Shown: positions 1 through 64,000 of the stretch, piece by piece
Position numbering within the stretch: position 1 is the stretch's first letter
How the letters are laid out: the number at the start of each line of letters is the position of its first letter
Assembly: GCA_964619725.1 (NCBI GenBank)
Contig: CAZUFC010000008.1
Coordinates: 61,941 to 125,940 of the forward strand
Reading direction: 5' to 3'
Source: an uncultured bacterium
Lineage (GTDB): Bacteria; CSSED10-310; CAZUFC01
Length of the DNA stretch: 64,000 nt
The notes under the pieces: generated by a model
What the model saw: only the letters and a program-made list of their open reading frames with translations
Databases searched by the model: none
What the model was told of the DNA's origin: nothing
Program-made: the position numbers and the translations under genes

Positions 1-1890
1 ATCAGGATAACGTTGAACGGCAATCACGTGCATGACAATTTCAGCTCTGGAATTCACTTCAGCAAAAGCAACGGACTGTCTGACATCCATTACATACTCA
101 TGAACAATACGGTCCACGATAACGACGGCCACGGCGTAAGGATATGGACGGGGAACAACACCAATAATTCAGATGCATTCTTCCAGAACGAATATTATTA
201 CAACAATTACGGCGACGGACTTAACTTCAGATTCTCCGACTATTCGACTGATACGCAAGTAATTCTGGATAACGTAACCTGCAGGGCGAACACCGGCGAC
301 GGAATGTACCTGGAATTCAAACGCAACAACGAACCCGTCAATCTGGAATTATACGGGTGTGAGTCTTATGAAAATGATGAGAACGGCATTAAAATGTTTG
401 CGAACAGTTGTTTTGTTTCCACGCTAACCTGTTCGGATTGCTATGTGCATGACAATGGAGAAGCGGGATGCCGGTTTGAAAAAACGGAGGAAGCGATCGT
501 GAGTCACAATACGATCGGCGACAATGACGGCGACGGACTATGGATGAAACTAGGCGGAGAGAATGTATCCCAAATTTTTGACAACCAGATATTCGATAAC
601 GGGGGAATGGGACTTCACGTAGAAAACGGCGATGCGGTATTTTCAAACAACGCTGCAGACCACAACATAAGTCACGGGATAGAATTCAGCGCCGGCCTCG
701 GGGTTTTTCATTACAATGATATCAACTGGAACGGCGGATACGGCATCAGGCTAAACAATACAAGCGACGTGACGGATTTCGATTACAACAATCTTTATCT
801 CAACAACACCTATGAAATGTACAACGATTCTTCTTACGATGTATCGGCCATGTGCTGCTGGTGGGGCGATGCAGCGACCCAGGAGATGAATGATTACGGA
901 TTTCCTCACGATATATCGAGGATATACGACAACTGGGATTCGCCTTCGCGGGGACTGGTGAATTACAGCGGCTGGCAGAGCGGCCCGCTTCCGACGTTGA
1001 CTCCCACAGTAGCGCCTACGGCGACGCCGGCGCCTCCGACATTGACTCCCACCATATCGCCCACCATGCCTTCCTGGACTATAACGCCGACCCTGGTACC
1101 GCCTACGGCCACGCCCGTATGCTGGAACGACGGCGATGTGGACGACAGCGGAGTATTAACGCCCCTGGATGCCTTGATGTCATTCCGTATTTACCTGGGG
1201 GTGATACCCGATCCCACATTCGATGAATTCTGTTCCGCTGACTGTCTGGGAGAAGGCAATGTTACGCCGGCCGATGCTCAATGCATCTTCGAGCATTACC
1301 TGGGAATGGAATGCGATTGCGCTGATCCTGTCGGAAAGGGATTCGGCGATGACTATGCTGCTCTGAATCAACGCAGAGGTTTACTGAGCGGACATGATGA
1401 AGCGTATGAGATTCAGGAACGGAGCGACGGCGAAAGGTTGGATGCGGTCTCCGAGGCTGGGATACAGAAGGTTCCGGACGGGTTTCTTTACGCTGAACTG
1501 GATTATAATTATACGACGGATTTACTCCTGGTCAGCATCAGGATGAGGAACGACGCAGAGCTCGTGCAAGCCTTCGGATTCCAGGTGTCATTCGATGAAA
1601 GCGTTTTAAATTACAAGGAATACCTGTTCGGCGAAATGATTGAGGATTGGGCATTCATGGGATCGAATTACAGCGAGGGCAACCTGACGGTCGGCGCCTT
1701 TGATGCTTTTTCAGGCATAAAGCCGGGATCGGAGGGCGTATTAGCGTTGTTTGTCTTTGAAGTCAGGGGAATCAGCGAAAGGTTTGATTTCGGGATTGAT
1801 ATTCACGGCCTGGCGGACGACATAGGCGAATATGAAACGACTACATATTGGTTGGATGAGAGCTTAAACGATTCAGAAGCGCTGCAATAA
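1..1890 (+). CDS. 5'-truncated secreted protein: right-handed parallel beta-helix repeats, Pro/Thr linker, dockerin-like domain, C-terminal cohesin-like domain
   Basis: Frame open from base 1. Repeated (V/I)xDNxGxG(I/L) beta-helix motifs; PT linker; GDVDDSGVLTPLDA...ADCLGEGNVTPADA dockerin-like duplicated loop (~1120-1320); VQAFGFQVSFDESVLNY...GNLTVGAFD...GSEGVLALFVFEV cohesin-like signature (~1480-1840). Confidence 0.85.
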   Translation: MRITLNGNHVHDNFSSGIHFSKSNGLSDIHYILMNNTVHDNDGHGVRIWTGNNTNNSDAFFQNEYYYNNYGDGLNFRFSDYSTDTQVILDNVTCRANTGDGMYLEFKRNNEPVNLELYGCESYENDENGIKMFANSCFVSTLTCSDCYVHDNGEAGCRFEKTEEAIVSHNTIGDNDGDGLWMKLGGENVSQIFDNQIFDNGGMGLHVENGDAVFSNNAADHNISHGIEFSAGLGVFHYNDINWNGGYGIRLNNTSDVTDFDYNNLYLNNTYEMYNDSSYDVSAMCCWWGDAATQEMNDYGFPHDISRIYDNWDSPSRGLVNYSGWQSGPLPTLTPTVAPTATPAPPTLTPTISPTMPSWTITPTLVPPTATPVCWNDGDVDDSGVLTPLDALMSFRIYLGVIPDPTFDEFCSADCLGEGNVTPADAQCIFEHYLGMECDCADPVGKGFGDDYAALNQRRGLLSGHDEAYEIQERSDGERLDAVSEAGIQKVPDGFLYAELDYNYTTDLLLVSIRMRNDAELVQAFGFQVSFDESVLNYKEYLFGEMIEDWAFMGSNYSEGNLTVGAFDAFSGIKPGSEGVLALFVFEVRGISERFDFGIDIHGLADDIGEYETTTYWLDESLNDSEALQ

Positions 1891-1926
1891 AAACGGCAAT
1901 TTTCACCAATAACAGGGAGCAGCATA

Positions 1927-4659
1927 ATGAAGCGAAAAATATTTCTCGGATTATCAGCGAGCTGCCTCATCCTGTTCAGCAGCGTAGCGTTGTGTTTGGG
2001 ATATAATCCCGCATCTAAAAGCGACCTGGTATGGGTCGCCGATAGTACCGGCTGTACAGGAGAAGCGATACAGATTGCCGTTTCAATGTCCAACGGAGAA
2101 ACGCCGGTCGAGGCGTTCGGATTTGATCTTCATTATTGTACGGATATGCTGGAGTATGTTTCGTGCGAATATGGAGAGCTGACTCTGGCCTGGCCGTATT
2201 TGAACTGCAACCCGGCTGAACCGGGGATTGTACGCGTAGGCGGATTCAGTCCCATGCCGATACCGGCGGGCAGTTCGGGCAGCATTGCGGTCTTGACCTT
2301 TACGGTAACTTGCGGCGCCTGCAACCCAGAGGACGAATGTGAGATATCTCTGACGGATTTGGTCGACGATTTCGAGGGATGGTCGGCACAGTCTGGAACA
2401 TTTACTTATCATTGCGAACCCACGCCGAGTCCTACGATTGTTCCCAGTTCCACGCCTTCCCCTGAACCGACGGTCGTTCCGACTCAGGCGGCGACGTCTA
2501 CGCCGACGGACGACGAAATATGGGTTGAAGAGGTTTCGGGATGCACCGGCGAAATCATTGATATAGCCGTTTCAATCAATAATCCCGATACGGCAGTGGA
2601 AGCGTTCGGTTTCGATTTTAATTTCAATATTCATATGCTGGACTATGAGTCATGCATCAAGGGTGATTTAACTTCGGAATGGAATTACTTTCAGTGCCAT
2701 GAGGACGGACTGGGGCGAATACGCATCGGGGGTTTCTCTGATGATCCCATCCCGGCAGGCAGCGCCGGGACGCTCGTCGTTATTTCTTTCAGGGTTACAT
2801 GTTACTACTGCGAACTGAATGATCAATGCACGCTGAGTTTGACCGGTCTGATTGATGATATGGACGGTTGGACGACGCAGAACGGTCTGTTCACTTATTA
2901 TTGTCCGCCGACGCCCACATATACCGTAACAGCGACAGGTACGCCCACTCTTTCGCCCACCGGCACGCCGACTTTGACCCCGACGAGAACGCCACTATTC
3001 ACTTATACGCCCACAGCGACTTTTACGCCGACGGATAATCTCATCTGGGCGGGCGATTGTTCGGGATGCGCCGGCGAGTCGATCCAACTGGCGGTTTTCC
3101 TGGCGAATCCGGACTCCACGGTCGAAGCTTTCGGTTGCGATCTGCACTATTGTCCGGATATGCTGGAATATGATTCATGTGCGCCGGGCATTCTGACTTT
3201 AGCCTGGCCTTACCTGGAATGCCATGAAACGGAGCCGGGCACAGTCCGCATCGGCGGATTTGCGGACCAGGGCATAGTGCAGGACAGCAGCGGCAGCATT
3301 GCGGTTTTATCTTTTACGGTAACCTGCGACGGCTGCATTGAAGGAGATCAGTGCGAAATATACCTGGATAACCTGGTCGATGATCTCTTTGCCTGGCCGA
3401 CTCAGGATGGGACATTCACTTACTATTGTCCGCCGACTCCCACTCCCACAAGTTCTCCGACTCCCACATGCTCTCCCACCCCGACCAATTCCGCCACGCC
3501 GACAGCTAGCCCGACAGTCACTTCGAGTCCTACGCCTGAACCGACATCCACACCCACTCATACAGGCACGCCGACAACCGACTATTTATGGATTCAGGAC
3601 GCTTCCGGCTGCAGGGATGAGTCGATACAGATCGCCATTTCAATCGAGAATCCCGATTCTCCCCTGAATGCATTCGGCTTCAACCTCAATTACGCCCCGG
3701 ATATGCTCTCTTTCGTCTCCTGCGAGAAAGGAGAACTCTGTTCCGAATGGACCTATATCCAGTGCAATGAAACAGGTCCGGGAATCGTTCGTGCGGGCGG
3801 TTTCGACGATGCCGGCATACCCGCAGGCAATATGGGAAACATATTGATCTTGAATTTTACGGTTAATTGCGAAAGCTGTGAAGAAGGAGACGAATGCCTC
3901 TTATACCTGGACGGCCTGGTGGACGATATTGCACGTTGGACAGCCGAGGACGGAACTTTTACATTAGTCACGGATAACGTGTGGGTGAGCGATGCTTCCG
4001 GGACAGCCGGCGAAGTGATCGAAATACCGGTTATGATTGCTAACCCGTGCACTGCTCCAGATGCCCTGGGATTCGATCTGGACTTTTGTCCTGATATGCT
4101 GGAATACGAAAACTGTCAGAAGGGAGAATTGACTGCGGACTGGCCCTATCTGCTGTGCAGCGAAATAGAGACTGGCCGGCTGCGCGTCGGAGGATTCGGA
4201 GAAACGTCCATCGGGACGGGCAGCCAGGGATCAATAGTTAAACTGTTCTTCACGGTTACATGCGGAGAATGCGTTCCGGGCGATGACTGCATCATGCCCT
4301 TGTCCGGACTGGAAGACGATATCGCCGGGTGGACCACTGCCGAAGGAACGTTTACGTATGTCGAATATACTCCAACAGCTACCGTCTTTCCGACTGTAAC
4401 CAATACCCCCGTTCCCACCGGTACGCCGACTGACACGCCTACGGCCTCGCCGACCGACACGCCTACGGCTTCACCAACCGATACACCGACGTTTTCGCCT
4501 ACGCCGCATTTCACCGCTACTCCCGAATATTCGCCGACTGTTACTTTGACGCCGACTCCTCCAGTCGTGCCGAGCGTTACCGTTACCGGCACAAGCGCGT
4601 TAATCCTCAGCCTTGGCTTGATCCTCTGGCTTGTCGGTCGTAAAAAGCATTCAACGTAA
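1927..4659 (+). CDS. Scaffoldin-like surface protein with five Cys-rich cohesin-like domains, Pro/Thr linkers and an IPTL-CTERM-like anchor
   Basis: Signal peptide; five ~130-aa repeats (I.V.I.NP...V.AFGFDL.Y.PDML.Y..C..G.LT..W...C....G..R.GGF....I..GS.G.I..L.F.V.C); PT linkers; ends VPSVTVTGTSALILSLGLILWLVGRKKHST. Confidence 0.85.
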   Translation: MKRKIFLGLSASCLILFSSVALCLGYNPASKSDLVWVADSTGCTGEAIQIAVSMSNGETPVEAFGFDLHYCTDMLEYVSCEYGELTLAWPYLNCNPAEPGIVRVGGFSPMPIPAGSSGSIAVLTFTVTCGACNPEDECEISLTDLVDDFEGWSAQSGTFTYHCEPTPSPTIVPSSTPSPEPTVVPTQAATSTPTDDEIWVEEVSGCTGEIIDIAVSINNPDTAVEAFGFDFNFNIHMLDYESCIKGDLTSEWNYFQCHEDGLGRIRIGGFSDDPIPAGSAGTLVVISFRVTCYYCELNDQCTLSLTGLIDDMDGWTTQNGLFTYYCPPTPTYTVTATGTPTLSPTGTPTLTPTRTPLFTYTPTATFTPTDNLIWAGDCSGCAGESIQLAVFLANPDSTVEAFGCDLHYCPDMLEYDSCAPGILTLAWPYLECHETEPGTVRIGGFADQGIVQDSSGSIAVLSFTVTCDGCIEGDQCEIYLDNLVDDLFAWPTQDGTFTYYCPPTPTPTSSPTPTCSPTPTNSATPTASPTVTSSPTPEPTSTPTHTGTPTTDYLWIQDASGCRDESIQIAISIENPDSPLNAFGFNLNYAPDMLSFVSCEKGELCSEWTYIQCNETGPGIVRAGGFDDAGIPAGNMGNILILNFTVNCESCEEGDECLLYLDGLVDDIARWTAEDGTFTLVTDNVWVSDASGTAGEVIEIPVMIANPCTAPDALGFDLDFCPDMLEYENCQKGELTADWPYLLCSEIETGRLRVGGFGETSIGTGSQGSIVKLFFTVTCGECVPGDDCIMPLSGLEDDIAGWTTAEGTFTYVEYTPTATVFPTVTNTPVPTGTPTDTPTASPTDTPTASPTDTPTFSPTPHFTATPEYSPTVTLTPTPPVVPSVTVTGTSALILSLGLILWLVGRKKHST

Positions 4660-4703
4660 AGGAGCGTTCCGACGAAATAGACTCTATTCAGCGATTACTC
4701 CTT

Positions 4704-4748
4704 AAGGCCGGCGTCCTGCTGAAACGCCGACCTTGCATGTTTGTGTTT
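4704..4748 (+). terminator. Probable intrinsic terminator between convergent genes
   Basis: AAGGCCGGCGT-N9-ACGCCGACCTT stem (one mismatch) followed by a T-rich run. Confidence 0.5.
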
Positions 4749-4772
4749 AATATTTTTGAATCGAGTCAAGCG

Positions 4773-4794
4773 TAACCTCTGTTTGATCAGTCCC
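4773..4794. repeat. Dispersed 22-bp intergenic repeat, copy 1 (consensus TAACCCCTGTTTGATCAGTCCC)
   Basis: TAACCTCTGTTTGATCAGTCCC; related copies at 33083 and 33115. Confidence 0.7.
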
Positions 4795-4815
4795 CGAATT
4801 TAAACTGGCGATTAA

Positions 4816-6174
4816 TCAGGCCGCATATTTTTTACTTGAAACAGCCGGAAAAATGCCGAGAAGCAGCGCTAACAGAACCTTGCCGTAATCGGACGTAGCG
4901 GGAACGGACGGTTCTGTAGGCGCCGGCGTTGCTGTGGGGGTGACAGCCGGCGTTTGAGTGAATATGGGGGTTGTTCCCGGAGTGGACGTTGCGGTTGATG
5001 TGGAAGTTACTGTTGGGGTTGCCGTGGGGCTATGTGTTGGCGAAATCGTAAATGTCGGGGAGAGCGTCGGGGTCCTGGTTGGGGTGTTCGTTGGCGACTG
5101 CGTGGGAGAGAGTGTGTGAGTCGGCGATGGAGTCGGCGTCAGGGTAGGCGTTAGAGTGGGTGTAGTTGTCGGAGAGCGCGTCGGGGTCAGCGTGGGCGTT
5201 GATGTCGGACTTTGAGTCGGTGTTCCGGAAGGCGTTAATGTGGGCGATAACGTCGGCGTATAGGTGACGGTCAATGTGACGGTCGGACTGACCGTGGGTG
5301 TGGAAGTGGGGGATTTCGTGGGCGTCAGCGTTAAAGTGACGGTAGGGGAAAGATTTATCGTCGCTGTCCTGGTGGGAGTATCCGTCTGCGTCCTGGTTGG
5401 AGTTTTCGTCGGCGTCTTAGTTGGAGTACGCGTCGGCGTAACAGTCGGGGTACGCGTCGGCGGATCAGGATTGCCGTAAGTCAGTCCTCTCGCCTGCCAG
5501 GTGGACATGGGTGGGTATAACCAGTCTACTTCGGCGCCGGTCGCAGGATTTATTTTTAATATGTCGTTGAGCGTGTTGATCGCCCATAAATGGTCGTCGC
5601 CGTAAGCTAATCCCTGTGCGGCATATGTCCCGATCGGAGGGTAGAGCCAACCCATTCCCGCGCCTGTGGAGGGGTTTATTTTCAGTATGTCGTTTGACGA
5701 ATCAATCGCCCACAAATAACCGTCGCCGTGCGTCAGTCCCCTGGCGCTATAAGAATGCATGGGCGGATAGAGCCATCCCAGGCTGTTTCCTGTGTCCGGG
5801 TCTATCTTCAATATCTCGTTTGTTGATGTGATCGCCCACAGATGCCCCTCGCCGTAAGCCAGGCCCTGGGCAGTATATGTGCCTATCGGCGGATATATCC
5901 ATCCCATTCCCGCTCCTGTGTCCGGGTCTATCTTCAAAATGGCGTTCACGGCATCGACCGCCCAGAGATAACCCCCGCCGAACGTTAGTCCGCGCGCCTG
6001 CCACATATCAAAAGGCGGATCGAGCCAGCCTAATTCGCCTCCCGTGTCCGGATCGATTTCCATGATTTCGTTCACTGTATTGATTGCCCACAATGTGTCC
6101 GAAGCCTTCGACGGGCCGGCGCCGACTAACGTGATTAGAAGATTTGCCGAAAAAAACAATACGCTGAATCTCAT
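4816..6174 (-). CDS. Secreted five-repeat beta-propeller-like protein with long Pro/Thr stalk and IPTL-CTERM-like anchor
   Basis: ATG at 6174 preceded by AAGGA; signal peptide; five 42-aa repeats LWA.....I..I(D/N)P.TG....W..PP.....A.GL..G; long PT tract; ends VPATSDYGKVLLALLLGIFPAVSSKKYAA. Confidence 0.85.
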   Translation of the reverse strand: MRFSVLFFSANLLITLVGAGPSKASDTLWAINTVNEIMEIDPDTGGELGWLDPPFDMWQARGLTFGGGYLWAVDAVNAILKIDPDTGAGMGWIYPPIGTYTAQGLAYGEGHLWAITSTNEILKIDPDTGNSLGWLYPPMHSYSARGLTHGDGYLWAIDSSNDILKINPSTGAGMGWLYPPIGTYAAQGLAYGDDHLWAINTLNDILKINPATGAEVDWLYPPMSTWQARGLTYGNPDPPTRTPTVTPTRTPTKTPTKTPTRTQTDTPTRTATINLSPTVTLTLTPTKSPTSTPTVSPTVTLTVTYTPTLSPTLTPSGTPTQSPTSTPTLTPTRSPTTTPTLTPTLTPTPSPTHTLSPTQSPTNTPTRTPTLSPTFTISPTHSPTATPTVTSTSTATSTPGTTPIFTQTPAVTPTATPAPTEPSVPATSDYGKVLLALLLGIFPAVSSKKYAA

Positions 6175-6487
6175 TTCCAAATCCTTCTTTGTTTCCGTTG
6201 ATACTTATCTTCGTTCAAATAAGTATAGCTCTGATTCTGTTTTCTTTTTTACATGAAAAATTCAGGAAAAACAAAAATTTAAGCGAAAACAATCGCTGAC
6301 GGACCATCGTCGCTTCCGGTAATCTGATCCATGCGTAGACATTAATCGATTTTCGCGGTTAAAACGGGCTTTTCTGTTTTAATGGAGGAAAACCCGCATG
6401 TCTGCGTTACGTATGTCCAATACTGAGCATTTTACGGGAATTAAAACGGACGATTTGTTGCAGGGGCCGATTGTAAAAGGTATTCGA

Positions 6488-6922
6488 TCAGTCCAAAGGA
6501 AGCATCTTTTTTGCGGATGAATATTTAACGTCGAAATCCTGCAGAATTACAGCGGCTCGGCCTTCGGTCTCCCTGATCAAGGCCAGAAGAAAATGCTCAG
6601 TACCGACATGATTGTGTTTTCTGTTTTTCGATTCGAAGATTGCCGTCGCTAATACTTTTTTGGACATATCACTGAAGGGTATGCCGGCGGATATCTCGGA
6701 TTTGGAATGCTCTTTTGCGAAGTAATTATTTTCGATGTGTCTTTTCATTCCCTCTGTATCGATTTCCATTTTCTCCAGAATCTTTACGCCCCGCCCGGTT
6801 CCCTCTTTCAATATGCCGAACAATAAATGCTCTGTATCTAAAGATTCGTGCCGGTAATGCTCCGCTGCAGTTTTGGCAAAGGCTATTACTTTTTTTGCTC
6901 TTTCCGTGAATTTTTCAAACAT
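6488..6922 (-). CDS. Stand-alone Clp protease N-terminal (Clp_N double repeat) domain protein
   Basis: MFEKFTERAKKV...DTEHLLFGIL and HNHVGTEHFLLALI match ClpC N-domain repeats; stop after 144 aa, no AAA+ module; GGGAGG RBS upstream. Confidence 0.9.
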   Translation of the reverse strand: MFEKFTERAKKVIAFAKTAAEHYRHESLDTEHLLFGILKEGTGRGVKILEKMEIDTEGMKRHIENNYFAKEHSKSEISAGIPFSDMSKKVLATAIFESKNRKHNHVGTEHFLLALIRETEGRAAVILQDFDVKYSSAKKMLPLD

Positions 6923-7302
6923 TTCAACGATCCTCCCCGTTATGACCGATTGAATTAATAATTTTTCCCTGGCGATATTTAATTATTCCAGATAAAATCA
7001 GGGATTTAAAGAGCTTTTCATTTTTATCCTGGGCCTGTCCTGTTTCGGCGATTCCTGCTGTCGTTTTTATGATAGCTTAACGGTCAGGGTCTGTCCACAC
7101 AGTCGCTTTTAGCTCGCAGCGCCTGTCCGGCATTAAATTTTGAATCGAGATTCGAGTTTGCGGAAAGGCGCTGACTCGTTTCTGTTCATCCCGGGGCGGC
7201 CAGGCGCCGGTTACAGAAATCGGTTTTACGCATTGGCTATTGGCTGTGAAAAAAGCAAAGCAGGCTGTCTTGACTTTTCATTTCTCATGTTGAATAAAGA
7301 TA

Positions 7303-8550
7303 ATGTCTGCCGCGAGGGAATGGTTATGGTGTGGAACGGCAGGCGGCAGATATTCCGGGAAACGGGGCATTTCATTGTTTAAGCGGGCTTCGCAGACAGC
7401 TTTTATCAGAAAAATCGAAAAACGGATCGGGGACAGGACTCTGTCATTGATCAATTACAGGCCGAGTGCATCTCATTCCGTAAAATCAACGTTTGCGGTC
7501 ATCGTTCAGTTGATTCATCAAATCATCGGCCGCATCTTCAGTCATTTTTATTACAGGAAGCTGAGGCGGTATAAGGGAAAGAAGAAAATCATCTGGGCGT
7601 TGACGCCTCCGCCGGGACTGCGCAACCTGGGCGATCATGCTCAGGCAGTCGCCATTCGCGGGATATTCAGGGACTTTTTCGGGGATTATGCCGTCGTTGA
7701 GCTGGACAAGAATGAGGTTTATCTGAGCCTATGGGCAATAAAAAAGATTCTGGGGCGTGAGGATATAATATTCCTTCAGAGCGGCGGCAATTTAAACAGC
7801 CGTTCGCCCTGGTCGGAAAACGGCCGGCGATTGATTATCCGGCATTTCAAGTCAAATAGAATCATTTCTCTTCCCCAGACGATATATTTTGAGGAAACCG
7901 GTCCGGGAAGAGAGGAGCTGTCGATAAGCCGTCGGATTTACAATCAGCATCCGAATCTGACGATTGTCGCTCGTGATTCGACAAGCCTGCGGCTGGCCCG
8001 GGAGTATTTCCCTTCGAGCCAAACGACGGCCTGTCCCGATGTCGTGTTGTATCTGCCGAAACCTCCAAAAGAGCGGGAGAGAAGGGGAATATTGCTGTGT
8101 ATTCGCAACGACCGGGAATCTCAAATCGGACCCGGCGGTCTCAGTCGCATACGGGAAATAATGGAAGAAATCGGGAAGGAATACGAAATTTTCGATACTG
8201 TCGTCGATCACGATGTCGAGATATCGGAACAGGAGCAGGAAACATATCGCGCCCTGAGATTATTCATGAGGCATGAAGCGGTGGTGACGGACCGCCTGCA
8301 CGGATTGATATTTTCAGTCGTGACTCAGACTCCCTGCATAGTTCTGAATACGGCGGACCACAAGATAAAAAAGGGGATCGAGTGGTTTGAAGGACTTGAT
8401 TTCATCTATCATGCCGATGCTCCGGATTCAATAAAAAAATTGATCAGGGAAGCCTGTGAGAAGAAAAAGACCCCGGTCGGTTATCCTGACTGGAAATCAA
8501 AGTATTTCAACGGATTGTTCAAAAAGATAAGAGAAGAAACAGCATTGTGA
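7303..8550 (+). CDS. Polysaccharide pyruvyl transferase family protein (EpsI/ExoV-like)
   Basis: NLGD, SGGNL, ARDSTS, CPD and VVTDRLHGLI motifs; start codon uncertain. Confidence 0.88.
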   Translation: MSAAREWLWCGTAGGRYSGKRGISLFKRASQTAFIRKIEKRIGDRTLSLINYRPSASHSVKSTFAVIVQLIHQIIGRIFSHFYYRKLRRYKGKKKIIWALTPPPGLRNLGDHAQAVAIRGIFRDFFGDYAVVELDKNEVYLSLWAIKKILGREDIIFLQSGGNLNSRSPWSENGRRLIIRHFKSNRIISLPQTIYFEETGPGREELSISRRIYNQHPNLTIVARDSTSLRLAREYFPSSQTTACPDVVLYLPKPPKERERRGILLCIRNDRESQIGPGGLSRIREIMEEIGKEYEIFDTVVDHDVEISEQEQETYRALRLFMRHEAVVTDRLHGLIFSVVTQTPCIVLNTADHKIKKGIEWFEGLDFIYHADAPDSIKKLIREACEKKKTPVGYPDWKSKYFNGLFKKIREETAL

Positions 8551-9806
8551 TCGAAAAAGGAATCAAGATGAAAGCTCATAGCGGCAAAAAAATGCTGGTC
8601 GTCGCTTCAACGTTTCCCCGCTGGAAGGACGATTCGCTCCCGCCCTTCGTATATGAACTGGCTAAGAGATTGGCGGAAAAATATGAAATTCACGTGCTTA
8701 CTCCCCATTATCCGGGTTCAAAGCGACGAGAAGTGATGGAAGGGTTGGAAGTGCATCGTTTCAAGTACTTTCCTGAGAAATACCAGATTCTCGCAGGCAG
8801 CGGCGGCATACTCCCGGCTTTGAAAAAAAACAGACTGCTGTATCTGGCGGTTCCTTTTTTCTTTGTATTCGAGTACCGGGCGCTGGTGCGACTGGCTGAA
8901 CAAATTAAACCTGACATTATTCACGCTCACTGGACCGTTCCCCAGGGACTGGTGTGCGCGGCGCTGAAAAAAATTAAAGGGCATCCGTATATGGTAACCG
9001 CGCACGGCGGAGATATTTACGGTTTGCGCGGCCGATTCTGGAAGAAATTTAAAAAATTGGCATTAAGGAATGCCCGAAAGGCTACCGTAGTCAGCAACGC
9101 ATTACGCCAGGAAATAATTGAAAATATCGATGAAAATTTGACGACGGACGTCATTTCCATGGGAGTGGACACGGAATTTTTTAATCCCGGCAAACGTAAT
9201 GAATCAATCAGAAACCGTTACGGCATAAAAGGACCGTTTCTCCTTTTCGTGGGTCGACTGGCCGAAAAGAAGGGCATACGTTACCTGATTGATGCCATGC
9301 CGGCGGTTATAAGTATTATTCCGGAAGTTAAACTTCTGATCGTAGGTTCCGGGACGTTGGAGCAAGAGTTGAAAGCCCTCGTCGACCACCATGATTTAGA
9401 CGAAAACGTTGTTTTCGCGGGTTCTCTCCCTAATCAGAAACTTCCTGAATTATACGCATCGGCCGACATTTTCATCGCGCCTTCCATCGAAGCGGAAGGC
9501 GGTGATAAAGAAGGCCTGCCGGTTACTCTTATGGAAGCTATGTCCTCCGGGTGCGTAGTAATAGCGACGGACCTGGAGGGTAACAGGGACCTGATCGATC
9601 AGGGTAAAAACGGTCTTCTGGTGAGACAGAAAAGCTCTGAAGACATCGCCGCAGCGATCATTGAAACTCTAAAAGATGAAAGTTCTTTCTCTAAAATAGG
9701 CAATCCGGCAAGAAAACGCGCCATCCGTCATTACGATTGGAACGTCATAGCGCAAAAATACGACGAAATCATCAAGGGCATGCTTGAACCACCCCCGACA
9801 CATTAA
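8547..9806 (+). CDS. Glycosyltransferase family 4 (GT-B)
   Basis: PDIIHAHW, TAHGGD, LFVGRLAEKKG, EGLPVTLMEAMSSG (EX7E) motifs; overlaps upstream stop; alternative start 8568. Confidence 0.93.
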   Translation: MIEKGIKMKAHSGKKMLVVASTFPRWKDDSLPPFVYELAKRLAEKYEIHVLTPHYPGSKRREVMEGLEVHRFKYFPEKYQILAGSGGILPALKKNRLLYLAVPFFFVFEYRALVRLAEQIKPDIIHAHWTVPQGLVCAALKKIKGHPYMVTAHGGDIYGLRGRFWKKFKKLALRNARKATVVSNALRQEIIENIDENLTTDVISMGVDTEFFNPGKRNESIRNRYGIKGPFLLFVGRLAEKKGIRYLIDAMPAVISIIPEVKLLIVGSGTLEQELKALVDHHDLDENVVFAGSLPNQKLPELYASADIFIAPSIEAEGGDKEGLPVTLMEAMSSGCVVIATDLEGNRDLIDQGKNGLLVRQKSSEDIAAAIIETLKDESSFSKIGNPARKRAIRHYDWNVIAQKYDEIIKGMLEPPPTH

Positions 9807-9851
9807 AAATTTCATCCCGACGCTGATTATACGTTGATGAAGCGCCGCCGG

Positions 9852-10151
9852 TTAATCCTTCTGTTTTTTCCTGAGCAGAGAAAGTCCTCCGAAACCGCTG
9901 ATTACAGCCATGTAGAAACCGAAATCATACCACCATCCGGAATTGTTCGGCTCATATATTCTGATGTCGTCGTTGAAGATTCCCCATATCAGGCATACGG
10001 GCGCTATCCAGCCGTGCCAGATGCCTGAAAAGAATCCGGCTTCACGTTCCGGACCGTAACGTCCGCCGCCTGGCGCACAAGATACCGCAAAAAGCATAGC
10101 CGCCAAAAGTAAAGCCAACGCCGGCGCTTTTGTGCCTTTGAAAACCTTCAT
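9852..10151 (-). CDS. Small conserved lipoprotein/membrane protein
   Basis: Lipobox-like AVSC after a hydrophobic stretch; AGFFSGIWHGWIAP...IYEPNNSGWWYDFGF motif typical of a widespread hypothetical family. Confidence 0.8.
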   Translation of the reverse strand: MKVFKGTKAPALALLLAAMLFAVSCAPGGGRYGPEREAGFFSGIWHGWIAPVCLIWGIFNDDIRIYEPNNSGWWYDFGFYMAVISGFGGLSLLRKKQKD

Positions 10152-10165
10152 TTTTTCACCTTTTC

Positions 10166-10351
10166 TTATTTTTTGACCAGAGTCTCACCGCAGCAGGAAA
10201 AAGTGCAGGGATCAGCCTTACCCTCTTCATGGCAGGCACAGTCCGCAGACGGCGTTCCATAATCTTTGCATTCCTTAACTACCTCAAGCTCGAGTCCGCA
10301 TTCCGGGCATACGTAAATATCGCCTTTTTTCATTTCGTGACACGTGATCAT
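10166..10351 (-). CDS. Small Cys-rich metal-binding protein, desulforedoxin-like
   Basis: GDIYVCPECGLELEV...SCCGETL (CxxC...CC) with a Cys/His-rich insertion; 9 Cys in 61 aa; AAGGAG RBS. Confidence 0.8.
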   Translation of the reverse strand: MITCHEMKKGDIYVCPECGLELEVVKECKDYGTPSADCACHEEGKADPCTFSCCGETLVKK

Positions 10352-10731
10352 ATTTTTTCTCCTTTCATTTGATTTCCGTGATTAAAAGCCGAAGAATCAA
10401 GGTAAATACGATTAGGATCATAATATAAAAATCCAGGCAAAGCAAATTGCCGGAGGAATTTTTACCTTCTACGGCATATTGGGCTTACTGAAATTTTGTT
10501 TTCGAGAATAAAGAGTGAAAACAAAACGTCGAATTTTTTATTTCGCCGGCAAGCGCCTGTCAAGAAACTCGATTTTCGATTCAAATTTTACTGTTGGACA
10601 TGCGCTGCGACTTTTTGATCCATAAACGAGCGAAGCGGAGAAAAGTTATGATAAACCATTTAAAGTCAATTACTTGTACCGCTGCTTTCATTTGTTTTTC
10701 AAAAAAACGCGATTTTACACAACGGATAATC

Positions 10732-10760
10732 TTGACGCACTGCTTCAAAAAGGATATTAT
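10732..10760 (+). promoter_or_regulatory. Sigma70-type promoter of the fad operon
   Basis: TTGACG-17 nt-TATTAT about 100 nt upstream of fadN. Confidence 0.7.
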
Positions 10761-10857
10761 AAGCTCATCGCTTTAATTACCGCAACTTAGCGGCGGTGAT
10801 TATACGGTAAAATCGTCGTAAACGGAAACGGACAACCAGAATGGAGGACATGGAATA

Positions 10858-13272
10858 ATGCCTTATAAGATCAAGAAAACAGCGGTATTAGGAGCTGGAG
10901 TAATGGGCGCATCGATAGCGGGGCATTTTGCGAATGCCGGTTATCCATGCATATTGCTTGACATTGTGCCTCCCCGGCTGACACCGGAGGATGAGAAGGC
11001 GGGATTAACGAAGGAGAGCCCGAAGTTCAGGAACAGGCTGGCAGAGCAGGGCAAGCAGGGAATGAAGAAGGCGAAGCCATCGCCGATATTTACGAAGAGC
11101 AAGCTTGATATGATCGAGACGGGGAATTTTGAGGATGATCTGTCCCGGTTGAAGGATGCTGATTTAGTGGTAGAAGCGATAATCGAGAACATGGAGATCA
11201 AGAAGAAGTTGTTTACGAATCTGGCGCCCAATTTATCACCGACGTGCATCTTGACGTCGAACACATCGGGATTATCGATAAACGATCTGGCGAAGACGTT
11301 GCCTGAGGAGTTACGGGGCCGTTTCTGCGGGACGCATTTTTTCAATCCTCCGCGTTACATGAAATTATTGGAAGTCATACCGGGTGAGGATACGGATTCC
11401 GAGGTATTATCGACATTGGTGAAGTTCGGGGAGTATGAATTGGGAAAGGGTATAGTGCATGCGAAGGACACGCCGAATTTCATAGCGAACCGGATCGGTG
11501 TATATGCCTTAATGCTTGTGATTCATAAGATGGCAGAGATGGGAATGACGGTTGAGGAAGTGGATGCATTGACGGGACGGCCGATCGGTCATCCGAAGAC
11601 GGCATCGTTCAGGACAGCCGACCTTGTAGGCCTCGACACGTTGTTGCACGTAGCGAATAACGTATACGAGGGACTAGTTGACGATCCTTACCGGGAAGTA
11701 TTCAAGGCGCCGCAATTTTTGAAGGAGATGGTAGAGAAGGGGCTGCTCGGAGGAAAAGCCGGCAAGGGCTTTTACAAGAAGATAAAGAGTCCCGAGGGCA
11801 AATCGATCATTTTGAGTCTGGATTACAACACGATGGAATATACGGAGCAGGGTAAGGCCTCATTCGGTTCGGTATCTCAGACGAAAGGCATGAGCGATGC
11901 GGGCGAGCGAATAAAGGCTATGATGTTTGCAGAGGACAAGGGAGGCGAATTCACGTGGAAGACGACGGCGCCGATGTTGAATTATGCGGCGTATTGCGTT
12001 CCCGAGATATCCGACGACATAGTGAACGTTGACAATGCGATGAAGTGGGGATTCAACTGGAAGCTGGGGCCTTTTGAAACGTTTGATGCGGTAGGAGTGG
12101 AGCAATGGGCCGAGAAGTGGACGGCGGAGGGCAATGAGTTGCCGTCGCTTGTGAAGTCATTGCTGGATTCCGGCAAGAAGACGTTTTATGAAAGGGAGAA
12201 GGGAGTCGAATATTTCTTTGATATAGGCAAGAAGGCTTACGAAAAGATCGATTATCCGCCGCAGTATATTGATCTGAGCGCCTTAAAGGAGCAGGGTCGC
12301 ACGATAAAGGAGAATGCTGGGGCGAGTTTGATCGACATAGGCGACGGTGTGGCGTGTCTGGAATTTCACACAAAGATGAATGCGATCGGCCCTGATATCA
12401 TCAACATGATGAAGGAGAGCGTAGAGGAAGTAGAGAATAACTGGGAAGGCATGGTCATAAGCAATCAGTCGTCGAATTTTTCAGTCGGAGCGAACCTTCA
12501 GTTGATATTAATGACCATTATGAATGAGGAATGGGATGAGCTGGAGTGGGTCGTGAAGAGTTTTCAGGAAGCGAACATGAGGTTGCGTTATTCTTCGAAG
12601 CCTGTTATCGCAGCGCCATTCGGTCTGACGTTGGGAGGCGGTTGCGAGGTGACTTTGGGGGCTGACGCGGTGCGTGCGGCTGCAGAGACATATATCGGGA
12701 TGGTTGAGTTGGGTGTTGGAGTGATACCTGCCGGCGGCGGCACCAAGGAGATGGTCCGGCGGCATGCTGCGATGGTGCCTGACAATCTGGCGGATGCCGA
12801 CATTTTCCCTTTCATTCGCCGCGGATTCGAGGCGATCGGCATGGCGAAGGTAGCGACAAGCGGCGAAGAAGCGCGAGAATTCGGTTTTTTCACGGACCGG
12901 GACGGCATAACCATGAACAAAGATTTTCTGATACATGATGCCAAGCAGATGGTTTTATCGATGGTGCGCGAGGGATACAGGGAACCCCGGCCGGCTGAAG
13001 ACATTCCTGTTTTGGGGAGTAAAGGGATAGCAGCGATAAAGGTTTTTCTGTTCGGGTTTCAGGACGGCAACTGGGCTTCAGCCTATGACGTTCACCTGGG
13101 CAACATGCTGGCGAAGGTGATATGCGGCGGCGACGTAGCTGCGGGAACCAGGGTCAGCGAACAGTATCTTCTGGAACTGGAAAGAGAGGTATTCCTCAGT
13201 TTATGCGGACAGAGGAAGACCCAGGAAAGAATGAAACATATGCTCGAAAAGGGCAAACCGTTGCGCAACTGA
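10858..13272 (+). CDS. fadN: 3-hydroxyacyl-CoA dehydrogenase / enoyl-CoA hydratase (FadN type)
   Basis: VLGAGVMG Rossmann motif, SNTSGL, GTHFFNPPRYMKLLE, C-terminal crotonase domain (NFSVGANL, LGGGCE), ends GKPLRN. Confidence 0.95.
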   Translation: MPYKIKKTAVLGAGVMGASIAGHFANAGYPCILLDIVPPRLTPEDEKAGLTKESPKFRNRLAEQGKQGMKKAKPSPIFTKSKLDMIETGNFEDDLSRLKDADLVVEAIIENMEIKKKLFTNLAPNLSPTCILTSNTSGLSINDLAKTLPEELRGRFCGTHFFNPPRYMKLLEVIPGEDTDSEVLSTLVKFGEYELGKGIVHAKDTPNFIANRIGVYALMLVIHKMAEMGMTVEEVDALTGRPIGHPKTASFRTADLVGLDTLLHVANNVYEGLVDDPYREVFKAPQFLKEMVEKGLLGGKAGKGFYKKIKSPEGKSIILSLDYNTMEYTEQGKASFGSVSQTKGMSDAGERIKAMMFAEDKGGEFTWKTTAPMLNYAAYCVPEISDDIVNVDNAMKWGFNWKLGPFETFDAVGVEQWAEKWTAEGNELPSLVKSLLDSGKKTFYEREKGVEYFFDIGKKAYEKIDYPPQYIDLSALKEQGRTIKENAGASLIDIGDGVACLEFHTKMNAIGPDIINMMKESVEEVENNWEGMVISNQSSNFSVGANLQLILMTIMNEEWDELEWVVKSFQEANMRLRYSSKPVIAAPFGLTLGGGCEVTLGADAVRAAAETYIGMVELGVGVIPAGGGTKEMVRRHAAMVPDNLADADIFPFIRRGFEAIGMAKVATSGEEAREFGFFTDRDGITMNKDFLIHDAKQMVLSMVREGYREPRPAEDIPVLGSKGIAAIKVFLFGFQDGNWASAYDVHLGNMLAKVICGGDVAAGTRVSEQYLLELEREVFLSLCGQRKTQERMKHMLEKGKPLRN

Positions 13273-13347
13273 TAATTCTAAAAAAAGTTTTTTTTGGTAA
13301 TAAACAAACTGAACCAATAAAGAAATCAATTTCAGGAGGAGATAAAG

Positions 13348-14526
13348 ATGCGTGATGCTTACGTAGTCGCTGCGGTAAGGACAGCGGTTGGAAAAGCGAA
13401 GAAGGGGACCTTAAAGGACTACCGGCCTGATGATATGGCGGCGACGGTCATAAAGGGAGCGCTGGAAAAGGTAGAGGGATTAAAGCCGGAACAAGTCGAC
13501 GATGTGATATTGGGATGTGCTATGCCTGAGGGAGAGCAGGGCATGAATGTGGGCCGGATAAGCGCTTTGGCGGCAGGCATGCCGGACAGCGTACCGGCCA
13601 TGACGGTCAATCGATTTTGTTCATCGGGATTGGAGACAGTATCCATAGGGATTCAAAAGATCATGTGCGGTTGGGCTGACGTGGTTCTGGCAGGCGGCAC
13701 GGAGACAATGTCTTTAATACCCATGGGCGGCAAGGGAGTTTCTCCTAATCCTTTTCTGGCGGAGAATCATCCGGAAACGTACCTGGGTATGGGACTGACT
13801 GCAGAGCGACTGGTTGAAAAATACGATATAAGCCGGGAAGAACAGGACGAATTTGCATACCACAGTCACCGAAAGGCGATAAAGGCTATCGACGACGGCT
13901 TGTTTGAAGAGGAGATCATTCCTCTTGAGGTTCCTGTAACTCATTTCGGAAAGAGAGGCAGGCCCTACCAGGAAAAGGTGATTTTCAAAGTAGACGAGGG
14001 ACCTCGCCGGGATACCAGCGTAGAAGGACTGGCGAAATTGAAGCCGGCATTCAAGATGGGCGGTACCGTTACGGCGGGAAATTCTTCACAGATGAGCGAC
14101 GGAGCGGCTATATTGGTTTTGATGTCGGGCGAAAAAGTGAAGGAATTGGGAGTAAAACCCGTGGCCAGGCTGTTGGCTTACACAGTAGCGGGAGTGCCTC
14201 CGGAAATAATGGGAATCGGTCCCGTGGAGGCGGTGCCCAAGGTGATGAAATTAACGGGATTAAGCATCGATCAGATGGACGTTATCGAATTGAACGAGGC
14301 TTTCGCAGCCCAATCGATATCCGTCATCAGGGAATTGAAATTACCTGAGGACAGAATCAACGTCAATGGAGGAGCCGTAGCTCTCGGACATCCTCTGGGG
14401 TGCACGGGCGCAAAAATAACCGCCACTATTCTGCAGGAGCTGAAAAGGCGCGGAGGAAAATACGGTCTGGTCACCATGTGCATAGGCGGCGGCATGGGCG
14501 CTGCCGGAATTTTCGAGATGATTTAA
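13348..14526 (+). CDS. fadA: Acetyl-CoA C-acyltransferase (3-ketoacyl-CoA thiolase)
   Basis: [26 protein letters not shown] thiolase motifs. Confidence 0.96.
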
Positions 14527-14702
14527 TACGGAAGTTCCTCCAGGTTGATTTATCGGCGAAGCGCTGTCCCGGAAGGGCGGCAGACCGTTCATAATCAATG
14601 GAGGATGTCCGTAGGGATCGTCGCAGCATTTTGGCGAAAAGTTTAAAAGCAATGCCGGCTGAAGAATTCTGGCGGAGAGACCGCCGGGATTCGAAGGCCG
14701 GC
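14527..14702 (+). other. Structured intergenic element: two long irregular hairpins between fadA and fadE
   Basis: 14527-14613 rod (TACGGA/TCCGTA, TCCTCCA/TGGAGGA, TTGATT/AATCAA, GGAA tetraloop); 14654-14702 stem with GAA/GAA internal loop; G-U pairs favour the + strand. Confidence 0.6.
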
Positions 14703-14754
14703 TGAAAATATTCGTCTGAAGCTTATTCGTCTTTTGTCGAAAGGGGATGTATTG

Positions 14755-16548
14755 ATGAGCAATGAAGAATATATAAAAGGAGGCAGTTTTCTGCTGCCGG
14801 ACAACTGGGAAGATGACCCTTTTATACCGGAAGATTTTACCGAAGAGCAGCTTATGATGGCAAAAACCACGGAAGATTTTATTGAAAAATCCGTGTTGCC
14901 GAAAATTGATCAAGTCGAAGCCAAGGAATTCGAAGTAACGAGGTCGCTGATACAGGAAGGGGGAGAGCTTGGTCTCCTGTCCATTGAAGTCCCGGAAAAA
15001 TACGACGGGCTTGATCTGGAAAAAACGACGGCCATGCTGGTCAATGAAAAGATTGCGCCTGCAGGCTCTTTTGTTCCGGCCTGGGGCGCCCATTCCGGCA
15101 TTGGAATGCTTCCCATAGTGTATTTCGGAACCGAGGAGCAAAAAAAGAAATACCTGGACAAACTGATGAGCGGCGAATGGATCGGATCATATACTCTGAC
15201 CGAGGCCAACGCGGGTTCGGATGCTCTTTCAGGAAAAGCGCATGCAGTTTTGTCCGAGGACGGCAAGCATTGGATACTCAACGGCGAAAAAAGTTTCATA
15301 ACCAACGCCGGCTTTGCGGACCTCTTTATCGTTTTTGCGAAGATAGACCGTGAGTATTTTTCAGCTTTTATCATTGAAAAGGACTTTGAAGGTTTTTCAC
15401 TCGGCGCTGAAGAAAAGAAAATGGGAATTAAGGGTTCGTCGACCCGCACGATCATAATGCAGGACCTGAAAATTCCTGTTGATAACCTTCTGGGAGAAAA
15501 AGGCAAGGGTCACATCATAGCCTTTAATATTTTGAACATAGGCCGGTTGAAGCTTGGCGCCGGCGCCATAGGCGGGTCCAAGGATGCCTTGAAAACAGCG
15601 GTGAATTACGCAATGGAGCGAGTTCAGTTCAAGAAGCCTATCGCCGAATTCGGAATGATCAGGGAAAAAATTGCGGATATGACCATCAAGTCGTTTGTGG
15701 GCGAAAGCATGGCGTATAGAACTGCGGGATTAATCGATAAACTGCTGTCCACGATAGACCCGGACGCGGCCGATGCTGAAAAGCAGAAAATCAAAGGCAT
15801 CGAAGAATACCAGGTGGAATGTTCGATTCTGAAAGTTTACGGAAGCGAGATTCTGGATTTTGTTGTTGACGAAACGTTGCAGATTCACGGCGGCTACGGA
15901 TATATAGAAGAATATCCTGCTGAAAAAATGTACAGGGATTCGAGAATCAACAGAATATATGAAGGCACGAATGAAATTAACCGCCTGGTCATCACGGGGC
16001 AACTGCTCCGGCGCGCCACCAAAGGGCTCGTGCCCCTGCTCCCGGCAGCTCAAAAAATCGTGAAAGAATTGACGGAGCTTCCGCCTTTGAGTTCGGGCGA
16101 AGAAGATGAGTTTATGGCGACCGAGAAAAAGATGGTCAACAACATGAAGAAAGTCGCGCTTATGACTGCCGGCCAGGCCGGGCAGAAATTCGGCAAAGAC
16201 ATTCTGAAGCATCAGATGGTCATGTCGGCCGGAGCTGACATCATTATGGAAAGCTTTGCAGCGGAAAGCGCGTTGCTGCGGGTACTTAAACTGAAAGAAA
16301 AGAATCATCCCAATGCGGACATAGCGGAAAAACTGACCCGGGCGTTTCTTTATGAAACCGTGGGAAGAGTTGAGATGCTGGGCAGAAAAATTATTGCTTC
16401 CCTTGAATCGGGCGATATGCTCAGAATCAATCTTTCCGCTTTGAAGCGATTCACCCGCCATACGCCGGTAGACGTGCTGGCTCTCAAGGATGAGATAGCA
16501 GGCATCGCCATAGAAAAGAAGGGATATCCTTTCAAATTCAGCGGATGA
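14755..16548 (+). CDS. fadE: Acyl-CoA dehydrogenase (long, Bacillus FadE type)
   Basis: YTLTEANAGSD, KMGIKGSST, LQIHGGYGY, YRDSRINRIYEGTNEINR; ATG 14755 follows AAGGGG. Confidence 0.94.
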   Translation: MSNEEYIKGGSFLLPDNWEDDPFIPEDFTEEQLMMAKTTEDFIEKSVLPKIDQVEAKEFEVTRSLIQEGGELGLLSIEVPEKYDGLDLEKTTAMLVNEKIAPAGSFVPAWGAHSGIGMLPIVYFGTEEQKKKYLDKLMSGEWIGSYTLTEANAGSDALSGKAHAVLSEDGKHWILNGEKSFITNAGFADLFIVFAKIDREYFSAFIIEKDFEGFSLGAEEKKMGIKGSSTRTIIMQDLKIPVDNLLGEKGKGHIIAFNILNIGRLKLGAGAIGGSKDALKTAVNYAMERVQFKKPIAEFGMIREKIADMTIKSFVGESMAYRTAGLIDKLLSTIDPDAADAEKQKIKGIEEYQVECSILKVYGSEILDFVVDETLQIHGGYGYIEEYPAEKMYRDSRINRIYEGTNEINRLVITGQLLRRATKGLVPLLPAAQKIVKELTELPPLSSGEEDEFMATEKKMVNNMKKVALMTAGQAGQKFGKDILKHQMVMSAGADIIMESFAAESALLRVLKLKEKNHPNADIAEKLTRAFLYETVGRVEMLGRKIIASLESGDMLRINLSALKRFTRHTPVDVLALKDEIAGIAIEKKGYPFKFSG

Positions 16549-16594
16549 TGATTAGAAAACTTGTATCGCCTGCTTCCGCAGGCTGATGATTGAT

Positions 16595-16640
16595 TACCGG
16601 ATGCCGGAAGGCATTTGACAAAAGCTTCCGGCATCCGGTA
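16595..16640. repeat. Perfect 16-bp inverted repeat downstream of the fad operon (terminator/stabiliser or operator)
   Basis: TACCGGATGCCGGAAG-N14-CTTCCGGCATCCGGTA; the loop contains TTGACA. Confidence 0.75.
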
Positions 16641-16740
16641 TCTATTATTCGGGTATGAGGGCGGTCGGAGATTGACCGGAGCATAACCGTCACTTTGAAC
16701 GTCCTTCCGGCACGAATGAACGAAAAGCAAATCCGGGACT

Positions 16741-17259
16741 ATGATAGCTCAGTTAAAAGAAAGACTTATCTACATTGACGGCTTCAATGTGATGAAGAAT
16801 CTGCCTCAATTGACGGGCGTAAAATTCCGTCGAGGTCGGAAAGATTTCCTGGCTTACGTTAAAAAGCATCGTGCGGAATTAATGATGACAGGGAATATTT
16901 TCATAGTGTTTGACGGGGATGAAAGGGGCGGGCCGAAAGCGACCAGCAAATCAAGTAATATCCGCGTTATATATTCGGGATACGAGACTGCGGACGACTG
17001 GATACTCAGGCAGCTTGAAAAGCGAGCCGGAAACGCCAGAATAACTGTGGTAACGGACGACCAGGAGCTTTCCGATCGTGTTCAAGTTCATAAAGCCAGG
17101 GCTGTGAAAGCCGCTTTATTCTTCAACGAACTTCTTCCGGCGTCCAAAAGGAGCCAGGAGGAGGCCGAGGCCCGGAAGTTGACGGTTCAAAAAAAAGAAG
17201 AAATAACGGAAGAACTGATGGACTTATGGTGCGGGGATACGGAAGAGGAAGAATGGTGA
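16741..17259 (+). CDS. NYN domain (YacP/Rae1-like) PIN-fold ribonuclease
   Basis: IYIDGFNV, IVFDG, ETADDWI, VVTDDQEL acidic catalytic motifs. Confidence 0.88.
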   Translation: MIAQLKERLIYIDGFNVMKNLPQLTGVKFRRGRKDFLAYVKKHRAELMMTGNIFIVFDGDERGGPKATSKSSNIRVIYSGYETADDWILRQLEKRAGNARITVVTDDQELSDRVQVHKARAVKAALFFNELLPASKRSQEEAEARKLTVQKKEEITEELMDLWCGDTEEEEW

Positions 17260-17450
17260 CGGCGGGGCAGTCCATGGATTTTTCGTTTCCGATTCGAATG
17301 ACGGGCTTCGGAAAATTGCGAAAGTATTTTCAGGGGAAACCGGGAAGCGTCCGGGCATGAATCAATGGGTGAAGGCAGCAGTCTGTTGAGGCAGCAGAAG
17401 AAGATGAACCGCCTGTTTGTTATAAGCTCTAAAAGAAAAAGAGAGCGCTA

Positions 17451-19097
17451 ATGAGAATGGCAGTCCGCTTCGGTTTGATCGCCATAGTTATCATTAAAAT
17501 AGGCGTATCGGCCTTATATCATAAGGATTCATTTGCTATTTCCGATGAAGCCGCTTATCTGCAGACAGCCAGGAGTCTGGCGAGGGAAAATAAACTCAGC
17601 GTGCCGAAATACAGAAACGCCTATCACATGAACATAGGCTCTTCCTACGTCGATCTGGGAAACATAATGATCTCCAAGTATCCTCCGGGATATCCCTTTT
17701 TGCTTTCCCTATTTTATCGAATAGGCGGGCATTCCTGGACAGGCCTGCTGAATTTGACGGCCTCGCTTTTTACGATAGTAATGATTTTTTTACTGGGCAG
17801 GAACATATTCGATTCTTATACGGGATTCCTGGGCGCCGTCGTTTACAGTTTCGGTCCGACGGCGATGTTTTTCGATCAGACTTATATGTCCCATACGCTT
17901 TCAACAGCGCTGACGGCGGCTGCTTTGTTTGCAGCATTAAAAGGCTCTGAACGCCATAAAATATATTTATTTCTGTCCGGTCTTCTGGCCGGTTCGGTTA
18001 TATTCGTCAGATATAGCGATATCATACCTGCTTCAGCAGGTCTGGCGCTCATACTGATTCAACCGAAGACCTCAATGAAAGAACGAATAAAGGGTGCGGT
18101 ATTTTTTGCGGCAGGCTTCGGTCTTGTTTCGGCGTTTTTTCTTTTATTCAATTGCGAAGTCTGGGGAGACCCTTTCAGGACAGGCTATTTTTATACTCAG
18201 GAACAATCAGCTTTCTTGCTCAGCTTGTTCCACCGTCGCATTTTGTTTGTGCTGAAAACGGTTTTCGTTCAGGGTATCCCCTATATTTCGCTTTTCGCCG
18301 CGCCGGCCATACTGATTCTGGCATTCAAAAACAGTCGGTATGCAATCTTTTATACCGTTTGGATTCTTCCTCTTCTGTTATTGTATTCGTGCTACTACTG
18401 GAAGACGCCCAGTTATTCCGTTTATTCCCGTTTCCTGATGCCGGTTCTTCCCGGCGTAGCTTTGTTGAGCGTTTATTTTATTTTCACCGTATGCAAAAAA
18501 TTAAAGATTTCACTGGGCTGGACCGGCGCGCTTTTGATTTTTCTCTATCCGGCCATCGCTTTCAGAGGTTTTCATGAATCCATAACGGAGTATAACAAGC
18601 GTTCCGCAAACGATCTGATAGAATGGGTCGAATCGAACGTGCAGAAAAATTCCCTGCTCTACTCGGATACCAACACTTTGACTGTTTTATCTTATTTCTT
18701 TGACGAGAGTTATGATTTTCGCGATTCGGCCGAATTGAGGATGCTTTTCCATAAGAAAAAAGAGAAAATAACACGTGCGACACGGAAAACAATAAAAGAA
18801 GAAAAATTGCCCCCGGTATTGGAGGCCAAAAAACAGGAAACCGGCATCGCTGTGCGGCGGCATTTCAATGCGGCTAAGCTGAAAGCAGAGATAAAGAACA
18901 GGATGACCTATCTTATTATCCGTGAAACGAAAGACGAGAGTATAATCGAAGATATAAGTTCGATTTGCCGTATTGAAATTTCAGCGAAAAATGAACGTGA
19001 AGGTTGGTCCGTGTACAGATTGTACCCTCAAAGAGTGCGTGCTCTGAACGAACCCGCTGTTTCGCCGTTATTTGAGGAAAACAGTGAGAATAACTGA
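17451..19097 (+). CDS. GT-C-fold membrane glycosyltransferase (ArnT/PMT-like)
   Basis: TM1 followed by SDEAAY acidic motif, KYPPGYP, many TM segments, SRFLMP motif, soluble C-terminal domain. Confidence 0.82.
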   Translation: MRMAVRFGLIAIVIIKIGVSALYHKDSFAISDEAAYLQTARSLARENKLSVPKYRNAYHMNIGSSYVDLGNIMISKYPPGYPFLLSLFYRIGGHSWTGLLNLTASLFTIVMIFLLGRNIFDSYTGFLGAVVYSFGPTAMFFDQTYMSHTLSTALTAAALFAALKGSERHKIYLFLSGLLAGSVIFVRYSDIIPASAGLALILIQPKTSMKERIKGAVFFAAGFGLVSAFFLLFNCEVWGDPFRTGYFYTQEQSAFLLSLFHRRILFVLKTVFVQGIPYISLFAAPAILILAFKNSRYAIFYTVWILPLLLLYSCYYWKTPSYSVYSRFLMPVLPGVALLSVYFIFTVCKKLKISLGWTGALLIFLYPAIAFRGFHESITEYNKRSANDLIEWVESNVQKNSLLYSDTNTLTVLSYFFDESYDFRDSAELRMLFHKKKEKITRATRKTIKEEKLPPVLEAKKQETGIAVRRHFNAAKLKAEIKNRMTYLIIRETKDESIIEDISSICRIEISAKNEREGWSVYRLYPQRVRALNEPAVSPLFEENSENN

Positions 19098-19280
19098 TTG
19101 ACTTTTTACGTCGCCGCTGACTCAGTTGAACCAGACTCGAAATTTGACAATCGGCGGTCATTTCGATTTGATAGGGAATGAGAAATCGGCCGTATCGGGC
19201 AACCGGTTACACTTTGCCGGAAATTTAAACGATCTGTTAATGGTCAAGGGAAAGCAATGAAATGAACATGGAGGTGTTCC

Positions 19281-21770
19281 ATGCAGGAGAGAAAATCTGG
19301 CGAGTTCAGAACGATAAATTTTGCTTTGATGTTTTTTGCAGCCGCTTTTTTGATCGGAGCGGGAGTTTTGATTGAAGGGGCGGAGGCTGATGTTGATTTT
19401 GAATTCGTTGAGGATTCGTTGTATTCGGGAAGCATTTATGATTTATGGGTGGAAGATGATCTGCTTTACATGGCTGCGAAAAAGGCAGTGTGGATTTATG
19501 ATGTTTCGACGCCGGAGACGCCGGTTTTGCTTTCTACCGTGGATACGCCGGGGCTGGCCAACGGCGTGCATTACAAGGATGGTTACCTATATGTGGGCGA
19601 CGTATACGGATTCCAGATCATTGACGTTTCGGACCCGTCTTCGCCTGTGACCGTCGGTTATTATAAAGCGGTGGGAGATGGCTATCCTGAAAGGGTCCGG
19701 GTAAGAGACGGTTATGCCTATGTGGCGGCTTATGATGCAGGATTGCAGGTTTTCGATGTTTCCGATCCGACGATGCCGGCGCTGGTAGGCAGCGGAGATA
19801 CGCCGGCCTACAGTTGGCATGTGGCCGTCAGCGGAAACCTGGCTTTCCTCAGCGACATGTTTTCTCTTGAGACGTTCGACATAAGCGATCCGACGCAACC
19901 CGTTCATCTTTCCTCTTATTCAGCGGTTTTCGGATTGGAGGTCGAGGTGGAGGGGAATTTAGTATATCTCGCTTACATCGACGGGATGATCGTTCTGGAT
20001 ATGTCGGACCCTGAAAACCCGGTTGAATATGGGTTTCCCGGAATAACCGGCAGCGGCAGCGGAGAATCCATTTCGCTGGAAAACGACCGCGTGTATGTCG
20101 GTCACGGCGCGTACGTGGACATCTTTGACGTTTCTGATCCCGGAGAACCGGAACGTATCGGTTACTACTACACTCATTCGCATCCCAGGGCCATTCAGGC
20201 GGTCGGCGATCTGCTGTATATTGTGGAAGATGAAGCGGGATTTGAAATCGTGGATGTTTCAGACCCGTCTGATCCTGTGCGGATAACTTATGTGAATCCT
20301 TTCATCCGGGGGGAAAGAGAGGATGTGCTGTACCATCAGGGGCTCGTTTACTTGGCCGACGGCGTTCGCGGCCTGAGGATATACGATGTGAGCGCTGATC
20401 CGGCGCAACCCCAGGAGATATCTTCCGTGGGTCTGCCGGGATATGTCAGGAATTTAAGGCTATTTGAAGATCGATTGGTTGTTGGGGCTGATTCGAGGAT
20501 TCATGTGCTGGATATCCAGGACCCGGCAACCCCGGCGCTGCTCAGCACAATCAGAACAACCGGGCATCCCTGGCAGGCCTGGCTGGAAGGAAACACCCTG
20601 ACGGCAGTTGATCTTTACGGCATACATACTTTTTCGCTGGAGAATCCTGAGAAGCCCGAACTCCAGAACAGTTACTTCACTTCACATGAAGGCGATCCTT
20701 ACGATCTCGTTAAAAGAGGCGATTATCTCTACGTTGCAGCGGGGCACGGCGGAATGATGATATTCGACGTCTCCTCTCCCCTGGACCCCACCAGGCTGGC
20801 GCGCATCCCCGATGATAATTCCAGAAGCTACATCACGTTGAAATTAATAGCCAATACCGCTCTGGCGCTGAAAAGCTCAGGAGGCATAGACATTTACGAC
20901 ATAGTAAATCCCGCAGCGCCGGCACTCGTCAGGGAATTCGAACTGGAAGGCTCATTCAACAGAATCCTCGTTCAGGACGATAAAGCTTTTCTCAGCAATG
21001 GAGTCAGGGGAATAATAGTCCTGGACGTCTCAACTCCACGTAATCCCGTAATTATCGGATCATACGACACAACAGGATACAATGAAGGGACAGCAATAAA
21101 CGGTCAATACGTCTATATCGCCGACTATTACTCCTTCGCCGTCTATCGGATGCTCAATAAACAGAGCGATGACGTCCCTCCCGAAACCGTCATCGAATAT
21201 CCCGCCCAGGGTGATTTAATCAAAGGCAAATTTGCCGACATTTTCGGTCGCGCCTGGGATGACCAGTCCGGTTTGAAAAAAATACATATCAGTCCCGATA
21301 ACGGACTCTCCTGGGAAACGGCCCAGGGACTCGATCCCTGGTCATACCGGTTTACTCCGGCCGATTACGGAAACATCACCGTCCTCGCCAAAGCCGAAGA
21401 TCAGAAAGGCAACGTCGAAGACCCCCCGTCTTCCGTTGACTTCGACTTCATACCCGCAAGGCCCCAGATACTCTCCGCCGGCTTTCTCAATACCAGAATT
21501 AATTATGACGGCGGGCGTCTGGGCCTCGCCGCCTGGATTACAGACCCCCAATCAAACTTCAATATCAAAAAAGTCGAATTGCTCTATGACGGCATTCCTA
21601 CGGGCGTCACGCTCGATCCCCTTTACAACAAAAGCGAAGATTTCCAAATTTACTGCCTGGATCGCCAAATTGACGCTTCTGTTCCGGAAGCCGACTATGA
21701 AATTCAAATCGAGGTTGAAGATGTTTACGGGTTGAAAAGTCGATTATGGCCTTACTTGTCTGTTGAATGA
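19281..21770 (+). CDS. Secreted LVIVD-repeat beta-propeller protein with Ig-like C-terminal domains
   Basis: Signal peptide; many repeats of YLYV....GL.I(F/Y)DVSDP..P; DDVPPETVIEYP...GRAWDDQSG...SPDNGLSW Ig-like domain; GGAGG RBS. Confidence 0.88.
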   Translation: MQERKSGEFRTINFALMFFAAAFLIGAGVLIEGAEADVDFEFVEDSLYSGSIYDLWVEDDLLYMAAKKAVWIYDVSTPETPVLLSTVDTPGLANGVHYKDGYLYVGDVYGFQIIDVSDPSSPVTVGYYKAVGDGYPERVRVRDGYAYVAAYDAGLQVFDVSDPTMPALVGSGDTPAYSWHVAVSGNLAFLSDMFSLETFDISDPTQPVHLSSYSAVFGLEVEVEGNLVYLAYIDGMIVLDMSDPENPVEYGFPGITGSGSGESISLENDRVYVGHGAYVDIFDVSDPGEPERIGYYYTHSHPRAIQAVGDLLYIVEDEAGFEIVDVSDPSDPVRITYVNPFIRGEREDVLYHQGLVYLADGVRGLRIYDVSADPAQPQEISSVGLPGYVRNLRLFEDRLVVGADSRIHVLDIQDPATPALLSTIRTTGHPWQAWLEGNTLTAVDLYGIHTFSLENPEKPELQNSYFTSHEGDPYDLVKRGDYLYVAAGHGGMMIFDVSSPLDPTRLARIPDDNSRSYITLKLIANTALALKSSGGIDIYDIVNPAAPALVREFELEGSFNRILVQDDKAFLSNGVRGIIVLDVSTPRNPVIIGSYDTTGYNEGTAINGQYVYIADYYSFAVYRMLNKQSDDVPPETVIEYPAQGDLIKGKFADIFGRAWDDQSGLKKIHISPDNGLSWETAQGLDPWSYRFTPADYGNITVLAKAEDQKGNVEDPPSSVDFDFIPARPQILSAGFLNTRINYDGGRLGLAAWITDPQSNFNIKKVELLYDGIPTGVTLDPLYNKSEDFQIYCLDRQIDASVPEADYEIQIEVEDVYGLKSRLWPYLSVE

Positions 21771-21922
21771 TATAAGTGTGAAATGACGCTTGGAAAATAT
21801 ACATCTGAATTGATCAAAATATAATTGGGATAAAATGTTTTCTTGACAACTGCGTTTTGATTACTTAAAACTTAAGTGGCGAATGACGTCAACAAAAATA
21901 TTTTATTAACAGGAGGCTTCGA

Positions 21923-23071
21923 ATGATGAAAAAAGCAGGGCGGTTGATTTTAATGACCATAGTCCTGGCGCTGACTGCAGCGAATATGGCTTACGGCGAT
22001 GATCCCATGGACGTAAGCATTTGCGATATTCAGCAGTATAATGGAGTGAGTGAGGGAGACCGCGTTCGCGTAACGGGAGTGTGCACGGCTGAAACGGGTC
22101 GTTACGGTATGAGCGTAACGATCATTTCTGAAGAGGGCGGCGGTCCCTGGTGCAGCATGTATGTATATGTAGTGGACCAGGACCTGATCGCTTTTCAGGG
22201 TGAGTGCGTGACGGTGGTTGGTGAAGTATCGGAGTATTACGGAAAGACGGAGATATACGTAGGCAGTGATGAACCTGAGAGGCCGACGGTAACGACGGAA
22301 TGTTTTCCGATACCCGAACCGATGTATGATTTGACGGCCAATTTCACGGGTGCGATTGCTGAAAAATATGAAAGCTGTCTAGTCAGGGCCGGTTGCATAA
22401 CGGTTACGGAAGAAGCCAACGAAGGCAATTTCTGGAATATGAAGATCGATGACGGCAGCGGTCCATGCCTGGCTCAGTTTTCACAATATTGGGACAACCC
22501 GCCGGAAGGAACCGAATACTGTTCGATGTCGGGCATTTTGGATTATTCCTGGGATCAGTTCAAGATAAGGCCCAGGAATGAAGAGCAGGACCTGGATACG
22601 ACGGCACACGCCGAATGCGGGTATTGCGGAGGAACCACGCCGACGCCGACGCCGACTTCTACCGGTTCGACACCCACTTTCACCCCGACCGGCGATACGA
22701 CCCCGATACCTTGCGAGCCGGACCTCGTGTTATCACTGAACAAAGTGAGTCCCAACTGCTTTACGGCCGGCGATCAGTTTTCTTTGTTCGCCACCATCAC
22801 TAATGGAGACTGTCCGGCATACACGGTTGATTTCTATTGCGTGCTTGACGTTATCGGAATGTATTTCTGGGCCCCGACCTGGACGGAGACGTTTGAAGGA
22901 ATGCCCGTGGTTTTACCATCATATGATTCCACTGATGTCCCCCTTCTGGACTTTAGCTGGCCGAGCAACGCCGGAAGCTTCAGCGGGCTCTTTTTCTATT
23001 GCGCGATCTTTCAGGAGGGCACATTTGAATTTCTGGACGATCTGGAGATCAAGGAATTCTGTTACGAGTAA
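21923..23071 (+). CDS. Secreted protein with tandem OB-fold-like domains, Pro/Thr linker and C-terminal beta-sandwich-like domain
   Basis: Signal peptide; SICDIQ...EGDRVRVTGVCTA and GECVTVVGEVSEYYGKTEI / EKYESCLV / GILDYSWDQFKIRPR resemble OB folds of ExeM/YhcR-type nucleases; no catalytic domain recognised; AGGAGG RBS. Confidence 0.75.
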   Translation: MMKKAGRLILMTIVLALTAANMAYGDDPMDVSICDIQQYNGVSEGDRVRVTGVCTAETGRYGMSVTIISEEGGGPWCSMYVYVVDQDLIAFQGECVTVVGEVSEYYGKTEIYVGSDEPERPTVTTECFPIPEPMYDLTANFTGAIAEKYESCLVRAGCITVTEEANEGNFWNMKIDDGSGPCLAQFSQYWDNPPEGTEYCSMSGILDYSWDQFKIRPRNEEQDLDTTAHAECGYCGGTTPTPTPTSTGSTPTFTPTGDTTPIPCEPDLVLSLNKVSPNCFTAGDQFSLFATITNGDCPAYTVDFYCVLDVIGMYFWAPTWTETFEGMPVVLPSYDSTDVPLLDFSWPSNAGSFSGLFFYCAIFQEGTFEFLDDLEIKEFCYE

Positions 23072-23142
23072 ACGATAACTTCCGCCGGCAGAGCGCCGAC
23101 GATGCTGATTACGATCTCGACAACAAGTGTATAATTGACCGG

Positions 23143-23197
23143 CTGAATCCAATCAACGGCCGGGGGGAATTTTCCGAAAGCCGTTGATTGGATTCAG
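23143..23197. repeat. Perfect 18-bp inverted repeat (long hairpin)
   Basis: CTGAATCCAATCAACGGC...GCCGTTGATTGGATTCAG, with inner CGGGGG/TTTCCG pairing. Confidence 0.8.
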
Positions 23198-23249
23198 ACG
23201 GCGACAAAATTTTTAATTGAGGTCAGACGTGTATCAGACAAGGATTTCG

Positions 23250-23278
23250 TTGACATAGACTTTTTTGCTGCTTATCAT
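23250..23278 (+). promoter_or_regulatory. Sigma70-type promoter, probably producing a leaderless mRNA
   Basis: TTGACA-17 nt-TATCAT; in-frame ATG at 23286, 7 nt after the -10 box, with no SD. Confidence 0.7.
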
Positions 23279-23285
23279 CCTTTTC

Positions 23286-26279
23286 ATGTATTCGAAGTTA
23301 CATAAAACATTTTGCATCGGAGCCGTACTGATTCTGAGCGTCGTTTTGTTTTTGTCGGTTACCGAAGCAGCGTCCGTAATTGCTGTGACGGCTTTTTTGC
23401 TTGCGGCAAACGTTTATTTATATTCACGCGGGCAGTACGGTTCGTCCGTTGATATGATTTACTTGTTTTTCGTCACAGTCGTTTCCGCTTTCTACCTGCA
23501 AAGCGCTGTTATGACTGAGTTTCCCGGTGAATCCGTCATTTCAAAACCCAATTTAAATGCTTTTTTCTGGCTCATCCATCTTGGCTTGATCTTCGTTTTG
23601 CCCGTTGCCCTGCGAAAAAGGACCATTTCAAAAACTGATATTTCCGTAGTCATTTTTGTTTTTTTTCTGGGTCCTTTCTACACACAGATCATCGATAAAT
23701 CTCCTTACGGGCTTATGGTCCCGGCGGCGCTTGTTATTGAACGCCTCATGTCTACAGATATTAAGGAGGACAGAAGGTATTCGTCGTCAATTTTCGCTTC
23801 TGCCGGATTTCTATTTGTTTTATGGCTGTTTATTTCTGGATTGTTCGCGGATGATACAGGCGGAATGTTCCGCGTTTTTTCTCATTATGCAGCCCCTCTG
23901 GCGGCCTTGCCCCTGTTACGGCGAACTAAAAACGGGAAACGGAACACCTGGCTTTGGGGTCTGTTTTTTCTTTTTATTGTTACACTGCTGATTTCCTTCA
24001 ACAAGTTTTTTTATAACTGGTTTGCTCTTCATCTGAGGAATTTCTGGCATATCAAATTATGGACCGCAGCGGTTCATCCCAATGCACTGGCTTCTTTTCT
24101 GATAGCGTTGTTACCCTTTTTATGCGCATTCATCACGTTTAATTTTAAGAAAAAATGGAGGATAATCTCCTATTTTCTTCTCGGTTTTATCATGTTGCTT
24201 CTGGTTTTTCTGACAAGGAGCCGCGGCGGAGTAATCGCTCTATCGGGAATGTTGATCGCTGCGCCGCTGTTACTGAAGAAACCAAAGTCCAGAGCCTTCC
24301 AGATCATTTTCACTATAGCGCTGCTGATTCCGGTACTCTTTTTTTCCGTTTACTCCGTGGGTTCTTTGCGATTGGAAAGCGGCGCCGGTCAGCAGTTTGA
24401 AGGCATAAGGGACAGGATAATTTTATGGAAGCCGATCTTAAGGGCGATAGGCGATATACCTGCGTTCGGACTGGGAATGGGAAATCACCACAGGCTGTCG
24501 CAATGGTTTCAATGGCCGGATTTAGGTTACCGGGAACTTTATGGGACCTGGATCGGATGGGACATGCTGGGTCGTCACAGTCACCAGGTATTTCTGGAGA
24601 TACTATTGATAGGGGGCGTCCCGGCATTGATTCTTTTTTTGCTTGTGACGTTTTATGCTTTGTTTAAGGGGCGCCGGGGGATACATAACAAAGATTTTAT
24701 ATATCGAACAATGGGAAAGGCTGCTTTACTGAGTCTTCTGTTTCAGGGATTGTTCGATTTCACCTGGTATTATCCCTGTATTATTCTACTTTTCTGGACT
24801 GCGGCGGCTTCGGCTGCAGGGGAGTTCGATCAGGCAGCCTTACAGCCGGCGTTTTTACGCCTCATGACCAGGCGGCTTCAGAAGATTTTTCTCCTTATTT
24901 TCTTCTTTACTGCGGTTCTGGTTCCCATAGTCAACGGCCTGTTTTCCAACTTGCAAGAGGTCTGGGATCAAGATGCGCCGCTGAAAGTCTGGAGTATGCT
25001 CATGCCGTGGAATCCTGCGCCCGAGCGGCTGCTGGGAGAACGTAAACTGGAGGAGAAACAGTCGAAAGAAGCCCTGGATCATTTCAGAAAAGCCGTCGAA
25101 CGTGATCCCTCGACTTTGAACGATCATGCAGTGCTCGGTTGGCTGATGATCCGGCTCCGGGAGGATCAAAAGGGATTCGAGTATTTGATGATGCGCGAAC
25201 GAAAAGACCCATTGGGTACAGTGTGCGATCCTTACATAGACCTGGCGGCATTCGTTTCGCAACAGGATGCCCAGAACAAGGACGACCTGCTGCATTATCT
25301 GGAAAAATCCTTCATGGTGGGAGCGGGATTGAAAGAGAATTTCTTCTGGGATAATGAGAATGAAAGAGAAAGATGGTGTTTTTCATCGCTTTTCCTGGGA
25401 GACTATCTGGCCGAAAAGTATGGGATATTGGATTTGCCGAAGGTTCCCCAGGGACTGTCCGTCGAATGCAGCCTGGAACTGCCCGAAGTGCTGAGCCGGT
25501 TGCAGTTGAATCTAAAGCAGGAACAGAATAGGGAAGTTTACAATGATTACCTGCGTATTAAAACTGCAGAATTGCTTTGGGAAAGCGGATACAGGAAAAA
25601 ATGTCTGGAAATATTGCAGAAAGGCGGTATGAGTCTGAAAGAGCTTCATGGATTCAGGGACGTTCCGATCGATACTATCGAGGAGGATTCCCCGGAACAA
25701 TATCGAATAGAGGGAACGAGACTACTGGCCTTGGGTAAACCTGAAGAGGCGTTGCCTTTTTTGGAAAGAGCGTGGGAAAACGGATTGGATGATTTGAGGA
25801 TTTCGGCGGGACTGGCTGAAGCTTATAAGGCGACGGGGAATATTGATGAAGCTGTAAAGCATTATTATCGCATCATCGAGCAACAACCGGAAAACGAAAC
25901 GATAAGAAATAATCTGGCTCTTTTGCTGCTGCATCAGCGCCGCTATAATAAGGCCGAGCATCAGTTCAACGAAGCGCTGAAGATTAATCCGCGGTCGTAC
26001 AGCGCTCTGTATAATCTGGGAACTCTTTATCTGGCGACTAACCAGCCAGAGAAGGCTGCGGAAATGTTCGATCGTTGCCTTAAGCTGGACCCGTCTTCTC
26101 CCGCGGCTTTGTTCAATCGGGCTCGCGCTGCAGACAAAATGAACCGAAGTAACGAAGCGCTGGTTTTTTATCGACATTTTCTTGCAAGCGCCAAACCTGA
26201 TACGTACAATGAACTTCGCGGGATTGCCGTTCGCCGTATCAATGCGTTGCAAAAAGCGGCAGAAGGGAATTCCGAATGA
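23286..26279 (+). CDS. O-antigen ligase-like (Wzy_C) GT-C membrane protein with C-terminal TPR repeats
   Basis: Polytopic; HPNALA, LTRSRGG, DRIILW, FGLGMG, RHSHQVFLE motifs; TPRs (NNLALLL...ALYNLGTLY). Confidence 0.85.
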   Translation: MYSKLHKTFCIGAVLILSVVLFLSVTEAASVIAVTAFLLAANVYLYSRGQYGSSVDMIYLFFVTVVSAFYLQSAVMTEFPGESVISKPNLNAFFWLIHLGLIFVLPVALRKRTISKTDISVVIFVFFLGPFYTQIIDKSPYGLMVPAALVIERLMSTDIKEDRRYSSSIFASAGFLFVLWLFISGLFADDTGGMFRVFSHYAAPLAALPLLRRTKNGKRNTWLWGLFFLFIVTLLISFNKFFYNWFALHLRNFWHIKLWTAAVHPNALASFLIALLPFLCAFITFNFKKKWRIISYFLLGFIMLLLVFLTRSRGGVIALSGMLIAAPLLLKKPKSRAFQIIFTIALLIPVLFFSVYSVGSLRLESGAGQQFEGIRDRIILWKPILRAIGDIPAFGLGMGNHHRLSQWFQWPDLGYRELYGTWIGWDMLGRHSHQVFLEILLIGGVPALILFLLVTFYALFKGRRGIHNKDFIYRTMGKAALLSLLFQGLFDFTWYYPCIILLFWTAAASAAGEFDQAALQPAFLRLMTRRLQKIFLLIFFFTAVLVPIVNGLFSNLQEVWDQDAPLKVWSMLMPWNPAPERLLGERKLEEKQSKEALDHFRKAVERDPSTLNDHAVLGWLMIRLREDQKGFEYLMMRERKDPLGTVCDPYIDLAAFVSQQDAQNKDDLLHYLEKSFMVGAGLKENFFWDNENERERWCFSSLFLGDYLAEKYGILDLPKVPQGLSVECSLELPEVLSRLQLNLKQEQNREVYNDYLRIKTAELLWESGYRKKCLEILQKGGMSLKELHGFRDVPIDTIEEDSPEQYRIEGTRLLALGKPEEALPFLERAWENGLDDLRISAGLAEAYKATGNIDEAVKHYYRIIEQQPENETIRNNLALLLLHQRRYNKAEHQFNEALKINPRSYSALYNLGTLYLATNQPEKAAEMFDRCLKLDPSSPAALFNRARAADKMNRSNEALVFYRHFLASAKPDTYNELRGIAVRRINALQKAAEGNSE

Positions 26280-26370
26280 TCCCGGGGATGGATTCCAAGA
26301 ATGCTGTTTATATTTCGCCTGCGTTAAAAATACATGCCGGCAAGAAGGCTTTTATAGGTTTTTAGGAGAA

Positions 26371-28860
26371 ATGAAAGAGCAAAAGCAAAATGTGTGGTTG
26401 ATCCGGTTAATTGCTGCGGCCTTGTTTCTTATTCCCTGGGCGTTGTACCTTAAAACTTCCGTAATGGTCGTTTATACTGCCGATAACGGAGAATTGGTTT
26501 CGACGGCCTTCAATCTCGGCGCTCCTCATCCCACTGGATACACGGCCTACAATATTCTGGGGAGGCTCTTTTTTTTCTTACCCTTTGCAGCCATTCCCTC
26601 GCGCCTGGCAATCATGTCTGCTTTTTTTGCATCAATGAGCGTTCTGTTGATGTTTAAATTGATGAGGGATTTTTTCGGTTCGACGGCGGCTGCCGCAGCA
26701 GGCGCATTTATGGCTGCCCTGGCGCAGATATATTGGGACCAGGCTACAGTCGGAGAAGTTTATTCTCTTCATATATTTTTGATGCTGCTGGTCATCGACA
26801 GATTCGAATACGCCTTGAAAACGAAAGACCGCAGACACTGGTATTTTCTGGCATTCCTGCTTTCGCTCGCAGTAGGGCATCATATGCTGACGCTGCTTAT
26901 CGGTCCGGCCCTGCTTTTCCGCTTCATTCAAAAGAAAGGTTACAGACTGCTTAAAACGATCAATCCTCTGTTGCTGATCTTCTTTTTTATTCTGGGTTAT
27001 TCCATGGTCATTTATATCGCCATGAGATACGACAAAACCAAGATGGTGCAATGGGGCGATCTGTCCAGGTATCCCATGTTCATAAGGCATATTCTGGGCC
27101 GCAGGTTCCATCATCTGGCATCCAGCGTCAACCAGGACTTCCTTTTGGGCCGGATTAGCATGTACATTCAAAATTTCTTTTCACAATTTTCCGCCGTGCT
27201 CGTCATTCCCGTCATTATAGGCGTTTATCGCCTTATTCGCAAAAACCTCATGCTGTTCATCTATCTCTTCCTTATCTACGTCACAGACCTGATTTTTGCC
27301 TTGAATTATCAGGTTAAAGACATAGAGGTATTCTTCCTGCAGGGTTTCGTAATGCTGGCTTTTTTCTCTGTGCCCGGCTGGAAAAAAATATTTCAGCCCT
27401 TGATGACATCGCGGGTTTCTCCAGGAGAAGCGAAATCGCCGGAGGTGAAAAACAGATTCAGGAAAGCCCTGATTCCCATCGCAGGATTGATTCTGCTAGT
27501 CGTTCCGTTGACGAAAAATTATTATCAGAACAACAAGGAAGACAACTTCATCATACACGATTATTCCGTCAATATCCTTAATTCCTTACCCACAAAAGCG
27601 CTTCTGCTTACTCAGGGATGGAGCTTTCCCTTTGTTTTTTTCTATAACCAGGAGGTCCTTGATTACAGGCCGGACCTGGATATTCTGATCGATAATCACG
27701 GCAATTACCTGGAAAAATTGCTCAGGGTTCCCGTGCTGCCGCCGATATACACTGATATACCGCTGCCCATTCAGGCTTTGAAGGAACCTCAGAAACCCTT
27801 CGGTTTCGTTTACCATGTGGGAACTCATTATCCCTTCAATAAGGAAGAAGCGATAGGCTTATGGAGACATTTCCGCATAAGAGGTCTTTACAGTGATGCC
27901 GTTTACAAGGACTTCCACAACAGGGCTCTGACGGCCATGCATTACATTATGTGGGGCGAGCGCTTGTTGCTGGAAGACCGTCGCGAGGAAGCCAGGGTGG
28001 CGTTTCGCGAAGCGGAAAGACTCAGCCTGGGCAACCAGTATCTGTGGAACTTCCTGGCTTGCCTTTATCTGAGAGAAAAAGAGTATCAGAAGGCGGAGTT
28101 AATGTGCAGACAGGCTTTGAAAAACAATCCGGATTTCATAACGGCCAAATTCAACCTGGCCTCCATTCTTCAAAAATCAGGCCGCGAGCTGGAGGCTCTC
28201 CGTTTATGGAAAGAACTCGAATCGACAGGATATAAAAGATTATCCTACCAGACCATCGGCGAAATATTCCTTAAAAACGGCGAATACGACAAGGCCGTCG
28301 ATCTCCTGGAAAAGGCTAATCTCGCTCATCCCAATACCCTTGAAATTATGAACAACCTGGGACTCGCCTACAGTTATTCAAGACAATTCGATAGAGCTGA
28401 AGTGATTTTTAAAAGAGCCTTGAGGATTAATTTCAATGATCCGAAAATTTATAATAACCTGGGCAGCGTCTACATGGCGCAGGAACAACACGATATAGCC
28501 ATTAAAACTTTCCGGCAGGCTCTGAGAATCGAACCGGGTTTCCGCGAACCGCAGCTTAATCTCGGAATTATTGCCGCAAGAATAGGTGATTATAAAAAAG
28601 CCGAAGAGATTTTTAACTCGCTTCTGTCAGAAAACATGCGTGATTATGAGGCGCTCAATAATTTGGCTCTGTTGAAAATGAATACCGGGGATGCCCGGAC
28701 TGCAGAAAAATTGTGGACTGAATCATTGAAAATTAATCCCCGACAGCCGCACATCGCATCGAATCTGGATGCCATTGAGGGAGACAAAGGTCATATTCTG
28801 GAAAGTTACAGCCCTCCGGAAAGAGTCATGATCGACACATTGAGGACTTTCAGTCCCTGA
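26371..28860 (+). CDS. DUF2723 / TMEM260-like GT-C glycosyltransferase with TPR repeats
   Basis: ADNGELVSTAFNLGAPHPTGY matches the DUF2723 (D.GE...LG..HP.GY) motif; QATVGEVYSL, GHH; C-terminal TPR array; start uncertain (ORF open from 26182). Confidence 0.85.
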   Translation: MKEQKQNVWLIRLIAAALFLIPWALYLKTSVMVVYTADNGELVSTAFNLGAPHPTGYTAYNILGRLFFFLPFAAIPSRLAIMSAFFASMSVLLMFKLMRDFFGSTAAAAAGAFMAALAQIYWDQATVGEVYSLHIFLMLLVIDRFEYALKTKDRRHWYFLAFLLSLAVGHHMLTLLIGPALLFRFIQKKGYRLLKTINPLLLIFFFILGYSMVIYIAMRYDKTKMVQWGDLSRYPMFIRHILGRRFHHLASSVNQDFLLGRISMYIQNFFSQFSAVLVIPVIIGVYRLIRKNLMLFIYLFLIYVTDLIFALNYQVKDIEVFFLQGFVMLAFFSVPGWKKIFQPLMTSRVSPGEAKSPEVKNRFRKALIPIAGLILLVVPLTKNYYQNNKEDNFIIHDYSVNILNSLPTKALLLTQGWSFPFVFFYNQEVLDYRPDLDILIDNHGNYLEKLLRVPVLPPIYTDIPLPIQALKEPQKPFGFVYHVGTHYPFNKEEAIGLWRHFRIRGLYSDAVYKDFHNRALTAMHYIMWGERLLLEDRREEARVAFREAERLSLGNQYLWNFLACLYLREKEYQKAELMCRQALKNNPDFITAKFNLASILQKSGRELEALRLWKELESTGYKRLSYQTIGEIFLKNGEYDKAVDLLEKANLAHPNTLEIMNNLGLAYSYSRQFDRAEVIFKRALRINFNDPKIYNNLGSVYMAQEQHDIAIKTFRQALRIEPGFREPQLNLGIIAARIGDYKKAEEIFNSLLSENMRDYEALNNLALLKMNTGDARTAEKLWTESLKINPRQPHIASNLDAIEGDKGHILESYSPPERVMIDTLRTFSP

Positions 28861-29083
28861 TCGTTTTCGTTGATTTCGCTGAGAGCATGAGTCGTCTTAA
28901 ATTCATAAGAGAAATTGCAGCCGGGGGTATATCGACATCAAGCGGAAAGTCAGGGCAGGGCCGAATGAGAAAGGTCTTGCTTTGCCGGATAAGATAATTT
29001 TCGTAGTCGCTTGACAATAAAGGAAAAATATTATAAAAATAAATGAACAAAAGAGAATTTAAATAATATTGGGGAGTTCAATT

Positions 29084-31915
29084 GTGGGAAGACGGAAATT
29101 TGACATGGGGAGAAAAAACGTAAATTCGATACTCGAGACCGGCGATTGGAGCAACTATGACGATCTGCAGATCGTCATAGACGAAGCGATCAATACGGGA
29201 CGTTATTCGACCAAGGGATTCGTTGAATTATTGAACAAAGGGTACATGGAAACGAACGTCAAGAAGAAATCGGACCGTATCAGTGCGATTGAGGAGATTT
29301 TAATAAGGACGCAGAACGTCAAGGCCTGCGATGCGCTTTTGAATGTGTTGAAGACGGTAATCGACCGAGAGACGCGTGATGCGATAATCAGGATAACGTG
29401 TGAGCTGGGAGATTCCCGTCTGGATAAGCGGCTTGTATCGATGCTTCGGGACAAGAGCCGGCCTGTGCGTGATGCGGCGAACGTGATTTTAAAGCATATC
29501 GGCAGGCGTTCGACGTTTGAGTTATTGAAGTCGAGTTGTCTGGACAACGGGGGATGGGCTTCGAAGCGGGAAGCGATAGATGTTTTATATTATTTGGACC
29601 CGACCGAATCGATACCTGTTTTTTCAGAGATAATAGCTGAGGGGAACAAGGCTGAGGTACGTTTCGCGATAGAAAAGCTGTCGAAGATAAGGAACCGTCA
29701 GGCCAAGAAGGTAATTATAGAAGCGTCGAGGAATGAGAGCGCTCGCATACGGTTATGGGGGACGCAGGCGCTGGTAGAGATAAACGAACCCGAACTGACG
29801 GAAGAACTGATTCGATTAACAGGGGATGAGAACGTGAGTGTGGCGATGGCAGCGGTTGAGGGGTTGGAAAAGCAGAAAGGCAAGGAATCTATACAGTGTC
29901 TGGTTGAGCTTCTCGAAAATGACGACAACAGGCTTGTATCGAGATCGATTGATGCTTTGAAGCATGTAGGCGACGATTCAGCGATTGAACCGCTGGTGGA
30001 GAAACTCCGTTCACGGGATTTTTCGGTCAGGCACAGCACAATGGAGACACTGGTTCATCTGGGCAGGTCTCAGAGCGTCAATACCTGTAAAATGCTGGTG
30101 GATATCATGATGGACCCTGACGTCAACGTAAGGCGTTGCGCTGTGGAAGTCATCAGCAGTCTGGGCGCCGAGGGCGTGATGTGGGAATTGTTTCAGCATA
30201 TCAAGGATGAAGATTGGTGGGTACGCGAAAGAGTCGCCAATTTATTTTGTGAATTAAAAGATCACCGCATCATAGAACCGGTTATAGAACTTTTGAAAGA
30301 CCCCAGCACGAAAGTCCGGCGTTATGCGGTCGAAATTCTGAACAGTTTGCCGGACAAGCGAGCGATAAAACCATTGCTCGAATCTCTTACGGATGCCGAC
30401 TGGTGGATTCGTGAACGGGCGATTGAAGCTTTGGGTACGATTAAAGAAAAAAAAGTAACGCCTATCCTTATCAGAATCTTGAAATTCAGGGACTTGAATT
30501 GGGTGACCATCCATGCGCTGGGTGAAATAGGAAGTCCTGAAGCTTTTGAACCTCTGGAGAAGTTTCTATCAGACGAAAGAGAAGAAATACGCCTGGAAGC
30601 TCTGAAGGCTTTGGAAAAAATCAAGATGACGGAAAAGGCGCAGGACGAAATAATGAACCTTCTGAGCGATCCGGTGAAAGAAATAAGGATGAAAGCACGG
30701 GAAATATTGGGAAATTTGCTTGAGGATATAGATCGAAAAGCCGCCGAAGGCGAACAGGAATACAAGAAGAAATATCTCACGGAACTGGATAATTACCTGT
30801 TGGAAGTCAAAAAAACAGAGGCTTCAGACCTCTGCGTATCTCCTGATCGAAGACCTATGATGAAGAAGCACGGCGATATGATCGTTCTTTCTAATGAAAT
30901 AATAAAGCCGGAAAACACCAGAAGCATGTTGTTGAATATATGTCCCCCGGAAGTAAAAGAGGATTTCGGCCGTATACGTGATACTGATTTTTCATACGAG
31001 ATACCGGGCGAGGGGCGATTTCGGGTCAACATATGTCAGCAGAGAAACGGTATCGCCGGTTTTTTCCGCGTGACGCCGGAAAAACCGCCGACCATCGAAG
31101 AGCTGAAATTTCCCCAATCGGTGTATCACTTCACGAAATTACATCAGGGGCTGGTGTTGGTGACCGGGCCGACGGGTTGCGGGAAATCGACCACGCTGGC
31201 GGCTTTGGTGAATGAAATAAATGAAACGCGTTTCGAGCATATCATAACCATCGAAGACCCCATAGAATATATACATACGCCGAAGAACTGCATCATAAAC
31301 CAGAGAGAGCTGGGACAGGATACCTTATCTTTTTCGAATGCTTTGAGATCGGCATTGAGGGAGGACCCTGACATCATACTGGTGGGAGAGTTGCGTGATC
31401 TGGAGACGATATCGATGGCTATCACGGCTGCAGAGACGGGGCATCTCGTATTCGGAACGCTTCATACGACTGATGCGGCGAAAAGCGTTGATCGAATCAT
31501 TGATGTTTTTCCATCCTCGCAGACTGATCTCATCAGGACAATGCTGTCCGAATCGCTTGTTGGCGTCATCAGTCAGCAGCTTGTAAGGCAAAAGGAAGGC
31601 GGCATGATCGCTGCCATGGAAATTCTCATGACTTCGGCCGCTTTACGTAAAATGATCCGGGACGGAAAAACTTTCCAGATTCCTACCGTTATGATTACAG
31701 GTCAGGATGCGGGTATGCAGAGTATGGACCAGGCTTTGATGAAATTATACAAAAAGGGAATCATCACTATTGCCGAAGCCTACAGCCATGCCGTCTCGAA
31801 AAAAGAATTCGAAGATTACCTCAAGGAAGAGGGTCAAAACATGGAAAACTTCAAAGGGCAAGCGGATGAACTTGCCCAATTGTTAATGGAGGAGAACCAG
31901 AATGGCGAAAATTGA
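29084..31915 (+). CDS. pilT: HEAT-repeat-PilT fusion (type IV pilus retraction ATPase family)
   Basis: ~560 aa of HEAT/PBS-lyase repeats (D.D..VR..A..AL), then GPTGCGKST, EDPIE, ILVGELRD, GHLVFGTLH, ALRKMIRD; GTG 29084 follows GGGGAG. Confidence 0.9.
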   Translation: MGRRKFDMGRKNVNSILETGDWSNYDDLQIVIDEAINTGRYSTKGFVELLNKGYMETNVKKKSDRISAIEEILIRTQNVKACDALLNVLKTVIDRETRDAIIRITCELGDSRLDKRLVSMLRDKSRPVRDAANVILKHIGRRSTFELLKSSCLDNGGWASKREAIDVLYYLDPTESIPVFSEIIAEGNKAEVRFAIEKLSKIRNRQAKKVIIEASRNESARIRLWGTQALVEINEPELTEELIRLTGDENVSVAMAAVEGLEKQKGKESIQCLVELLENDDNRLVSRSIDALKHVGDDSAIEPLVEKLRSRDFSVRHSTMETLVHLGRSQSVNTCKMLVDIMMDPDVNVRRCAVEVISSLGAEGVMWELFQHIKDEDWWVRERVANLFCELKDHRIIEPVIELLKDPSTKVRRYAVEILNSLPDKRAIKPLLESLTDADWWIRERAIEALGTIKEKKVTPILIRILKFRDLNWVTIHALGEIGSPEAFEPLEKFLSDEREEIRLEALKALEKIKMTEKAQDEIMNLLSDPVKEIRMKAREILGNLLEDIDRKAAEGEQEYKKKYLTELDNYLLEVKKTEASDLCVSPDRRPMMKKHGDMIVLSNEIIKPENTRSMLLNICPPEVKEDFGRIRDTDFSYEIPGEGRFRVNICQQRNGIAGFFRVTPEKPPTIEELKFPQSVYHFTKLHQGLVLVTGPTGCGKSTTLAALVNEINETRFEHIITIEDPIEYIHTPKNCIINQRELGQDTLSFSNALRSALREDPDIILVGELRDLETISMAITAAETGHLVFGTLHTTDAAKSVDRIIDVFPSSQTDLIRTMLSESLVGVISQQLVRQKEGGMIAAMEILMTSAALRKMIRDGKTFQIPTVMITGQDAGMQSMDQALMKLYKKGIITIAEAYSHAVSKKEFEDYLKEEGQNMENFKGQADELAQLLMEENQNGEN

Positions 31916-32990
31916 TGCTTTTCTGGAAATGGTAGCGGACCAGGAGGCGTCCGATCTTCACCTTATTTCCGGATCGCAGCCCATGATCAGACATAACGGC
32001 ACCATTAAACCCATTCGTTTCCGAACTCTTACTTCAAATTACACATGGTACCTGATGGAAGAAATCATGACGCCCGAACAGAAAGAGGCATACAAGGAAA
32101 ATAAAGAGCATGATTTCGCCTACGCCATACCGGGTCTGGCGCGTTTCCGCGTCAATATATTCAACCAGAAAAACGGCATCAGCGCCGTCTTTCGGTTGAT
32201 ACCGGAGAAGATCATGTCTATCGAGGATTTGAATCTGCCTCCCGCCTTAAGACAGTTCGCTTTCATGAACAAAGGCATAGTGCTGGTGACGGGACCTACG
32301 GGAAGCGGAAAATCGACTACTCTCGCCGCTATCATTGATGTTATTAATTCCGAAAGAAAATGTCATATCATCACTATTGAAGACCCCGTCGAATTCGTTC
32401 ATCCTCCAAAGAAATCCCTTATTACACAAAGAGAAGTCGGGACAGACACAGCAACTTTCGCCAGCGCTTTAAGGTCCGCTTACCGGGAAGCTGCCGACGT
32501 CATCCTGGTCGGTGAGATGCGCGACCTTGAAACGATCTCACTGGCGCTTACGTGCGCTGAAACAGGATGCCTGGTTTTCGGCACTCTTCATACCATCTCA
32601 GCAGCTAAAACCGTCGACCGTATGATAGATGTCTTCCCTAAAGAGGCACAGGCTCAGGTCAGAACACAGATATCACTCAGTTTAAAAGGAGTTGTTGCGC
32701 AACAACTGCTTAAAAGAAAAGACGGAAAAGGGCGAATAGCCGCAGTCGAAATTCTTGTCGGCTCAGTAGCTCTGTCGAACCTCGTCAGAGAAGGAAAAAC
32801 TTTCCAGATAGAATCGCTTATCCAATCTGCAGATTATGAAAAAACAGGCATGCAGACCATTGACCAGGCGCTTGTCAGGTTGCTCGATCAGGACCTGGTC
32901 ACTCCAGAAGACGCCTACCTGAAAGCGCATCAGAAATTGGCATTCAAAGACCTTATCGAAAGAAAATATCAATTCGAAGACTCCGCATGA
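31902..32990 (+). CDS. pilT: Type IV pilus twitching motility ATPase PilT
   Basis: ASDLHL, RFRVN, GPTGSGKST, EDPVE, LVGEMRD, GTLHT, ALSNLVRE; overlaps upstream gene by 14 nt. Confidence 0.93.
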   Translation: MAKIDAFLEMVADQEASDLHLISGSQPMIRHNGTIKPIRFRTLTSNYTWYLMEEIMTPEQKEAYKENKEHDFAYAIPGLARFRVNIFNQKNGISAVFRLIPEKIMSIEDLNLPPALRQFAFMNKGIVLVTGPTGSGKSTTLAAIIDVINSERKCHIITIEDPVEFVHPPKKSLITQREVGTDTATFASALRSAYREAADVILVGEMRDLETISLALTCAETGCLVFGTLHTISAAKTVDRMIDVFPKEAQAQVRTQISLSLKGVVAQQLLKRKDGKGRIAAVEILVGSVALSNLVREGKTFQIESLIQSADYEKTGMQTIDQALVRLLDQDLVTPEDAYLKAHQKLAFKDLIERKYQFEDSA

Positions 32991-33082
32991 TCCATCTCCG
33001 TTTTCCCGATAATATTTTCCATTTCGATCCCGATACTGACCCCGATTACTGAAACAAACCGTCAAATGTTCTGAAAGAAGTT

Positions 33083-33136
33083 TAACCCCTCTTTGATCAG
33101 TCCCGTAAAAATTATAACCCCTGTTTGATCTGTGCC
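33083..33136. repeat. Dispersed 22-bp repeat, copies 2 and 3 in tandem (32-bp period)
   Basis: TAACCCCTCTTTGATCAGTCCC (33083) and TAACCCCTGTTTGATCTGTGCC (33115). Confidence 0.7.
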
Positions 33137-33337
33137 GACAGTTGTCATGCCGCCCAGGCATGTATTCAAAACTCAAAGAGCCTTTCTGCAGCGGCGTGCC
33201 GAGTTAAAAACGGCTTTGAGCTGAAACGCCGCTCAGAAGTTTGTTCAAAAAAACCAAAGAAAAACCGAAAACATTCCTTTTCGAGCGATAAGCTTCGGCT
33301 TGCGGGAGGATATATCCAGAAAAAAGCGCTAAGAATG

Positions 33338-33367
33338 TTGACTTCACAAATTTTATCATTATAAATT
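33338..33367 (+). promoter_or_regulatory. Putative sigma70 promoter of the giant protein gene
   Basis: TTGACT followed by TATAAA (16-nt spacer) or TAAATT (18-nt spacer) in an AT-rich region; AGGAGG RBS at the gene start. Confidence 0.45.
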
Positions 33368-33472
33368 AACGAAGGAAGTTATTGATCCTGCTGCAATAAA
33401 AATTCCAAAAAATTCATCATAAAAAATTAAAGAATAGAAATTTTAACTGCTTTAAATTTCAGGAGGCTAGGA

Positions 33473-36400
33473 ATGAGTAGGAGCAAGGGGGAATTTTCGA
33501 AATTATTTTTGACGATTATTTTATTATTTGCGGCGGGAGCATACGGCAATTTTGCATCAGGATCGCCGACGCCATCAGCGACGGTTGTGCCGACAGGTGA
33601 ACCCACGGAAGCATCGACTCAGATTGCGACCGAGGTTCCGACGCAGGTTCCGACGTTGACGCCGACATGCACGGCAACTATGCCGACGACCTGGAGCACG
33701 GACAGGGGGGAAAACTTAAAGGTTGCTGCGAGCGATGCGGGCCGCAGCAGTTACCGAATGATCCCGGACGATCTTGGCGGCTATATCGTGGTCTGGTATG
33801 AATCCGGAGAAGAGCAGGGAATATACGGACAGCGATTTGATGCGACCGGAGCGCGGATGTGGGGACCTGATGGGATCGAGGTATGTCCGAATGCTGTGAA
33901 TCCTTGGGGTCCGAAGATATGCACAGATGGAGCGGGCGGCGCTATTTGCCTTTGGTGGGATAATCAGGGTACATATGATCAGACCTGGATTCAGCGGATC
34001 GATGCATCAGGGAACCTTTCATGGGGCGAAGACGGTAATCTGATAAGTCCTTACAACGTTGATGCTGATTGTCCATTTATCGTTTCAGACGGAGCGGGCG
34101 GCGCTTATTCGGCCTTTTACGGATCGCAGGGCGTATATTGTCAAAGGGTCAGTTCAAGCGGGAACGTATTATGGACCACGCTTCTGGATGGTGACTCGAA
34201 CAACTGGGGAATAAAGCTTGAACAGGACGGCGCCGGCGGAGTCATACTGTCGTGGTCGTATGCGGACTCTGTGACCCAGGACGACGTGTATGTTCAAAGG
34301 CTGGACGGCAGCGGAGCGAAGTTATGGGGAAGCGAAGGTCTATGCGTATGCAATGAAGAAGACAATCAATATTGTTCGCGAATAATTTCGGACGGAGCCG
34401 GCGGAGGATTATTCATCTGGCGGGATCGCAGAGACGGATCGAACTACCGGATATATATTCAGAAGGTATTGGCGGATGGAACGGTTGCCTGGTCAGACGA
34501 TGGACTGGGCGTATTTTACGGAAATTCTCAGAGTTACGGACATGCTTTCGCATCGGACGGAGCGGGCGGAGCGATAGTAACGTGGTATTCCGGCAACGAC
34601 GGGAACATGTATGCCAGGCGGATCGATTCATCCGGTTATGACGTATGGGGAGAAGCCAGAGCCTTAACGGATCATGGATTGTTGAACGACGTATCAGATT
34701 CTCCCTATCAGACTGTCCAGGATGGAACTGGCGGCGTCATCACTGTATTCAACATTTATATTTCCGAGGAAACCCGTCATGAAATAGTCGCGCAGAGGAT
34801 CACGGGCGCGGGAACTCTGCCGTGGGGAATGAACGGGATAGTATTGAGCGATGCGACGCCGGGCAATAAGGGCTGTCCGCGAGCAGTCGGCTGCAGAGAG
34901 GGTGAAGGCGGAATGCTGGCGATATGGAACGACAGCCGGACAGGGACTTATGATATATATTTAATGGGGATCGACGTCAACGGCGTATTGGGAGCGCCAT
35001 GCTCGGAACCGGGAACCCCGACGCCTGTTTATACGATGACGCCTGAGCCGACGGGGAGTCCGGAGCCTGTGATGACGTGGAGTTCTGACTCCGATGTCAA
35101 CATGCGGGTAACTGATTCGGATTTCGATCAATTGAGTCACAGGATGATCGAAGACGGAGCGGGCGGATATATTATCGTTTACACTCAAGAGGACAACGGG
35201 ACGGACGACAATATTTACGCGCAGAAATTCAATGAATACGGCAACCGCGTTTGGGGACCTGAAGGGGCGCTCGTGGTCAGATACACCGGTTCGCAATGCA
35301 TACCGAAGTTATGTACGGACGGAGCGGGCGGAGCTATATGTTTCTGGGCCGATAACAGAAACGGAACTTATGAGGTATTTGGCCAGCACATCAACGAGGA
35401 CGGTGAGATACTATGGCCTGAATCCGGCATAAGGTTTTCAGAGCCCGGCGTCAATGCGGAGTGTCCCATAACTGCAGAGGACGGCCAGGGAGGCGCTTAC
35501 ATATTATTGGATTACGATTACAGTGGAGGACTTTGGTGTCAGAGAGTCAGCGGAGCCGGAGAGGTATTATGGCCGTCTCCTATTCAGTTATCATACAATA
35601 CGACTAATAATGTAAGTTCCAGGCACATTTTATCGGACCGCCAGGGCGGAGTGCTGTTAGTATGGTGCGAACCGAGACTGGACATGATGGATGATGTGTT
35701 TGTTCAGCGTCTGGCTCCTGATGGAACGAAGCTGTGGGGCGCCGGGGACTTATGCATCTGTGAGGCAGAAAATCATCAGACTTGTCCGCGGATATCGACT
35801 GACGGAACAGGCGCCGGGATATTCCTGTGGCAGGATTCCAGGGACGGCGTTAATGCGGCGCTTTATGCTCAGAAGGTATCGAGCGACGGGACAGTGGTCT
35901 GGGCTACGGATGGAGTCCAGGCCGCAAACGACAATATAGGTCAGGGCCACGCAATAGTGAGAGACTATTCAGGGGGAGCCATAGTCACGTATCGGGACAA
36001 TTCCGACAACAATATGTATGCTAATCGGATAGATTCGACCGGCGCTGCGGCGTGGGCAATGCCTGTTGCGTTAACCGATCATGGTGAGACGGACGTTGTT
36101 TCCTATCCTCCCCGGCAAGCAGTGGAGGACGGTTTAAACGGCGCCATAGCTGTATTTTCAGTTTACAATACGGTAACCGGTATCAACGAAGTGACGGCTC
36201 AACGAATAACGAGCGACGGTTCACTGCCGTGGGGCATCAACGGCATAGCGTTGAATACGAATGAGATGAGCTGGGGCGAGTGTGCGAGAGCGGTTCCCTG
36301 TTCATTAGGCGGCGGCGGTTGCTTTGCCTGCTGGCTTGACTACAGCGTGGGCAGTTATTTGACAGTAATGGGAATCGATCTTAACGGCAATTTAGGCGAT

Positions 36401-39400
36401 CCATGCGGATTTGTAGGTACGCCGACACCGGCGACTCCCGTTCCGACTTTTACGCCCACGCCGATTGAGGGATGGAGCGACGATCCTTACGTAAATTTAA
36501 AACCAAGTTCTACTCAGCAATTCATTTATCAGCCTCAGCGCATCATACCCGACGGTACGGGTGGATATATCATTTTATGGAATTATGAAGGCAATTATTA
36601 TCCCTGGGGATTATATGCTCAGCGATTCAGTTCGCTCGGCGAGCGATTATGGGGACCGACGGGAGTACCCGTCTGCACGGACGGAGCTGAAAATTGGGGA
36701 TACAGATTGTGTTCGGACGGCGACGGCGGAGCGATATTCTTCTTTATGAAGTATCCCGATTCAACGAGCGAAATCTGGGGACAACGGCTTGATGCCTGGG
36801 GAGAGCCTCAATGGGGCGAGGGCGGAAAACGCATATCGCCGATTTACTTGAATGCTGAATGTCCGTGGGCAGTTCCTGACGGCGAAGGCGGAGCTTTCCT
36901 CGTATGGCAGGGCGACGGCAGTCATGTATATCGAATTGATTCTGACGGGGAGTCGGTATGGCCGGCGCCTTACAGTCTTCCCGGCATCGAAAGCTGGAAT
37001 TGCGTTAAAGTATCCAGTGACGATCAGGGCGGCGTTATTGTAAGCTGGGTCATACAAGACAGCGTAACGCAATATGATATATACGCTCAGAGGTTCACGG
37101 CTTCCGGATCGCCGCTTTGGGGAGAGGACGGCGTAGCCGTGTGCAATGCGGATTTGAATCAGTATTGTCCCCGCATCGTTCCTGACGGCGACGGCGGTTG
37201 CTATATTTGCTGGGAAGACCGCAGAAACAATACTTATAGTTGCGTCTACGCTCAACGGATTCTCCATGACGGAACAGAAGCCTGGTACGATAACGGATTA
37301 AGGATAACTCTCGGTACGCAGAACATGCACGGTCATGCGATCGTAACCGACGGCGACGGCGGAGCGATAATAACCTGGAAATCTGAAACGGACGATAACA
37401 TGTATGCCAGGCGAGTCGACGGATCGGGCAATGATGTCTGGGGAAATGCAAAGGCTTTGACGGACACGGGTACAGTCATTGATGTAACTTATTCTCCTTT
37501 TCAGACGGTAAGCGACAATGCGGGCGGCGCTATCGCTTTCTTCACCATGAACGCTCCTGAAAAAGGTCCCCAGGATGTGTATGCTCAGAGAATATCATCC
37601 CAGGGATATTTGCCGTGGGGAATGAACGGCGTGGTCCTAAGCTATCAGGACAACAACAGCGGCTTCTGCGTCCGCGGAACATCATGCGATACGAGCGGTG
37701 AGGGCGGCGCTCTGGCGTGCTGGACGATACGGACTCCTCAGAATGAAGGTTACCTTTTCGTTCAGGGAATCGATCTGGAGGGCAACCTGGGCGCGCCTTG
37801 TTCATTGGTGGGGACGCCGGGACCGACGCCATCGCCGACGCCGACGGTAGCGACGGTCTGGAGCACGGAAACGGACGAAAACCTGAGGGTTTCGGAAACA
37901 CAGGTGAACCAGTGGTCGCACAGAATAATCAGTGACGAATACGGCGGATACATCGTCGCATGGCAGGTTGATCCGGGCACGGGGACTCAATCCGATGTGT
38001 ATGCCCAGAAATTCAATCAAGACGGCAACAAACTATGGGGACCTGAAGGACTGTGCGTATCGGCCCATTCAGCCCGTCAGGAATTTCCGAAGGTCTGCAG
38101 CGACGGAGCCGGGGGAGCATTCTTTTTCTGGCAGGATGCCCGTACTGCAGGTTGGACGGCCTGGGAAATATGGGGTCAGCATGTTGCAGCAGACGGCACA
38201 TTGCTCTGGCCGGAACTCGGCATAAGAATATCGCAGCCCGGTATAAGGACCATATGTCCTTATGCGGTATCGGACGAACAGGGCGGCGCGTATGTCATTT
38301 GGCAGGATAACGATGTGGGTTCCTATTGCATCAGGATCAACAGTGAAGGCGATTGGCTGTGGGCGAATCCTGTTTCGCTGGCTTCAAACGGATGGGGCAA
38401 TAAACTGGAGAAGGACGGTCAGGGCGGAGTCATCCTGGCCTGGAATGAAGGCGTTATCGACAACAGAGACCTTTACGTTCAGAGATTGGCGCCCGACGGC
38501 TCTAAGTTGTGGGGAGAAAATCACCTGTGTATATGTCAGGCCGCCAATGATCAGACCTGTCCGCGAATTCTGCCGGACGGTTCCGGCGGAGCCATAGTAC
38601 ACTGGGTGGACAGCCGCACGGAACGACAGGCTTACCACCTTTACATGCAGAAAATCGAGGCTGACGGGACGGTATCCTGGACGACCGACGGCGTTTGCAT
38701 AACCACTGATTTTGCTTATTGGGGACATTCATTCGTTTCCGACGGAGCCGACGGCGCACTAGTTATCTGGATGAATGAAACCGAGGACAACATGTATGCC
38801 AAGCGGTTCGACTCGACCGGCGTTGAAGTGTGGCCTTCTGCCGTTCAATTGACTGATCACGGTTCGGTAGTCAACATGTCCTATTCGCCGTATCAGACCG
38901 TACCGGACGGTTTAGACGGCGGAATAGTTTTTTTCACGGTATATGACGATGTTGAACTAACTACAGAACTGACGGCGCAGCGTATTATGCCGGACGGAAC
39001 TCTTCCCTGGGGAATAAACGGGATAGTGTTAAGTTCTCATACGACAGGCGACAAGGACTGCGCCAGGGCCGTCTCCTGTTCCACGGGAGCCGGCGGAGCT
39101 CTGGTCTGCTGGCAGGACTATCGGACCGGCAACAGCGCCTTGCACCTGATGGGCATCAGTCCTGACGGCATTCCTGGCGATCCGTGCACTCAAATCGGCA
39201 CGGGTACGCCTACGCCCATGCCGCCGTCGCCCACTCCGACCGCTACTTTGCCTTCTGTCTGGAGCACGGACCCGGCTGAGAATCTGAGCGTATGCAAGAC
39301 GCAGCTCGATCACAGTTACGGACACCGCATCATTGAAGATGGAGAGGGCGGTTACATCATCGCCTGGTATTATCAAGGGGCAGTGTATTCTCAAGGTATT

Positions 39401-42400
39401 TACGCACAGAAATTCAACAGCCTGGGGAACAGAATGTGGGGTCCGAACGGCATACCGGTCTGTACGGAACCTGCTGAAAACTGGGGTTACAGGCTGTGTT
39501 CGGATGGAGCAGGCGGAGCCTTCTTCTTCTGGACGGACGATAGAACCAGCGGCATCCAGCAGATTTGGGGACAGCACATCTTAAGCGATGGAACGACTGC
39601 CTGGGTCGCTGACGGAAAACGTATCTCTCCTTACTGGAATGACAACGCATGGTGTCCGTGGTGCGCTCCCGACGGAACGGGAGGCGCTTTTGTCGTATGG
39701 CAGGGAGACGGTTCATTCGGCCAGAGAATCGATGCAGAAGGAAACACGCTATGGTCGCAACCCGTTCAATTTACGACAAACAAGAATTACGGCAGCCTGA
39801 AAGTCATCAACGACGGTGAAGGCGGCGCTTTAATGACTTGGATCGACTATGACGAGACGACTAACGACGACATATTTGCGCAGAAAATATCGCCGGAGGG
39901 AACGGGACTCTGGGGACCGAATGGAATAAGCATTTGCCGGGCGACCAACAGGCAGCAGTGCCCGCGACTGATATCCGACGGAGAAGGCGGCGGATTATTC
40001 CTGTGGAGCGATTACAGGTATAACAACCAGTATCAAATTTACATACAGAAAGTTCTAAGCGACGGGACCATAATATGGAAACCCGACGGCGTGCAATTGA
40101 CTTTTTATGACACTTTTTCAGGATATAAGCATTCGTTGGTTCCGGACGGAACCGGCGGAGCCGTTGTAACCTGGCATGACGACACGGACAACAATATGTA
40201 CGCCCGGCGTCTGGACGGTTCAGGATTCGATCCCTGGGGAGGCCGATTCGCGTTGACGAACCTGAGCCAGGTTACGGACATGGCTTATTCGCCCTACCAT
40301 ACTTTAAGCGACAATGCGGGCGGGGCTATTGTTCTTTTTCAGGCTTATAATGAAACAGAGGAACGAAATGAAGCTGTAGCTCAAAGGATAACCAACGGCG
40401 GAGCATTACCGTGGGGAGATAATGGTGTAGCGTTATGCACGACGGATACCTCGGATTCGTGCATACGCGGAGCGACCTGCTCATATGGCGAGGGCGGAGT
40501 ATTAAGTCTGTTCAGAGATTGGCGTAACGGCGAGGATGCTTTATACGTCATGGGGATCGACATTAACGGCCTATTAGGCGATCCATGTTCTGCCGTGGGC
40601 ACTCAGACGCCTGTGCCGAATACTCCGACGCCGACGCCTGTTCCTACTACGGCATGGGAGACTGATCCTTCGGTTAATATCAAATTGACCGAGGCGACGA
40701 TTAAACAGGAAAGTCACAGAATCATTTCTGATGGGTACGGGGGCTATATAGTTTCCTGGCATGAAGAGGTTACGACGCCTAACTGGAATGAGGATGTTTA
40801 TATGCAGAGATTCAACGCGGACGGCAATCGCATGTGGGGCCCGGAAGGGGTCGTCGTTTGCTCGGCTTCGAGAAGGCAGGTATACGCCAAGATAAGTCCC
40901 GACGGAGCCGGCGGAGCTTTCTGTTTCTGGCAGGACGACCGCAATACGGCCGATTATCATTGGGAAATATGGGGACAGCATATAGCTCCTGACGGTACGG
41001 CATTATGGAAAGAAAACGGAATCAAAATATCGACGACCACCGGTCAATGTTATTGTCCTTATACGGTGACGGATACGCAAGGCGGAGCTTACGTTATATG
41101 GGGCGACGGAACGGACGGTTGTCACTGTCTGCGAATCAACGGAGCCGGCGAATGGGTCTGGACGAATCCCGTTTATCTGGGAATCAGCGACTGGGGCATT
41201 AAAATACGACCGGACGGATTCGGCGGCGCCATAATGACGTGGGTTGAAACCAGAGGAGACACTGGAAGCGATATTTATGTCCAGAGACTGGCTCCCGATG
41301 GAACGAAACTATGGGGCGCCGACGATCTGTGTATCTGCCAGGCGCCGAATTCGCAATACTGCAACCGCATACTGACTGACGGAGCAGGCGGCGCTTTCTT
41401 CCACTGGATAGATCGAAGAGATAATCTGGCGGATATGCTCTACATGCAGAAAGTAGAAAGCGACGGCACGATTTCCTGGGCTGCTGACGGGATATGCGCT
41501 TATAACGGAAACGCCTATTCCGGGCATGACTTCGTTTCCGACGGCAGCGACGGTTTCATATTGACATGGTTTGCCGAGGATGAAGGAAATGTTTACGCAC
41601 AGCGATTCGACTCGACGGGAGCCGCTGTGTGGACTGCAGATTTAATGCTGACAGATCACGGAATGGTTGACAGTTATTCATATTCGCCCGATCAAACGGT
41701 TTCCGATGGACTGGACGGCGGCATAACCTTTTTCACTGTCTATGACGACGTCGAATTACGTTATGAAATAATCGCTCAGCGCGTTACTCCTGACGGAACG
41801 CTGCCGTGGGGTATAAACGGAATTGCTTTATGCGATCAGGCAGAGGGATCGAGAGAATGCGCCCGCGGCATTTCATGTTCAACCGGAGGCGGCGGCGCAT
41901 TGGGCTGCTGGAATGACACTAGAGACGGGGATATGGCTATTTACCTGATGGGGATTAACCATAACGGGGATCTGGGCGATCCTTGTTCGGCGCTGGGCAC
42001 TCCCACGCCTGTAACTCCGTCGCCGACTCCCACAGTCACGGTTCCCTCAGTATGGAGCACGGACCCCGACGTCAATTTGCCGGTATGCAAGACGCAGATG
42101 AATCATAATTATTCGCAGAGAATTGTGTCTGACGGCCTCGGAGGATACATAGTATTCTGGAATTATGACGGCGGCATGGACGACGAAGGATTGTACGCTC
42201 AAAGATTCAATGAACTGGGCAACAGAATGTGGGGTCCCAACGGAATACCCGTTTGCACGGAACCAACGATGAACTGGAGTTTCAGATTATGCGCGGACGG
42301 ATCAGGCGGCGCCTTTTTCTTCTGGTGTGATATGCGGCATTACGTGCAGCTTCAAACCTATCAAATCCGGGGACAGCACATAAACGTTAACGGTGAGATT

Positions 42401-45400
42401 CAATGGGCTGAAAACGGCGTGCAGATTTCTCCTTCCTGGATGGAAGTATATTGTCCCTGGTGCGTGAGAGATGAAGAGGGGGGCGTCTATGTGGTCCTTC
42501 AGGAAGACGATGGCCTGAATTACTGCCAGAGAGTAAACTCGGACGGAGAGACAGTATGGCCGTATCCAGTAGAAATCGGCGGCGATGAATGGGGCGGAAC
42601 TAAACCTGTCCCGGACGGTTCTGGCGGCGTCATTCTAACCTGGGACAACGGTTCCAGCGACATTTATGCTCAACGGATCGATGCGAACGGAAACAGGCTT
42701 TGGGGAGAAAACGGCATCCCGGTATGCATAGCGGCCGGAGAACAACGTTGTCCGCGAATCATCAGGGATGGTATCGGCGAAGCGATCATATTGTGGAAGG
42801 ATAATCGGCACTCTGGATATGAAGTTCTTTACATGCAGAAAGTCCTGAGCGACGGTAGTTTCGCCTGGGGATTGGACGGAATACGAGTAACTCCGATGAG
42901 CAACGTGGATATGGGTTATCTGCTGGTTCCTGATGCAGAGGACGGCGTGATAGTGACCTGGAAATCCGCAGATGACGGCAACATGTATGCGAGGCGGATA
43001 GATGAATACGGCTGGGACGTCTGGGGCGGTCCCATATCATTGACTGACCACGGTCAATGCCTGGACCCCACCTGGTCTCCTTATCAAACGGTACCCGATA
43101 ATGCCGGCGGCGCTATAACGCTGTTCACCTACTATAATGAAACGGAGGACAGAGAAGAAATAGCGGCGCAGAGAGTCGCTGCAGGCGGCGGTTTGCCGTG
43201 GGGCATGAACGGTCTTGTATTGAGTACGCATGCTGAAGATTGGGGCTCCTGTCCTCGCGGCGCTGCGTGTTTATCCGGGTCAGGAGGAGTCCTGGCTCTA
43301 TGGAGAGACGAGCGCGAAGGAGAGCCGGTCTTGTATCTGATGGGGATAGACATTAACGGGAATCTCGGCGCTCCCTGCGGCGAAATCGGCTCTCCGACGC
43401 CTGAAATACCGACGCCTACGCCCACGCCGACAATCGTGACGACGACCGTATGGAGCGTGGATACGACTGAGAACCTGCAGGTTACCGATTCCGAGAATCC
43501 GCAGTGGAGTCACAGGATCATAAAAGACGGTTACGGCGGATATATCGTGGTGTGGTATGAAGAACCGGGAGGCTCCGGATACGATATCTACGCACAGCGA
43601 TTCAACCAGTACGGCAATCGCATGTGGGGCGACAGCGGCGTTCCCGTTTGCACGGTCGGCGCCCACCAGATATATCCGAGAGTGAGTCCTGACGGAGGCG
43701 GAGGAGCCATCATTACATGGCAGGATTACAGGAACAGTTCGAATTGCGAAATTTGGGGACAGAGAATCGGACCTGATGGAGTTCCTTTGTGGAGAGAAAA
43801 CGGCATACGCATATCGCAGGAGGGAATTGAAGCCTATTGTCAGTTCATGGACCACGACGGACAGGACGGCGCTTACGTCATATGGCAACTGGACGGCTCC
43901 GGCACGCAATGTATGAGAATAAACGGCGCAGGAGAATATCTATGGGCAGAACCTCTGGAACTCAATACTTCGGGAGAATCGGCCAAAATCGTTGCGGACG
44001 GAACGGGAGGCGCTATAGTAACCTGGTATGAAACGAGAGGAACGACATACGCCGACATTTACGCGCAGCGCTTGACGTCCGACGGAACGAAACTTTGGGG
44101 AGAAAGCGATCTTCTCATATGCGATGCAGACAATAACCAGGGTTGTCCCCGGTTGATAGCCGACGGGTCTGGCGGGGCATTGTTCCTGTGGACTGATCCT
44201 AGAGACGGAGCGACTCATAAGCTTTACATGCAAAAAGTTTCTTCGGACGGCAACATAGCCTGGACGGAAGACGGCATTTGCGTATTTGACGGAGGAAACA
44301 ATAACCATGCCTTCGTTTCTGACGGAACAGGCGGCGCGTTTGTCACGTGGCGCTCAACTGCAGATCAGAATATGTACGCTAAACGTATCGACAGCCTTGG
44401 AGTGGATGCCTGGCCTGCATCCGTGCAGTTAACCGATCACGGCAATGTATCGAATGTCTCCTGGTCGCCTCACCAGACTGTTTCAGACGGAATGAACGGC
44501 GCTGTAACCTTCTTCACGGTATATGACGACGTCAATTTAATTTACGAGGTAACTGCGCAGCGTGTGACGGACGACGGAAGCATGCCGTGGGGCATCAACG
44601 GCGTGGTTTTGGGCAACAATGACTTGGCTTCGCCGGAATGCGCACGCGGCGTATCTTGCTCCACGGGAGGAGGCGGCGCCCTGGCCTGCTGGCCTGACCA
44701 ACGGGACGGCTATTATGAGATTTACGTCATGGGCGTCAATCTCGACGGCGTTGTGGGCGATCCCTGCTCTGCTGTCGGAACGCCTACGCCGGTTACTCCT
44801 TCTCCGACCCCGACGGCCACGATACCTTCGGTCTGGAGTACAGACCCAGATGAAAATTTAAGCGTAGCTAAAACGCTGTTGAATCAGGACCGCGGCCAAC
44901 GAGTCATTTCCGACGGATTGGGAGGTTGGATCACGACTTTCTATTACCGCGGCAACAATCAACCCAAAGGAGTTTACGCTCAGAAATTCAACGAACTCGG
45001 CAACCGCATGTGGGGACCGAACGGGACGCCTCTCTGCTACAGCGATGAGGCGAGTTGGAGTTTCAGGATGACTCCAGACGGCACGGGAGGGGCCATTTTC
45101 TTCTGGACCGAGTACAGCTATCCCGAATATTCCTACATATGGTCTCAGCGGCTTGACGCCGACGGCGATCCGATGTGGTCCGGCAAAGGCGTCAGGATAT
45201 CGCCTTACTGGTTGGAAGCTTCCTGTCCGTGGCCTGTTCCTGACGGAGAAGGCGGCGCATACGTCGTTTATCAGGCGGACGATATGGGGGCTTATTGTCA
45301 GAGAATCAGTTCTTCCGGTGAATTGTTGTGGGGTTCAGGCGTTGTGCTCGGATTTCATTATTGGCCGGCGCCCAAGATATGGAGCGACGGTGAAGGCGGA

Positions 45401-48400
45401 ATTTTAACGACCTGGGTTGAAAATGACGAGAATGAAGACGAAGACATTTACGCTCAGAAACTGGACCCCTACGGTAATAAACTTTGGGGAGCCGAAGGAA
45501 TATGCATATGTGCGGCAGAAGGCGAGCAATATTGTCCTCAAGTCATTAACGACGAAGCCGGAGGAGGTTTGTTCCTCTGGACAGATGATCGAGAAGGCAT
45601 TTACGACAAGCTTTACATGCAACGGGTAACGGCTGACGGGACGGCAGCCTGGACTGAAGATGGGGTATGCGTATTTTACGATCGTACGGACAGTTACGGA
45701 CATGCCTTTGTTCCTGACGGATACGGCGGAGCGGTCGTCACCTGGATGTATGAAGGCGATGCCAACATGTATGCCAGGCGCATCGACGTTAACGGTCAGG
45801 ATGTATGGGGCGGTTCCATCCCCATAACGGACCACGGCGCTGTTCTGGATGTTTCAGACTCGCTTTACAAGACGGTTACGGACGGAGGCGGCGGAGCCAT
45901 AGCATTTTATACCTATGATAATGCAGCCGAAGACCGTTATGAAGTCGTCGCTCAGCGCGTGTCTATCGATGGAGGATTGCCCTGGGGTATGAACGGAGTT
46001 ACTCTGAGCACCCACGGCAAAAATTGGGGTTCATGCGTGCGGGGAGCGGCCTGCGTTGACGATGAGGGCGGCGCACTGGCCATATGGCTGGATGAACGGG
46101 AAGGTTCAGGAGCGTCCTATGTGATGGGAATCAATTATGAAGGAGTCCTGGGCGACCCGTGTTCGCTGCTTCCCACAGCGACGCCGACAATGACCCCGAC
46201 GGTTACTCTAACGCCTACACCGACTCTTTCGCCGACGGCGACGTTGAGTCCGACGGCGAGTCCTACGCGGACTCCGACGCCGGCATCAACGTATACGGCG
46301 ACGCCGACGCCGCTGGGAACGAAATCGCCGACGCCTACTCCCACGAGTTCTCCCACACCTGCACCTGATCTGATCATACGCAGTCAGGACGTGGGATTCG
46401 ATCCGACTTATCCCGAAGAAGGCGAAATCGTGCTTATCAGCGCGACCGTGCATAACGTGGGCAATGCCGCAAGCGGCGCTTTTAAGGTAAGGTTCTTTGC
46501 GGATTACGGTTTCGGACCGGTTCAGATCGGCACCGACAAGACGGCGGGACCGTTGAATCCGGGACAGTCGCAGACAGTAACGGAAACCTGGTCGGTAGTA
46601 TGCGATATGACTATTTCGGCACAGGCGGACATACTGAACCAGGTGATGGAACTGAATGAAATGAACAATACCGGCATCAGAACGGTACCGATTCTGTATT
46701 GTCCTGAAGAGGTATCGTTGAGCATCGCTCCGGACAGCCGGAACATCGGAGTAAGCGGAGAAACGGAATTTACGGTTACGGTGGAAAACGGCAATCTGGG
46801 TCCGGATACGTTCGACCTGGAACTGTCGGGAGCCCTGCCGCAGTCGTGGGTTACGCTTGAGCCGAATCCGATGACGCTGAACGCCGGCGAAACCGGCGAG
46901 GCGACGCTGACGGTCAGCGTACCGAGCGAGTGTTACGTGATAGGAACGTATCCTTTTGAAATTACGGGGACCTCGCAACAGATGACCGAAGATTACAGCG
47001 ACGATGCGACGCTGGAAGTCGTCAGCGACGTTCAGGCGACTCAGCGGAATCCTGCGGACGGAACGACCACGGGCAGCCGAGATGTAATGTTCAGTTGGCA
47101 GACATCGGTACCGGCCGATTCATGGCTGTATTACCGGAAACTGGGGGATACGGAATGGATCGAAACCGCTGTATCCGTCGAAACGACGGTTCATCAATGG
47201 GAAATTGAGGACCTGGATAGAAACGAGACTTACGAGTGGTATGTGCATCTGGAGTCTTTATGCGGCGACGGAGATTCCTCAACATGGACCTTTACGGTCG
47301 GAAACGGCGTGGTCTTTACTCAGGACTCTTACACATTCTACGTGGAAAGAGATTACGATCAGCATGTGTGGGTCGGGGTTCACAATGAAGACGTGGTGAG
47401 TCACACGGCTGAACTCAGCATCGACAACCCCAATGAGGAACTGATCGTCAACTTTGTCGGACCGGGAAGCGAAGAAGAAACCATAATACTGGCTCCGGGC
47501 GAAACCCGGAACGTTGAATTGGTGATACACGCGCAGGACGTCGAACCTGATTCGGGCAAACCTGATGAGATATGTTTCGATAATCTTCTGCTGTCTCTGA
47601 CTGCGGATGAGGAAGGAACGCCGATAACCGATACGGCGCCGACGACGATTTGCGTGCAGTGGCCGGACATCAATTTTGCTTTGACTGAAGAGTCTGCAGA
47701 CCCGGTTACCCTGGTCAAGACATGCCGGGTAACTAACAACGGCGATCCGTTGACCGACCTTTCCGTGACGTCTCAGGGCGACCTGCTGGGACGCGTACTG
47801 TTCATACCGCGGATCGATCATTACAGGCTTGACGGATCGGGCGACTATATCGATTTCTATGCGGAACCGGTATTCCAGCCCGGAGATACGACGCTTTCAG
47901 GCGACCTGGCGGCAGATGCAGCGGGCGTTCAGGATATATTGCCCGTGACGTTCGATTGCGAAGCGCCCCGTTCCGTATACGAAGTGACCGTGGCTGAGCC
48001 CGAACTCTGTTACTCCATGGCTAACTGGTTCTGCACGAACCGGCCCGTAATATCCATGACTTTTGAAGTGACGGTAGGGCTGGAAGAAATAGAAACAGCC
48101 GTAATTTACACGACCTTCGTGCCGCATTCAGGAGTACGGCCTCACTTCGTCGACCTTCACATCAACGGCAACCTTATCGGAGAACTGAATGACATCATAC
48201 CCGACGGAACATACGGGTTCGCTTTCGATCCGGGATATCTGAACATCAGTCCCGGAGGCACGGCGTCCAATACATTCTCAATCCACACCACGCATCTGAA
48301 CGGCGGACATTATGTGGTTTCAACCGATTCACTGGCGGTTCTGACGCTGGGCTCCACGACGCTCTACGTCTGTGCGGACGACCAGGAACAGGCGGACGAT

Positions 48401-51400
48401 ATAGCGCCGACGTTGCCTCAATTCTGCGAAGGGTATACCTTCGATCTTAATCCTCGCGTGCAGTCGGTCAGTATTCTGAATTCTGCGGAAGAACCATGCA
48501 ATGTTTTCTACCCGGGCGAAACCGCCAAGATAAAAGTCAGGGCTGAGAATCCTCATCCCTTCTACAATTACGATGCGACTTATACGCTCAAGATCGATAC
48601 GGACGGCGACACGGGAACAGCGGAATACGACAGTCACCTGGAGGCTGAGGACTGGATAACCAGCCTGCCTCATAACGCTGACGTTTATCACACGTGGGAT
48701 TGGACTGTACCGGCGGGCGCTCCCGACATTCAACTGACGGTCGAGGCGCATGAAACGGCCGATTATGGAAATTGCTGGCATTGTCCGGGATGGAACTGGA
48801 CCTTCCATGTCGGCGGCGGCATAACGGGTTATGTGCGTGAAGCCGGAACGCTGGCGCCGATACCAGGAGCCTCTGTCACCGCAACGGGCGGTTATTCCGA
48901 TCCTGGCGGAAGCGCGGCCGACGGATACTATGAGATTCACCGCATACCGAACGGAACGTATGACGTGACGGCCGGAGCGGCGGGATACGTGCCTGCGACG
49001 TTGACGGGATTGACCGTGGCGAGCGAGATACTGACGAACCAGGATTTCGAGCTGGTAACGCCGTCAGCGACGCCGACGCCTACCATAACCGACACTCCGA
49101 CGCAATCGCCGACTCCCACGATTACCGCTACGCCGACTTTGAGTTCGACTCCCACCGTATCGCCGACAGGAACGTTGACGCCTTCGCCGACCGATTCTCC
49201 GATACCGACGCAATCGCCTACCATAACAAACACGCCTACTGCGACGCTGACGCCCACGGCCACATTGTCTCCCACCGTCACCATAAGTCCCACCTATACG
49301 CCGACCCACTATACGGCTACTCCTACAGTGACCGTGACGCCCACTTATTCCCCCACGCGAACGCCCACGCCGCTTTCTACCGACACTCCGACCCCCACGC
49401 CAATGGGAACCAAAACTCCTTCGCCTACTCCGACCAGTTCGCCGACGCCGGCTCCCGACCTGGTTATCAGAAACCAGGATATCGAGTTTAATCCTGAGTA
49501 TCCGGAAGAAACAGAGACCGTTACGGTTTCCGCCACGGTTCATAATTTCGGCAACGCTTCCTGCGGCGGTTTCACCGTTCGCTTCTACGCAGATGACGGT
49601 TCGGGACCGGTGCAGATCGGTTCGGACCAGGCTGTCGGACCGTTGAATCCGGGCGATTCGCACATGGTATCCGAAACCTGGACAGCGGTTTGCGATACGG
49701 TTATTTCGGCTGAAGCGGACGTCCTGGATGAGGTGATGGAATCCAACGAATTCAACAATTCAGGGGCCCGAACAGCTCCGATCAAGTATTGTCCGGATGC
49801 GGTAACTTTAAGCGTGGAACCTGAATACATCGATGCAGACGTCGGCAGCGAGGTTGAGTTCACTGTTTACGTGGATAACGGGAACCTGGGTCCGGATACG
49901 TTCGATCTGGAAATTACGGGTTCGTTGCCCGAAAGCTGGTATGTGCTTGAACCCGACCCGCTTAACCTCAATGCCGGCCAGGTGGGAGAAGCAGTCCTTA
50001 CGGTGACCGTACCCAACGATTGCGGCGCGATCGATGCTTATCCCTTCCAGATCACCGGAACTTCCTTCGAATTGGGAATGGATTACACGGATGACGGTAT
50101 GCTTGAAGTGATGTCAGAAGTATTGATAACCCAGAGGAATCCCGGCAACGGAACAACCACCGGAAGTCGCGACGTATCCTTCAGTTGGCGGACATCAGCC
50201 CTGTCCGATTCCTGGTTGTATTACCGGGCCGTCGGTTCGGGAAGCTGGATCGAAGTTCCCGTCGCCGTTAACTCTATGAGTCACTCGACGGAACTGGAAG
50301 GACTTGAAAGAAACATTACTTACAACTGGTTCATCTACATCAATTCGCTTTGCGGAAACACCACTTCGCCCATATGGATGTTCACCGTTGGAAACGGCGT
50401 CGTTTTCACACAGGATAATTACTCGTTCACCGTGGAACGCGATTACGACCAACATGTCTGGGTGGGCGTCCACAATGAGGATGTGGTCAGTCACGACGTG
50501 CAGCTTCACATCGATAATCCGAACGACGATCTGATCGTCAACTTCGTCGGTCCGGGCAGCGAGGACGAAAGCATAACCCTGGCCGCTGGAGAAACCCGCG
50601 ACGTCGAACTGGTGATCCATGCCCAGGATGTGGGCAATGAAGGCGACAGCAAACCCGAACAAATCTGTTACGACAATATCGTCCTTTACCTGACCGCAGA
50701 CGAAGGCGAAGACCCCATAACGGACACCGCTCCGACGACCATATGCGTGCAGTGGCCTGACATCAATTTCGTAGTGTCCGAACAGAACGAAGACCCGCTC
50801 ACCCTGGTCAAGACATGCCGCGTGACCAACTACGGCGATGCCTTGACCGACCTGTCGGTTACGGGAGAAGGCGGACTGCTCGGCAGGGTCCTTTTTATTC
50901 CTCGCATCGACCATTATAAGCTGAATTCGGGAGCGCATATCGACTTTTATGCCGAACCGATGTTCCAGATGGGCGACACGTATCTGTCGGGCGATCTCGT
51001 CGGCGAATCTGCGGGAGTGCAGGATATTCTGCCGGTTACCTGGGAATGCGAATCGCCGAAATCGGTGTATGAAGTCGTGGTGGCCGAACCTGAACTGTGT
51101 TACTCCATGGCCAACTGGTTCTGCACGAACAGACCCGTCATTTCGATGACCTTCGAGATCAGCGTCGGCATGCAGGATATAGAAACGGCAGTCGTCTACA
51201 CTACTTTCATTCCTCATTCAGGCGTCAGACCCCACTTCGTCGACTTGTACATCAACGGCAACTGGATCGCTGAATTGAACGATATCATCCCCAGCGGAAC
51301 ATACGGTTTCGCCTTCGATCCGGCCTACTTGAACGTGAATCCCGGCGGCACCGCCTCCAACACCTTCTCAATGCATACGACTCACCTCAATGGAGGACAC

Positions 51401-52645
51401 TACGTCGTGTCAACCAATTCACTCGCTGTTCTGACTCTGGAATCGACCACGTTATACGTCTGTGCGGAAACGCAGGAAGATGCCGACGATATTGCGCCGA
51501 CTTTGCCGCAGTTCTGCGAAGGTTACACGTTCGATCTCTATCCCAGAATTCAGACCGTGAGCATACTGGACGTCAATGAGAATCCCTGCAGCGTGTTCTA
51601 TCCCGGCGAGACCGCAAAAATACGCATGAGGACGGAGAATCCTCATCCCTTCTACGGCTACGACGTGACCTATTCATTGAAGATCGATACGGACGGGAAT
51701 CCCTCAGAACCTGAATACGACAGCCACCTGGTCGACGAAGACTGGGTCACCACGCTGGAACACAATGCCGACGTTTATCACACCTGGGATTGGACCGTCC
51801 CCTCAGGCTCCTCCAACGTTCACCTTACTGTTGAAGCGCATGAAACAGCTAATTACGAAAACTGTTACGATTGTCCCGGATATAACTGGGGCTTCAGCGT
51901 CGGCGGCGGCATCACGGGTTACGTGAGAGAAGCCGGCACGCTCGATCCTATCGAAGGAGCTTCCGTTACGGCACAGGGCGGTTATTCCGATCCGGACGGC
52001 TCAGACTCCAACGGTTACTACGAAATCCATCACCTGCCCAACGGTACCTACAGCGTTACGGCAGGCGCCGCAGGATTTGTGCCCGCAACCATCTACGGCT
52101 GCGTCGTCGAAGGAAACATACTCACCAATCAGGACTTCGAACTCCTTACTCCTACTATAACGCCTACTCCCACAGTCACCAACACGCCGACCGTCACCTC
52201 CACCCCGACCATCACCCCCACTCCGACGCTCAGTTCCACGCCAACCATCACCCCGACGCCCACGCTCTCTTCTACTCCCACTCAATCGCCTACTGCAACC
52301 TTGTCGCCCACCGCTACTCTCAGTCCTACCGTTACGCTCTCACCCACCGTTACCCTTTCACCTACCGTTACAATCTCTCCCACAAGAACACCGACACGCA
52401 CGCCTACTCAATCTCCCACTGTTACGCATTCGCCCACAACCTCGCCGACCGCTACACTGACCCCTTCCCCCTCCTTCACCGATACGCCGACTTTGACGCC
52501 CACATCGCCCACTCCTACACTTACTCCCGTTCCCACTATTCCGCCGATTCCTGCTCTCGGACGCTTTGGAACGATCACGCTCCTGCTGCTTATCGGCTTC
52601 TCCATTATGGGCTGGAGGAAATTGAATACGAAACATACGAGATAA
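33473..52645 (+). CDS. Giant (6390 aa) surface protein: nine 8-bladed beta-propeller-like domains, two copies of a CARDB/Ig/FN3/carboxypeptidase-regulatory-like block, Pro/Thr linkers, IPTL-CTERM-like anchor
   Basis: Signal peptide; ~465-aa repeats starting at 33692, 35078, 36473, 37859, 39260, 40655, 42053, 43451, 44834, each with eight DG.GG....W-type motifs; duplicated block at 46364 and 49454; ends [32 protein letters not shown]. Confidence 0.92.
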
Positions 52646-52677
52646 ATTCCATAATATCTTTTAATCGAAGACGTTAA

Positions 52678-52723
52678 CCCCGAATCTGCCGCTCCTGCCG
52701 GACGGCCGATTCGGGGACTTTTT
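52678..52723 (+). terminator. Intrinsic terminator after the giant gene
   Basis: CCCCGAATC.GCCG.TCC / GGA CGGC.GATTCGGGG stem followed by ACTTTTT. Confidence 0.75.
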
Positions 52724-52934
52724 CCAATCATGAATCTTGAAAAATACTCTCTACATCTCACTCAACACACAATTGAGACATTCACCAGTATGAAAATCAC
52801 TCAATCCTCTTTTCCTGTTTTGACATTTTTCGCTCGATCATTAAAATCAAAGAGTCTGATACTGGAAATAAATTTTTATCTCTTTCGGTTTTTTATAATT
52901 TTTTTCGTTGATGAACAATGAAAAGGAGAACAAA

Positions 52935-53576
52935 ATGAACAAAAAAGAAAAAGTTTTCTTAATCCTGGCTGCTATTCTTATTGCAGGCTTCTCAGGATAC
53001 AGGTCCCTCGGATTGCTTCATTCGGAATCCAATCATAACGATGTTATTGAAGATCAAAATGTTTCCGATACCGCTGAAAAAGTCGACAGTATAACGGAAA
53101 CAAAAAATCAGGAAAAAAATGCCGGAAATGAAGCTCAAAAAAATAATCGCCGTATAAAAACTGAAAAAGCTCCTGCAGAACAAAAAAATCAGGAGAAAAA
53201 AGACCTGGGAATAGTCCCTTCTGAATTGATGGCTAAAATAAAACAGATTAATGAATTACAGGATCGTGAGCTTTGGAGTTTGAGGACCCGCAACAGAGAA
53301 AACAGGGCGGAAACAGAAGTCAGAAAATTTAAGGACGGTTATGAGCTCCGTTACAGACGGCATGGGTCGGGACGCCTGGAGGCAAGAATCGACGAAGAAG
53401 GCAATATTATGCGGCTTCATACCTGTGGCCCTAAAAGACAACAGTTTGAAGGCGAAGAAAGAGAGGTTGTCATGCAGGAAATAGTTGATGCTGTCCTGGA
53501 GGAAGCTCAAAACAGAGGGGGCTCGAAAGCGTCTAGTAACAGTGATAAATCCAGGCGCGGCAGAAAAAGAAATTAA
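52935..53576 (+). CDS. Hypothetical membrane-anchored/exported protein
   Basis: AAGGAG-6 nt-ATG; N-terminal hydrophobic segment, charged linker, small C-terminal globular region. Confidence 0.75.
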   Translation: MNKKEKVFLILAAILIAGFSGYRSLGLLHSESNHNDVIEDQNVSDTAEKVDSITETKNQEKNAGNEAQKNNRRIKTEKAPAEQKNQEKKDLGIVPSELMAKIKQINELQDRELWSLRTRNRENRAETEVRKFKDGYELRYRRHGSGRLEARIDEEGNIMRLHTCGPKRQQFEGEEREVVMQEIVDAVLEEAQNRGGSKASSNSDKSRRGRKRN

Positions 53577-53600
53577 GGATCGTCTTCAAAGGAGAATAAA

Positions 53601-54830
53601 ATCAGCGCTGCTAATCATTCAAGAGGTTCATCATGGTCTGCAGGTCAGACCATTCGAGTCATACTGGTTTTTGTCGTCCTGGCTGTCATTCCCCTGACCC
53701 TGGAAATAATCACTAAAGATCGCGAAGACACGACGCTGCATATGTGGATCGGCAGAATCCTGCTCATCTTTTATGTATTGTTGATAGGAAATCAGTTATC
53801 AGGAAAAAACGTAAATCTGTTCAGAGACATCACTCTTTTCAGAAAAATAGGAAACGTAATCAATGAAACGTTCAAAACCTGGTTTATGTTCGTCGCGGGA
53901 CTCGTCTCTCTGGCGACATATATCTATTGTCATCATATCTGCGAGAAGCGGCTTTTCACCTTAAGCGAAAGAATCACTTTTTCCCACCGGATATTCAGTC
54001 TCTCGTTGAGCATCGGCGCCATTTTTATCTGCGCCTGCGTCATTTCCGGTTACATTTTCAAATATTTCCCGGCCATGAAAAGAAAATTGCCCACCGGAAT
54101 GCTTTCAAGCGGCCTGTTCGCATCGCTTCTGCCGACCTGCGCCTGTGGTTCCATTCCCATAGCCCAGGGCATGCTCGGTTCTGGCCGAATACCGCTCCGT
54201 TCTGTGATCGTTTTCATCATGGTGTCTCCCGTACTCAATCCTTATCTGATGGTTTTCAGTTTCCAGCTTGGCTGGGCGTACGCCTTGTTGAGAATCCTGG
54301 GCATTTTCGTTCTGGCAATAATGACCGGACTGCTTCTGGAAAAAGTATTAATGAAGGATGATGACGATTTTCTGCAGGATGAATCAGGAGATTTAGTCTG
54401 CCAGGGATGTCAGAAACAAGGCATCAATATAACGAACAATGTTTTCGCCATGAGCTGGGACCTGATGGTCTCTCTCCTGCCTTATTTCGCCATAGGAATC
54501 GTTATCGGCTCTCTGGCCGGAGAAATACTCCCCCGAACCGACATTACTCAACTTTTCAGCTCGGACATCCTGGGACTCTTCATACTAGTCTTCCTCAGCC
54601 TACCCCTCTTCCTCTGCGCAGGACAGGAAGTAATCCTCCTCCTCCCTTTCATATATTCAGTCATTCCTTTAGGACACGCCCTGGCCTTTACATTCGCCGG
54701 AACAGGAATCTGCCTCTCCTCCATCCCGCTCATGTACAAAGTAGTAGGTAAAAAAGCCACCGTAACTATGATCCTCTCCTTTTTCTTCGGCTCCATCGCC
54801 TTCGGATTCCTGATCAACTTAGTTCTGTGA
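53601..54830 (+). CDS. DUF318 / ArsP-like permease; probable ATC start at 53601 (first ATG at 53742)
   Basis: LLPTCACGSIP, SPVLNP, LPLFLCAGQE motifs in two inverted halves; frame open upstream of 53742 with an extra TM helix. Confidence 0.85.
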   Translation: MSAANHSRGSSWSAGQTIRVILVFVVLAVIPLTLEIITKDREDTTLHMWIGRILLIFYVLLIGNQLSGKNVNLFRDITLFRKIGNVINETFKTWFMFVAGLVSLATYIYCHHICEKRLFTLSERITFSHRIFSLSLSIGAIFICACVISGYIFKYFPAMKRKLPTGMLSSGLFASLLPTCACGSIPIAQGMLGSGRIPLRSVIVFIMVSPVLNPYLMVFSFQLGWAYALLRILGIFVLAIMTGLLLEKVLMKDDDDFLQDESGDLVCQGCQKQGINITNNVFAMSWDLMVSLLPYFAIGIVIGSLAGEILPRTDITQLFSSDILGLFILVFLSLPLFLCAGQEVILLLPFIYSVIPLGHALAFTFAGTGICLSSIPLMYKVVGKKATVTMILSFFFGSIAFGFLINLVL

Positions 54831-55018
54831 TGGGTTACCTGACGGTTTCGATGCCGTTTTGAGTAAATGCAGAGTTTTTAAAATTTGAGAAGAAAAGTTG
54901 CGAGCGCTTTTAGTAATTCACGAAATATAATTTTGATCATTGTCGAAAAAACTCGCGGCAAATAGTTTTAACAATTGCCAAATAATTCGTATAATTTTTT
55001 AAGGAAAGGCGGCGCTGT

Positions 55019-55285
55019 ATGGAAACCATGATTGATAAATTCGGCAGAATCGTCATTCCCAAAAAAATACGTGATTCTTTGGGACTCAAACCAGGTTCAT
55101 CGTTTTATATTGAAGAAAACAACCGTGAAATCCGTTTGAAACCTGTAGAAGGGACGCCGCAACTAAAAAACAAGAATGGCTGGCTGGTTTTTACCGGCGA
55201 AATTCAAGGCGAAGTAAATGAGTTCAAGGACAGTCACTTATCAGTTGATGACCCATATTCGAACTCTGACAGTCCTTTCACCTGA
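55019..55285 (+). CDS. AbrB/MazE/SpoVT-family DNA-binding protein (orphan VapB-like antitoxin)
   Basis: IDKFGRIVIPKKIRDSLGLKPG swapped-hairpin motif; 3' end overlaps the convergent gene; no toxin gene follows. Confidence 0.88.
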   Translation: METMIDKFGRIVIPKKIRDSLGLKPGSSFYIEENNREIRLKPVEGTPQLKNKNGWLVFTGEIQGEVNEFKDSHLSVDDPYSNSDSPFT

Positions 55286-56770
55286 GTTCACATCGCCGAT
55301 GTAGACGGTAATGTTTGAATCATCAAGGTAGTGCCAGAACATTCCCCAGCCTGCGACTCTCCTTGCTCCGTAATTGCTGCGTCCTCCGGGAATGCCGCCG
55401 CCGTCGAAGGCCATGAGGTCGACGACATAATTATCGGGGTTTCCGCCCAGGTTATGCGTAAAGACATGGTGCTCATCTTCCGGCAGCGTGACCCATCCGG
55501 AATTGTAGGCCGGTCGGGGGAACGGGGCGCCGTCGTTGGGGCCTAATTGTCCGCGATAAGCTCCGTGAACCTCCAGGTCGTTTTCCACCGTCGCATCATT
55601 GGAGACCGTCATGTTGCCGGATGCGTCTATATCCGCCAGGGTTTCTCCGAAAGGATCGTGTGCTGCATCTCCTTTGGTGAAGAATATACCGTTGGCGCCC
55701 GCAACTACGGACAGCGGTTCATCGTTCTGATCCCAGGCATATCCGCTGTGAATGGCTGAATATCCTCCAAAAACGGAATTCCACCAGGTTTCAAAGACGC
55801 GACAGTCGTCAGAGTTGATTAATGCGCCTCCGCTGCTGGGGATATGAATATCGCCTGTAAGAGCGATATTTCCCGCTACGTGCAATTTTTCTGTGGGGCT
55901 GGATGTTCCTATGCCCACATTGCCGTTGTTGAAAAGGAATACTCCGCCGTCATCTATCGACAGTTGCGTTGAGGATTGATTGTCTGCGTTGAGGTTCAAG
56001 ACGCCGAGTCCGCTGTTTCCCACGATCTGCAATACCTGCATGATACCGGTCACATCAAGATCGAAATTGGGATTATGAGTTCCGATGCCCACATTTCCGT
56101 CATTGTCCACGATCAGTTTGGTCGAACTTGAAACTCTGATCCTCAGCGGATCGTTGGAAGAAGTTTCCTCGATATGCAATCTGGCCAGGGGGCTTGTCGT
56201 CCCTATGCCGACATTACCAGGTCCGTAGGGAGCATATAGCCTTCCGTTATTAATCGAGATGTAATCGGGGACTTCGGAATCATCGTCGGGTTCGTCATCG
56301 TCGTTGATGACGTTCACAGCCGTCTCCGCACGGACAGAAAAACCCGTACTGGTGATTCTCTCAAAAGGAGACATTTCCTGAAATCCATGCGTTCCGTCGT
56401 TAAACCATATCGCAAGATAAATTTCCTCGTTGTCAAAAACAGAAGGAGAAATAACGGATGTCATTCCGGTTAAAGCAGTATCTCCCAGCAGAACAGAATA
56501 ATGACCGCCGCGCACCTCGACCGGAACGCTCTGAGAAGGAGGATTCAAGCCATCATTAGACCAGTATAGCGTCCCCCAGGGACTCTCCGGCTCATTCACC
56601 AGCGCAAATCGAAAATAACCCGTCGCAGGAACGCTCCCGCCGAAAGGCTCTCCATCCACTTCAACGATTCCCTGATAGTTGATCATGTGCGGAACGGCCT
56701 GCACGCGTGATATTCCGGCCAGAATTACTACGAAGACCATAACGATGCTTGCATATCGACTCATAATCAT
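55241..56770 (-). CDS. Secreted tail-fibre-like protein (INYQG N-domain, GNVGIGT repeats, PAYNSGW C-domain)
   Basis: AAGGAGGA RBS before ATG 56770; signal peptide; VPHMINYQG; three GNVGIGT..P...L.(I/V) repeats. Confidence 0.8.
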   Translation of the reverse strand: MIMSRYASIVMVFVVILAGISRVQAVPHMINYQGIVEVDGEPFGGSVPATGYFRFALVNEPESPWGTLYWSNDGLNPPSQSVPVEVRGGHYSVLLGDTALTGMTSVISPSVFDNEEIYLAIWFNDGTHGFQEMSPFERITSTGFSVRAETAVNVINDDDEPDDDSEVPDYISINNGRLYAPYGPGNVGIGTTSPLARLHIEETSSNDPLRIRVSSSTKLIVDNDGNVGIGTHNPNFDLDVTGIMQVLQIVGNSGLGVLNLNADNQSSTQLSIDDGGVFLFNNGNVGIGTSSPTEKLHVAGNIALTGDIHIPSSGGALINSDDCRVFETWWNSVFGGYSAIHSGYAWDQNDEPLSVVAGANGIFFTKGDAAHDPFGETLADIDASGNMTVSNDATVENDLEVHGAYRGQLGPNDGAPFPRPAYNSGWVTLPEDEHHVFTHNLGGNPDNYVVDLMAFDGGGIPGGRSNYGARRVAGWGMFWHYLDDSNITVYIGDVNSGERTVRVRIWVIN

Positions 56771-56909
56771 TTTAAAAATCCTCCTTATTGAACCATCTGT
56801 TAAGAAACGACTATCCACCCATGTTTATTCCGTTCTCCGCGAATAAACATATTTCTTTTTATACTGAAATGTATCTGCAAAGCAAAAACTTCTTTTATTT
56901 CTGTTCTGA

Positions 56910-59003
56910 TTACTGCCGATTCTTCTGTCTTATTCCTGCAATGAACAGGAAAGAGGATAGGAGCAGAGTAATGATCAATCCCGGGACGTTGAAAACGGGA
57001 ACCGGCGGTGATGTGGGTATTGCAGTCGGAGTCGCCGTATCAGCGGGGGTATGCGTCTGAGTTACGGTGGGAGAAAGCGTCGCTGTCAAAGAGGGCGAAA
57101 GGGTAGGCGTTATGGTGGGGGATTTCGTCGGAGAATGAGTGGGCGATTCCGTCGGCGTATATGTGGGCGATTCAGTAGGCGAGCATGTCCGGGTCGGCGT
57201 GCAAGTCCGCGTATTTGTCGGCGAGCGGGTCGGCGTTTCGGAGGGGGTTGACGTAGGTGAGAGGGTAACGGTAGGCGTGGGACTGAACGTCGGCGTGCGC
57301 GTAGGGGTTTTGGTCGGCGTCGGAATAAATTCCCCGTAATGGTATCCCATGTCGACCTGTCCTGAATCAAGAATCTGGTCGGTTCGAGTAGTCAAATCAT
57401 CCATGCAGAGCGTTCCGCCGAAAGTCGTATAACAGATGCTTGAAGCGGCCGCATTCCCCGTATCGACGCAGGGACTGTCGTTCGCCTGTCCAGAAGCTGT
57501 CTGGCTCAGGTAAAAATCGCCTAACGGACCCGTGACGAACAGAGGGTCCTGATCAATGTTTCCCGTTCCCGTGAAACCGCCTTCAATATCGCTGTAGGTG
57601 ACGACGGCTGCGGGACAGTCGATCTCGTCGCCGGCATTGTTCCAGAAAATACTGTTGAGGACGGTAGGAATCAGCGCTCCTGATTTGCACCTCAGTCCCC
57701 CGACATAAGATGCCTGGTTGTTGTAAAAAGTGCTGTTGGTTATGAAAGGGGCGGCATTATCCAGGGAAACAGCGCCGCCGAACGAGGCTGAATTCGCTGC
57801 AAAAAGACAATTAATCAGCACAGGTGAAGCTGATTCGTATTCGTACGAGTAGTAAGCGCCGCCTCCGTCGCTTGCTGAATTCTCCATGAATGCGCAGTTC
57901 GTGATCTGCGGAGAACCATAGCGGGCATATATGCCGCCGCCGTAATCGCCGGCTGCCGTATTGGCTTGTAAGGTACAATTAGTTATCAAGGCGTCTCCGC
58001 CGGTAATGTATATCCCTCCGCCGCCTTGAGGATAACCCTGGTTTTCCGATATCATGCAATCCGTTATAATTGCTTCGGAAGAACCTATAATATAAATCCC
58101 GCCGCCCTGCTCGCCCAGATTATCGGAAATTGTGCAGGAAGCGACGATGAGCGTAGTAAGGCTGCCCCCGATAAACAATCCGCCGCCGTAAGCGGTTTCA
58201 GGATTTGGAGCAGAGGCAATGTTGTTTCTTATTTCGCAGTTGAGAATCATGCCTGATGTATCGTTGCACGAAATCCCGGCTCCCCTTTTCGATCTGTTAT
58301 GCGTTATGATGCAATCAGACATGTCGACCCTGACCTGATTTGGAAAATAGACTCCGCCTCCCTGGTTTTCTCCTGTGTTGCGCGTTATTGTGCAATTTGA
58401 TATGACCGGAGAGTTGGAAATATTGCCGGCGCACCAGATGCCGCCGACCATGCCTGTATTATATGTTATCGTGCAATTTGTAATGACGGGTGAACCGTAA
58501 TGGGTTCTTATTCCTCCGCAATTGGTCGTTGCTGAATTGTATGACATCGTGCAGTTTGTAATAGTCGGAGAGGCGAATTCTGCGTAAAGAGCGCCCATCG
58601 AATTGTTAAAAAAAATACAATCGTTTATGATCGGCGAGGAATCATCGTCGCAGTAGATGCCTTCGTTCCCATTTATTATGGTAACGCCTGAGATTACCGC
58701 GCCGGCAGGTTCTGCATCCCTGAACCGGACGCCGTTGCTGGAACCTTCGCAATCAATAACGCAATGATCCGGCCCGTTTTCCGAAATAACCGTGACGGCT
58801 TTACCATTATAGTCGAGATACTTATTCCCGGTTCCTGTGTAAGTCCCGTCTGCGATAAGCACCGTATCGAAATCGACTGCAGCATCGATCGCTTCCTGTA
58901 TCGTGAGGTAATCAGCCGGTACATTGAACACGGCTGCTTTCGACGCAGGAAGCGCTGCTTCTGCGCAAATCATCGCCAGAGCGAAAACAATTCCATATTT
59001 CAT
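56910..59003 (-). CDS. Secreted right-handed beta-helix (pectin lyase fold, GGG(I/V)Y repeats) protein with Pro/Thr linker and IPTL-CTERM-like anchor
   Basis: GGGAGGA RBS before ATG 59003; VPADYLTIQEAIDAA cap; P.I.NC.I..N...GGG(I/V) repeats; GNIDQDPLF...SPCVDTG; ends VPVFNVPGLIITLLLSSFLFIAGIRQKNRQ. Confidence 0.88.
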   Translation of the reverse strand: MKYGIVFALAMICAEAALPASKAAVFNVPADYLTIQEAIDAAVDFDTVLIADGTYTGTGNKYLDYNGKAVTVISENGPDHCVIDCEGSSNGVRFRDAEPAGAVISGVTIINGNEGIYCDDDSSPIINDCIFFNNSMGALYAEFASPTITNCTMSYNSATTNCGGIRTHYGSPVITNCTITYNTGMVGGIWCAGNISNSPVISNCTITRNTGENQGGGVYFPNQVRVDMSDCIITHNRSKRGAGISCNDTSGMILNCEIRNNIASAPNPETAYGGGLFIGGSLTTLIVASCTISDNLGEQGGGIYIIGSSEAIITDCMISENQGYPQGGGGIYITGGDALITNCTLQANTAAGDYGGGIYARYGSPQITNCAFMENSASDGGGAYYSYEYESASPVLINCLFAANSASFGGAVSLDNAAPFITNSTFYNNQASYVGGLRCKSGALIPTVLNSIFWNNAGDEIDCPAAVVTYSDIEGGFTGTGNIDQDPLFVTGPLGDFYLSQTASGQANDSPCVDTGNAAASSICYTTFGGTLCMDDLTTRTDQILDSGQVDMGYHYGEFIPTPTKTPTRTPTFSPTPTVTLSPTSTPSETPTRSPTNTRTCTPTRTCSPTESPTYTPTESPTHSPTKSPTITPTLSPSLTATLSPTVTQTHTPADTATPTAIPTSPPVPVFNVPGLIITLLLSSFLFIAGIRQKNRQ

Positions 59004-59052
59004 TAAAATCCTCCCTGTTAAATATTCAACTCCCCATTCTATCTTTATTGAC

Positions 59053-59886
59053 TCATTTGTTTTTTTCAAAATAGGATGGATTAAGCTTCACCGGATATTT
59101 TTTCATCGCCTCTTCCAGCGACTTCCGGCGCAATTCCGCGGTTTTTTCCGCATGAACGTCATCCCGGCAACGTTCTCTTACTTCTTCATAGGGCAGAACA
59201 TTCTCCGGGGTTTTTCCTATTACGACAAGCATGATCGCAGTATCGTCCGATTTAAACGGTCCCAGGATTTCCAGCGGTTCGGCATCATGAAGCCGCTTGT
59301 ACAGAGCATCATTTGACCTCACGGTCCTGTCCCTCTCAAAGGTTATCGCATAAACGCCTTCCGCTCCCATCTTGAATTCATCCAGTGACTCGCCCATCTG
59401 CGCATACATGGTAAGCTTTTCTTTAACTGAAGCGATGTTTTCATGGGTAGGCTGAAAAATGCGCGCCTGCAGGAACGAATACACTCCAGGTACTGTGAAA
59501 AGTTCCGTATGCTTGTCATAGTATTCAGCCGCTTCTTCGTCAGTCACGGTAACATGTTGATGCATCAGGTTCTGGTACAAGCCCGCCAGGTAAGCATCCT
59601 CAATTATCCGCTTTATTTTCCGCAGAAACGCCTCTGTTTCCGGGTCCTTTTCCAGCCCCATTTCTCTGGCTTCATCGGCATAAGACCTGTTAAGGGAATA
59701 TAGCTTGAATATCCTCCTGGAAAATGCCTCCGCATCAGGCGAAAAAGCAAATTCCGGGTAAACGAACTGAAGCGCTTCGATGAAATCTTTGTCGATCTTT
59801 TCCGGTCCTACTGTTCCGAAATTCTGCGCGGAAATCGCATTCCCGATTGCTATAACCGTCATAAGGAAGAATATTCTTTTCATCAT
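59053..59886 (-). CDS. Exported parvulin/PrsA-SurA-like foldase (peptidyl-prolyl isomerase family, degenerate)
   Basis: Signal peptide; EAREMGLEKDPE, VTVTDEEAAEYYDKHTELF, GPFK...LPYEEVRE motifs typical of PpiC-type chaperones. Confidence 0.75.
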   Translation of the reverse strand: MMKRIFFLMTVIAIGNAISAQNFGTVGPEKIDKDFIEALQFVYPEFAFSPDAEAFSRRIFKLYSLNRSYADEAREMGLEKDPETEAFLRKIKRIIEDAYLAGLYQNLMHQHVTVTDEEAAEYYDKHTELFTVPGVYSFLQARIFQPTHENIASVKEKLTMYAQMGESLDEFKMGAEGVYAITFERDRTVRSNDALYKRLHDAEPLEILGPFKSDDTAIMLVVIGKTPENVLPYEEVRERCRDDVHAEKTAELRRKSLEEAMKKYPVKLNPSYFEKNK

Positions 59887-59888
59887 CT

Positions 59889-62800
59889 TTACGGCGCCTG
59901 GAAACATATGAATTCATTCGGCGTGTTGCTGTCGTCCAGAATCTGAGCATTGTAACTGATGGGGACTGCCGGCGCTGAAGAACCTCCTTCACCCTGCAAA
60001 CCGAAAGTGGCTGAATTTCCCCGGGACCGTTCCGAATCGCTCAGCGCTATGTATTCGATGGAGATCAGTCCTGATCCTTCAAAAATTGATATAAGTACTT
60101 GAATGTCTTCTGACGTTTCCCAGTAGGGAAAACCATCATAGTAAGCCTGGAAAACTCTATTCGGGGAGATGGCCACAGTTCTGTAATCAAACGATTCACA
60201 ATACAGGTCATCCCAGAAAAAGCAGAGGGCGGCCGCTGTCGAGCCGAAAGAAGAACTGGGTAAACTCGCGTTCGTATGGGCTGAAGTAGAACAAGTTCCA
60301 AAAGCCAGAAATCCATTGGAACTGAAATAACATTGAGTATAATCATTTCCGAAAAGAGATAATGTGAATCCCAGGTTGACGGGGCTGCCGAGAAAATCAT
60401 CCACATCTACTAATTTATTGGTCCAGGCAGGAGATGAGTCTGTATTGTAATTGCAATTCGTCGCAACGCTCGGAAATTTGCCGCTTCTGACGCTTAAATC
60501 GCCTTCGACGATGACGTCGCTGTTTGATTTGATAGTACCGTTAACCTCCAGCTTCACCGACGGTGATGATGTTCCTATACCGACATTTCCGTTTTGGATC
60601 AGGTAAATGTCGGAATTGCCCTCACGCCCGATTCTCAGATCATCCTGATAGGCATCGATATAGTAAAATTCGTAAGTTCCGTCAAAATCGGCCGCAAGCC
60701 ATAGATCAATTTCGCCGCCTTCCGCATTTCCCGTTCCGCCGCCGAACAAACCTATTGTACCATAGGTCCCGTCGGCATTTCCGAAGTAAGAATTTGAGCC
60801 TAACACTTGAAAAGAGCCGAGGGGATTAGCCGTGCCGACTCCCAGCTTGTTGTATATTCTGATATCGCCGTCCTGGTAAATCGATAATGCTGGAATTGCA
60901 TCTTCCACATAGAAATTTAGTGTGTTCGAAGCATTACTGTTGAACTGAATTTTTGCGTACTCGGTTATCGGACTGTCGGCATCGGTAAACAGTATACCTG
61001 CTTCATTCTCTGAAGAGTTAGATATTTCGATGTTCGGGGCGCTGCCGTAAATTTCAAGTTCATTGTCGACGGTCGTAGTGCCTATTCCGATATTTCCGTT
61101 GACCGCAAGTTTCGCGTTTCCTGCATTGGAATAACCTATTCCGGCGGAACCGTCTACGGCTAATTTTGCTGTACCTGGCGTGCTGTATCCAATCGCTGTA
61201 TTTCCTGATGAACTATCAATAACCAATGTGGGCGAAAAGTATGTAACTATTTTGAAACTGTTGTCCGCGTCAGGTCCAAGAGACCAGAGAGAATCGCCTG
61301 TGGCCAATCTTAAATAAGCTCCTGCATCTGTAGCAGATGTCTGGATGCCGGCAGAAACGTTTCCTGATGGAGCGTAAATATGGAGATTTTCCGTCGGTGC
61401 AGTCGTACCGATGCCGAAGCGTCCGGTATCCCCCACCAGTCTCATTCTTTCGGGTTGTCCGTTTCCCCCATAGAAAATAATGTCGCCGTTATAACTGGAG
61501 GTATTGTACAGATTATCACCGGCATAAATTTTTACGTCGCCTTCCATGCGGGAGCCTGCGGTGTAGGGATTTCCTGCCTTGAGTATCAGATTGCCCCCAT
61601 ACCTTCCATATCCTGTTGCTGCAGTGCTGCCGGCTTTAATTGTTAAGTCGTTTCCGTCCAGGTCAGAAGTCATGTCCTCAACGCTGATGCTTCTGGAAGC
61701 GTTATAAACAGCAGGAAATTTAATATTTCCGTCTATCTCCAATTTTTCATCCGGATTGCTCATACCGATACCGATTCGATTAAGGTCACCGTCAATATAA
61801 AGGGTGTTACTGTCAAAATTAACGTCGTACGAACCTTGCGTGAAGTTCAGATGCGCATCCAGCGTGATCGTATCCTTCAGTTGAGCGCCGTCGATTCCAT
61901 CATCTGTAACCTGGACGTTACCCGATTTACCGGAATTAACAGTAATGGCGGTTCCGCCTACGACGGTCAGCGGCGAGCCACCGCCGCCAGTCAGACCATC
62001 GCCGGCAACAGCGGCGCTGAGTTGAACGGTTCCCACTCCTCCGTCAGCAATCCCCACGGCATTCTCCGTCACTTCAAGACCTGTGCCCTGACCGACGTCC
62101 AGAGCCGACCCGCCGCCTCCGCTGAGACCGGCTCCGGCAACAGCGGCGCTGAGTTGAACGGTTCCCACTCCTTCATCAGCTATTCCCACGGCAGTTGCGG
62201 TGACTTCAAGACCTGTGCCCTGACCGACGTCCAAAGCGGAGCCGCCTCCGCCTGTAAGGCCGTTGCCCGCTACCGCAGCGCTGAGTTCTACCGTTCCCAC
62301 TCCACCGGCGGCAATACCGACCGCATTCTCCGTCACTTCAAGACCTGTTCCCTCTCCGACGGCCAGTGCAGAGCCGCCTCCGCCGGTGAGACCGTCGCCG
62401 GCTGCAGAGGTCGCTATCCGAATGTTATCCGATCCGTCGTCTTCCAATCCTAGGCCCGTGAAATCACCGGGTTCTACGGCTATTTTCTCCGTATCGATCT
62501 TCAGACCGCCGCTAATAAGCAGGTCTGCCGATATCTCTTCGTCCGTTATATCGATTCCGTCGCCGGCCGTATAGTTTCCGCCGGCATCCTTCCATCCGGT
62601 TCCATCATACCATTTAAGAGTATTGCCGTCCGAGGAATCGACGACTATATCGCCAGTCGCCGCCGATGCCGGTTTTACCGATGCCGCTAACCGCATGCCG
62701 TCAGAACCGGCTATGTGCAGCGTTCGGGCCGGCGAACCCGTTCTGATTCCCGCTCGATTCACGCTGCCGTCTATAACCAGGGTATCAGAGTCAAAATTGA

Positions 62801-64000
62801 TGTCGTAACTTCCCTGCGTTACGGCCATAGATGCATCCAGGATAATCGCATCAGCCAGTTGTTCGCCTCCGATGCTGTCATCCGTTACCTGAACATCGTT
62901 TTCATTAACTGTTATCGCTGTTCCCGCTCCTACCTCCAGAGGCGCGCCGCTTCCGCCGCTCAAACCGTCGCCGGCCGCAGACGTTGATATCCTGATATTA
63001 TCCGAGCCGTCGTCTTCCAGGCCGGTTCCTATGAAATCGGCAGGTTCTACGGCTAATTTTTGCGTATCAATTTTTAATCCGCCGCTGGTTAGAATGTCTG
63101 CCGATATATCCTCATCGGTTATATCGATCCCGTCGCCGCCCGTGTAATCCCCGCCGGCGCTTTTCCATTCCGTTCCGTCATACCATGTCAGAGTGTTTCC
63201 CTCAGAAGAATCGACGACTATATCGCCTGTCGCTGCGGATGCCGGTTTTGCCGATGCATCCAAATGCATCCCCTCGGAACCGGCTATGTGCAGCGTTCGC
63301 TGGGGATCGTCGGTTCCGACACCGATATATCCAGTGGCTTCATCAATGTGCAACACATTTACCGTCGTGTTATCTATATCTATATCTCCGTATTCTTCGC
63401 TTAACTCAATCGTATTGCCCCCTTCATAACCAGCCTGCAGTGCAGAGGGACCTTCCGGTCCGGTATCGCCCTGAGGACCTGTCGGACCGGCGGCTCCTGT
63501 CGGACCCATGGGACCTGTGTCTCCCGTATCCCCTTTGGGGCCTGTCGGACCTATGGGACCTGTCGCTCCGGTCAATCCGGTCGGACCGCTGGGACCTGTT
63601 GGACCAACAGCGCCTTCCGGACCTGTCGGACCGCTTGGACCCGTCGATCCGTCCGGACCACTCGGACCACTCGGACCTGTAGGACCAGTCGGACCTGTGC
63701 CTCCCTGGGAACCCGTCGGACCCGAAGGACCTTCGGGGCCGGTGTCGCCTTGCGGACCCGTCGGACCCTTTGATCCCGTATCGCCTGCAGGACCCTCTGG
63801 ACCAGCATCTCCCTGGGGCCCTGTCGGACCTATCGGCCCCGTATCGCCCTGTGAACCTGCGGCCCCTGCTGCACCCGTGTCACCCTGGGGCCCTGTCGGA
63901 CCTATCGGCCCCGTATCGCCCTGTGAACCTGCGGCTCCTGTTGCGCCCGTGTCGCCCTGGGGTCCTGTCGGACCTATCGGCCCCGTATCGCCCTGTGAAC
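59889..64000 (-). CDS. 5'-truncated collagen-like / tail-fibre-like giant fibre protein with NIDO-like C-terminal domain
   Basis: Frame open to the window end; about 60 uninterrupted G-X-Y triplets visible; GDGL.GG.GS.L.V repeats (44-aa period); ~191-aa internal duplication; G.(V/I)GIGT repeats; C-terminal [12 protein letters not shown]...SSNGFLAF...CFFWDDL. Confidence 0.88.
63811..64000. repeat. 72-bp coding tandem repeat within the collagen region (at least 2.6 copies)
   Basis: Units start at 63811, 63883 and 63955 (CCCTGGGG.CCTGTCGGACCTATCGGCCCCGTATCGCCCTGTGAAC...). Confidence 0.9.

Follow-up and report, generated by a model that had tools for sequence, protein, structure and literature searches.

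The first 4,659 positions of the window (the whole stretch of 64,000 nucleotides that was analysed) carry two adjoining genes, one ending a large beta-helix protein with a dockerin and the other encoding a protein with five cohesins, and they raise the question of what such cellulosome-style parts are used for in this organism. Our analysis, which covers sequences and predicted structures, suggests that they have been reused for surface display, and not for the digestion of cellulose. The genome of the window (G000) is 90.9% complete. The features of the locus, all on the + strand, are the following.

1..1890, +: gene 1, 3' end (629 residues) of a secreted protein of 2,050 residues (G000:C8:57678-63830), by sequence and domain search
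1..975, +: remainder of gene 1's third right-handed beta-helix module (Pfam Beta_helix, E 2e-18)
985..1119, +: Pro/Thr-rich linker of gene 1, by sequence
1120..1332, +: type I-like dockerin carrying six near-invariant Cys, by paralogue profile and structure model
1480..1851, +: in-cis cohesin, Cys-free, of a long-branch subtype, 49 residues after the dockerin, by homology and structure model
1927..4659, +: gene 2, scaffoldin-like, 910 residues, five cohesins and a C-terminal sorting tail, intact ORF
1927..1998, +: probable gene 2 signal peptide, judged by eye
2023..2415, +: cohesin 1, 8 Cys (Pfam Cohesin 28.3 bits)
2512..2904, +: cohesin 2, 7 Cys (Pfam Cohesin 24.1 bits)
3037..3429, +: cohesin 3, 10 Cys (Pfam Cohesin 25.4 bits)
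3580..3969, +: cohesin 4, 7 Cys (Pfam Cohesin 27.7 bits)
3973..4362, +: cohesin 5, 7 Cys, abutting cohesin 4 (Pfam Cohesin 22.3 bits, below cut-off)
2416-2511, 2905-3036 and 3430-3579, +: other linkers of gene 2, by sequence
4366..4566, +: Pro/Thr stalk of gene 2, by sequence
4567..4656, +: tripartite sorting tail of gene 2, with an [IV]P[AST]xxxxG motif, a hydrophobic helix and a basic end, by sequence

The two proteins of the locus

Gene 2 starts 36 nt after the stop of gene 1. Its repeats, of 130-131 residues each (repeats 2-5 are 51-60% identical to repeat 1), are assigned as cohesins by homology: Pfam Cohesin (PF00963) matches the whole protein with E 3.2e-30, and four of the five single repeats are at or over the cut-off of 24.1 bits. 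The original prediction of five cohesin-like repeats joined by Pro/Thr linkers is thus borne out (Pro+Thr content of the linkers, 53-68%), as is that of Cys-rich cohesins, since there are 7-10 Cys per repeat, apparently paired, with five alignment positions that are Cys in all five repeats. For cohesin 1 the predicted pairs are 11-131, 39-106, 48-62 and 97-100. The Pfam domain search gave no SLH match on gene 2.

The complete gene 1 protein consists, in order, of three beta-helix modules of ~500-580 residues (~42% identical to one another; model of module 2 at pLDDT 90.1), the Pro/Thr linker, the dockerin and the cohesin, and has no membrane tail. The original prediction, which had only the last 629 of its 2,050 residues, was right about the dockerin and overlooked the cis cohesin. 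By itself the dockerin scores 16.6 bits against the Pfam cut-off of 22.9 (E 0.009); its paralogues exceed the cut-off. A profile built from 24 dockerin paralogues matches solved dockerins (best E 4.6e-4), the domain is internally duplicated (E 3e-5), and its model superposes on 2ccl_B with Z 10.3 (rmsd 1.2, 62 residues). Compared with the Ca-binding loop pattern, loop 1 fits and loop 2 departs, with Leu at position 3.

The cohesin fold was modelled for the cis cohesin of gene 1, which is below the Pfam Cohesin cut-off (18.7 bits). The best match of the model is the type I cohesin 5nrk_A (Z 15.6, rmsd 2.3, 126 residues); ranks 1-19 are all cohesin entries (Z 15.6-10.9), the cohesin 2xdh of Archaeoglobus fulgidus being among the best (Z 15.3), while the best non-cohesin row has Z 10.5 and a CBM row 9.7. 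On this ranking and the profile matches we reject the view that the repeats are generic Ig or CBM domains, the outcome that had been named as fatal to the cohesin assignment. A model of the dockerin-linker-cohesin tandem (pTM 0.77, ~200 of 244 residues ordered) suggests that the dockerin and the cis cohesin pack onto each other. The presence of this cohesin complicates a simple picture of gene 1 plugging into gene 2, because, with both domains packed as in the model, the dockerin may not be free for the scaffoldin. A predicted complex of cohesin 1, the dockerin of gene 1 and two Ca scored 0.30 (mark 0.32), with the controls not folded, and speaks neither for nor against binding.

Gene layout in the genome

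Gene pairs of cargo and scaffoldin recur about 15 times in G000, in two cohesin-dockerin families. In family A, eight genes have 2-5 cohesins and no dockerin, and 11 of the 12 cohesin-only genes sit directly behind a tail-less dockerin gene, with gaps of -4 to 156 nt. Such cassettes include 12 of the 19 tail-less dockerin genes and none of the five self-tailed ones (Fisher p 0.019, for paralogues, which are not independent); seven tail-less dockerin genes have no adjoining scaffoldin gene. The second, cohesin/X-dockerin family has the same layout at four of its eight loci, always paired with its own cohesins. An own cohesin follows the dockerin in 20 of the 25 family-A dockerin ORFs, after linkers of 20-52 residues. 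Five self-tailed proteins carry this tandem in the absence of a scaffoldin, and the cargo proteins at C86 and C122 are arranged cohesin-dockerin-cohesin. Cis cohesins of the gene 1 subtype are long-branch and Cys-poor, while the scaffoldin cohesins are conserved. The family-A scaffoldin cohesins of loci C20, C64 and C97 form one clade (100/99); the dockerins of these loci cluster too (90/92, with the bootstrap unsettled), and their residues at the recognition positions differ. Upstream of gene 2 lie two beta-helix/dockerin/cohesin cargo genes in tandem, the second of which is gene 1 itself. A paralogue at C2:8763 has the same beta-helix modules and ends in a sorting tail in place of the dockerin, and we therefore regard the C-terminal labels as interchangeable. 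One further label, a C-terminal domain of 111 residues, gave no meaningful Pfam or NCBIfam match and found hypothetical clusters only in the Atlas (recognition 1878, weak). Promoter and terminator counts at the locus were no better than chance (11 vs 7.6 and 4 vs 8.7).

Sorting tail, export and cysteines

The exosortase-type tail of the original prediction has company in the genome: tails like that of gene 2 end 221 of 5,811 ORFs of G000, of which a few look false, where a truncation control gave 3 of 3,934, and a single exosortase is present (one TIGR04178 match over cut-off). The exosortase signature is over cut-off in all 14 genomes of the phylum; sortases number zero in G000 and occur in two of the 14. 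Enzyme and tails resemble the exosortase H/IPTL-CTERM type (TIGR04177, TIGR04174) in that a short exosortase with the family signature would serve many tails, which begin with Ile/Val-Pro and have Gly at position 8. With 76.6 bits against the exosortase H cut-off of 86, and with tails under the IPTL-CTERM cut-off of 20.5 bits (no match for gene 2, 13.3 bits for the best tail, none of 15 tails in a further scan), they form a lineage-specific relative of that type, not a scored member; the gene 2 tail reached no curated CTERM model. To judge from its genes, the organism is a diderm; Omp85, secretins and one GspE are over cut-off, and there are several secretin loci and GspE-like ATPases. A test for even Cys numbers had a mixed outcome: they are found in 51 of 80 proteins with the C-terminal domain (p 0.009), in 35 of 76 tail proteins and in 899 of 1,801 of a cytoplasmic proxy. 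Searches of G000 for DsbA, DsbB and VKOR gave no match.

Cargo in G000 and its relatives

Cellulosome enzymes were expected to be missing, and the cargo is consistent with this. No glycoside hydrolase is over cut-off in the 21 of 25 family-A dockerin proteins of G000 that were scanned, where the nearest approach is a 43-residue GH43 match of 28.4 bits (cut-off 32.2), nor is one fused to a dockerin among the proteins scanned in relatives (19 of 22 in G005, 17 of 102 in G003/G008); ordinary glycoside hydrolase cargo, which would have counted against the prediction, was thus not seen. CBM3 and GH9, searched genome-wide, are found in none of the 14 genomes of the phylum, and GH48 in none in a search whose positive controls gave no match either. 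Other dockerin cargo of G000 carries CBM_4_9 or LamG domains. Among the 36 peptidase homologues of G000 none has a dockerin and 31 have a tail or another C-terminal domain, and in the relative G005, 10 of the 19 dockerin proteins scanned are peptidases.

The gene 1 type of dockerin occurs in 12 of the 14 genomes, and adaptor-like, anchored and X-dockerin scaffoldins are found across the phylum. In one family, f3, dockerins outnumber cohesins in all six genomes and mostly end proteins that have no cis cohesin, and must therefore find their partner in trans.

A proposed display cassette and its alternatives

From these established domains, folds, gene layout and distribution in the genome and the phylum, we infer how the cassette proteins bind, are processed, where they are located and what they do. 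The reading that we favour, and hold to be somewhat probable, is indirect surface anchoring by a two-gene cassette, in which each scaffoldin would display up to five cargo rods. The product of gene 2 would be exported and, its tail keeping it at the inner membrane, undergo processing by the single exosortase, and probably be carried to the surface through type II secretion, by analogy with MYXO-CTERM and GlyGly-CTERM proteins; there it would present five cohesin sockets on the Pro/Thr stalk. Gene 1 and the paralogue upstream of it would provide giant beta-helix rods with no anchor of their own, whose dockerins may dock Ca-dependently on these cohesins, up to five per anchor. The cis cohesin might either cover the dockerin until the scaffoldin displaces it or accept a further rod. 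In G000 the likely role would be adhesion or the building of a surface coat, while in relatives the same set of parts appears to serve peptidases for the most part. Against this reading we count the tandem in 20 of 25 ORFs, the seven tail-less dockerin genes with no adjoining scaffoldin gene, the departure of loop 2, the scores of exosortase and tails under the XrtH and IPTL-CTERM cut-offs, and the lack of DsbA, DsbB and VKOR matches.

The tandem itself invites a different reading, which we think unlikely, that each dockerin stays on its own cohesin as a unit of folding or secretion, the scaffoldin binding other dockerins or nothing. The frequency of the tandem, linkers long enough for folding back, the packing in the tandem model and the five self-tailed proteins with a tandem and no scaffoldin are all consistent with it, but it leaves unexplained why 11 of 12 scaffoldin genes follow tail-less dockerin genes and none follows the five self-tailed ones; also the scaffoldin cohesins are the conserved ones, the cis cohesins being long-branch and Cys-poor, and f3 dockerins mostly have no cis cohesin. 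The single plug and single socket of each cargo could instead join rod to rod, the cohesin of one taking the dockerin of the next in a self-extending polymer, with the scaffoldin nucleating chains or a branched coat. This is compatible with the display cassette, and chaining has likewise been proposed for Amy4 of Ruminococcus bromii, whose cohesin is described as binding its own dockerin (PMC4611034); the two cargo genes in tandem and the cohesin-dockerin-cohesin cargo would suit it. A flexible linker of 49 residues should, however, favour pairing within one molecule over chaining, and we rate a polymer as quite unlikely.

The rods need not be inert, since lyases and epimerases share their fold. 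The rods could accordingly be polysaccharide lyases, epimerases or binders, and the complex a carbohydrate-active '-some' for mat exopolymers: the nearest folds are AlgE4 and AlgG (both alginate epimerases), a PL6 lyase and tailspikes, invariant Asp, Arg and Glu occur in the module's two caps, and there are CBM_4_9 or LamG domains on other cargo. These fold matches are generic, though (TM ~0.2-0.4, 8-15% identity), a single Tyr is the sole conserved charged or aromatic residue at module positions 151-434, and the 21 of 25 cargo proteins scanned have no glycoside hydrolase over cut-off; we consider carbohydrate activity improbable. Least of all do we expect a periplasmic or inner-membrane-bound scaffolding of the envelope; in a diderm the tail alone would reach the inner membrane only, and export of 200-kDa rods is inferred, but several secretin loci and GspE-like ATPases are at hand, comparable tails in myxobacteria and Vibrio are described as reaching the surface by type II secretion (PMC11980579), and digestive-type peptidase cargo in relatives suits a role outside the cell.

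The display cassette may be part of something larger, and we put forward tentatively a phylum-wide code of surface assembly in this candidate phylum of diderms. Secreted proteins, in their hundreds, would each bear one of three C-terminal labels that can stand in for one another, namely the exosortase tail, the undescribed 111-residue domain and the Cys-clamped dockerin; each cassette would owe its own plug to two orthogonal cohesin-dockerin families and their subtypes, and the own cohesin would shield the dockerin until scaffoldin displacement or chain growth. The outcome would be a coat made up of giant beta-helix rods in G000 and a protease complex of 20-70 components in family f3, with paired Cys though no known disulfide-forming enzyme was found in G000.

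Comparison with known systems

Non-cellulolytic cohesin-dockerin systems have been published for other lineages (PMC6461901, PMC8542988, PMC9012536, PMC5244752), and two of these accounts state the role of the modules outside cellulosomes as an open question (PMC5244752, PMC9012536). A literature search, supplements (which could list one) excepted, found no paper on such a system in the present phylum. With clostridial and ruminococcal cellulosomes, as described in PMC11557425, the locus and its relatives share cohesin and dockerin folds that are type I-like, cohesins in tandem joined by Pro/Thr linkers, and anchored, adaptor-like and X-dockerin scaffoldins. They differ from that description in that no dockerin-fused glycoside hydrolase was found among the proteins scanned, no CBM3 or GH9 in the 14 genomes and no sortase in G000, and in the diderm host, exosortase-type tail, Cys-paired modules and dedicated cargo-scaffoldin gene pairs. 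The amylosome of R. bromii, in the account of PMC4611034, likewise combines a cargo that has both cohesin and dockerin (Amy4), whose self-recognition was demonstrated, with a separate tail-anchored cohesin protein (Sca2). Amy4 is described there as an amylase with the cohesin before the dockerin, whereas here the dockerin comes first, in 20 tandems, and Sca2 as having one cohesin and a sortase motif, whereas the anchor here has five cohesins.

Among diderms, the 'Planctosome' of Nemodlikiaceae (PMC6461901) and the complex of Ca. Stygibacter of Cloacimonadota (PMC8542988) are predicted non-cellulolytic complexes with peptidase cargo, and come nearest to family f3; as presented in those sources, they are proposed to be anchored by either a lamin-tail or a T9SS-like C-terminal domain, and have far fewer components and neither exosortase tail nor beta-helix cassettes. 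Multi-cohesin proteins of ANME archaea (PMC9012536, PMC5244752) are also non-cellulosomal, with at most five cohesins each and a suggested role in adhesion; the cargo described is ABC substrate-binding and S-layer proteins, and no link to exosortase tails is drawn in these accounts. In Chlorobium chlorochromatii, Cag_2037/Cag_2038 (bioRxiv 10.64898/2026.03.19.712371) are adjoining, co-expressed diderm genes with an alginate-epimerase-like domain and predicted cohesin-dockerin surface display; that report describes a single pair with one type II cohesin on the cargo and type I secretion, and no multi-cohesin scaffoldin or sorting tail.

The lineage of G000 is in this respect a large ordered test set, with ~15 pairs in two families and subtypes that differ in recognition residues, and its relatives, with 22-70 dockerins, have as many as cellulolytic clostridia but on peptidase and adhesin-like cargo. 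The small domains are suited to direct expression and cross-testing. If the binding is true, exosortase sorting and scaffoldin assembly would be linked in a diderm, and new orthogonal pairs, possibly stabilised by disulfides, could become available for designer complexes.

Homologues and assembly

A public contig matches positions 1-6400 of the window with no differences and may be the source of this DNA; another, which comes from that study's second run, crosses the junction of genes 1 and 2 unchanged, so that misassembly is not indicated. A strict peptide-pattern scan of genome contigs, which does not give the range of the family, found four dockerin loci. Of these, two bear the taxon label CSSED10-310, as does the single named scaffoldin homologue for which a taxon is given; these are the closest named homologues, and they agree with the lineage that had been suggested from the style of the proteins. 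One of the four loci carries the label Pseudomonadota, and family-A cohesins are absent from its genome. A search of representative proteins gave 707 nameless matches at E<=1e-10, many of them from G000 or its phylum, and the Cys signature is present in 111 of the best 150 of these 707.

Modules of genes 1 and 2

The assembly that contains the window (G000; 9.17 Mb in 344 contigs, 90.9% complete, 6.5% contamination; window at C8:61941-125940) encodes here two adjacent proteins with the following features:

1..1890, +, gene 1, 3' end of a beta-helix/dockerin/cohesin protein
1120-1332, +, dockerin of gene 1
1480-1851, +, Cys-free cohesin of gene 1
1927-4659, +, gene 2, five-cohesin scaffoldin-like protein

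Gene 1 is the terminal part of a 2,050-aa protein ending in a Pro/Thr linker, the dockerin, 49 residues and a cohesin (hereafter the cis cohesin, absent from the original prediction), with no membrane tail. An upstream 1,779-aa paralogue, with the same C-terminal layout and seemingly no signal peptide at the ORF start as called, overlaps the start of this protein by 8 nt. As had been predicted, gene 2 (910 aa) starts 36 nt behind gene 1 and contains five cohesins (Pfam Cohesin E 3.2e-30; four of the five reach the cut-off singly); the repeats, each of 130-131 aa, lie at 2023, 2512, 3037, 3580 and 3973, with 8, 7, 10, 7 and 7 Cys respectively.

Both types of module are genuine. A profile from 53 G000 cohesins matches solved cohesins (best E 1.4e-7), and one from 24 dockerins matches solved dockerins (best E 4.6e-4). 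The loop of gene 1 described originally as dockerin-like is a dockerin, its model aligning with 2ccl_B (Z 10.3, rmsd 1.2, 62 residues). The best structural matches of the modelled cis cohesin are type I cohesins (5nrk_A, Z 15.6, rmsd 2.3, 126 residues) and the A. fulgidus cohesin 2xdh (Z 15.3); pilin and CBM folds rank below them, with Z ≤10.5.

Cassettes across the genome

Iterated profiles of family A, the cohesin/dockerin family of the window, identified in G000 56 cohesins in 34 ORFs and 25 dockerins in as many ORFs, with a cohesin after the dockerin in 20 of them. All 12 cohesin-only genes carry an exosortase-type sorting tail (two judged by eye), and 11 lie -4 to 156 nt downstream of a tail-less dockerin gene, forming a cassette. 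A scaffoldin follows none of 5 self-tailed dockerin genes (one tail judged by eye) versus 12 of 19 tail-less ones (Fisher p 0.019, the paralogues not being independent), counting the upstream paralogue on C8, the window's contig, inside its cassette and leaving out C265, which ends at the contig end. The remaining seven tail-less genes are on contigs C12 (frameshifted), C18, C25, C101, C116 and the near-duplicates C276 and C277. At L007:3016-6884 (G000:C12:40012-44016) a family-A cargo-dockerin-cohesin gene is split over several frames.

A second family (B), consisting of an X module, a dockerin-like module and a cohesin, is C-terminal on 8 proteins of 2,881-3,500 aa; against Pfam, the scaffoldin cohesin of this family reaches 33 bits but the dockerin no more than 13.8. 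Behind four of the eight genes, at a distance of 16-20 nt, lies a family-B cohesin gene; two others stop 116 nt short of a contig end, and the last two lack such a neighbour. No mixed cassette was seen among those examined. Family-B cassettes on beta-helix proteins, with the layout of family A, occur at L028:2522-14494 and L031:902-14966.

One clade (100/99) of family-A cohesins unites those of C20, C64, C97, C5, C276 and C277; dockerins from the corresponding loci cluster together as well (90/92, bootstrap unsettled). At the recognition positions of the dockerin loops, whose numbering we presume to follow canonical dockerins, the first of loop 2 is mostly Ile in the dockerins of these loci and Pro in the subtype of the window, while dockerins of related genomes have mostly Ala-Gly in both loops. 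Two 3,000-aa PKD/NHL/FlgD proteins (L026:1327-10365, L027:2308-11322) bear at their N-terminus a third type of dockerin, which is free of Cys.

Sorting tails and export

The exosortase-type tail predicted for gene 2 is one of many: [IV]P[ASTVLC] followed by a hydrophobic helix and a basic end was matched by 221 of 5,811 ORFs of G000, 147 of which have Gly at position 8, versus 3 of 3,934 truncated controls. A single exosortase-family gene is present in G000 (TIGR04178, 65.7 bits against a cut-off of 23; XrtH, 76.6, below its 86-bit cut-off). Such a gene is present in all 14 genomes of the phylum. The G000 tails do not reach the IPTL-CTERM cut-off, and no sortase match was found in G000. Six Omp85 matches, seven secretins and one GspE over cut-off indicate a diderm cell envelope and a plausible means of export. 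Similar tails reach the surface via type II secretion in myxobacteria and Vibrio, according to PMC11980579, and by analogy those of G000 might do the same.

At 22739-23068 (+) the window encodes a C-terminal domain of about 111 aa without Pfam or NCBIfam match. It occurs in 217 G000 proteins (C-terminal in 210), never together with a tail, a family-A cohesin or a family-A dockerin, and is a candidate second sorting or anchoring signal; another copy is at L038:6601-6930 (-). In genome family f3 this domain forms the C-terminus of the multi-cohesin scaffoldins.

Cargo, proposed role and alternatives

The full gene 1 protein has three modules with about 42% mutual identity. In the model of module 2 (pLDDT 90.1, pTM 0.85), caps and an Ig domain accompany a long right-handed beta-helix; the structural matches of the module are generic (AlgE4, AlgG, lyases, tailspikes; TM about 0.2-0.4). 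Beta_helix matches occur in 13 of the 21 family-A dockerin proteins, out of 25, that were scanned whole; FG-GAP, CARDB, LamG, one CBM_4_9 and one PLD-like domain were also found.

We consider it fairly probable that the dockerin serves as an indirect anchor: gene 2 would be an exosortase-processed stalk with five cohesin sockets, into which the adjacent tail-less beta-helix rods would plug their dockerins. This reading is supported most strongly by the way the genes are arranged, by the recurrence of that arrangement in both families and by labels that can replace one another; at C2:8763 a paralogue with the beta-helix modules of gene 1 has a tail in place of the dockerin. What complicates it most is the cis cohesin, possibly a latch on the dockerin. 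The dockerin-linker-cohesin tandem model (pLDDT 83.8, pTM 0.77, linker disordered) suggests that the two modules may pack onto each other, since pTM is close to the ordered fraction of the chain. That they form a closed module is unlikely. Slightly less likely still is that cis cohesins build chains, as proposed for Amy4 (PMC4611034).

A carbohydrate-active cargo appears improbable. No glycoside hydrolase exceeded the cut-off in the 21 scanned proteins, as anticipated for this cargo, and conserved charged residues in 17 modules compared sit in the caps rather than in the central coils, which makes a structural or adhesive rod more likely than a catalytic one. An assembly with a periplasmic role is the least credible alternative.

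Cysteines

The Cys residues had been taken as likely disulfides. Their positions in 119 cohesins do co-vary in pairs (phi 0.93 for 97-100, 0.84 for 39-106, 0.79 for 11-131, 0.60 for 48-62), with cross-pair phi up to 0.59 among related, non-independent sequences, and six Cys are near-invariant in the dockerin. However, the simple disulfide reading is weakened because G000 has no DsbA-family, DsbB or VKOR match and an even-Cys test gave a mixed outcome. Nine of the ten cohesin-bearing genomes lack matches to DsbA, DsbB and VKOR; only G003 has DsbA and VKOR. An unrecognised oxidase, chemical oxidation and metal binding are open possibilities. The secreted proteome is Cys-rich in G000 and in the phylum genomes (2.1% and 1.7% vs 1.3%).

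Relatives and known systems

The label CSSED10-310 on the closest named homologues agrees with the lineage guessed originally. This group is predicted to comprise Gram-negative heterotrophs, and cohesins are unmentioned in the announcement text (PMC8248873). The dockerin profile matches 12 of the 14 phylum genomes (two weakly) and the cohesin profile 10, with 22-70 dockerins and 9-30 cohesins per genome in one family, f3. Scaffoldins of relatives end in a tail (G001, G002), the ~111-aa domain (G004, G005, G007, G008), a dockerin (G003) or an X-dockerin (G009). Contig C25 of G003 repeats the layout of the window, a beta-helix cargo-dockerin-cohesin gene followed by a three-cohesin gene.

Peptidases account for 10 of 19 scanned dockerin proteins in G005 (22 matches in all; C25 five, S8 two, M14, M12A and C13), where a further dockerin protein is an amidase, and for 6 of 17 scanned in G003 and G008 (of 102, picked by region). 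Loci L038-L049 (G005) and L074-L076 (G003) encode dockerin-bearing gingipain-like C25, subtilase, astacin, M14 and C13 peptidases and a five-cohesin scaffoldin. This set would be a planctosome-like protease complex in family f3. None of the 36 G000 homologues of these peptidases has a dockerin; 8 have a tail, 23 a different C-terminal domain and 5 neither.

The G000 system would work like an anchored scaffoldin system but is not a cellulosome, as no dockerin-GH, CBM3, SLH or sortase was found; CBM3 and GH9 are absent from all 14 genomes. In a survey of RefSeq genomes, cellulosomes are almost confined to four Gram-positive genera (PMC11557425). The planctosome (PMC6461901), Ca. Stygibacter (PMC8542988), ANME proteins with up to five cohesins (PMC9012536; PMC5244752) and a Chlorobium gene pair (bioRxiv 10.64898/2026.03.19.712371) are likewise non-cellulolytic, whereas the dockerin-repeat giants of Omnitrophota (bioRxiv 10.1101/2023.11.21.568195) have another design. 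No description of the G000 system was found in the CSSED10-310 and exosortase, cohesin and dockerin literature covered, mostly outside subscription papers, and "cssed10" is absent from the matches listed for CSSED10 with cohesin terms. The combination of exosortase-type anchor, Cys-paired modules, dockerin-then-cohesin tandem, dedicated cassettes and phylum-wide expansion appears to be new. A Cys-flanked dockerin also occurs on a trypsin-like protein of a 3.6-kb contig (L037) in a record labelled Pseudomonadota.

Other genes of the window

Convergent with gene 2, 4816-6180 (-) encodes a 454-aa repeat protein, a probable beta-propeller with a long Pro/Thr stalk, the same tail as gene 2 and a weak IPTL-CTERM match. 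PMT_2 and TMEM260-like glycosyltransferase genes and an O-antigen-ligase-TPR gene occupy 17451-28860 (+); speculatively, these glycosyltransferases could glycosylate the Pro/Thr linkers. A tailed protein of 6,390 aa with CARDB and carboxypeptidase-regulatory-like domains is encoded at 33473-52645 (+), one of many such giants in G000 (up to 12,076 aa), and a collagen-like repeat protein at 59889-63998 (-), its 5' end lying beyond the called ORF.

Follow-up and report, generated by a model that had tools for sequence, protein, structure and literature searches.

The 6390-aa protein encoded at positions 33473..52645 (+) of the window (the whole 64-kb stretch of DNA that was analyzed) is probably a Sec-exported, C-terminally tethered surface protein, which would keep nine beta-propellers for ligand binding at a long distance from the cell and most likely grips its target at many points simultaneously. 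Its extracellular character is suggested by the signal-like N-terminus, six invariant cysteines in each propeller domain, long Pro/Thr linkers, the CARDB and CarboxypepD_reg domains and a beta-sandwich rod.

The gene was the longest among the 42 window ORFs of at least 150 aa and, as an earlier note on this DNA had claimed, formed one open frame without interruption over 19,173 nt, stop codon included. A ribosome-binding site AGGAGG (33461..33466, +) was present 6 nt before the ATG, and the 480-nt intergenic region at the 5' side contained a single weak sigma-70-like match (33338-33367), which did not exceed the level of shuffled sequences. A weak terminator-like hairpin with a T-run (52698..52724, +; consensus match only) followed 53 nt past the stop, one such hairpin being found downstream against 0.3 expected. 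The first 30 residues or so (33473..33562, +) had a signal-peptide-like layout with a basic start, a hydrophobic run and small residues, and a cleavage site may be placed there from the translation. All 23 intragenic direct-repeat families were only 60-83% identical and none was near-identical, which makes repeat collapse or mis-joining unlikely. The ORF was thereby confirmed as real, being neither a chance frame nor an obvious assembly artefact.

A Pro/Thr-rich spacer delimited by domain parsing (aa 31-73; 33563..33691) was followed by nine propeller domains of 439-446 aa, all on the plus strand, repeating every 462-467 aa and joined by Pro/Thr linkers of 17-23 aa. D1 (aa 74-512; 33692..35008), eight-bladed and examined by alignment, tree, AF2 and Foldseek, belonged to neither of two subtypes into which the others were sorted by alignment and trees: 'even' D2 (aa 536-980; 35078..36412), D4 (aa 1463-1907; 37859..39193), D6 (aa 2395-2840; 40655..41992) and D8 (aa 3327-3767; 43451..44773), and 'odd' D3 (aa 1001-1445; 36473..37807), D5 (aa 1930-2374; 39260..40594), D7 (aa 2861-3304; 42053..43384) and D9 (aa 3788-4232; 44834..46168). 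The nine domains of about 465 aa with short spacers, set out like beads on a string, had been recognized in the earlier note, and this layout was recovered here with the Pro/Thr segments as short hinges. Pairwise identities in the alignment of the nine domains (461 columns) were 39.5-57.4%. Each domain comprised eight blades of approximately 55 aa with the consensus r.vsDG.GGAIv.W...iYaQRid.dG...WG. Among the 72 blades, those at the same position in different domains were 46.4% identical and those at different positions 24.7%; judged by the 24.7% between blade positions and the 39.5-57.4% between domains, the blades within a domain are probably old and the whole-domain copies younger. The identity of blade segments in cross-domain pairs was 0.70 in the A-B turn, 0.55 in the C-D turn and 0.50-0.59 in the strands as the conserved parts, against 0.27 in the B-C loop and 0.38 in the D strand with the D-A loop as the variable ones. 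In a four-stranded blade of standard topology one face of the disc carries both the B-C and the D-A loops, and by this textbook topology, rather than by measurement of the AF2 model, the variable loops would share one face.

The AF2 model of D1 (pLDDT 88.5, pTM 0.89) was all-beta with eight strand groups, and Foldseek returned at least 500 PDB matches for it at E<=1e-3. The best among those listed included CylK, the PHL/PLL/CV39L group, the designed Cake8-10 proteins, GH43 enzymes, prolyl oligopeptidases and LRP6, the leading ones of which we take to be beta-propellers. These predictions support the earlier proposal that the repeats fold as whole propellers. The similarity was of a generic kind, with both enzymes and lectins among the matches of the model and best TMq values, among the matches listed, of 0.55 in PDB and 0.60 in BFVD. 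At the sequence level, a PDB search with the propeller gave no match at E<=1, NCBIfam gave no family on aa 1-1001, and Pfam over aa 1-4236 gave at E<=0.1 only sub-threshold matches to DUF1491, DUF5122 and Mtf2_C; no above-threshold match to SBBP (PF06739), FG-GAP, RCC1, Kelch, WD40 or YWTD was obtained over the same residues. The DUF5122 (PF17164) match, with 18.5 bits (E 0.0024) against a gathering cut-off of 27 bits, covered one 17-residue stretch in 3235 aa, and a distant flavobacterial relative (the L003 ORF) scored 21.6 bits; this hints at a remote relation and does not amount to membership. The propeller profile nevertheless retrieved 36,469 cluster representatives at E<=1e-3, of which 8,656 also passed E<=1e-30. 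A very large propeller family thus has neither a curated model nor a solved structure and yet a confident eight-bladed prediction, which makes it a worthwhile target for curation and structural work. With no characterized relative at hand, the function proposed for the propellers is read from their predicted fold and the architecture.

The alternation of two subtypes, previously noticed from short motifs, was borne out by phylogeny. The motif C-STG.GGAL was present in D4, D6 and D8, and W[GS][YF]R preceded the blade-2 DGxGG on its N-terminal side in D3, D5, D7 and D9. In a maximum-likelihood tree of the nine domains, {D2,D4,D6,D8} and {D3,D5,D7,D9} formed clades with supports of 100/99 and 95/94, respectively, so that the even clade also takes D2. 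After addition of 15 domains from relatives the supports were 98/100 for the even and 99/98 for the odd clade, both holding domains of this protein only, with D1 outside of either. The even and odd consensus sequences were 43% identical over 439 aligned columns, and a unit of about 2790 nt was apparent from the spacings of the DNA repeats. The even and odd clades in both trees support, at the level of sequence, the earlier suggestion that the array derives from an amplified two-domain unit: a two-propeller unit would have been amplified four-fold in this lineage, and the alternation would record array growth by duplication of two whole propellers, not of single blades.

The array was followed by two copies of a 902-aa block embedded between Pro/Thr stalks, all on the plus strand: stalk 1 (63 aa; 46169..46357), block 1 (aa 4296-5197; 46358..49063), stalk 2 (128 aa; 49064..49447), block 2 (aa 5326-6227; 49448..52153) and stalk 3 (about 129 aa; 52154..52540). 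None of the stalks matched Pfam; they would be extended and may be glycosylated. The blocks were 71.6% identical in amino acids and 70.6% in nucleotides at an offset of exactly 3090 nt, and gave the same Pfam matches: CARDB (PF07705) at block residues 2-105 (54.0-63.0 bits, cut-off 22.7) and CarboxypepD_reg (PF13620) at residues 822-899 (47.3-51.6 bits, cut-off 32.3), the PDB carboxypeptidase D domain matching the block at E 0.002-0.005. The AF2 model of the block (pLDDT 78.0) consisted of strands nearly throughout, and Foldseek aligned it with chains of Ig-like domains. Each block is therefore predicted to be a chain of about nine beta-sandwich domains, in which about seven lie between the CARDB and the CarboxypepD_reg-like domain; this rod would have been duplicated one time in this lineage. 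The Kustd1514-family S-layer glycoprotein model (NF052345) scored 55.3 and 50.7 bits (cut-off 1400) and matched locally (model positions 1251-1414 of 1596), and membership was rejected. In relatives the 902-aa cassette stood behind different heads at 57-64% identity: FG-GAP propellers in P0161, an FG-GAP_2 head in P0160, where a beta-helix and a cohesin domain come after two cassettes, and three propellers of the present family in P0014.

The last 34 residues (52541..52642, +) comprised, by inspection, PPIPALG, a hydrophobic helix of about 18 residues and the basic RKLNTKHTR. This is the tripartite layout of motif, hydrophobic helix and basic cluster described for C-terminal sorting signals in the available part of a preprint (bioRxiv 10.1101/2023.06.07.544157). 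Similar tails were found in three of nine other window ORFs inspected (1927-4659 +, 4816-6180 - and 56910-59069 -), all with Pro/Thr stalks and the first being a cohesin-domain, scaffoldin-like gene, and in five of 13 relatives inspected (P0161, P0014, P0017, P0012 and P0160). The duplicated, Ig-rich block of about 900 aa with its 3090-nt offset, the Pro/Thr stalk and the anchoring by a sorting tail, as postulated in the earlier note, all fit these findings, the last by virtue of the signal-like N-terminus and the recurrence of the hydrophobic/basic tail. Four genes with this tail in one 64-kb window suggest a many-to-one usage. NCBIfam gave no family for the last 30 and last 50 aa at E<=10, nor did Pfam for the last 163 aa at E<=1, and the tail did not match the curated sorting models (PEP-CTERM, PGF-CTERM, IPTL-CTERM, GlyGly-CTERM, MYXO-CTERM and others). 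Genes for sortase-like enzymes, exosortase, archaeosortase, rhombosortase or CPBP protease were not present among the window ORFs. Further candidate routes were rejected as well: the tail contained no LPXTG, Pfam found no type IX sorting domain (Por_Secre_tail, CHU_C or FlgD_ig) in the protein, some of the distant relatives (P0015, P0021 and the L003 ORF) having one, and neither Pfam nor NCBIfam gave an RTX or hemolysin-type match that would point to type I secretion. The tail may also be a plain membrane anchor rather than a processed signal, in which case the protein, if the host has an outer membrane, would stay periplasmic; if the tail is processed, it would represent a new member of exosortase-like systems.

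In the preferred reading, the protein would be built from the cell outwards as follows. The tail with its [V/I]P-x-x-G motif, hydrophobic helix and basic cluster would either be kept as a membrane anchor or be processed by a putative sortase-like enzyme; it would be followed by the stalk of about 129 aa, the two 902-aa rods of about nine Ig-like beta-sandwich domains each with the 128-aa stalk between them, the 63-aa stalk and, finally, the nine eight-bladed propellers on their 17-23-aa hinges. The propeller scaffold would be constant, with the B-C and D-A loops differing among the nine copies, and because these variable loops would lie on one face, the array would offer nine related but non-identical binding faces. 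It would hold a repetitive target by avidity, most plausibly a glycan or the surface of another cell. An adhesin, as put forward in the earlier note, is one candidate function.

Several other readings were weighed against such a multivalent tether. A structural role in the envelope appears unlikely, with propellers and rods self-associating or forming a lattice so as to build a matrix scaffold, a sheath or a coat like an S-layer. It would agree with the weak match of the C-terminal part of the block to the Kustd1514 S-layer glycoprotein (E 2e-15, 55 bits), a further weak match of the block to the 'putative S-layer protein' model of NCBIfam, possible O-glycosylation of the stalks, three genes resembling membrane glycosyltransferases being located upstream of the ORF, and several paralogous surface proteins with a common anchor in the window; however, the Kustd1514 match, far below its cut-off, is essentially that of the CarboxypepD_reg-like region, and a set of nine propellers that have diverged, with loops that vary, is more in keeping with diversified recognition than with a uniform lattice. 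Still less probable is a cellulosome-like string of surface-displayed enzymes with each propeller acting as a glycoside hydrolase, lyase or transferase. Neither Pfam nor NCBIfam assigned an enzyme family to the protein, Pfam found no dockerin in it, and the TM-scores to enzymes were low (TMq 0.28-0.55), even though CylK (best E 6.9e-11), GH43 xylosidases, BT3686 and prolyl oligopeptidases were among the Foldseek matches, the scaffoldin-like window gene shares the tail type, and the cassette relatives P0160 and P0162 carry a cohesin and a dockerin, respectively. Moreover, the conserved DGxGG, W and YxQR recur in every blade, in turns and strands, and therefore represent a scaffold signature, not a single active site.

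The strict subtype alternation (clade support 98-100% in the tree with relatives), the low identity of the two consensus sequences and the 2790-nt unit would also be compatible with even and odd propellers acting as obligate heterotypic clamps, four pairs and one single. This is distinctly unlikely, although slightly less so than the enzyme string, as in-register duplication of two domains explains the alternation without functional pairing, and the even-to-odd linkers (20-22 aa) are similar to the odd-to-even ones (17-22 aa). An equally small chance is given to a combined reading, in which the protein would be the type example of a recognition-propeller family (the 36,469 representatives) carried on interchangeable export and anchor systems, its array consisting of such obligate clamps amplified four-fold. 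The interchangeable mounts would be the tail found here, the type IX secretion domains and the 902-aa cassette, and the protein, by analogy, would be a bacterial equivalent of LRP-type receptors with their several propellers, able to capture another cell or a polymer as ligand. Its reach, roughly estimated from some 4,200 folded residues and some 560 Pro/Thr residues, could then exceed 100 nm. That the ORF is an artefact of assembly or gene calling, such as a chimera of repeat-bearing genes, is highly improbable: metagenomic repeat-rich genes are prone to mis-assembly, and the protein itself was absent among the 10 matches of a length-matched search, but near-identical repeat stretches are lacking, the frame is open from its ribosome-binding site through a coherent order of signal, heads, rods, stalk and tail, and P0014 (2195 aa) is its miniature, with propellers, cassette, stalk and tail in the same order.

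The tethered propeller array is accordingly not new in kind, since multi-propeller and giant relatives exist, and the rarity of whole-propeller repeats had been overstated in the earlier note. In the closest relatives (P0012, P0013, P0014, P0017, P0018 and P0025), all metagenome proteins, the propeller occurred two or three times in tandem, and the matches ran over its whole length (profile positions 1-443). P0014, recorded as 'carboxypeptidase regulatory-like domain-containing protein [bacterium]', also shared the cassette (62% identity), the Pro/Thr stalk and the PPIPALG tail. These six proteins differed in their size (1205-2195 aa), in carrying no more than three propellers and one cassette, where the giant protein has nine and two, and in showing no alternation of subtypes, both clades being confined to the giant protein. 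Giant proteins with many DGxGG...W...YaQR...G blades were found as well (P0003, 5506 aa; P0121, 7213 aa; P0002, 4286 aa; P0016, 4506 aa), all distant with blades 20-29% identical; P0002 and P0016 had different accessory domains (Big_5, BNR_4, SBBP and 3keto-disac_hyd), and P0002, P0003 and P0016 were devoid of the PPIPALG tail. Giant RCC1-type propeller-repeat proteins of Oscillospiraceae are, furthermore, already in print (bioRxiv 10.1101/2023.11.21.568195). What emerges is that this uncultured lineage has a modular system for display at the surface, with the Ig-like cassette, the Pro/Thr stalks and an unclassified C-terminal tail as its constant parts and with interchangeable heads: the present propeller, FG-GAP propellers, beta-helices and cohesins.

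Among known systems, one of comparable architecture is the LRP family of membrane receptors, in which tandem whole YWTD propellers on a single-pass tether bind ligands multivalently. The serial propellers on a membrane tether are shared, but the LRP proteins are eukaryotic, have six-bladed propellers with EGF domains between them and no sequence relation to the protein described here; two-propeller chains of LRP6 were among the Foldseek matches with TMq 0.23-0.27. The best target-normalized structural agreement among the matches listed (TMt 0.63-0.65) was with PHL/PLL of Photorhabdus and CV39L of Chromobacterium, sugar-binding propellers according to their PDB titles, which differ in being seven-bladed single soluble domains of 10-13% identity. 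Classical Ig/cadherin-repeat adhesins (such as P0008, a 'cadherin-like domain-containing protein') have the size, surface location, beta-sandwich rod and repeat amplification in common with the giant protein, whose distal two-thirds (aa 74-4232), in contrast, consist of whole propellers. The tail resembles signals of the PEP-CTERM/exosortase class, as described in the available part of the source, in that the motif abuts the hydrophobic helix and a basic cluster occupies the extreme C-terminus (bioRxiv 10.1101/2023.06.07.544157), except that this cluster is a mixture of Lys and Arg here and Arg-rich there. Finally, the RCC1-type Oscillospiraceae giants, as far as the accessible portion of that preprint goes, are likewise almost wholly composed of propeller-forming repeats and predicted to be extracellular, but they belong to another repeat family with seven blades, are reported to have no membrane anchors and repeat one unit over the full length, whereas the protein described here combines discrete propellers with Ig-like rods and stalks (bioRxiv 10.1101/2023.11.21.568195).

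The giant gene occupies an open frame at 33473..52645 on the + strand, which an ORF scan of the window found single and unbroken over 6390 codons plus the stop, bearing out the uninterrupted 19.2-kb frame described in the earlier note. None of the other ORFs comes near this length (42 of 150 aa or more in all), the runner-up among complete ones having 1004 aa. Its ATG is preceded at 6 nt by a ribosome-binding site (AGGAGG, + strand) as read from the sequence, and a weak hairpin with a T-run, detected as a consensus match on the + strand, lies 3' of the stop. The G+C content was 0.52-0.56 inside the ORF (window 34001-52000) against 0.46-0.48 on both flanks. The intragenic DNA repeats formed 23 families, every one merely 60-83% identical, making assembly collapse or mis-joining unlikely. 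Rfam and tRNA scans of the 64-kb window produced no match. A mobile-element or phage origin of the giant gene was rejected, given that its fourth propeller domain (D4) had no match in PHROGs and the flanks held no pointer in this direction, with the sole exception of an unrelated tail-fibre-like ORF at 55241-56818 on the - strand. This 525-aa product has a signal-like N-terminus and matches the phage tail-fibre family phrog_9942 (E 3.7e-11, residues 230-441), while no Pfam or NCBIfam family was found for it.

Nine domains of 439-446 aa each (D1-D9, numbered from the N-terminus) are bounded by a start motif WS[TSDV][DE] and an end motif G[DA]PC and are joined by Pro/Thr linkers of 17-23 aa. Aligned over 461 columns, they share 84 invariant positions, including six cysteines, at a pairwise identity of 39.5-57.4%. 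Each domain contains eight DGxGG motifs spaced by 52-62 alignment columns, and cutting at these motifs yielded 72 blades, 41-61 aa long, whose consensus is r.vsDG.GGAIv.W.d.r......iYaQRid.dG...WG..G. The blades were 46.4% identical at the same position across domains versus 24.7% at different positions, and therefore the eight-blade unit is old and the whole-domain copies are younger.

The AlphaFold2 model of D1, obtained from a nine-row alignment, was all-beta (mean pLDDT 88.5, pTM 0.89, no segment below 50). A Foldseek search with this model gave at least 500 PDB matches at E<=1e-3, headed by the CylK propeller (6.9e-11, TMq 0.55); the lectins PHL, PLL and CV39L (TMt 0.63-0.65), the designed Cake8-10, GH43 enzymes, prolyl oligopeptidases and LRP6 were also among the leading matches, all of which we take to be beta-propellers. 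The fold anticipated in the earlier note was thus supported at the level of the D1 model, albeit none of the PDB matches is close to this predicted structure, and the propellers retrieved from the viral library were equally generic (best TMq 0.60).

By sequence these domains fall into no curated family. Over aa 1-4236 Pfam returned three matches, all sub-threshold (DUF5122 with 18.5 bits vs a cut-off of 27); NCBIfam had no family over aa 1-1001, and the propeller profile found no PDB sequence at E<=1. The ESM Atlas look-alikes were exclusively unnamed clusters (score 0.96 with a recognition of 1567, under the mark of 2300), and no paper on the propeller family or the C-terminal tail was found in open-access PMC and bioRxiv. 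The family itself is very large: out of 1.84 billion cluster representatives, the profile matched 36,469 at E<=1e-3, of which 19,179 remained at a threshold of 1e-10 and 8,656 at 1e-30. When 12 of the 150 listed profile matches were scanned with Pfam, the matching region was assigned to a known propeller family in none of them, the FG-GAP repeats of relative P0018 being located N-terminally of that region. Weak matches to DUF1491 (PF07372) occurred in five of the scanned relatives (P0012, P0021, P0023, P0027 and P0070) and also in the giant protein at aa 618-651; in P0021 and P0023 the whole-protein cut-off was reached, with no single stretch passing. These recurring matches may stem from a blade-like motif common to the propeller family.

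The alternation of two subtypes proposed in the earlier note, including its diagnostic motifs (CSTG.GGAL in D4, D6 and D8, and W.(Y/F)R in the odd-numbered D3-D9), was recovered in the nine-domain alignment and in maximum likelihood trees of two domain sets. In the tree of the nine domains the clade {D2,D4,D6,D8} had a support of 100/99 and {D3,D5,D7,D9} of 95/94, so that the even subtype also takes in D2, which was absent from the original grouping, while D1 stays outside both clades. Addition of 15 domains from six relatives retained both clades (98/100 and 99/98, respectively), which in this 24-domain tree hold domains of the giant protein exclusively. The DNA repeat spacings of approximately 1395 and 2790 nt have the same periods as the domain and the two-domain unit. 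Since the even and odd clades are limited to its own domains, a two-propeller unit was amplified four times within the lineage of the giant protein, in support of the amplification originally suggested.

Whole-domain matches, defined as at least 380 of the 444 profile positions, were present in six of the 158 proteins examined, in every case in tandem: three copies in P0012 and P0013, two in P0017, two behind FG-GAP repeats in P0018, two plus a truncated one in P0014, and one plus a truncated one in P0025. In the closest subfamily, strings of several propellers are therefore the norm. Domains of these relatives group as positional pairs in the tree, such as P0013_d3 with P0014_d2 or P0014_d3 with P0018_d2. 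A length-matched search among proteins of 3514-11183 aa gave 10 sequences at E<=1e-3, the giant protein itself not being among them; the best were P0002 (27% identity over 37% of the query) and P0003 (23% over 51%), and P0003 (5506 aa) and P0121 (7213 aa) contain many copies of the same blade at 20-29% identity. A search of 185,579 species genomes with the single pattern Gx[LM]PWG[MID]NG[IVL] returned 18 loci with 22-30% identity to the propeller and, by this one pattern, no close relative. Judging from the record titles, we take 17 of these loci to belong to Bacteroidota and one to Phycisphaerales; that of Marixanthomonas spongiae encodes a 549-aa protein with a type IX secretion tail.

Downstream of the propellers, the two blocks of about 900 aa noted before were found at aa 4296-5197 and 5326-6227, each 902 aa long, with an identity of 71.6% at the protein level and 70.6% at the DNA level, and offset by exactly 3090 nt. 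They are flanked by Pro/Thr stretches of 63, 128 and ~129 aa, in which Pfam recognised no family. Above the Pfam cut-off the blocks contain CARDB (block residues 2-105) and CarboxypepD_reg (822-899), and below it the Ig-like/FN3-like NPCBM_assoc, FixG_C, Pur_ac_phosph_N and Wzt_C, while residues 301-600 had no Pfam match and the ESM Atlas look-alikes of the block centre scored 0.80, no better than chance. From eight alignment rows, AlphaFold2 predicted nearly all strands (pLDDT 78.0, pTM 0.50), which, according to the strand list, would make up approximately nine beta-sandwich units. Foldseek matched this model to Ig-like chains (E 3.5e-22 to ~1e-12), such as ciliary central-apparatus proteins, complement C3/C5, alpha-2-macroglobulins, mastigoneme, contactin and titin; the TMq of only 0.11-0.20 places the likeness at the level of single domains and not of the domain arrangement. 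"Ig-rich" is a fair description of the block. Membership in the Kustd1514 S-layer family was rejected (55 bits vs a cut-off of 1400). Judged by its recurrence in homologs, the block is a reusable cassette, present in one copy behind FG-GAP propellers in P0161 (64% identity), in one copy behind propellers of the giant-protein family in P0014 (62%), and in two copies in P0160 (57-58%) after FG-GAP_2 repeats and before a beta-helix and a cohesin domain.

In the last 34 aa, a PPIPALG motif is followed by a hydrophobic run of ~18 residues and a basic end, RKLNTKHTR. The same layout, with a [V/I]P motif ahead of the hydrophobic helix, follows a Pro/Thr stalk in three of the nine other window ORFs inspected. 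Their heads differ: the ORF at 1927-4659 (+) has two cohesin domains, that at 4816-6180 (-) DUF6923-like repeats and that at 56910-59069 (-) a right-handed beta-helix. The layout also occurs in five of 13 relatives inspected (P0161, P0014, P0017, P0012 and P0160). NCBIfam and Pfam models did not match the tail, and no sortase-like gene was found within the 64-kb window. Its presence in these three predicted surface proteins of the window is suggestive of a system for anchoring or sorting that is genome-wide and outside the curated models. Type IX secretion, LPXTG anchoring and RTX export were rejected for the giant protein, which has no such sorting domain, motif or repeat.

Two overlapping PilT-family ORFs (14 nt in common) are situated immediately upstream on the + strand: a 948-aa protein in which HEAT repeats are fused to a PilT/PilU-family ATPase (29069-31915; TIGR01420, 427 bits) and a standard 362-aa ATPase (31902-32990; 452 bits), the latter separated from the giant gene by a gap of 480 nt. 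Further upstream, also on the + strand, are three genes for membrane proteins resembling glycosyltransferases: a PMT_2/LA_3751-like protein (17451-19097), a Wzy_C O-antigen-ligase-like protein with TPR repeats (23265-26279) and a TMEM260-like protein with TPR repeats (26182-28860). As listed, the last two share 98 nt, so that the start of the second probably lies further downstream. Human TMEM260 O-mannosylates Ig-like IPT domains, according to PMC10214176, and O-glycosylation of the Pro/Thr stalks or Ig-like domains by these candidate enzymes is offered as a lead only. An 829-aa LVIVD-repeat protein (19281-21770, +; Pfam LVIVD 185 bits, choice-of-anchor B domain) is a second propeller surface protein nearby, unrelated to the giant one. 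Directly downstream, a 222-aa ORF (52908-53576, +) with a single hydrophobic segment and a strongly basic C-terminal end had no match in Pfam, NCBIfam or PHROGs and is preceded by a strong sigma-70-like match at 52820-52847 (11 of 12 positions). Another very large protein of the surface type, with collagen triple-helix repeats (59889-63998, -; at least 1369 aa; Pfam Collagen 73 bits) runs past the window end. A fatty-acid beta-oxidation cluster at 10858-16548 (+) encodes a FadB-like 3-hydroxyacyl-CoA dehydrogenase/enoyl-CoA hydratase, a thiolase and an acyl-CoA dehydrogenase; among 5.8 billion protein clusters, the relatives of this thiolase reach at most 67% identity, which points to a poorly sampled lineage, and they bear mixed names (Blastocatellia, Kryptonia, "bacterium HR08").

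With moderate confidence, we regard the giant protein as a probable surface protein and a putative multivalent binding array. It would be exported by Sec and tethered by its C-terminus, the stalks and the two Ig-like rods would raise the propellers above the cell, and the nine propellers would be presented together. Binding is suggested by the distribution of conservation: between the nine copies the A-B turn (pair identity 0.70), the C-D turn (0.55) and the strands (0.50-0.59) are better conserved than the B-C loop (0.27) and the D strand plus D-A loop (0.38). From the usual topology of propeller blades, the B-C and D-A loops would lie on one face. The same cassette bears FG-GAP propellers in relatives, FG-GAP repeats being the ligand-binding propeller of integrins, and the best target-normalised structural matches were sugar-binding lectins; both also argue for binding.

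A structural coat or matrix protein is an unlikely alternative to such an array, and an array of surface enzymes is still less probable. An artefact is scarcely credible considering the 60-83% identity of the repeat families. Within the binding array itself, the refinement that even and odd propellers form obligate pairs is improbable, ranking between the coat and the enzyme array.

Giant surface proteins with domain repeats are already well known, and the view that repetition of whole propellers is unusual held only in part: giant propeller-repeat proteins of the RCC1 type appear in a published report (bioRxiv 10.1101/2023.11.21.568195), and P0012, P0013, P0014, P0017, P0018 and P0025 already have tandem copies of the same propeller, whereas the nine-disc scale stands as new. 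The tail, likewise, has the same tripartite design as the C-terminal sorting signals described in bioRxiv 10.1101/2023.06.07.544157. What is new compared to these systems is a very large propeller family without a curated model or structure, the scale of nine discrete eight-bladed discs, their amplification as an alternating two-subtype unit, and the joining of the propeller array to a duplicated 902-aa cassette and an unclassified tail.
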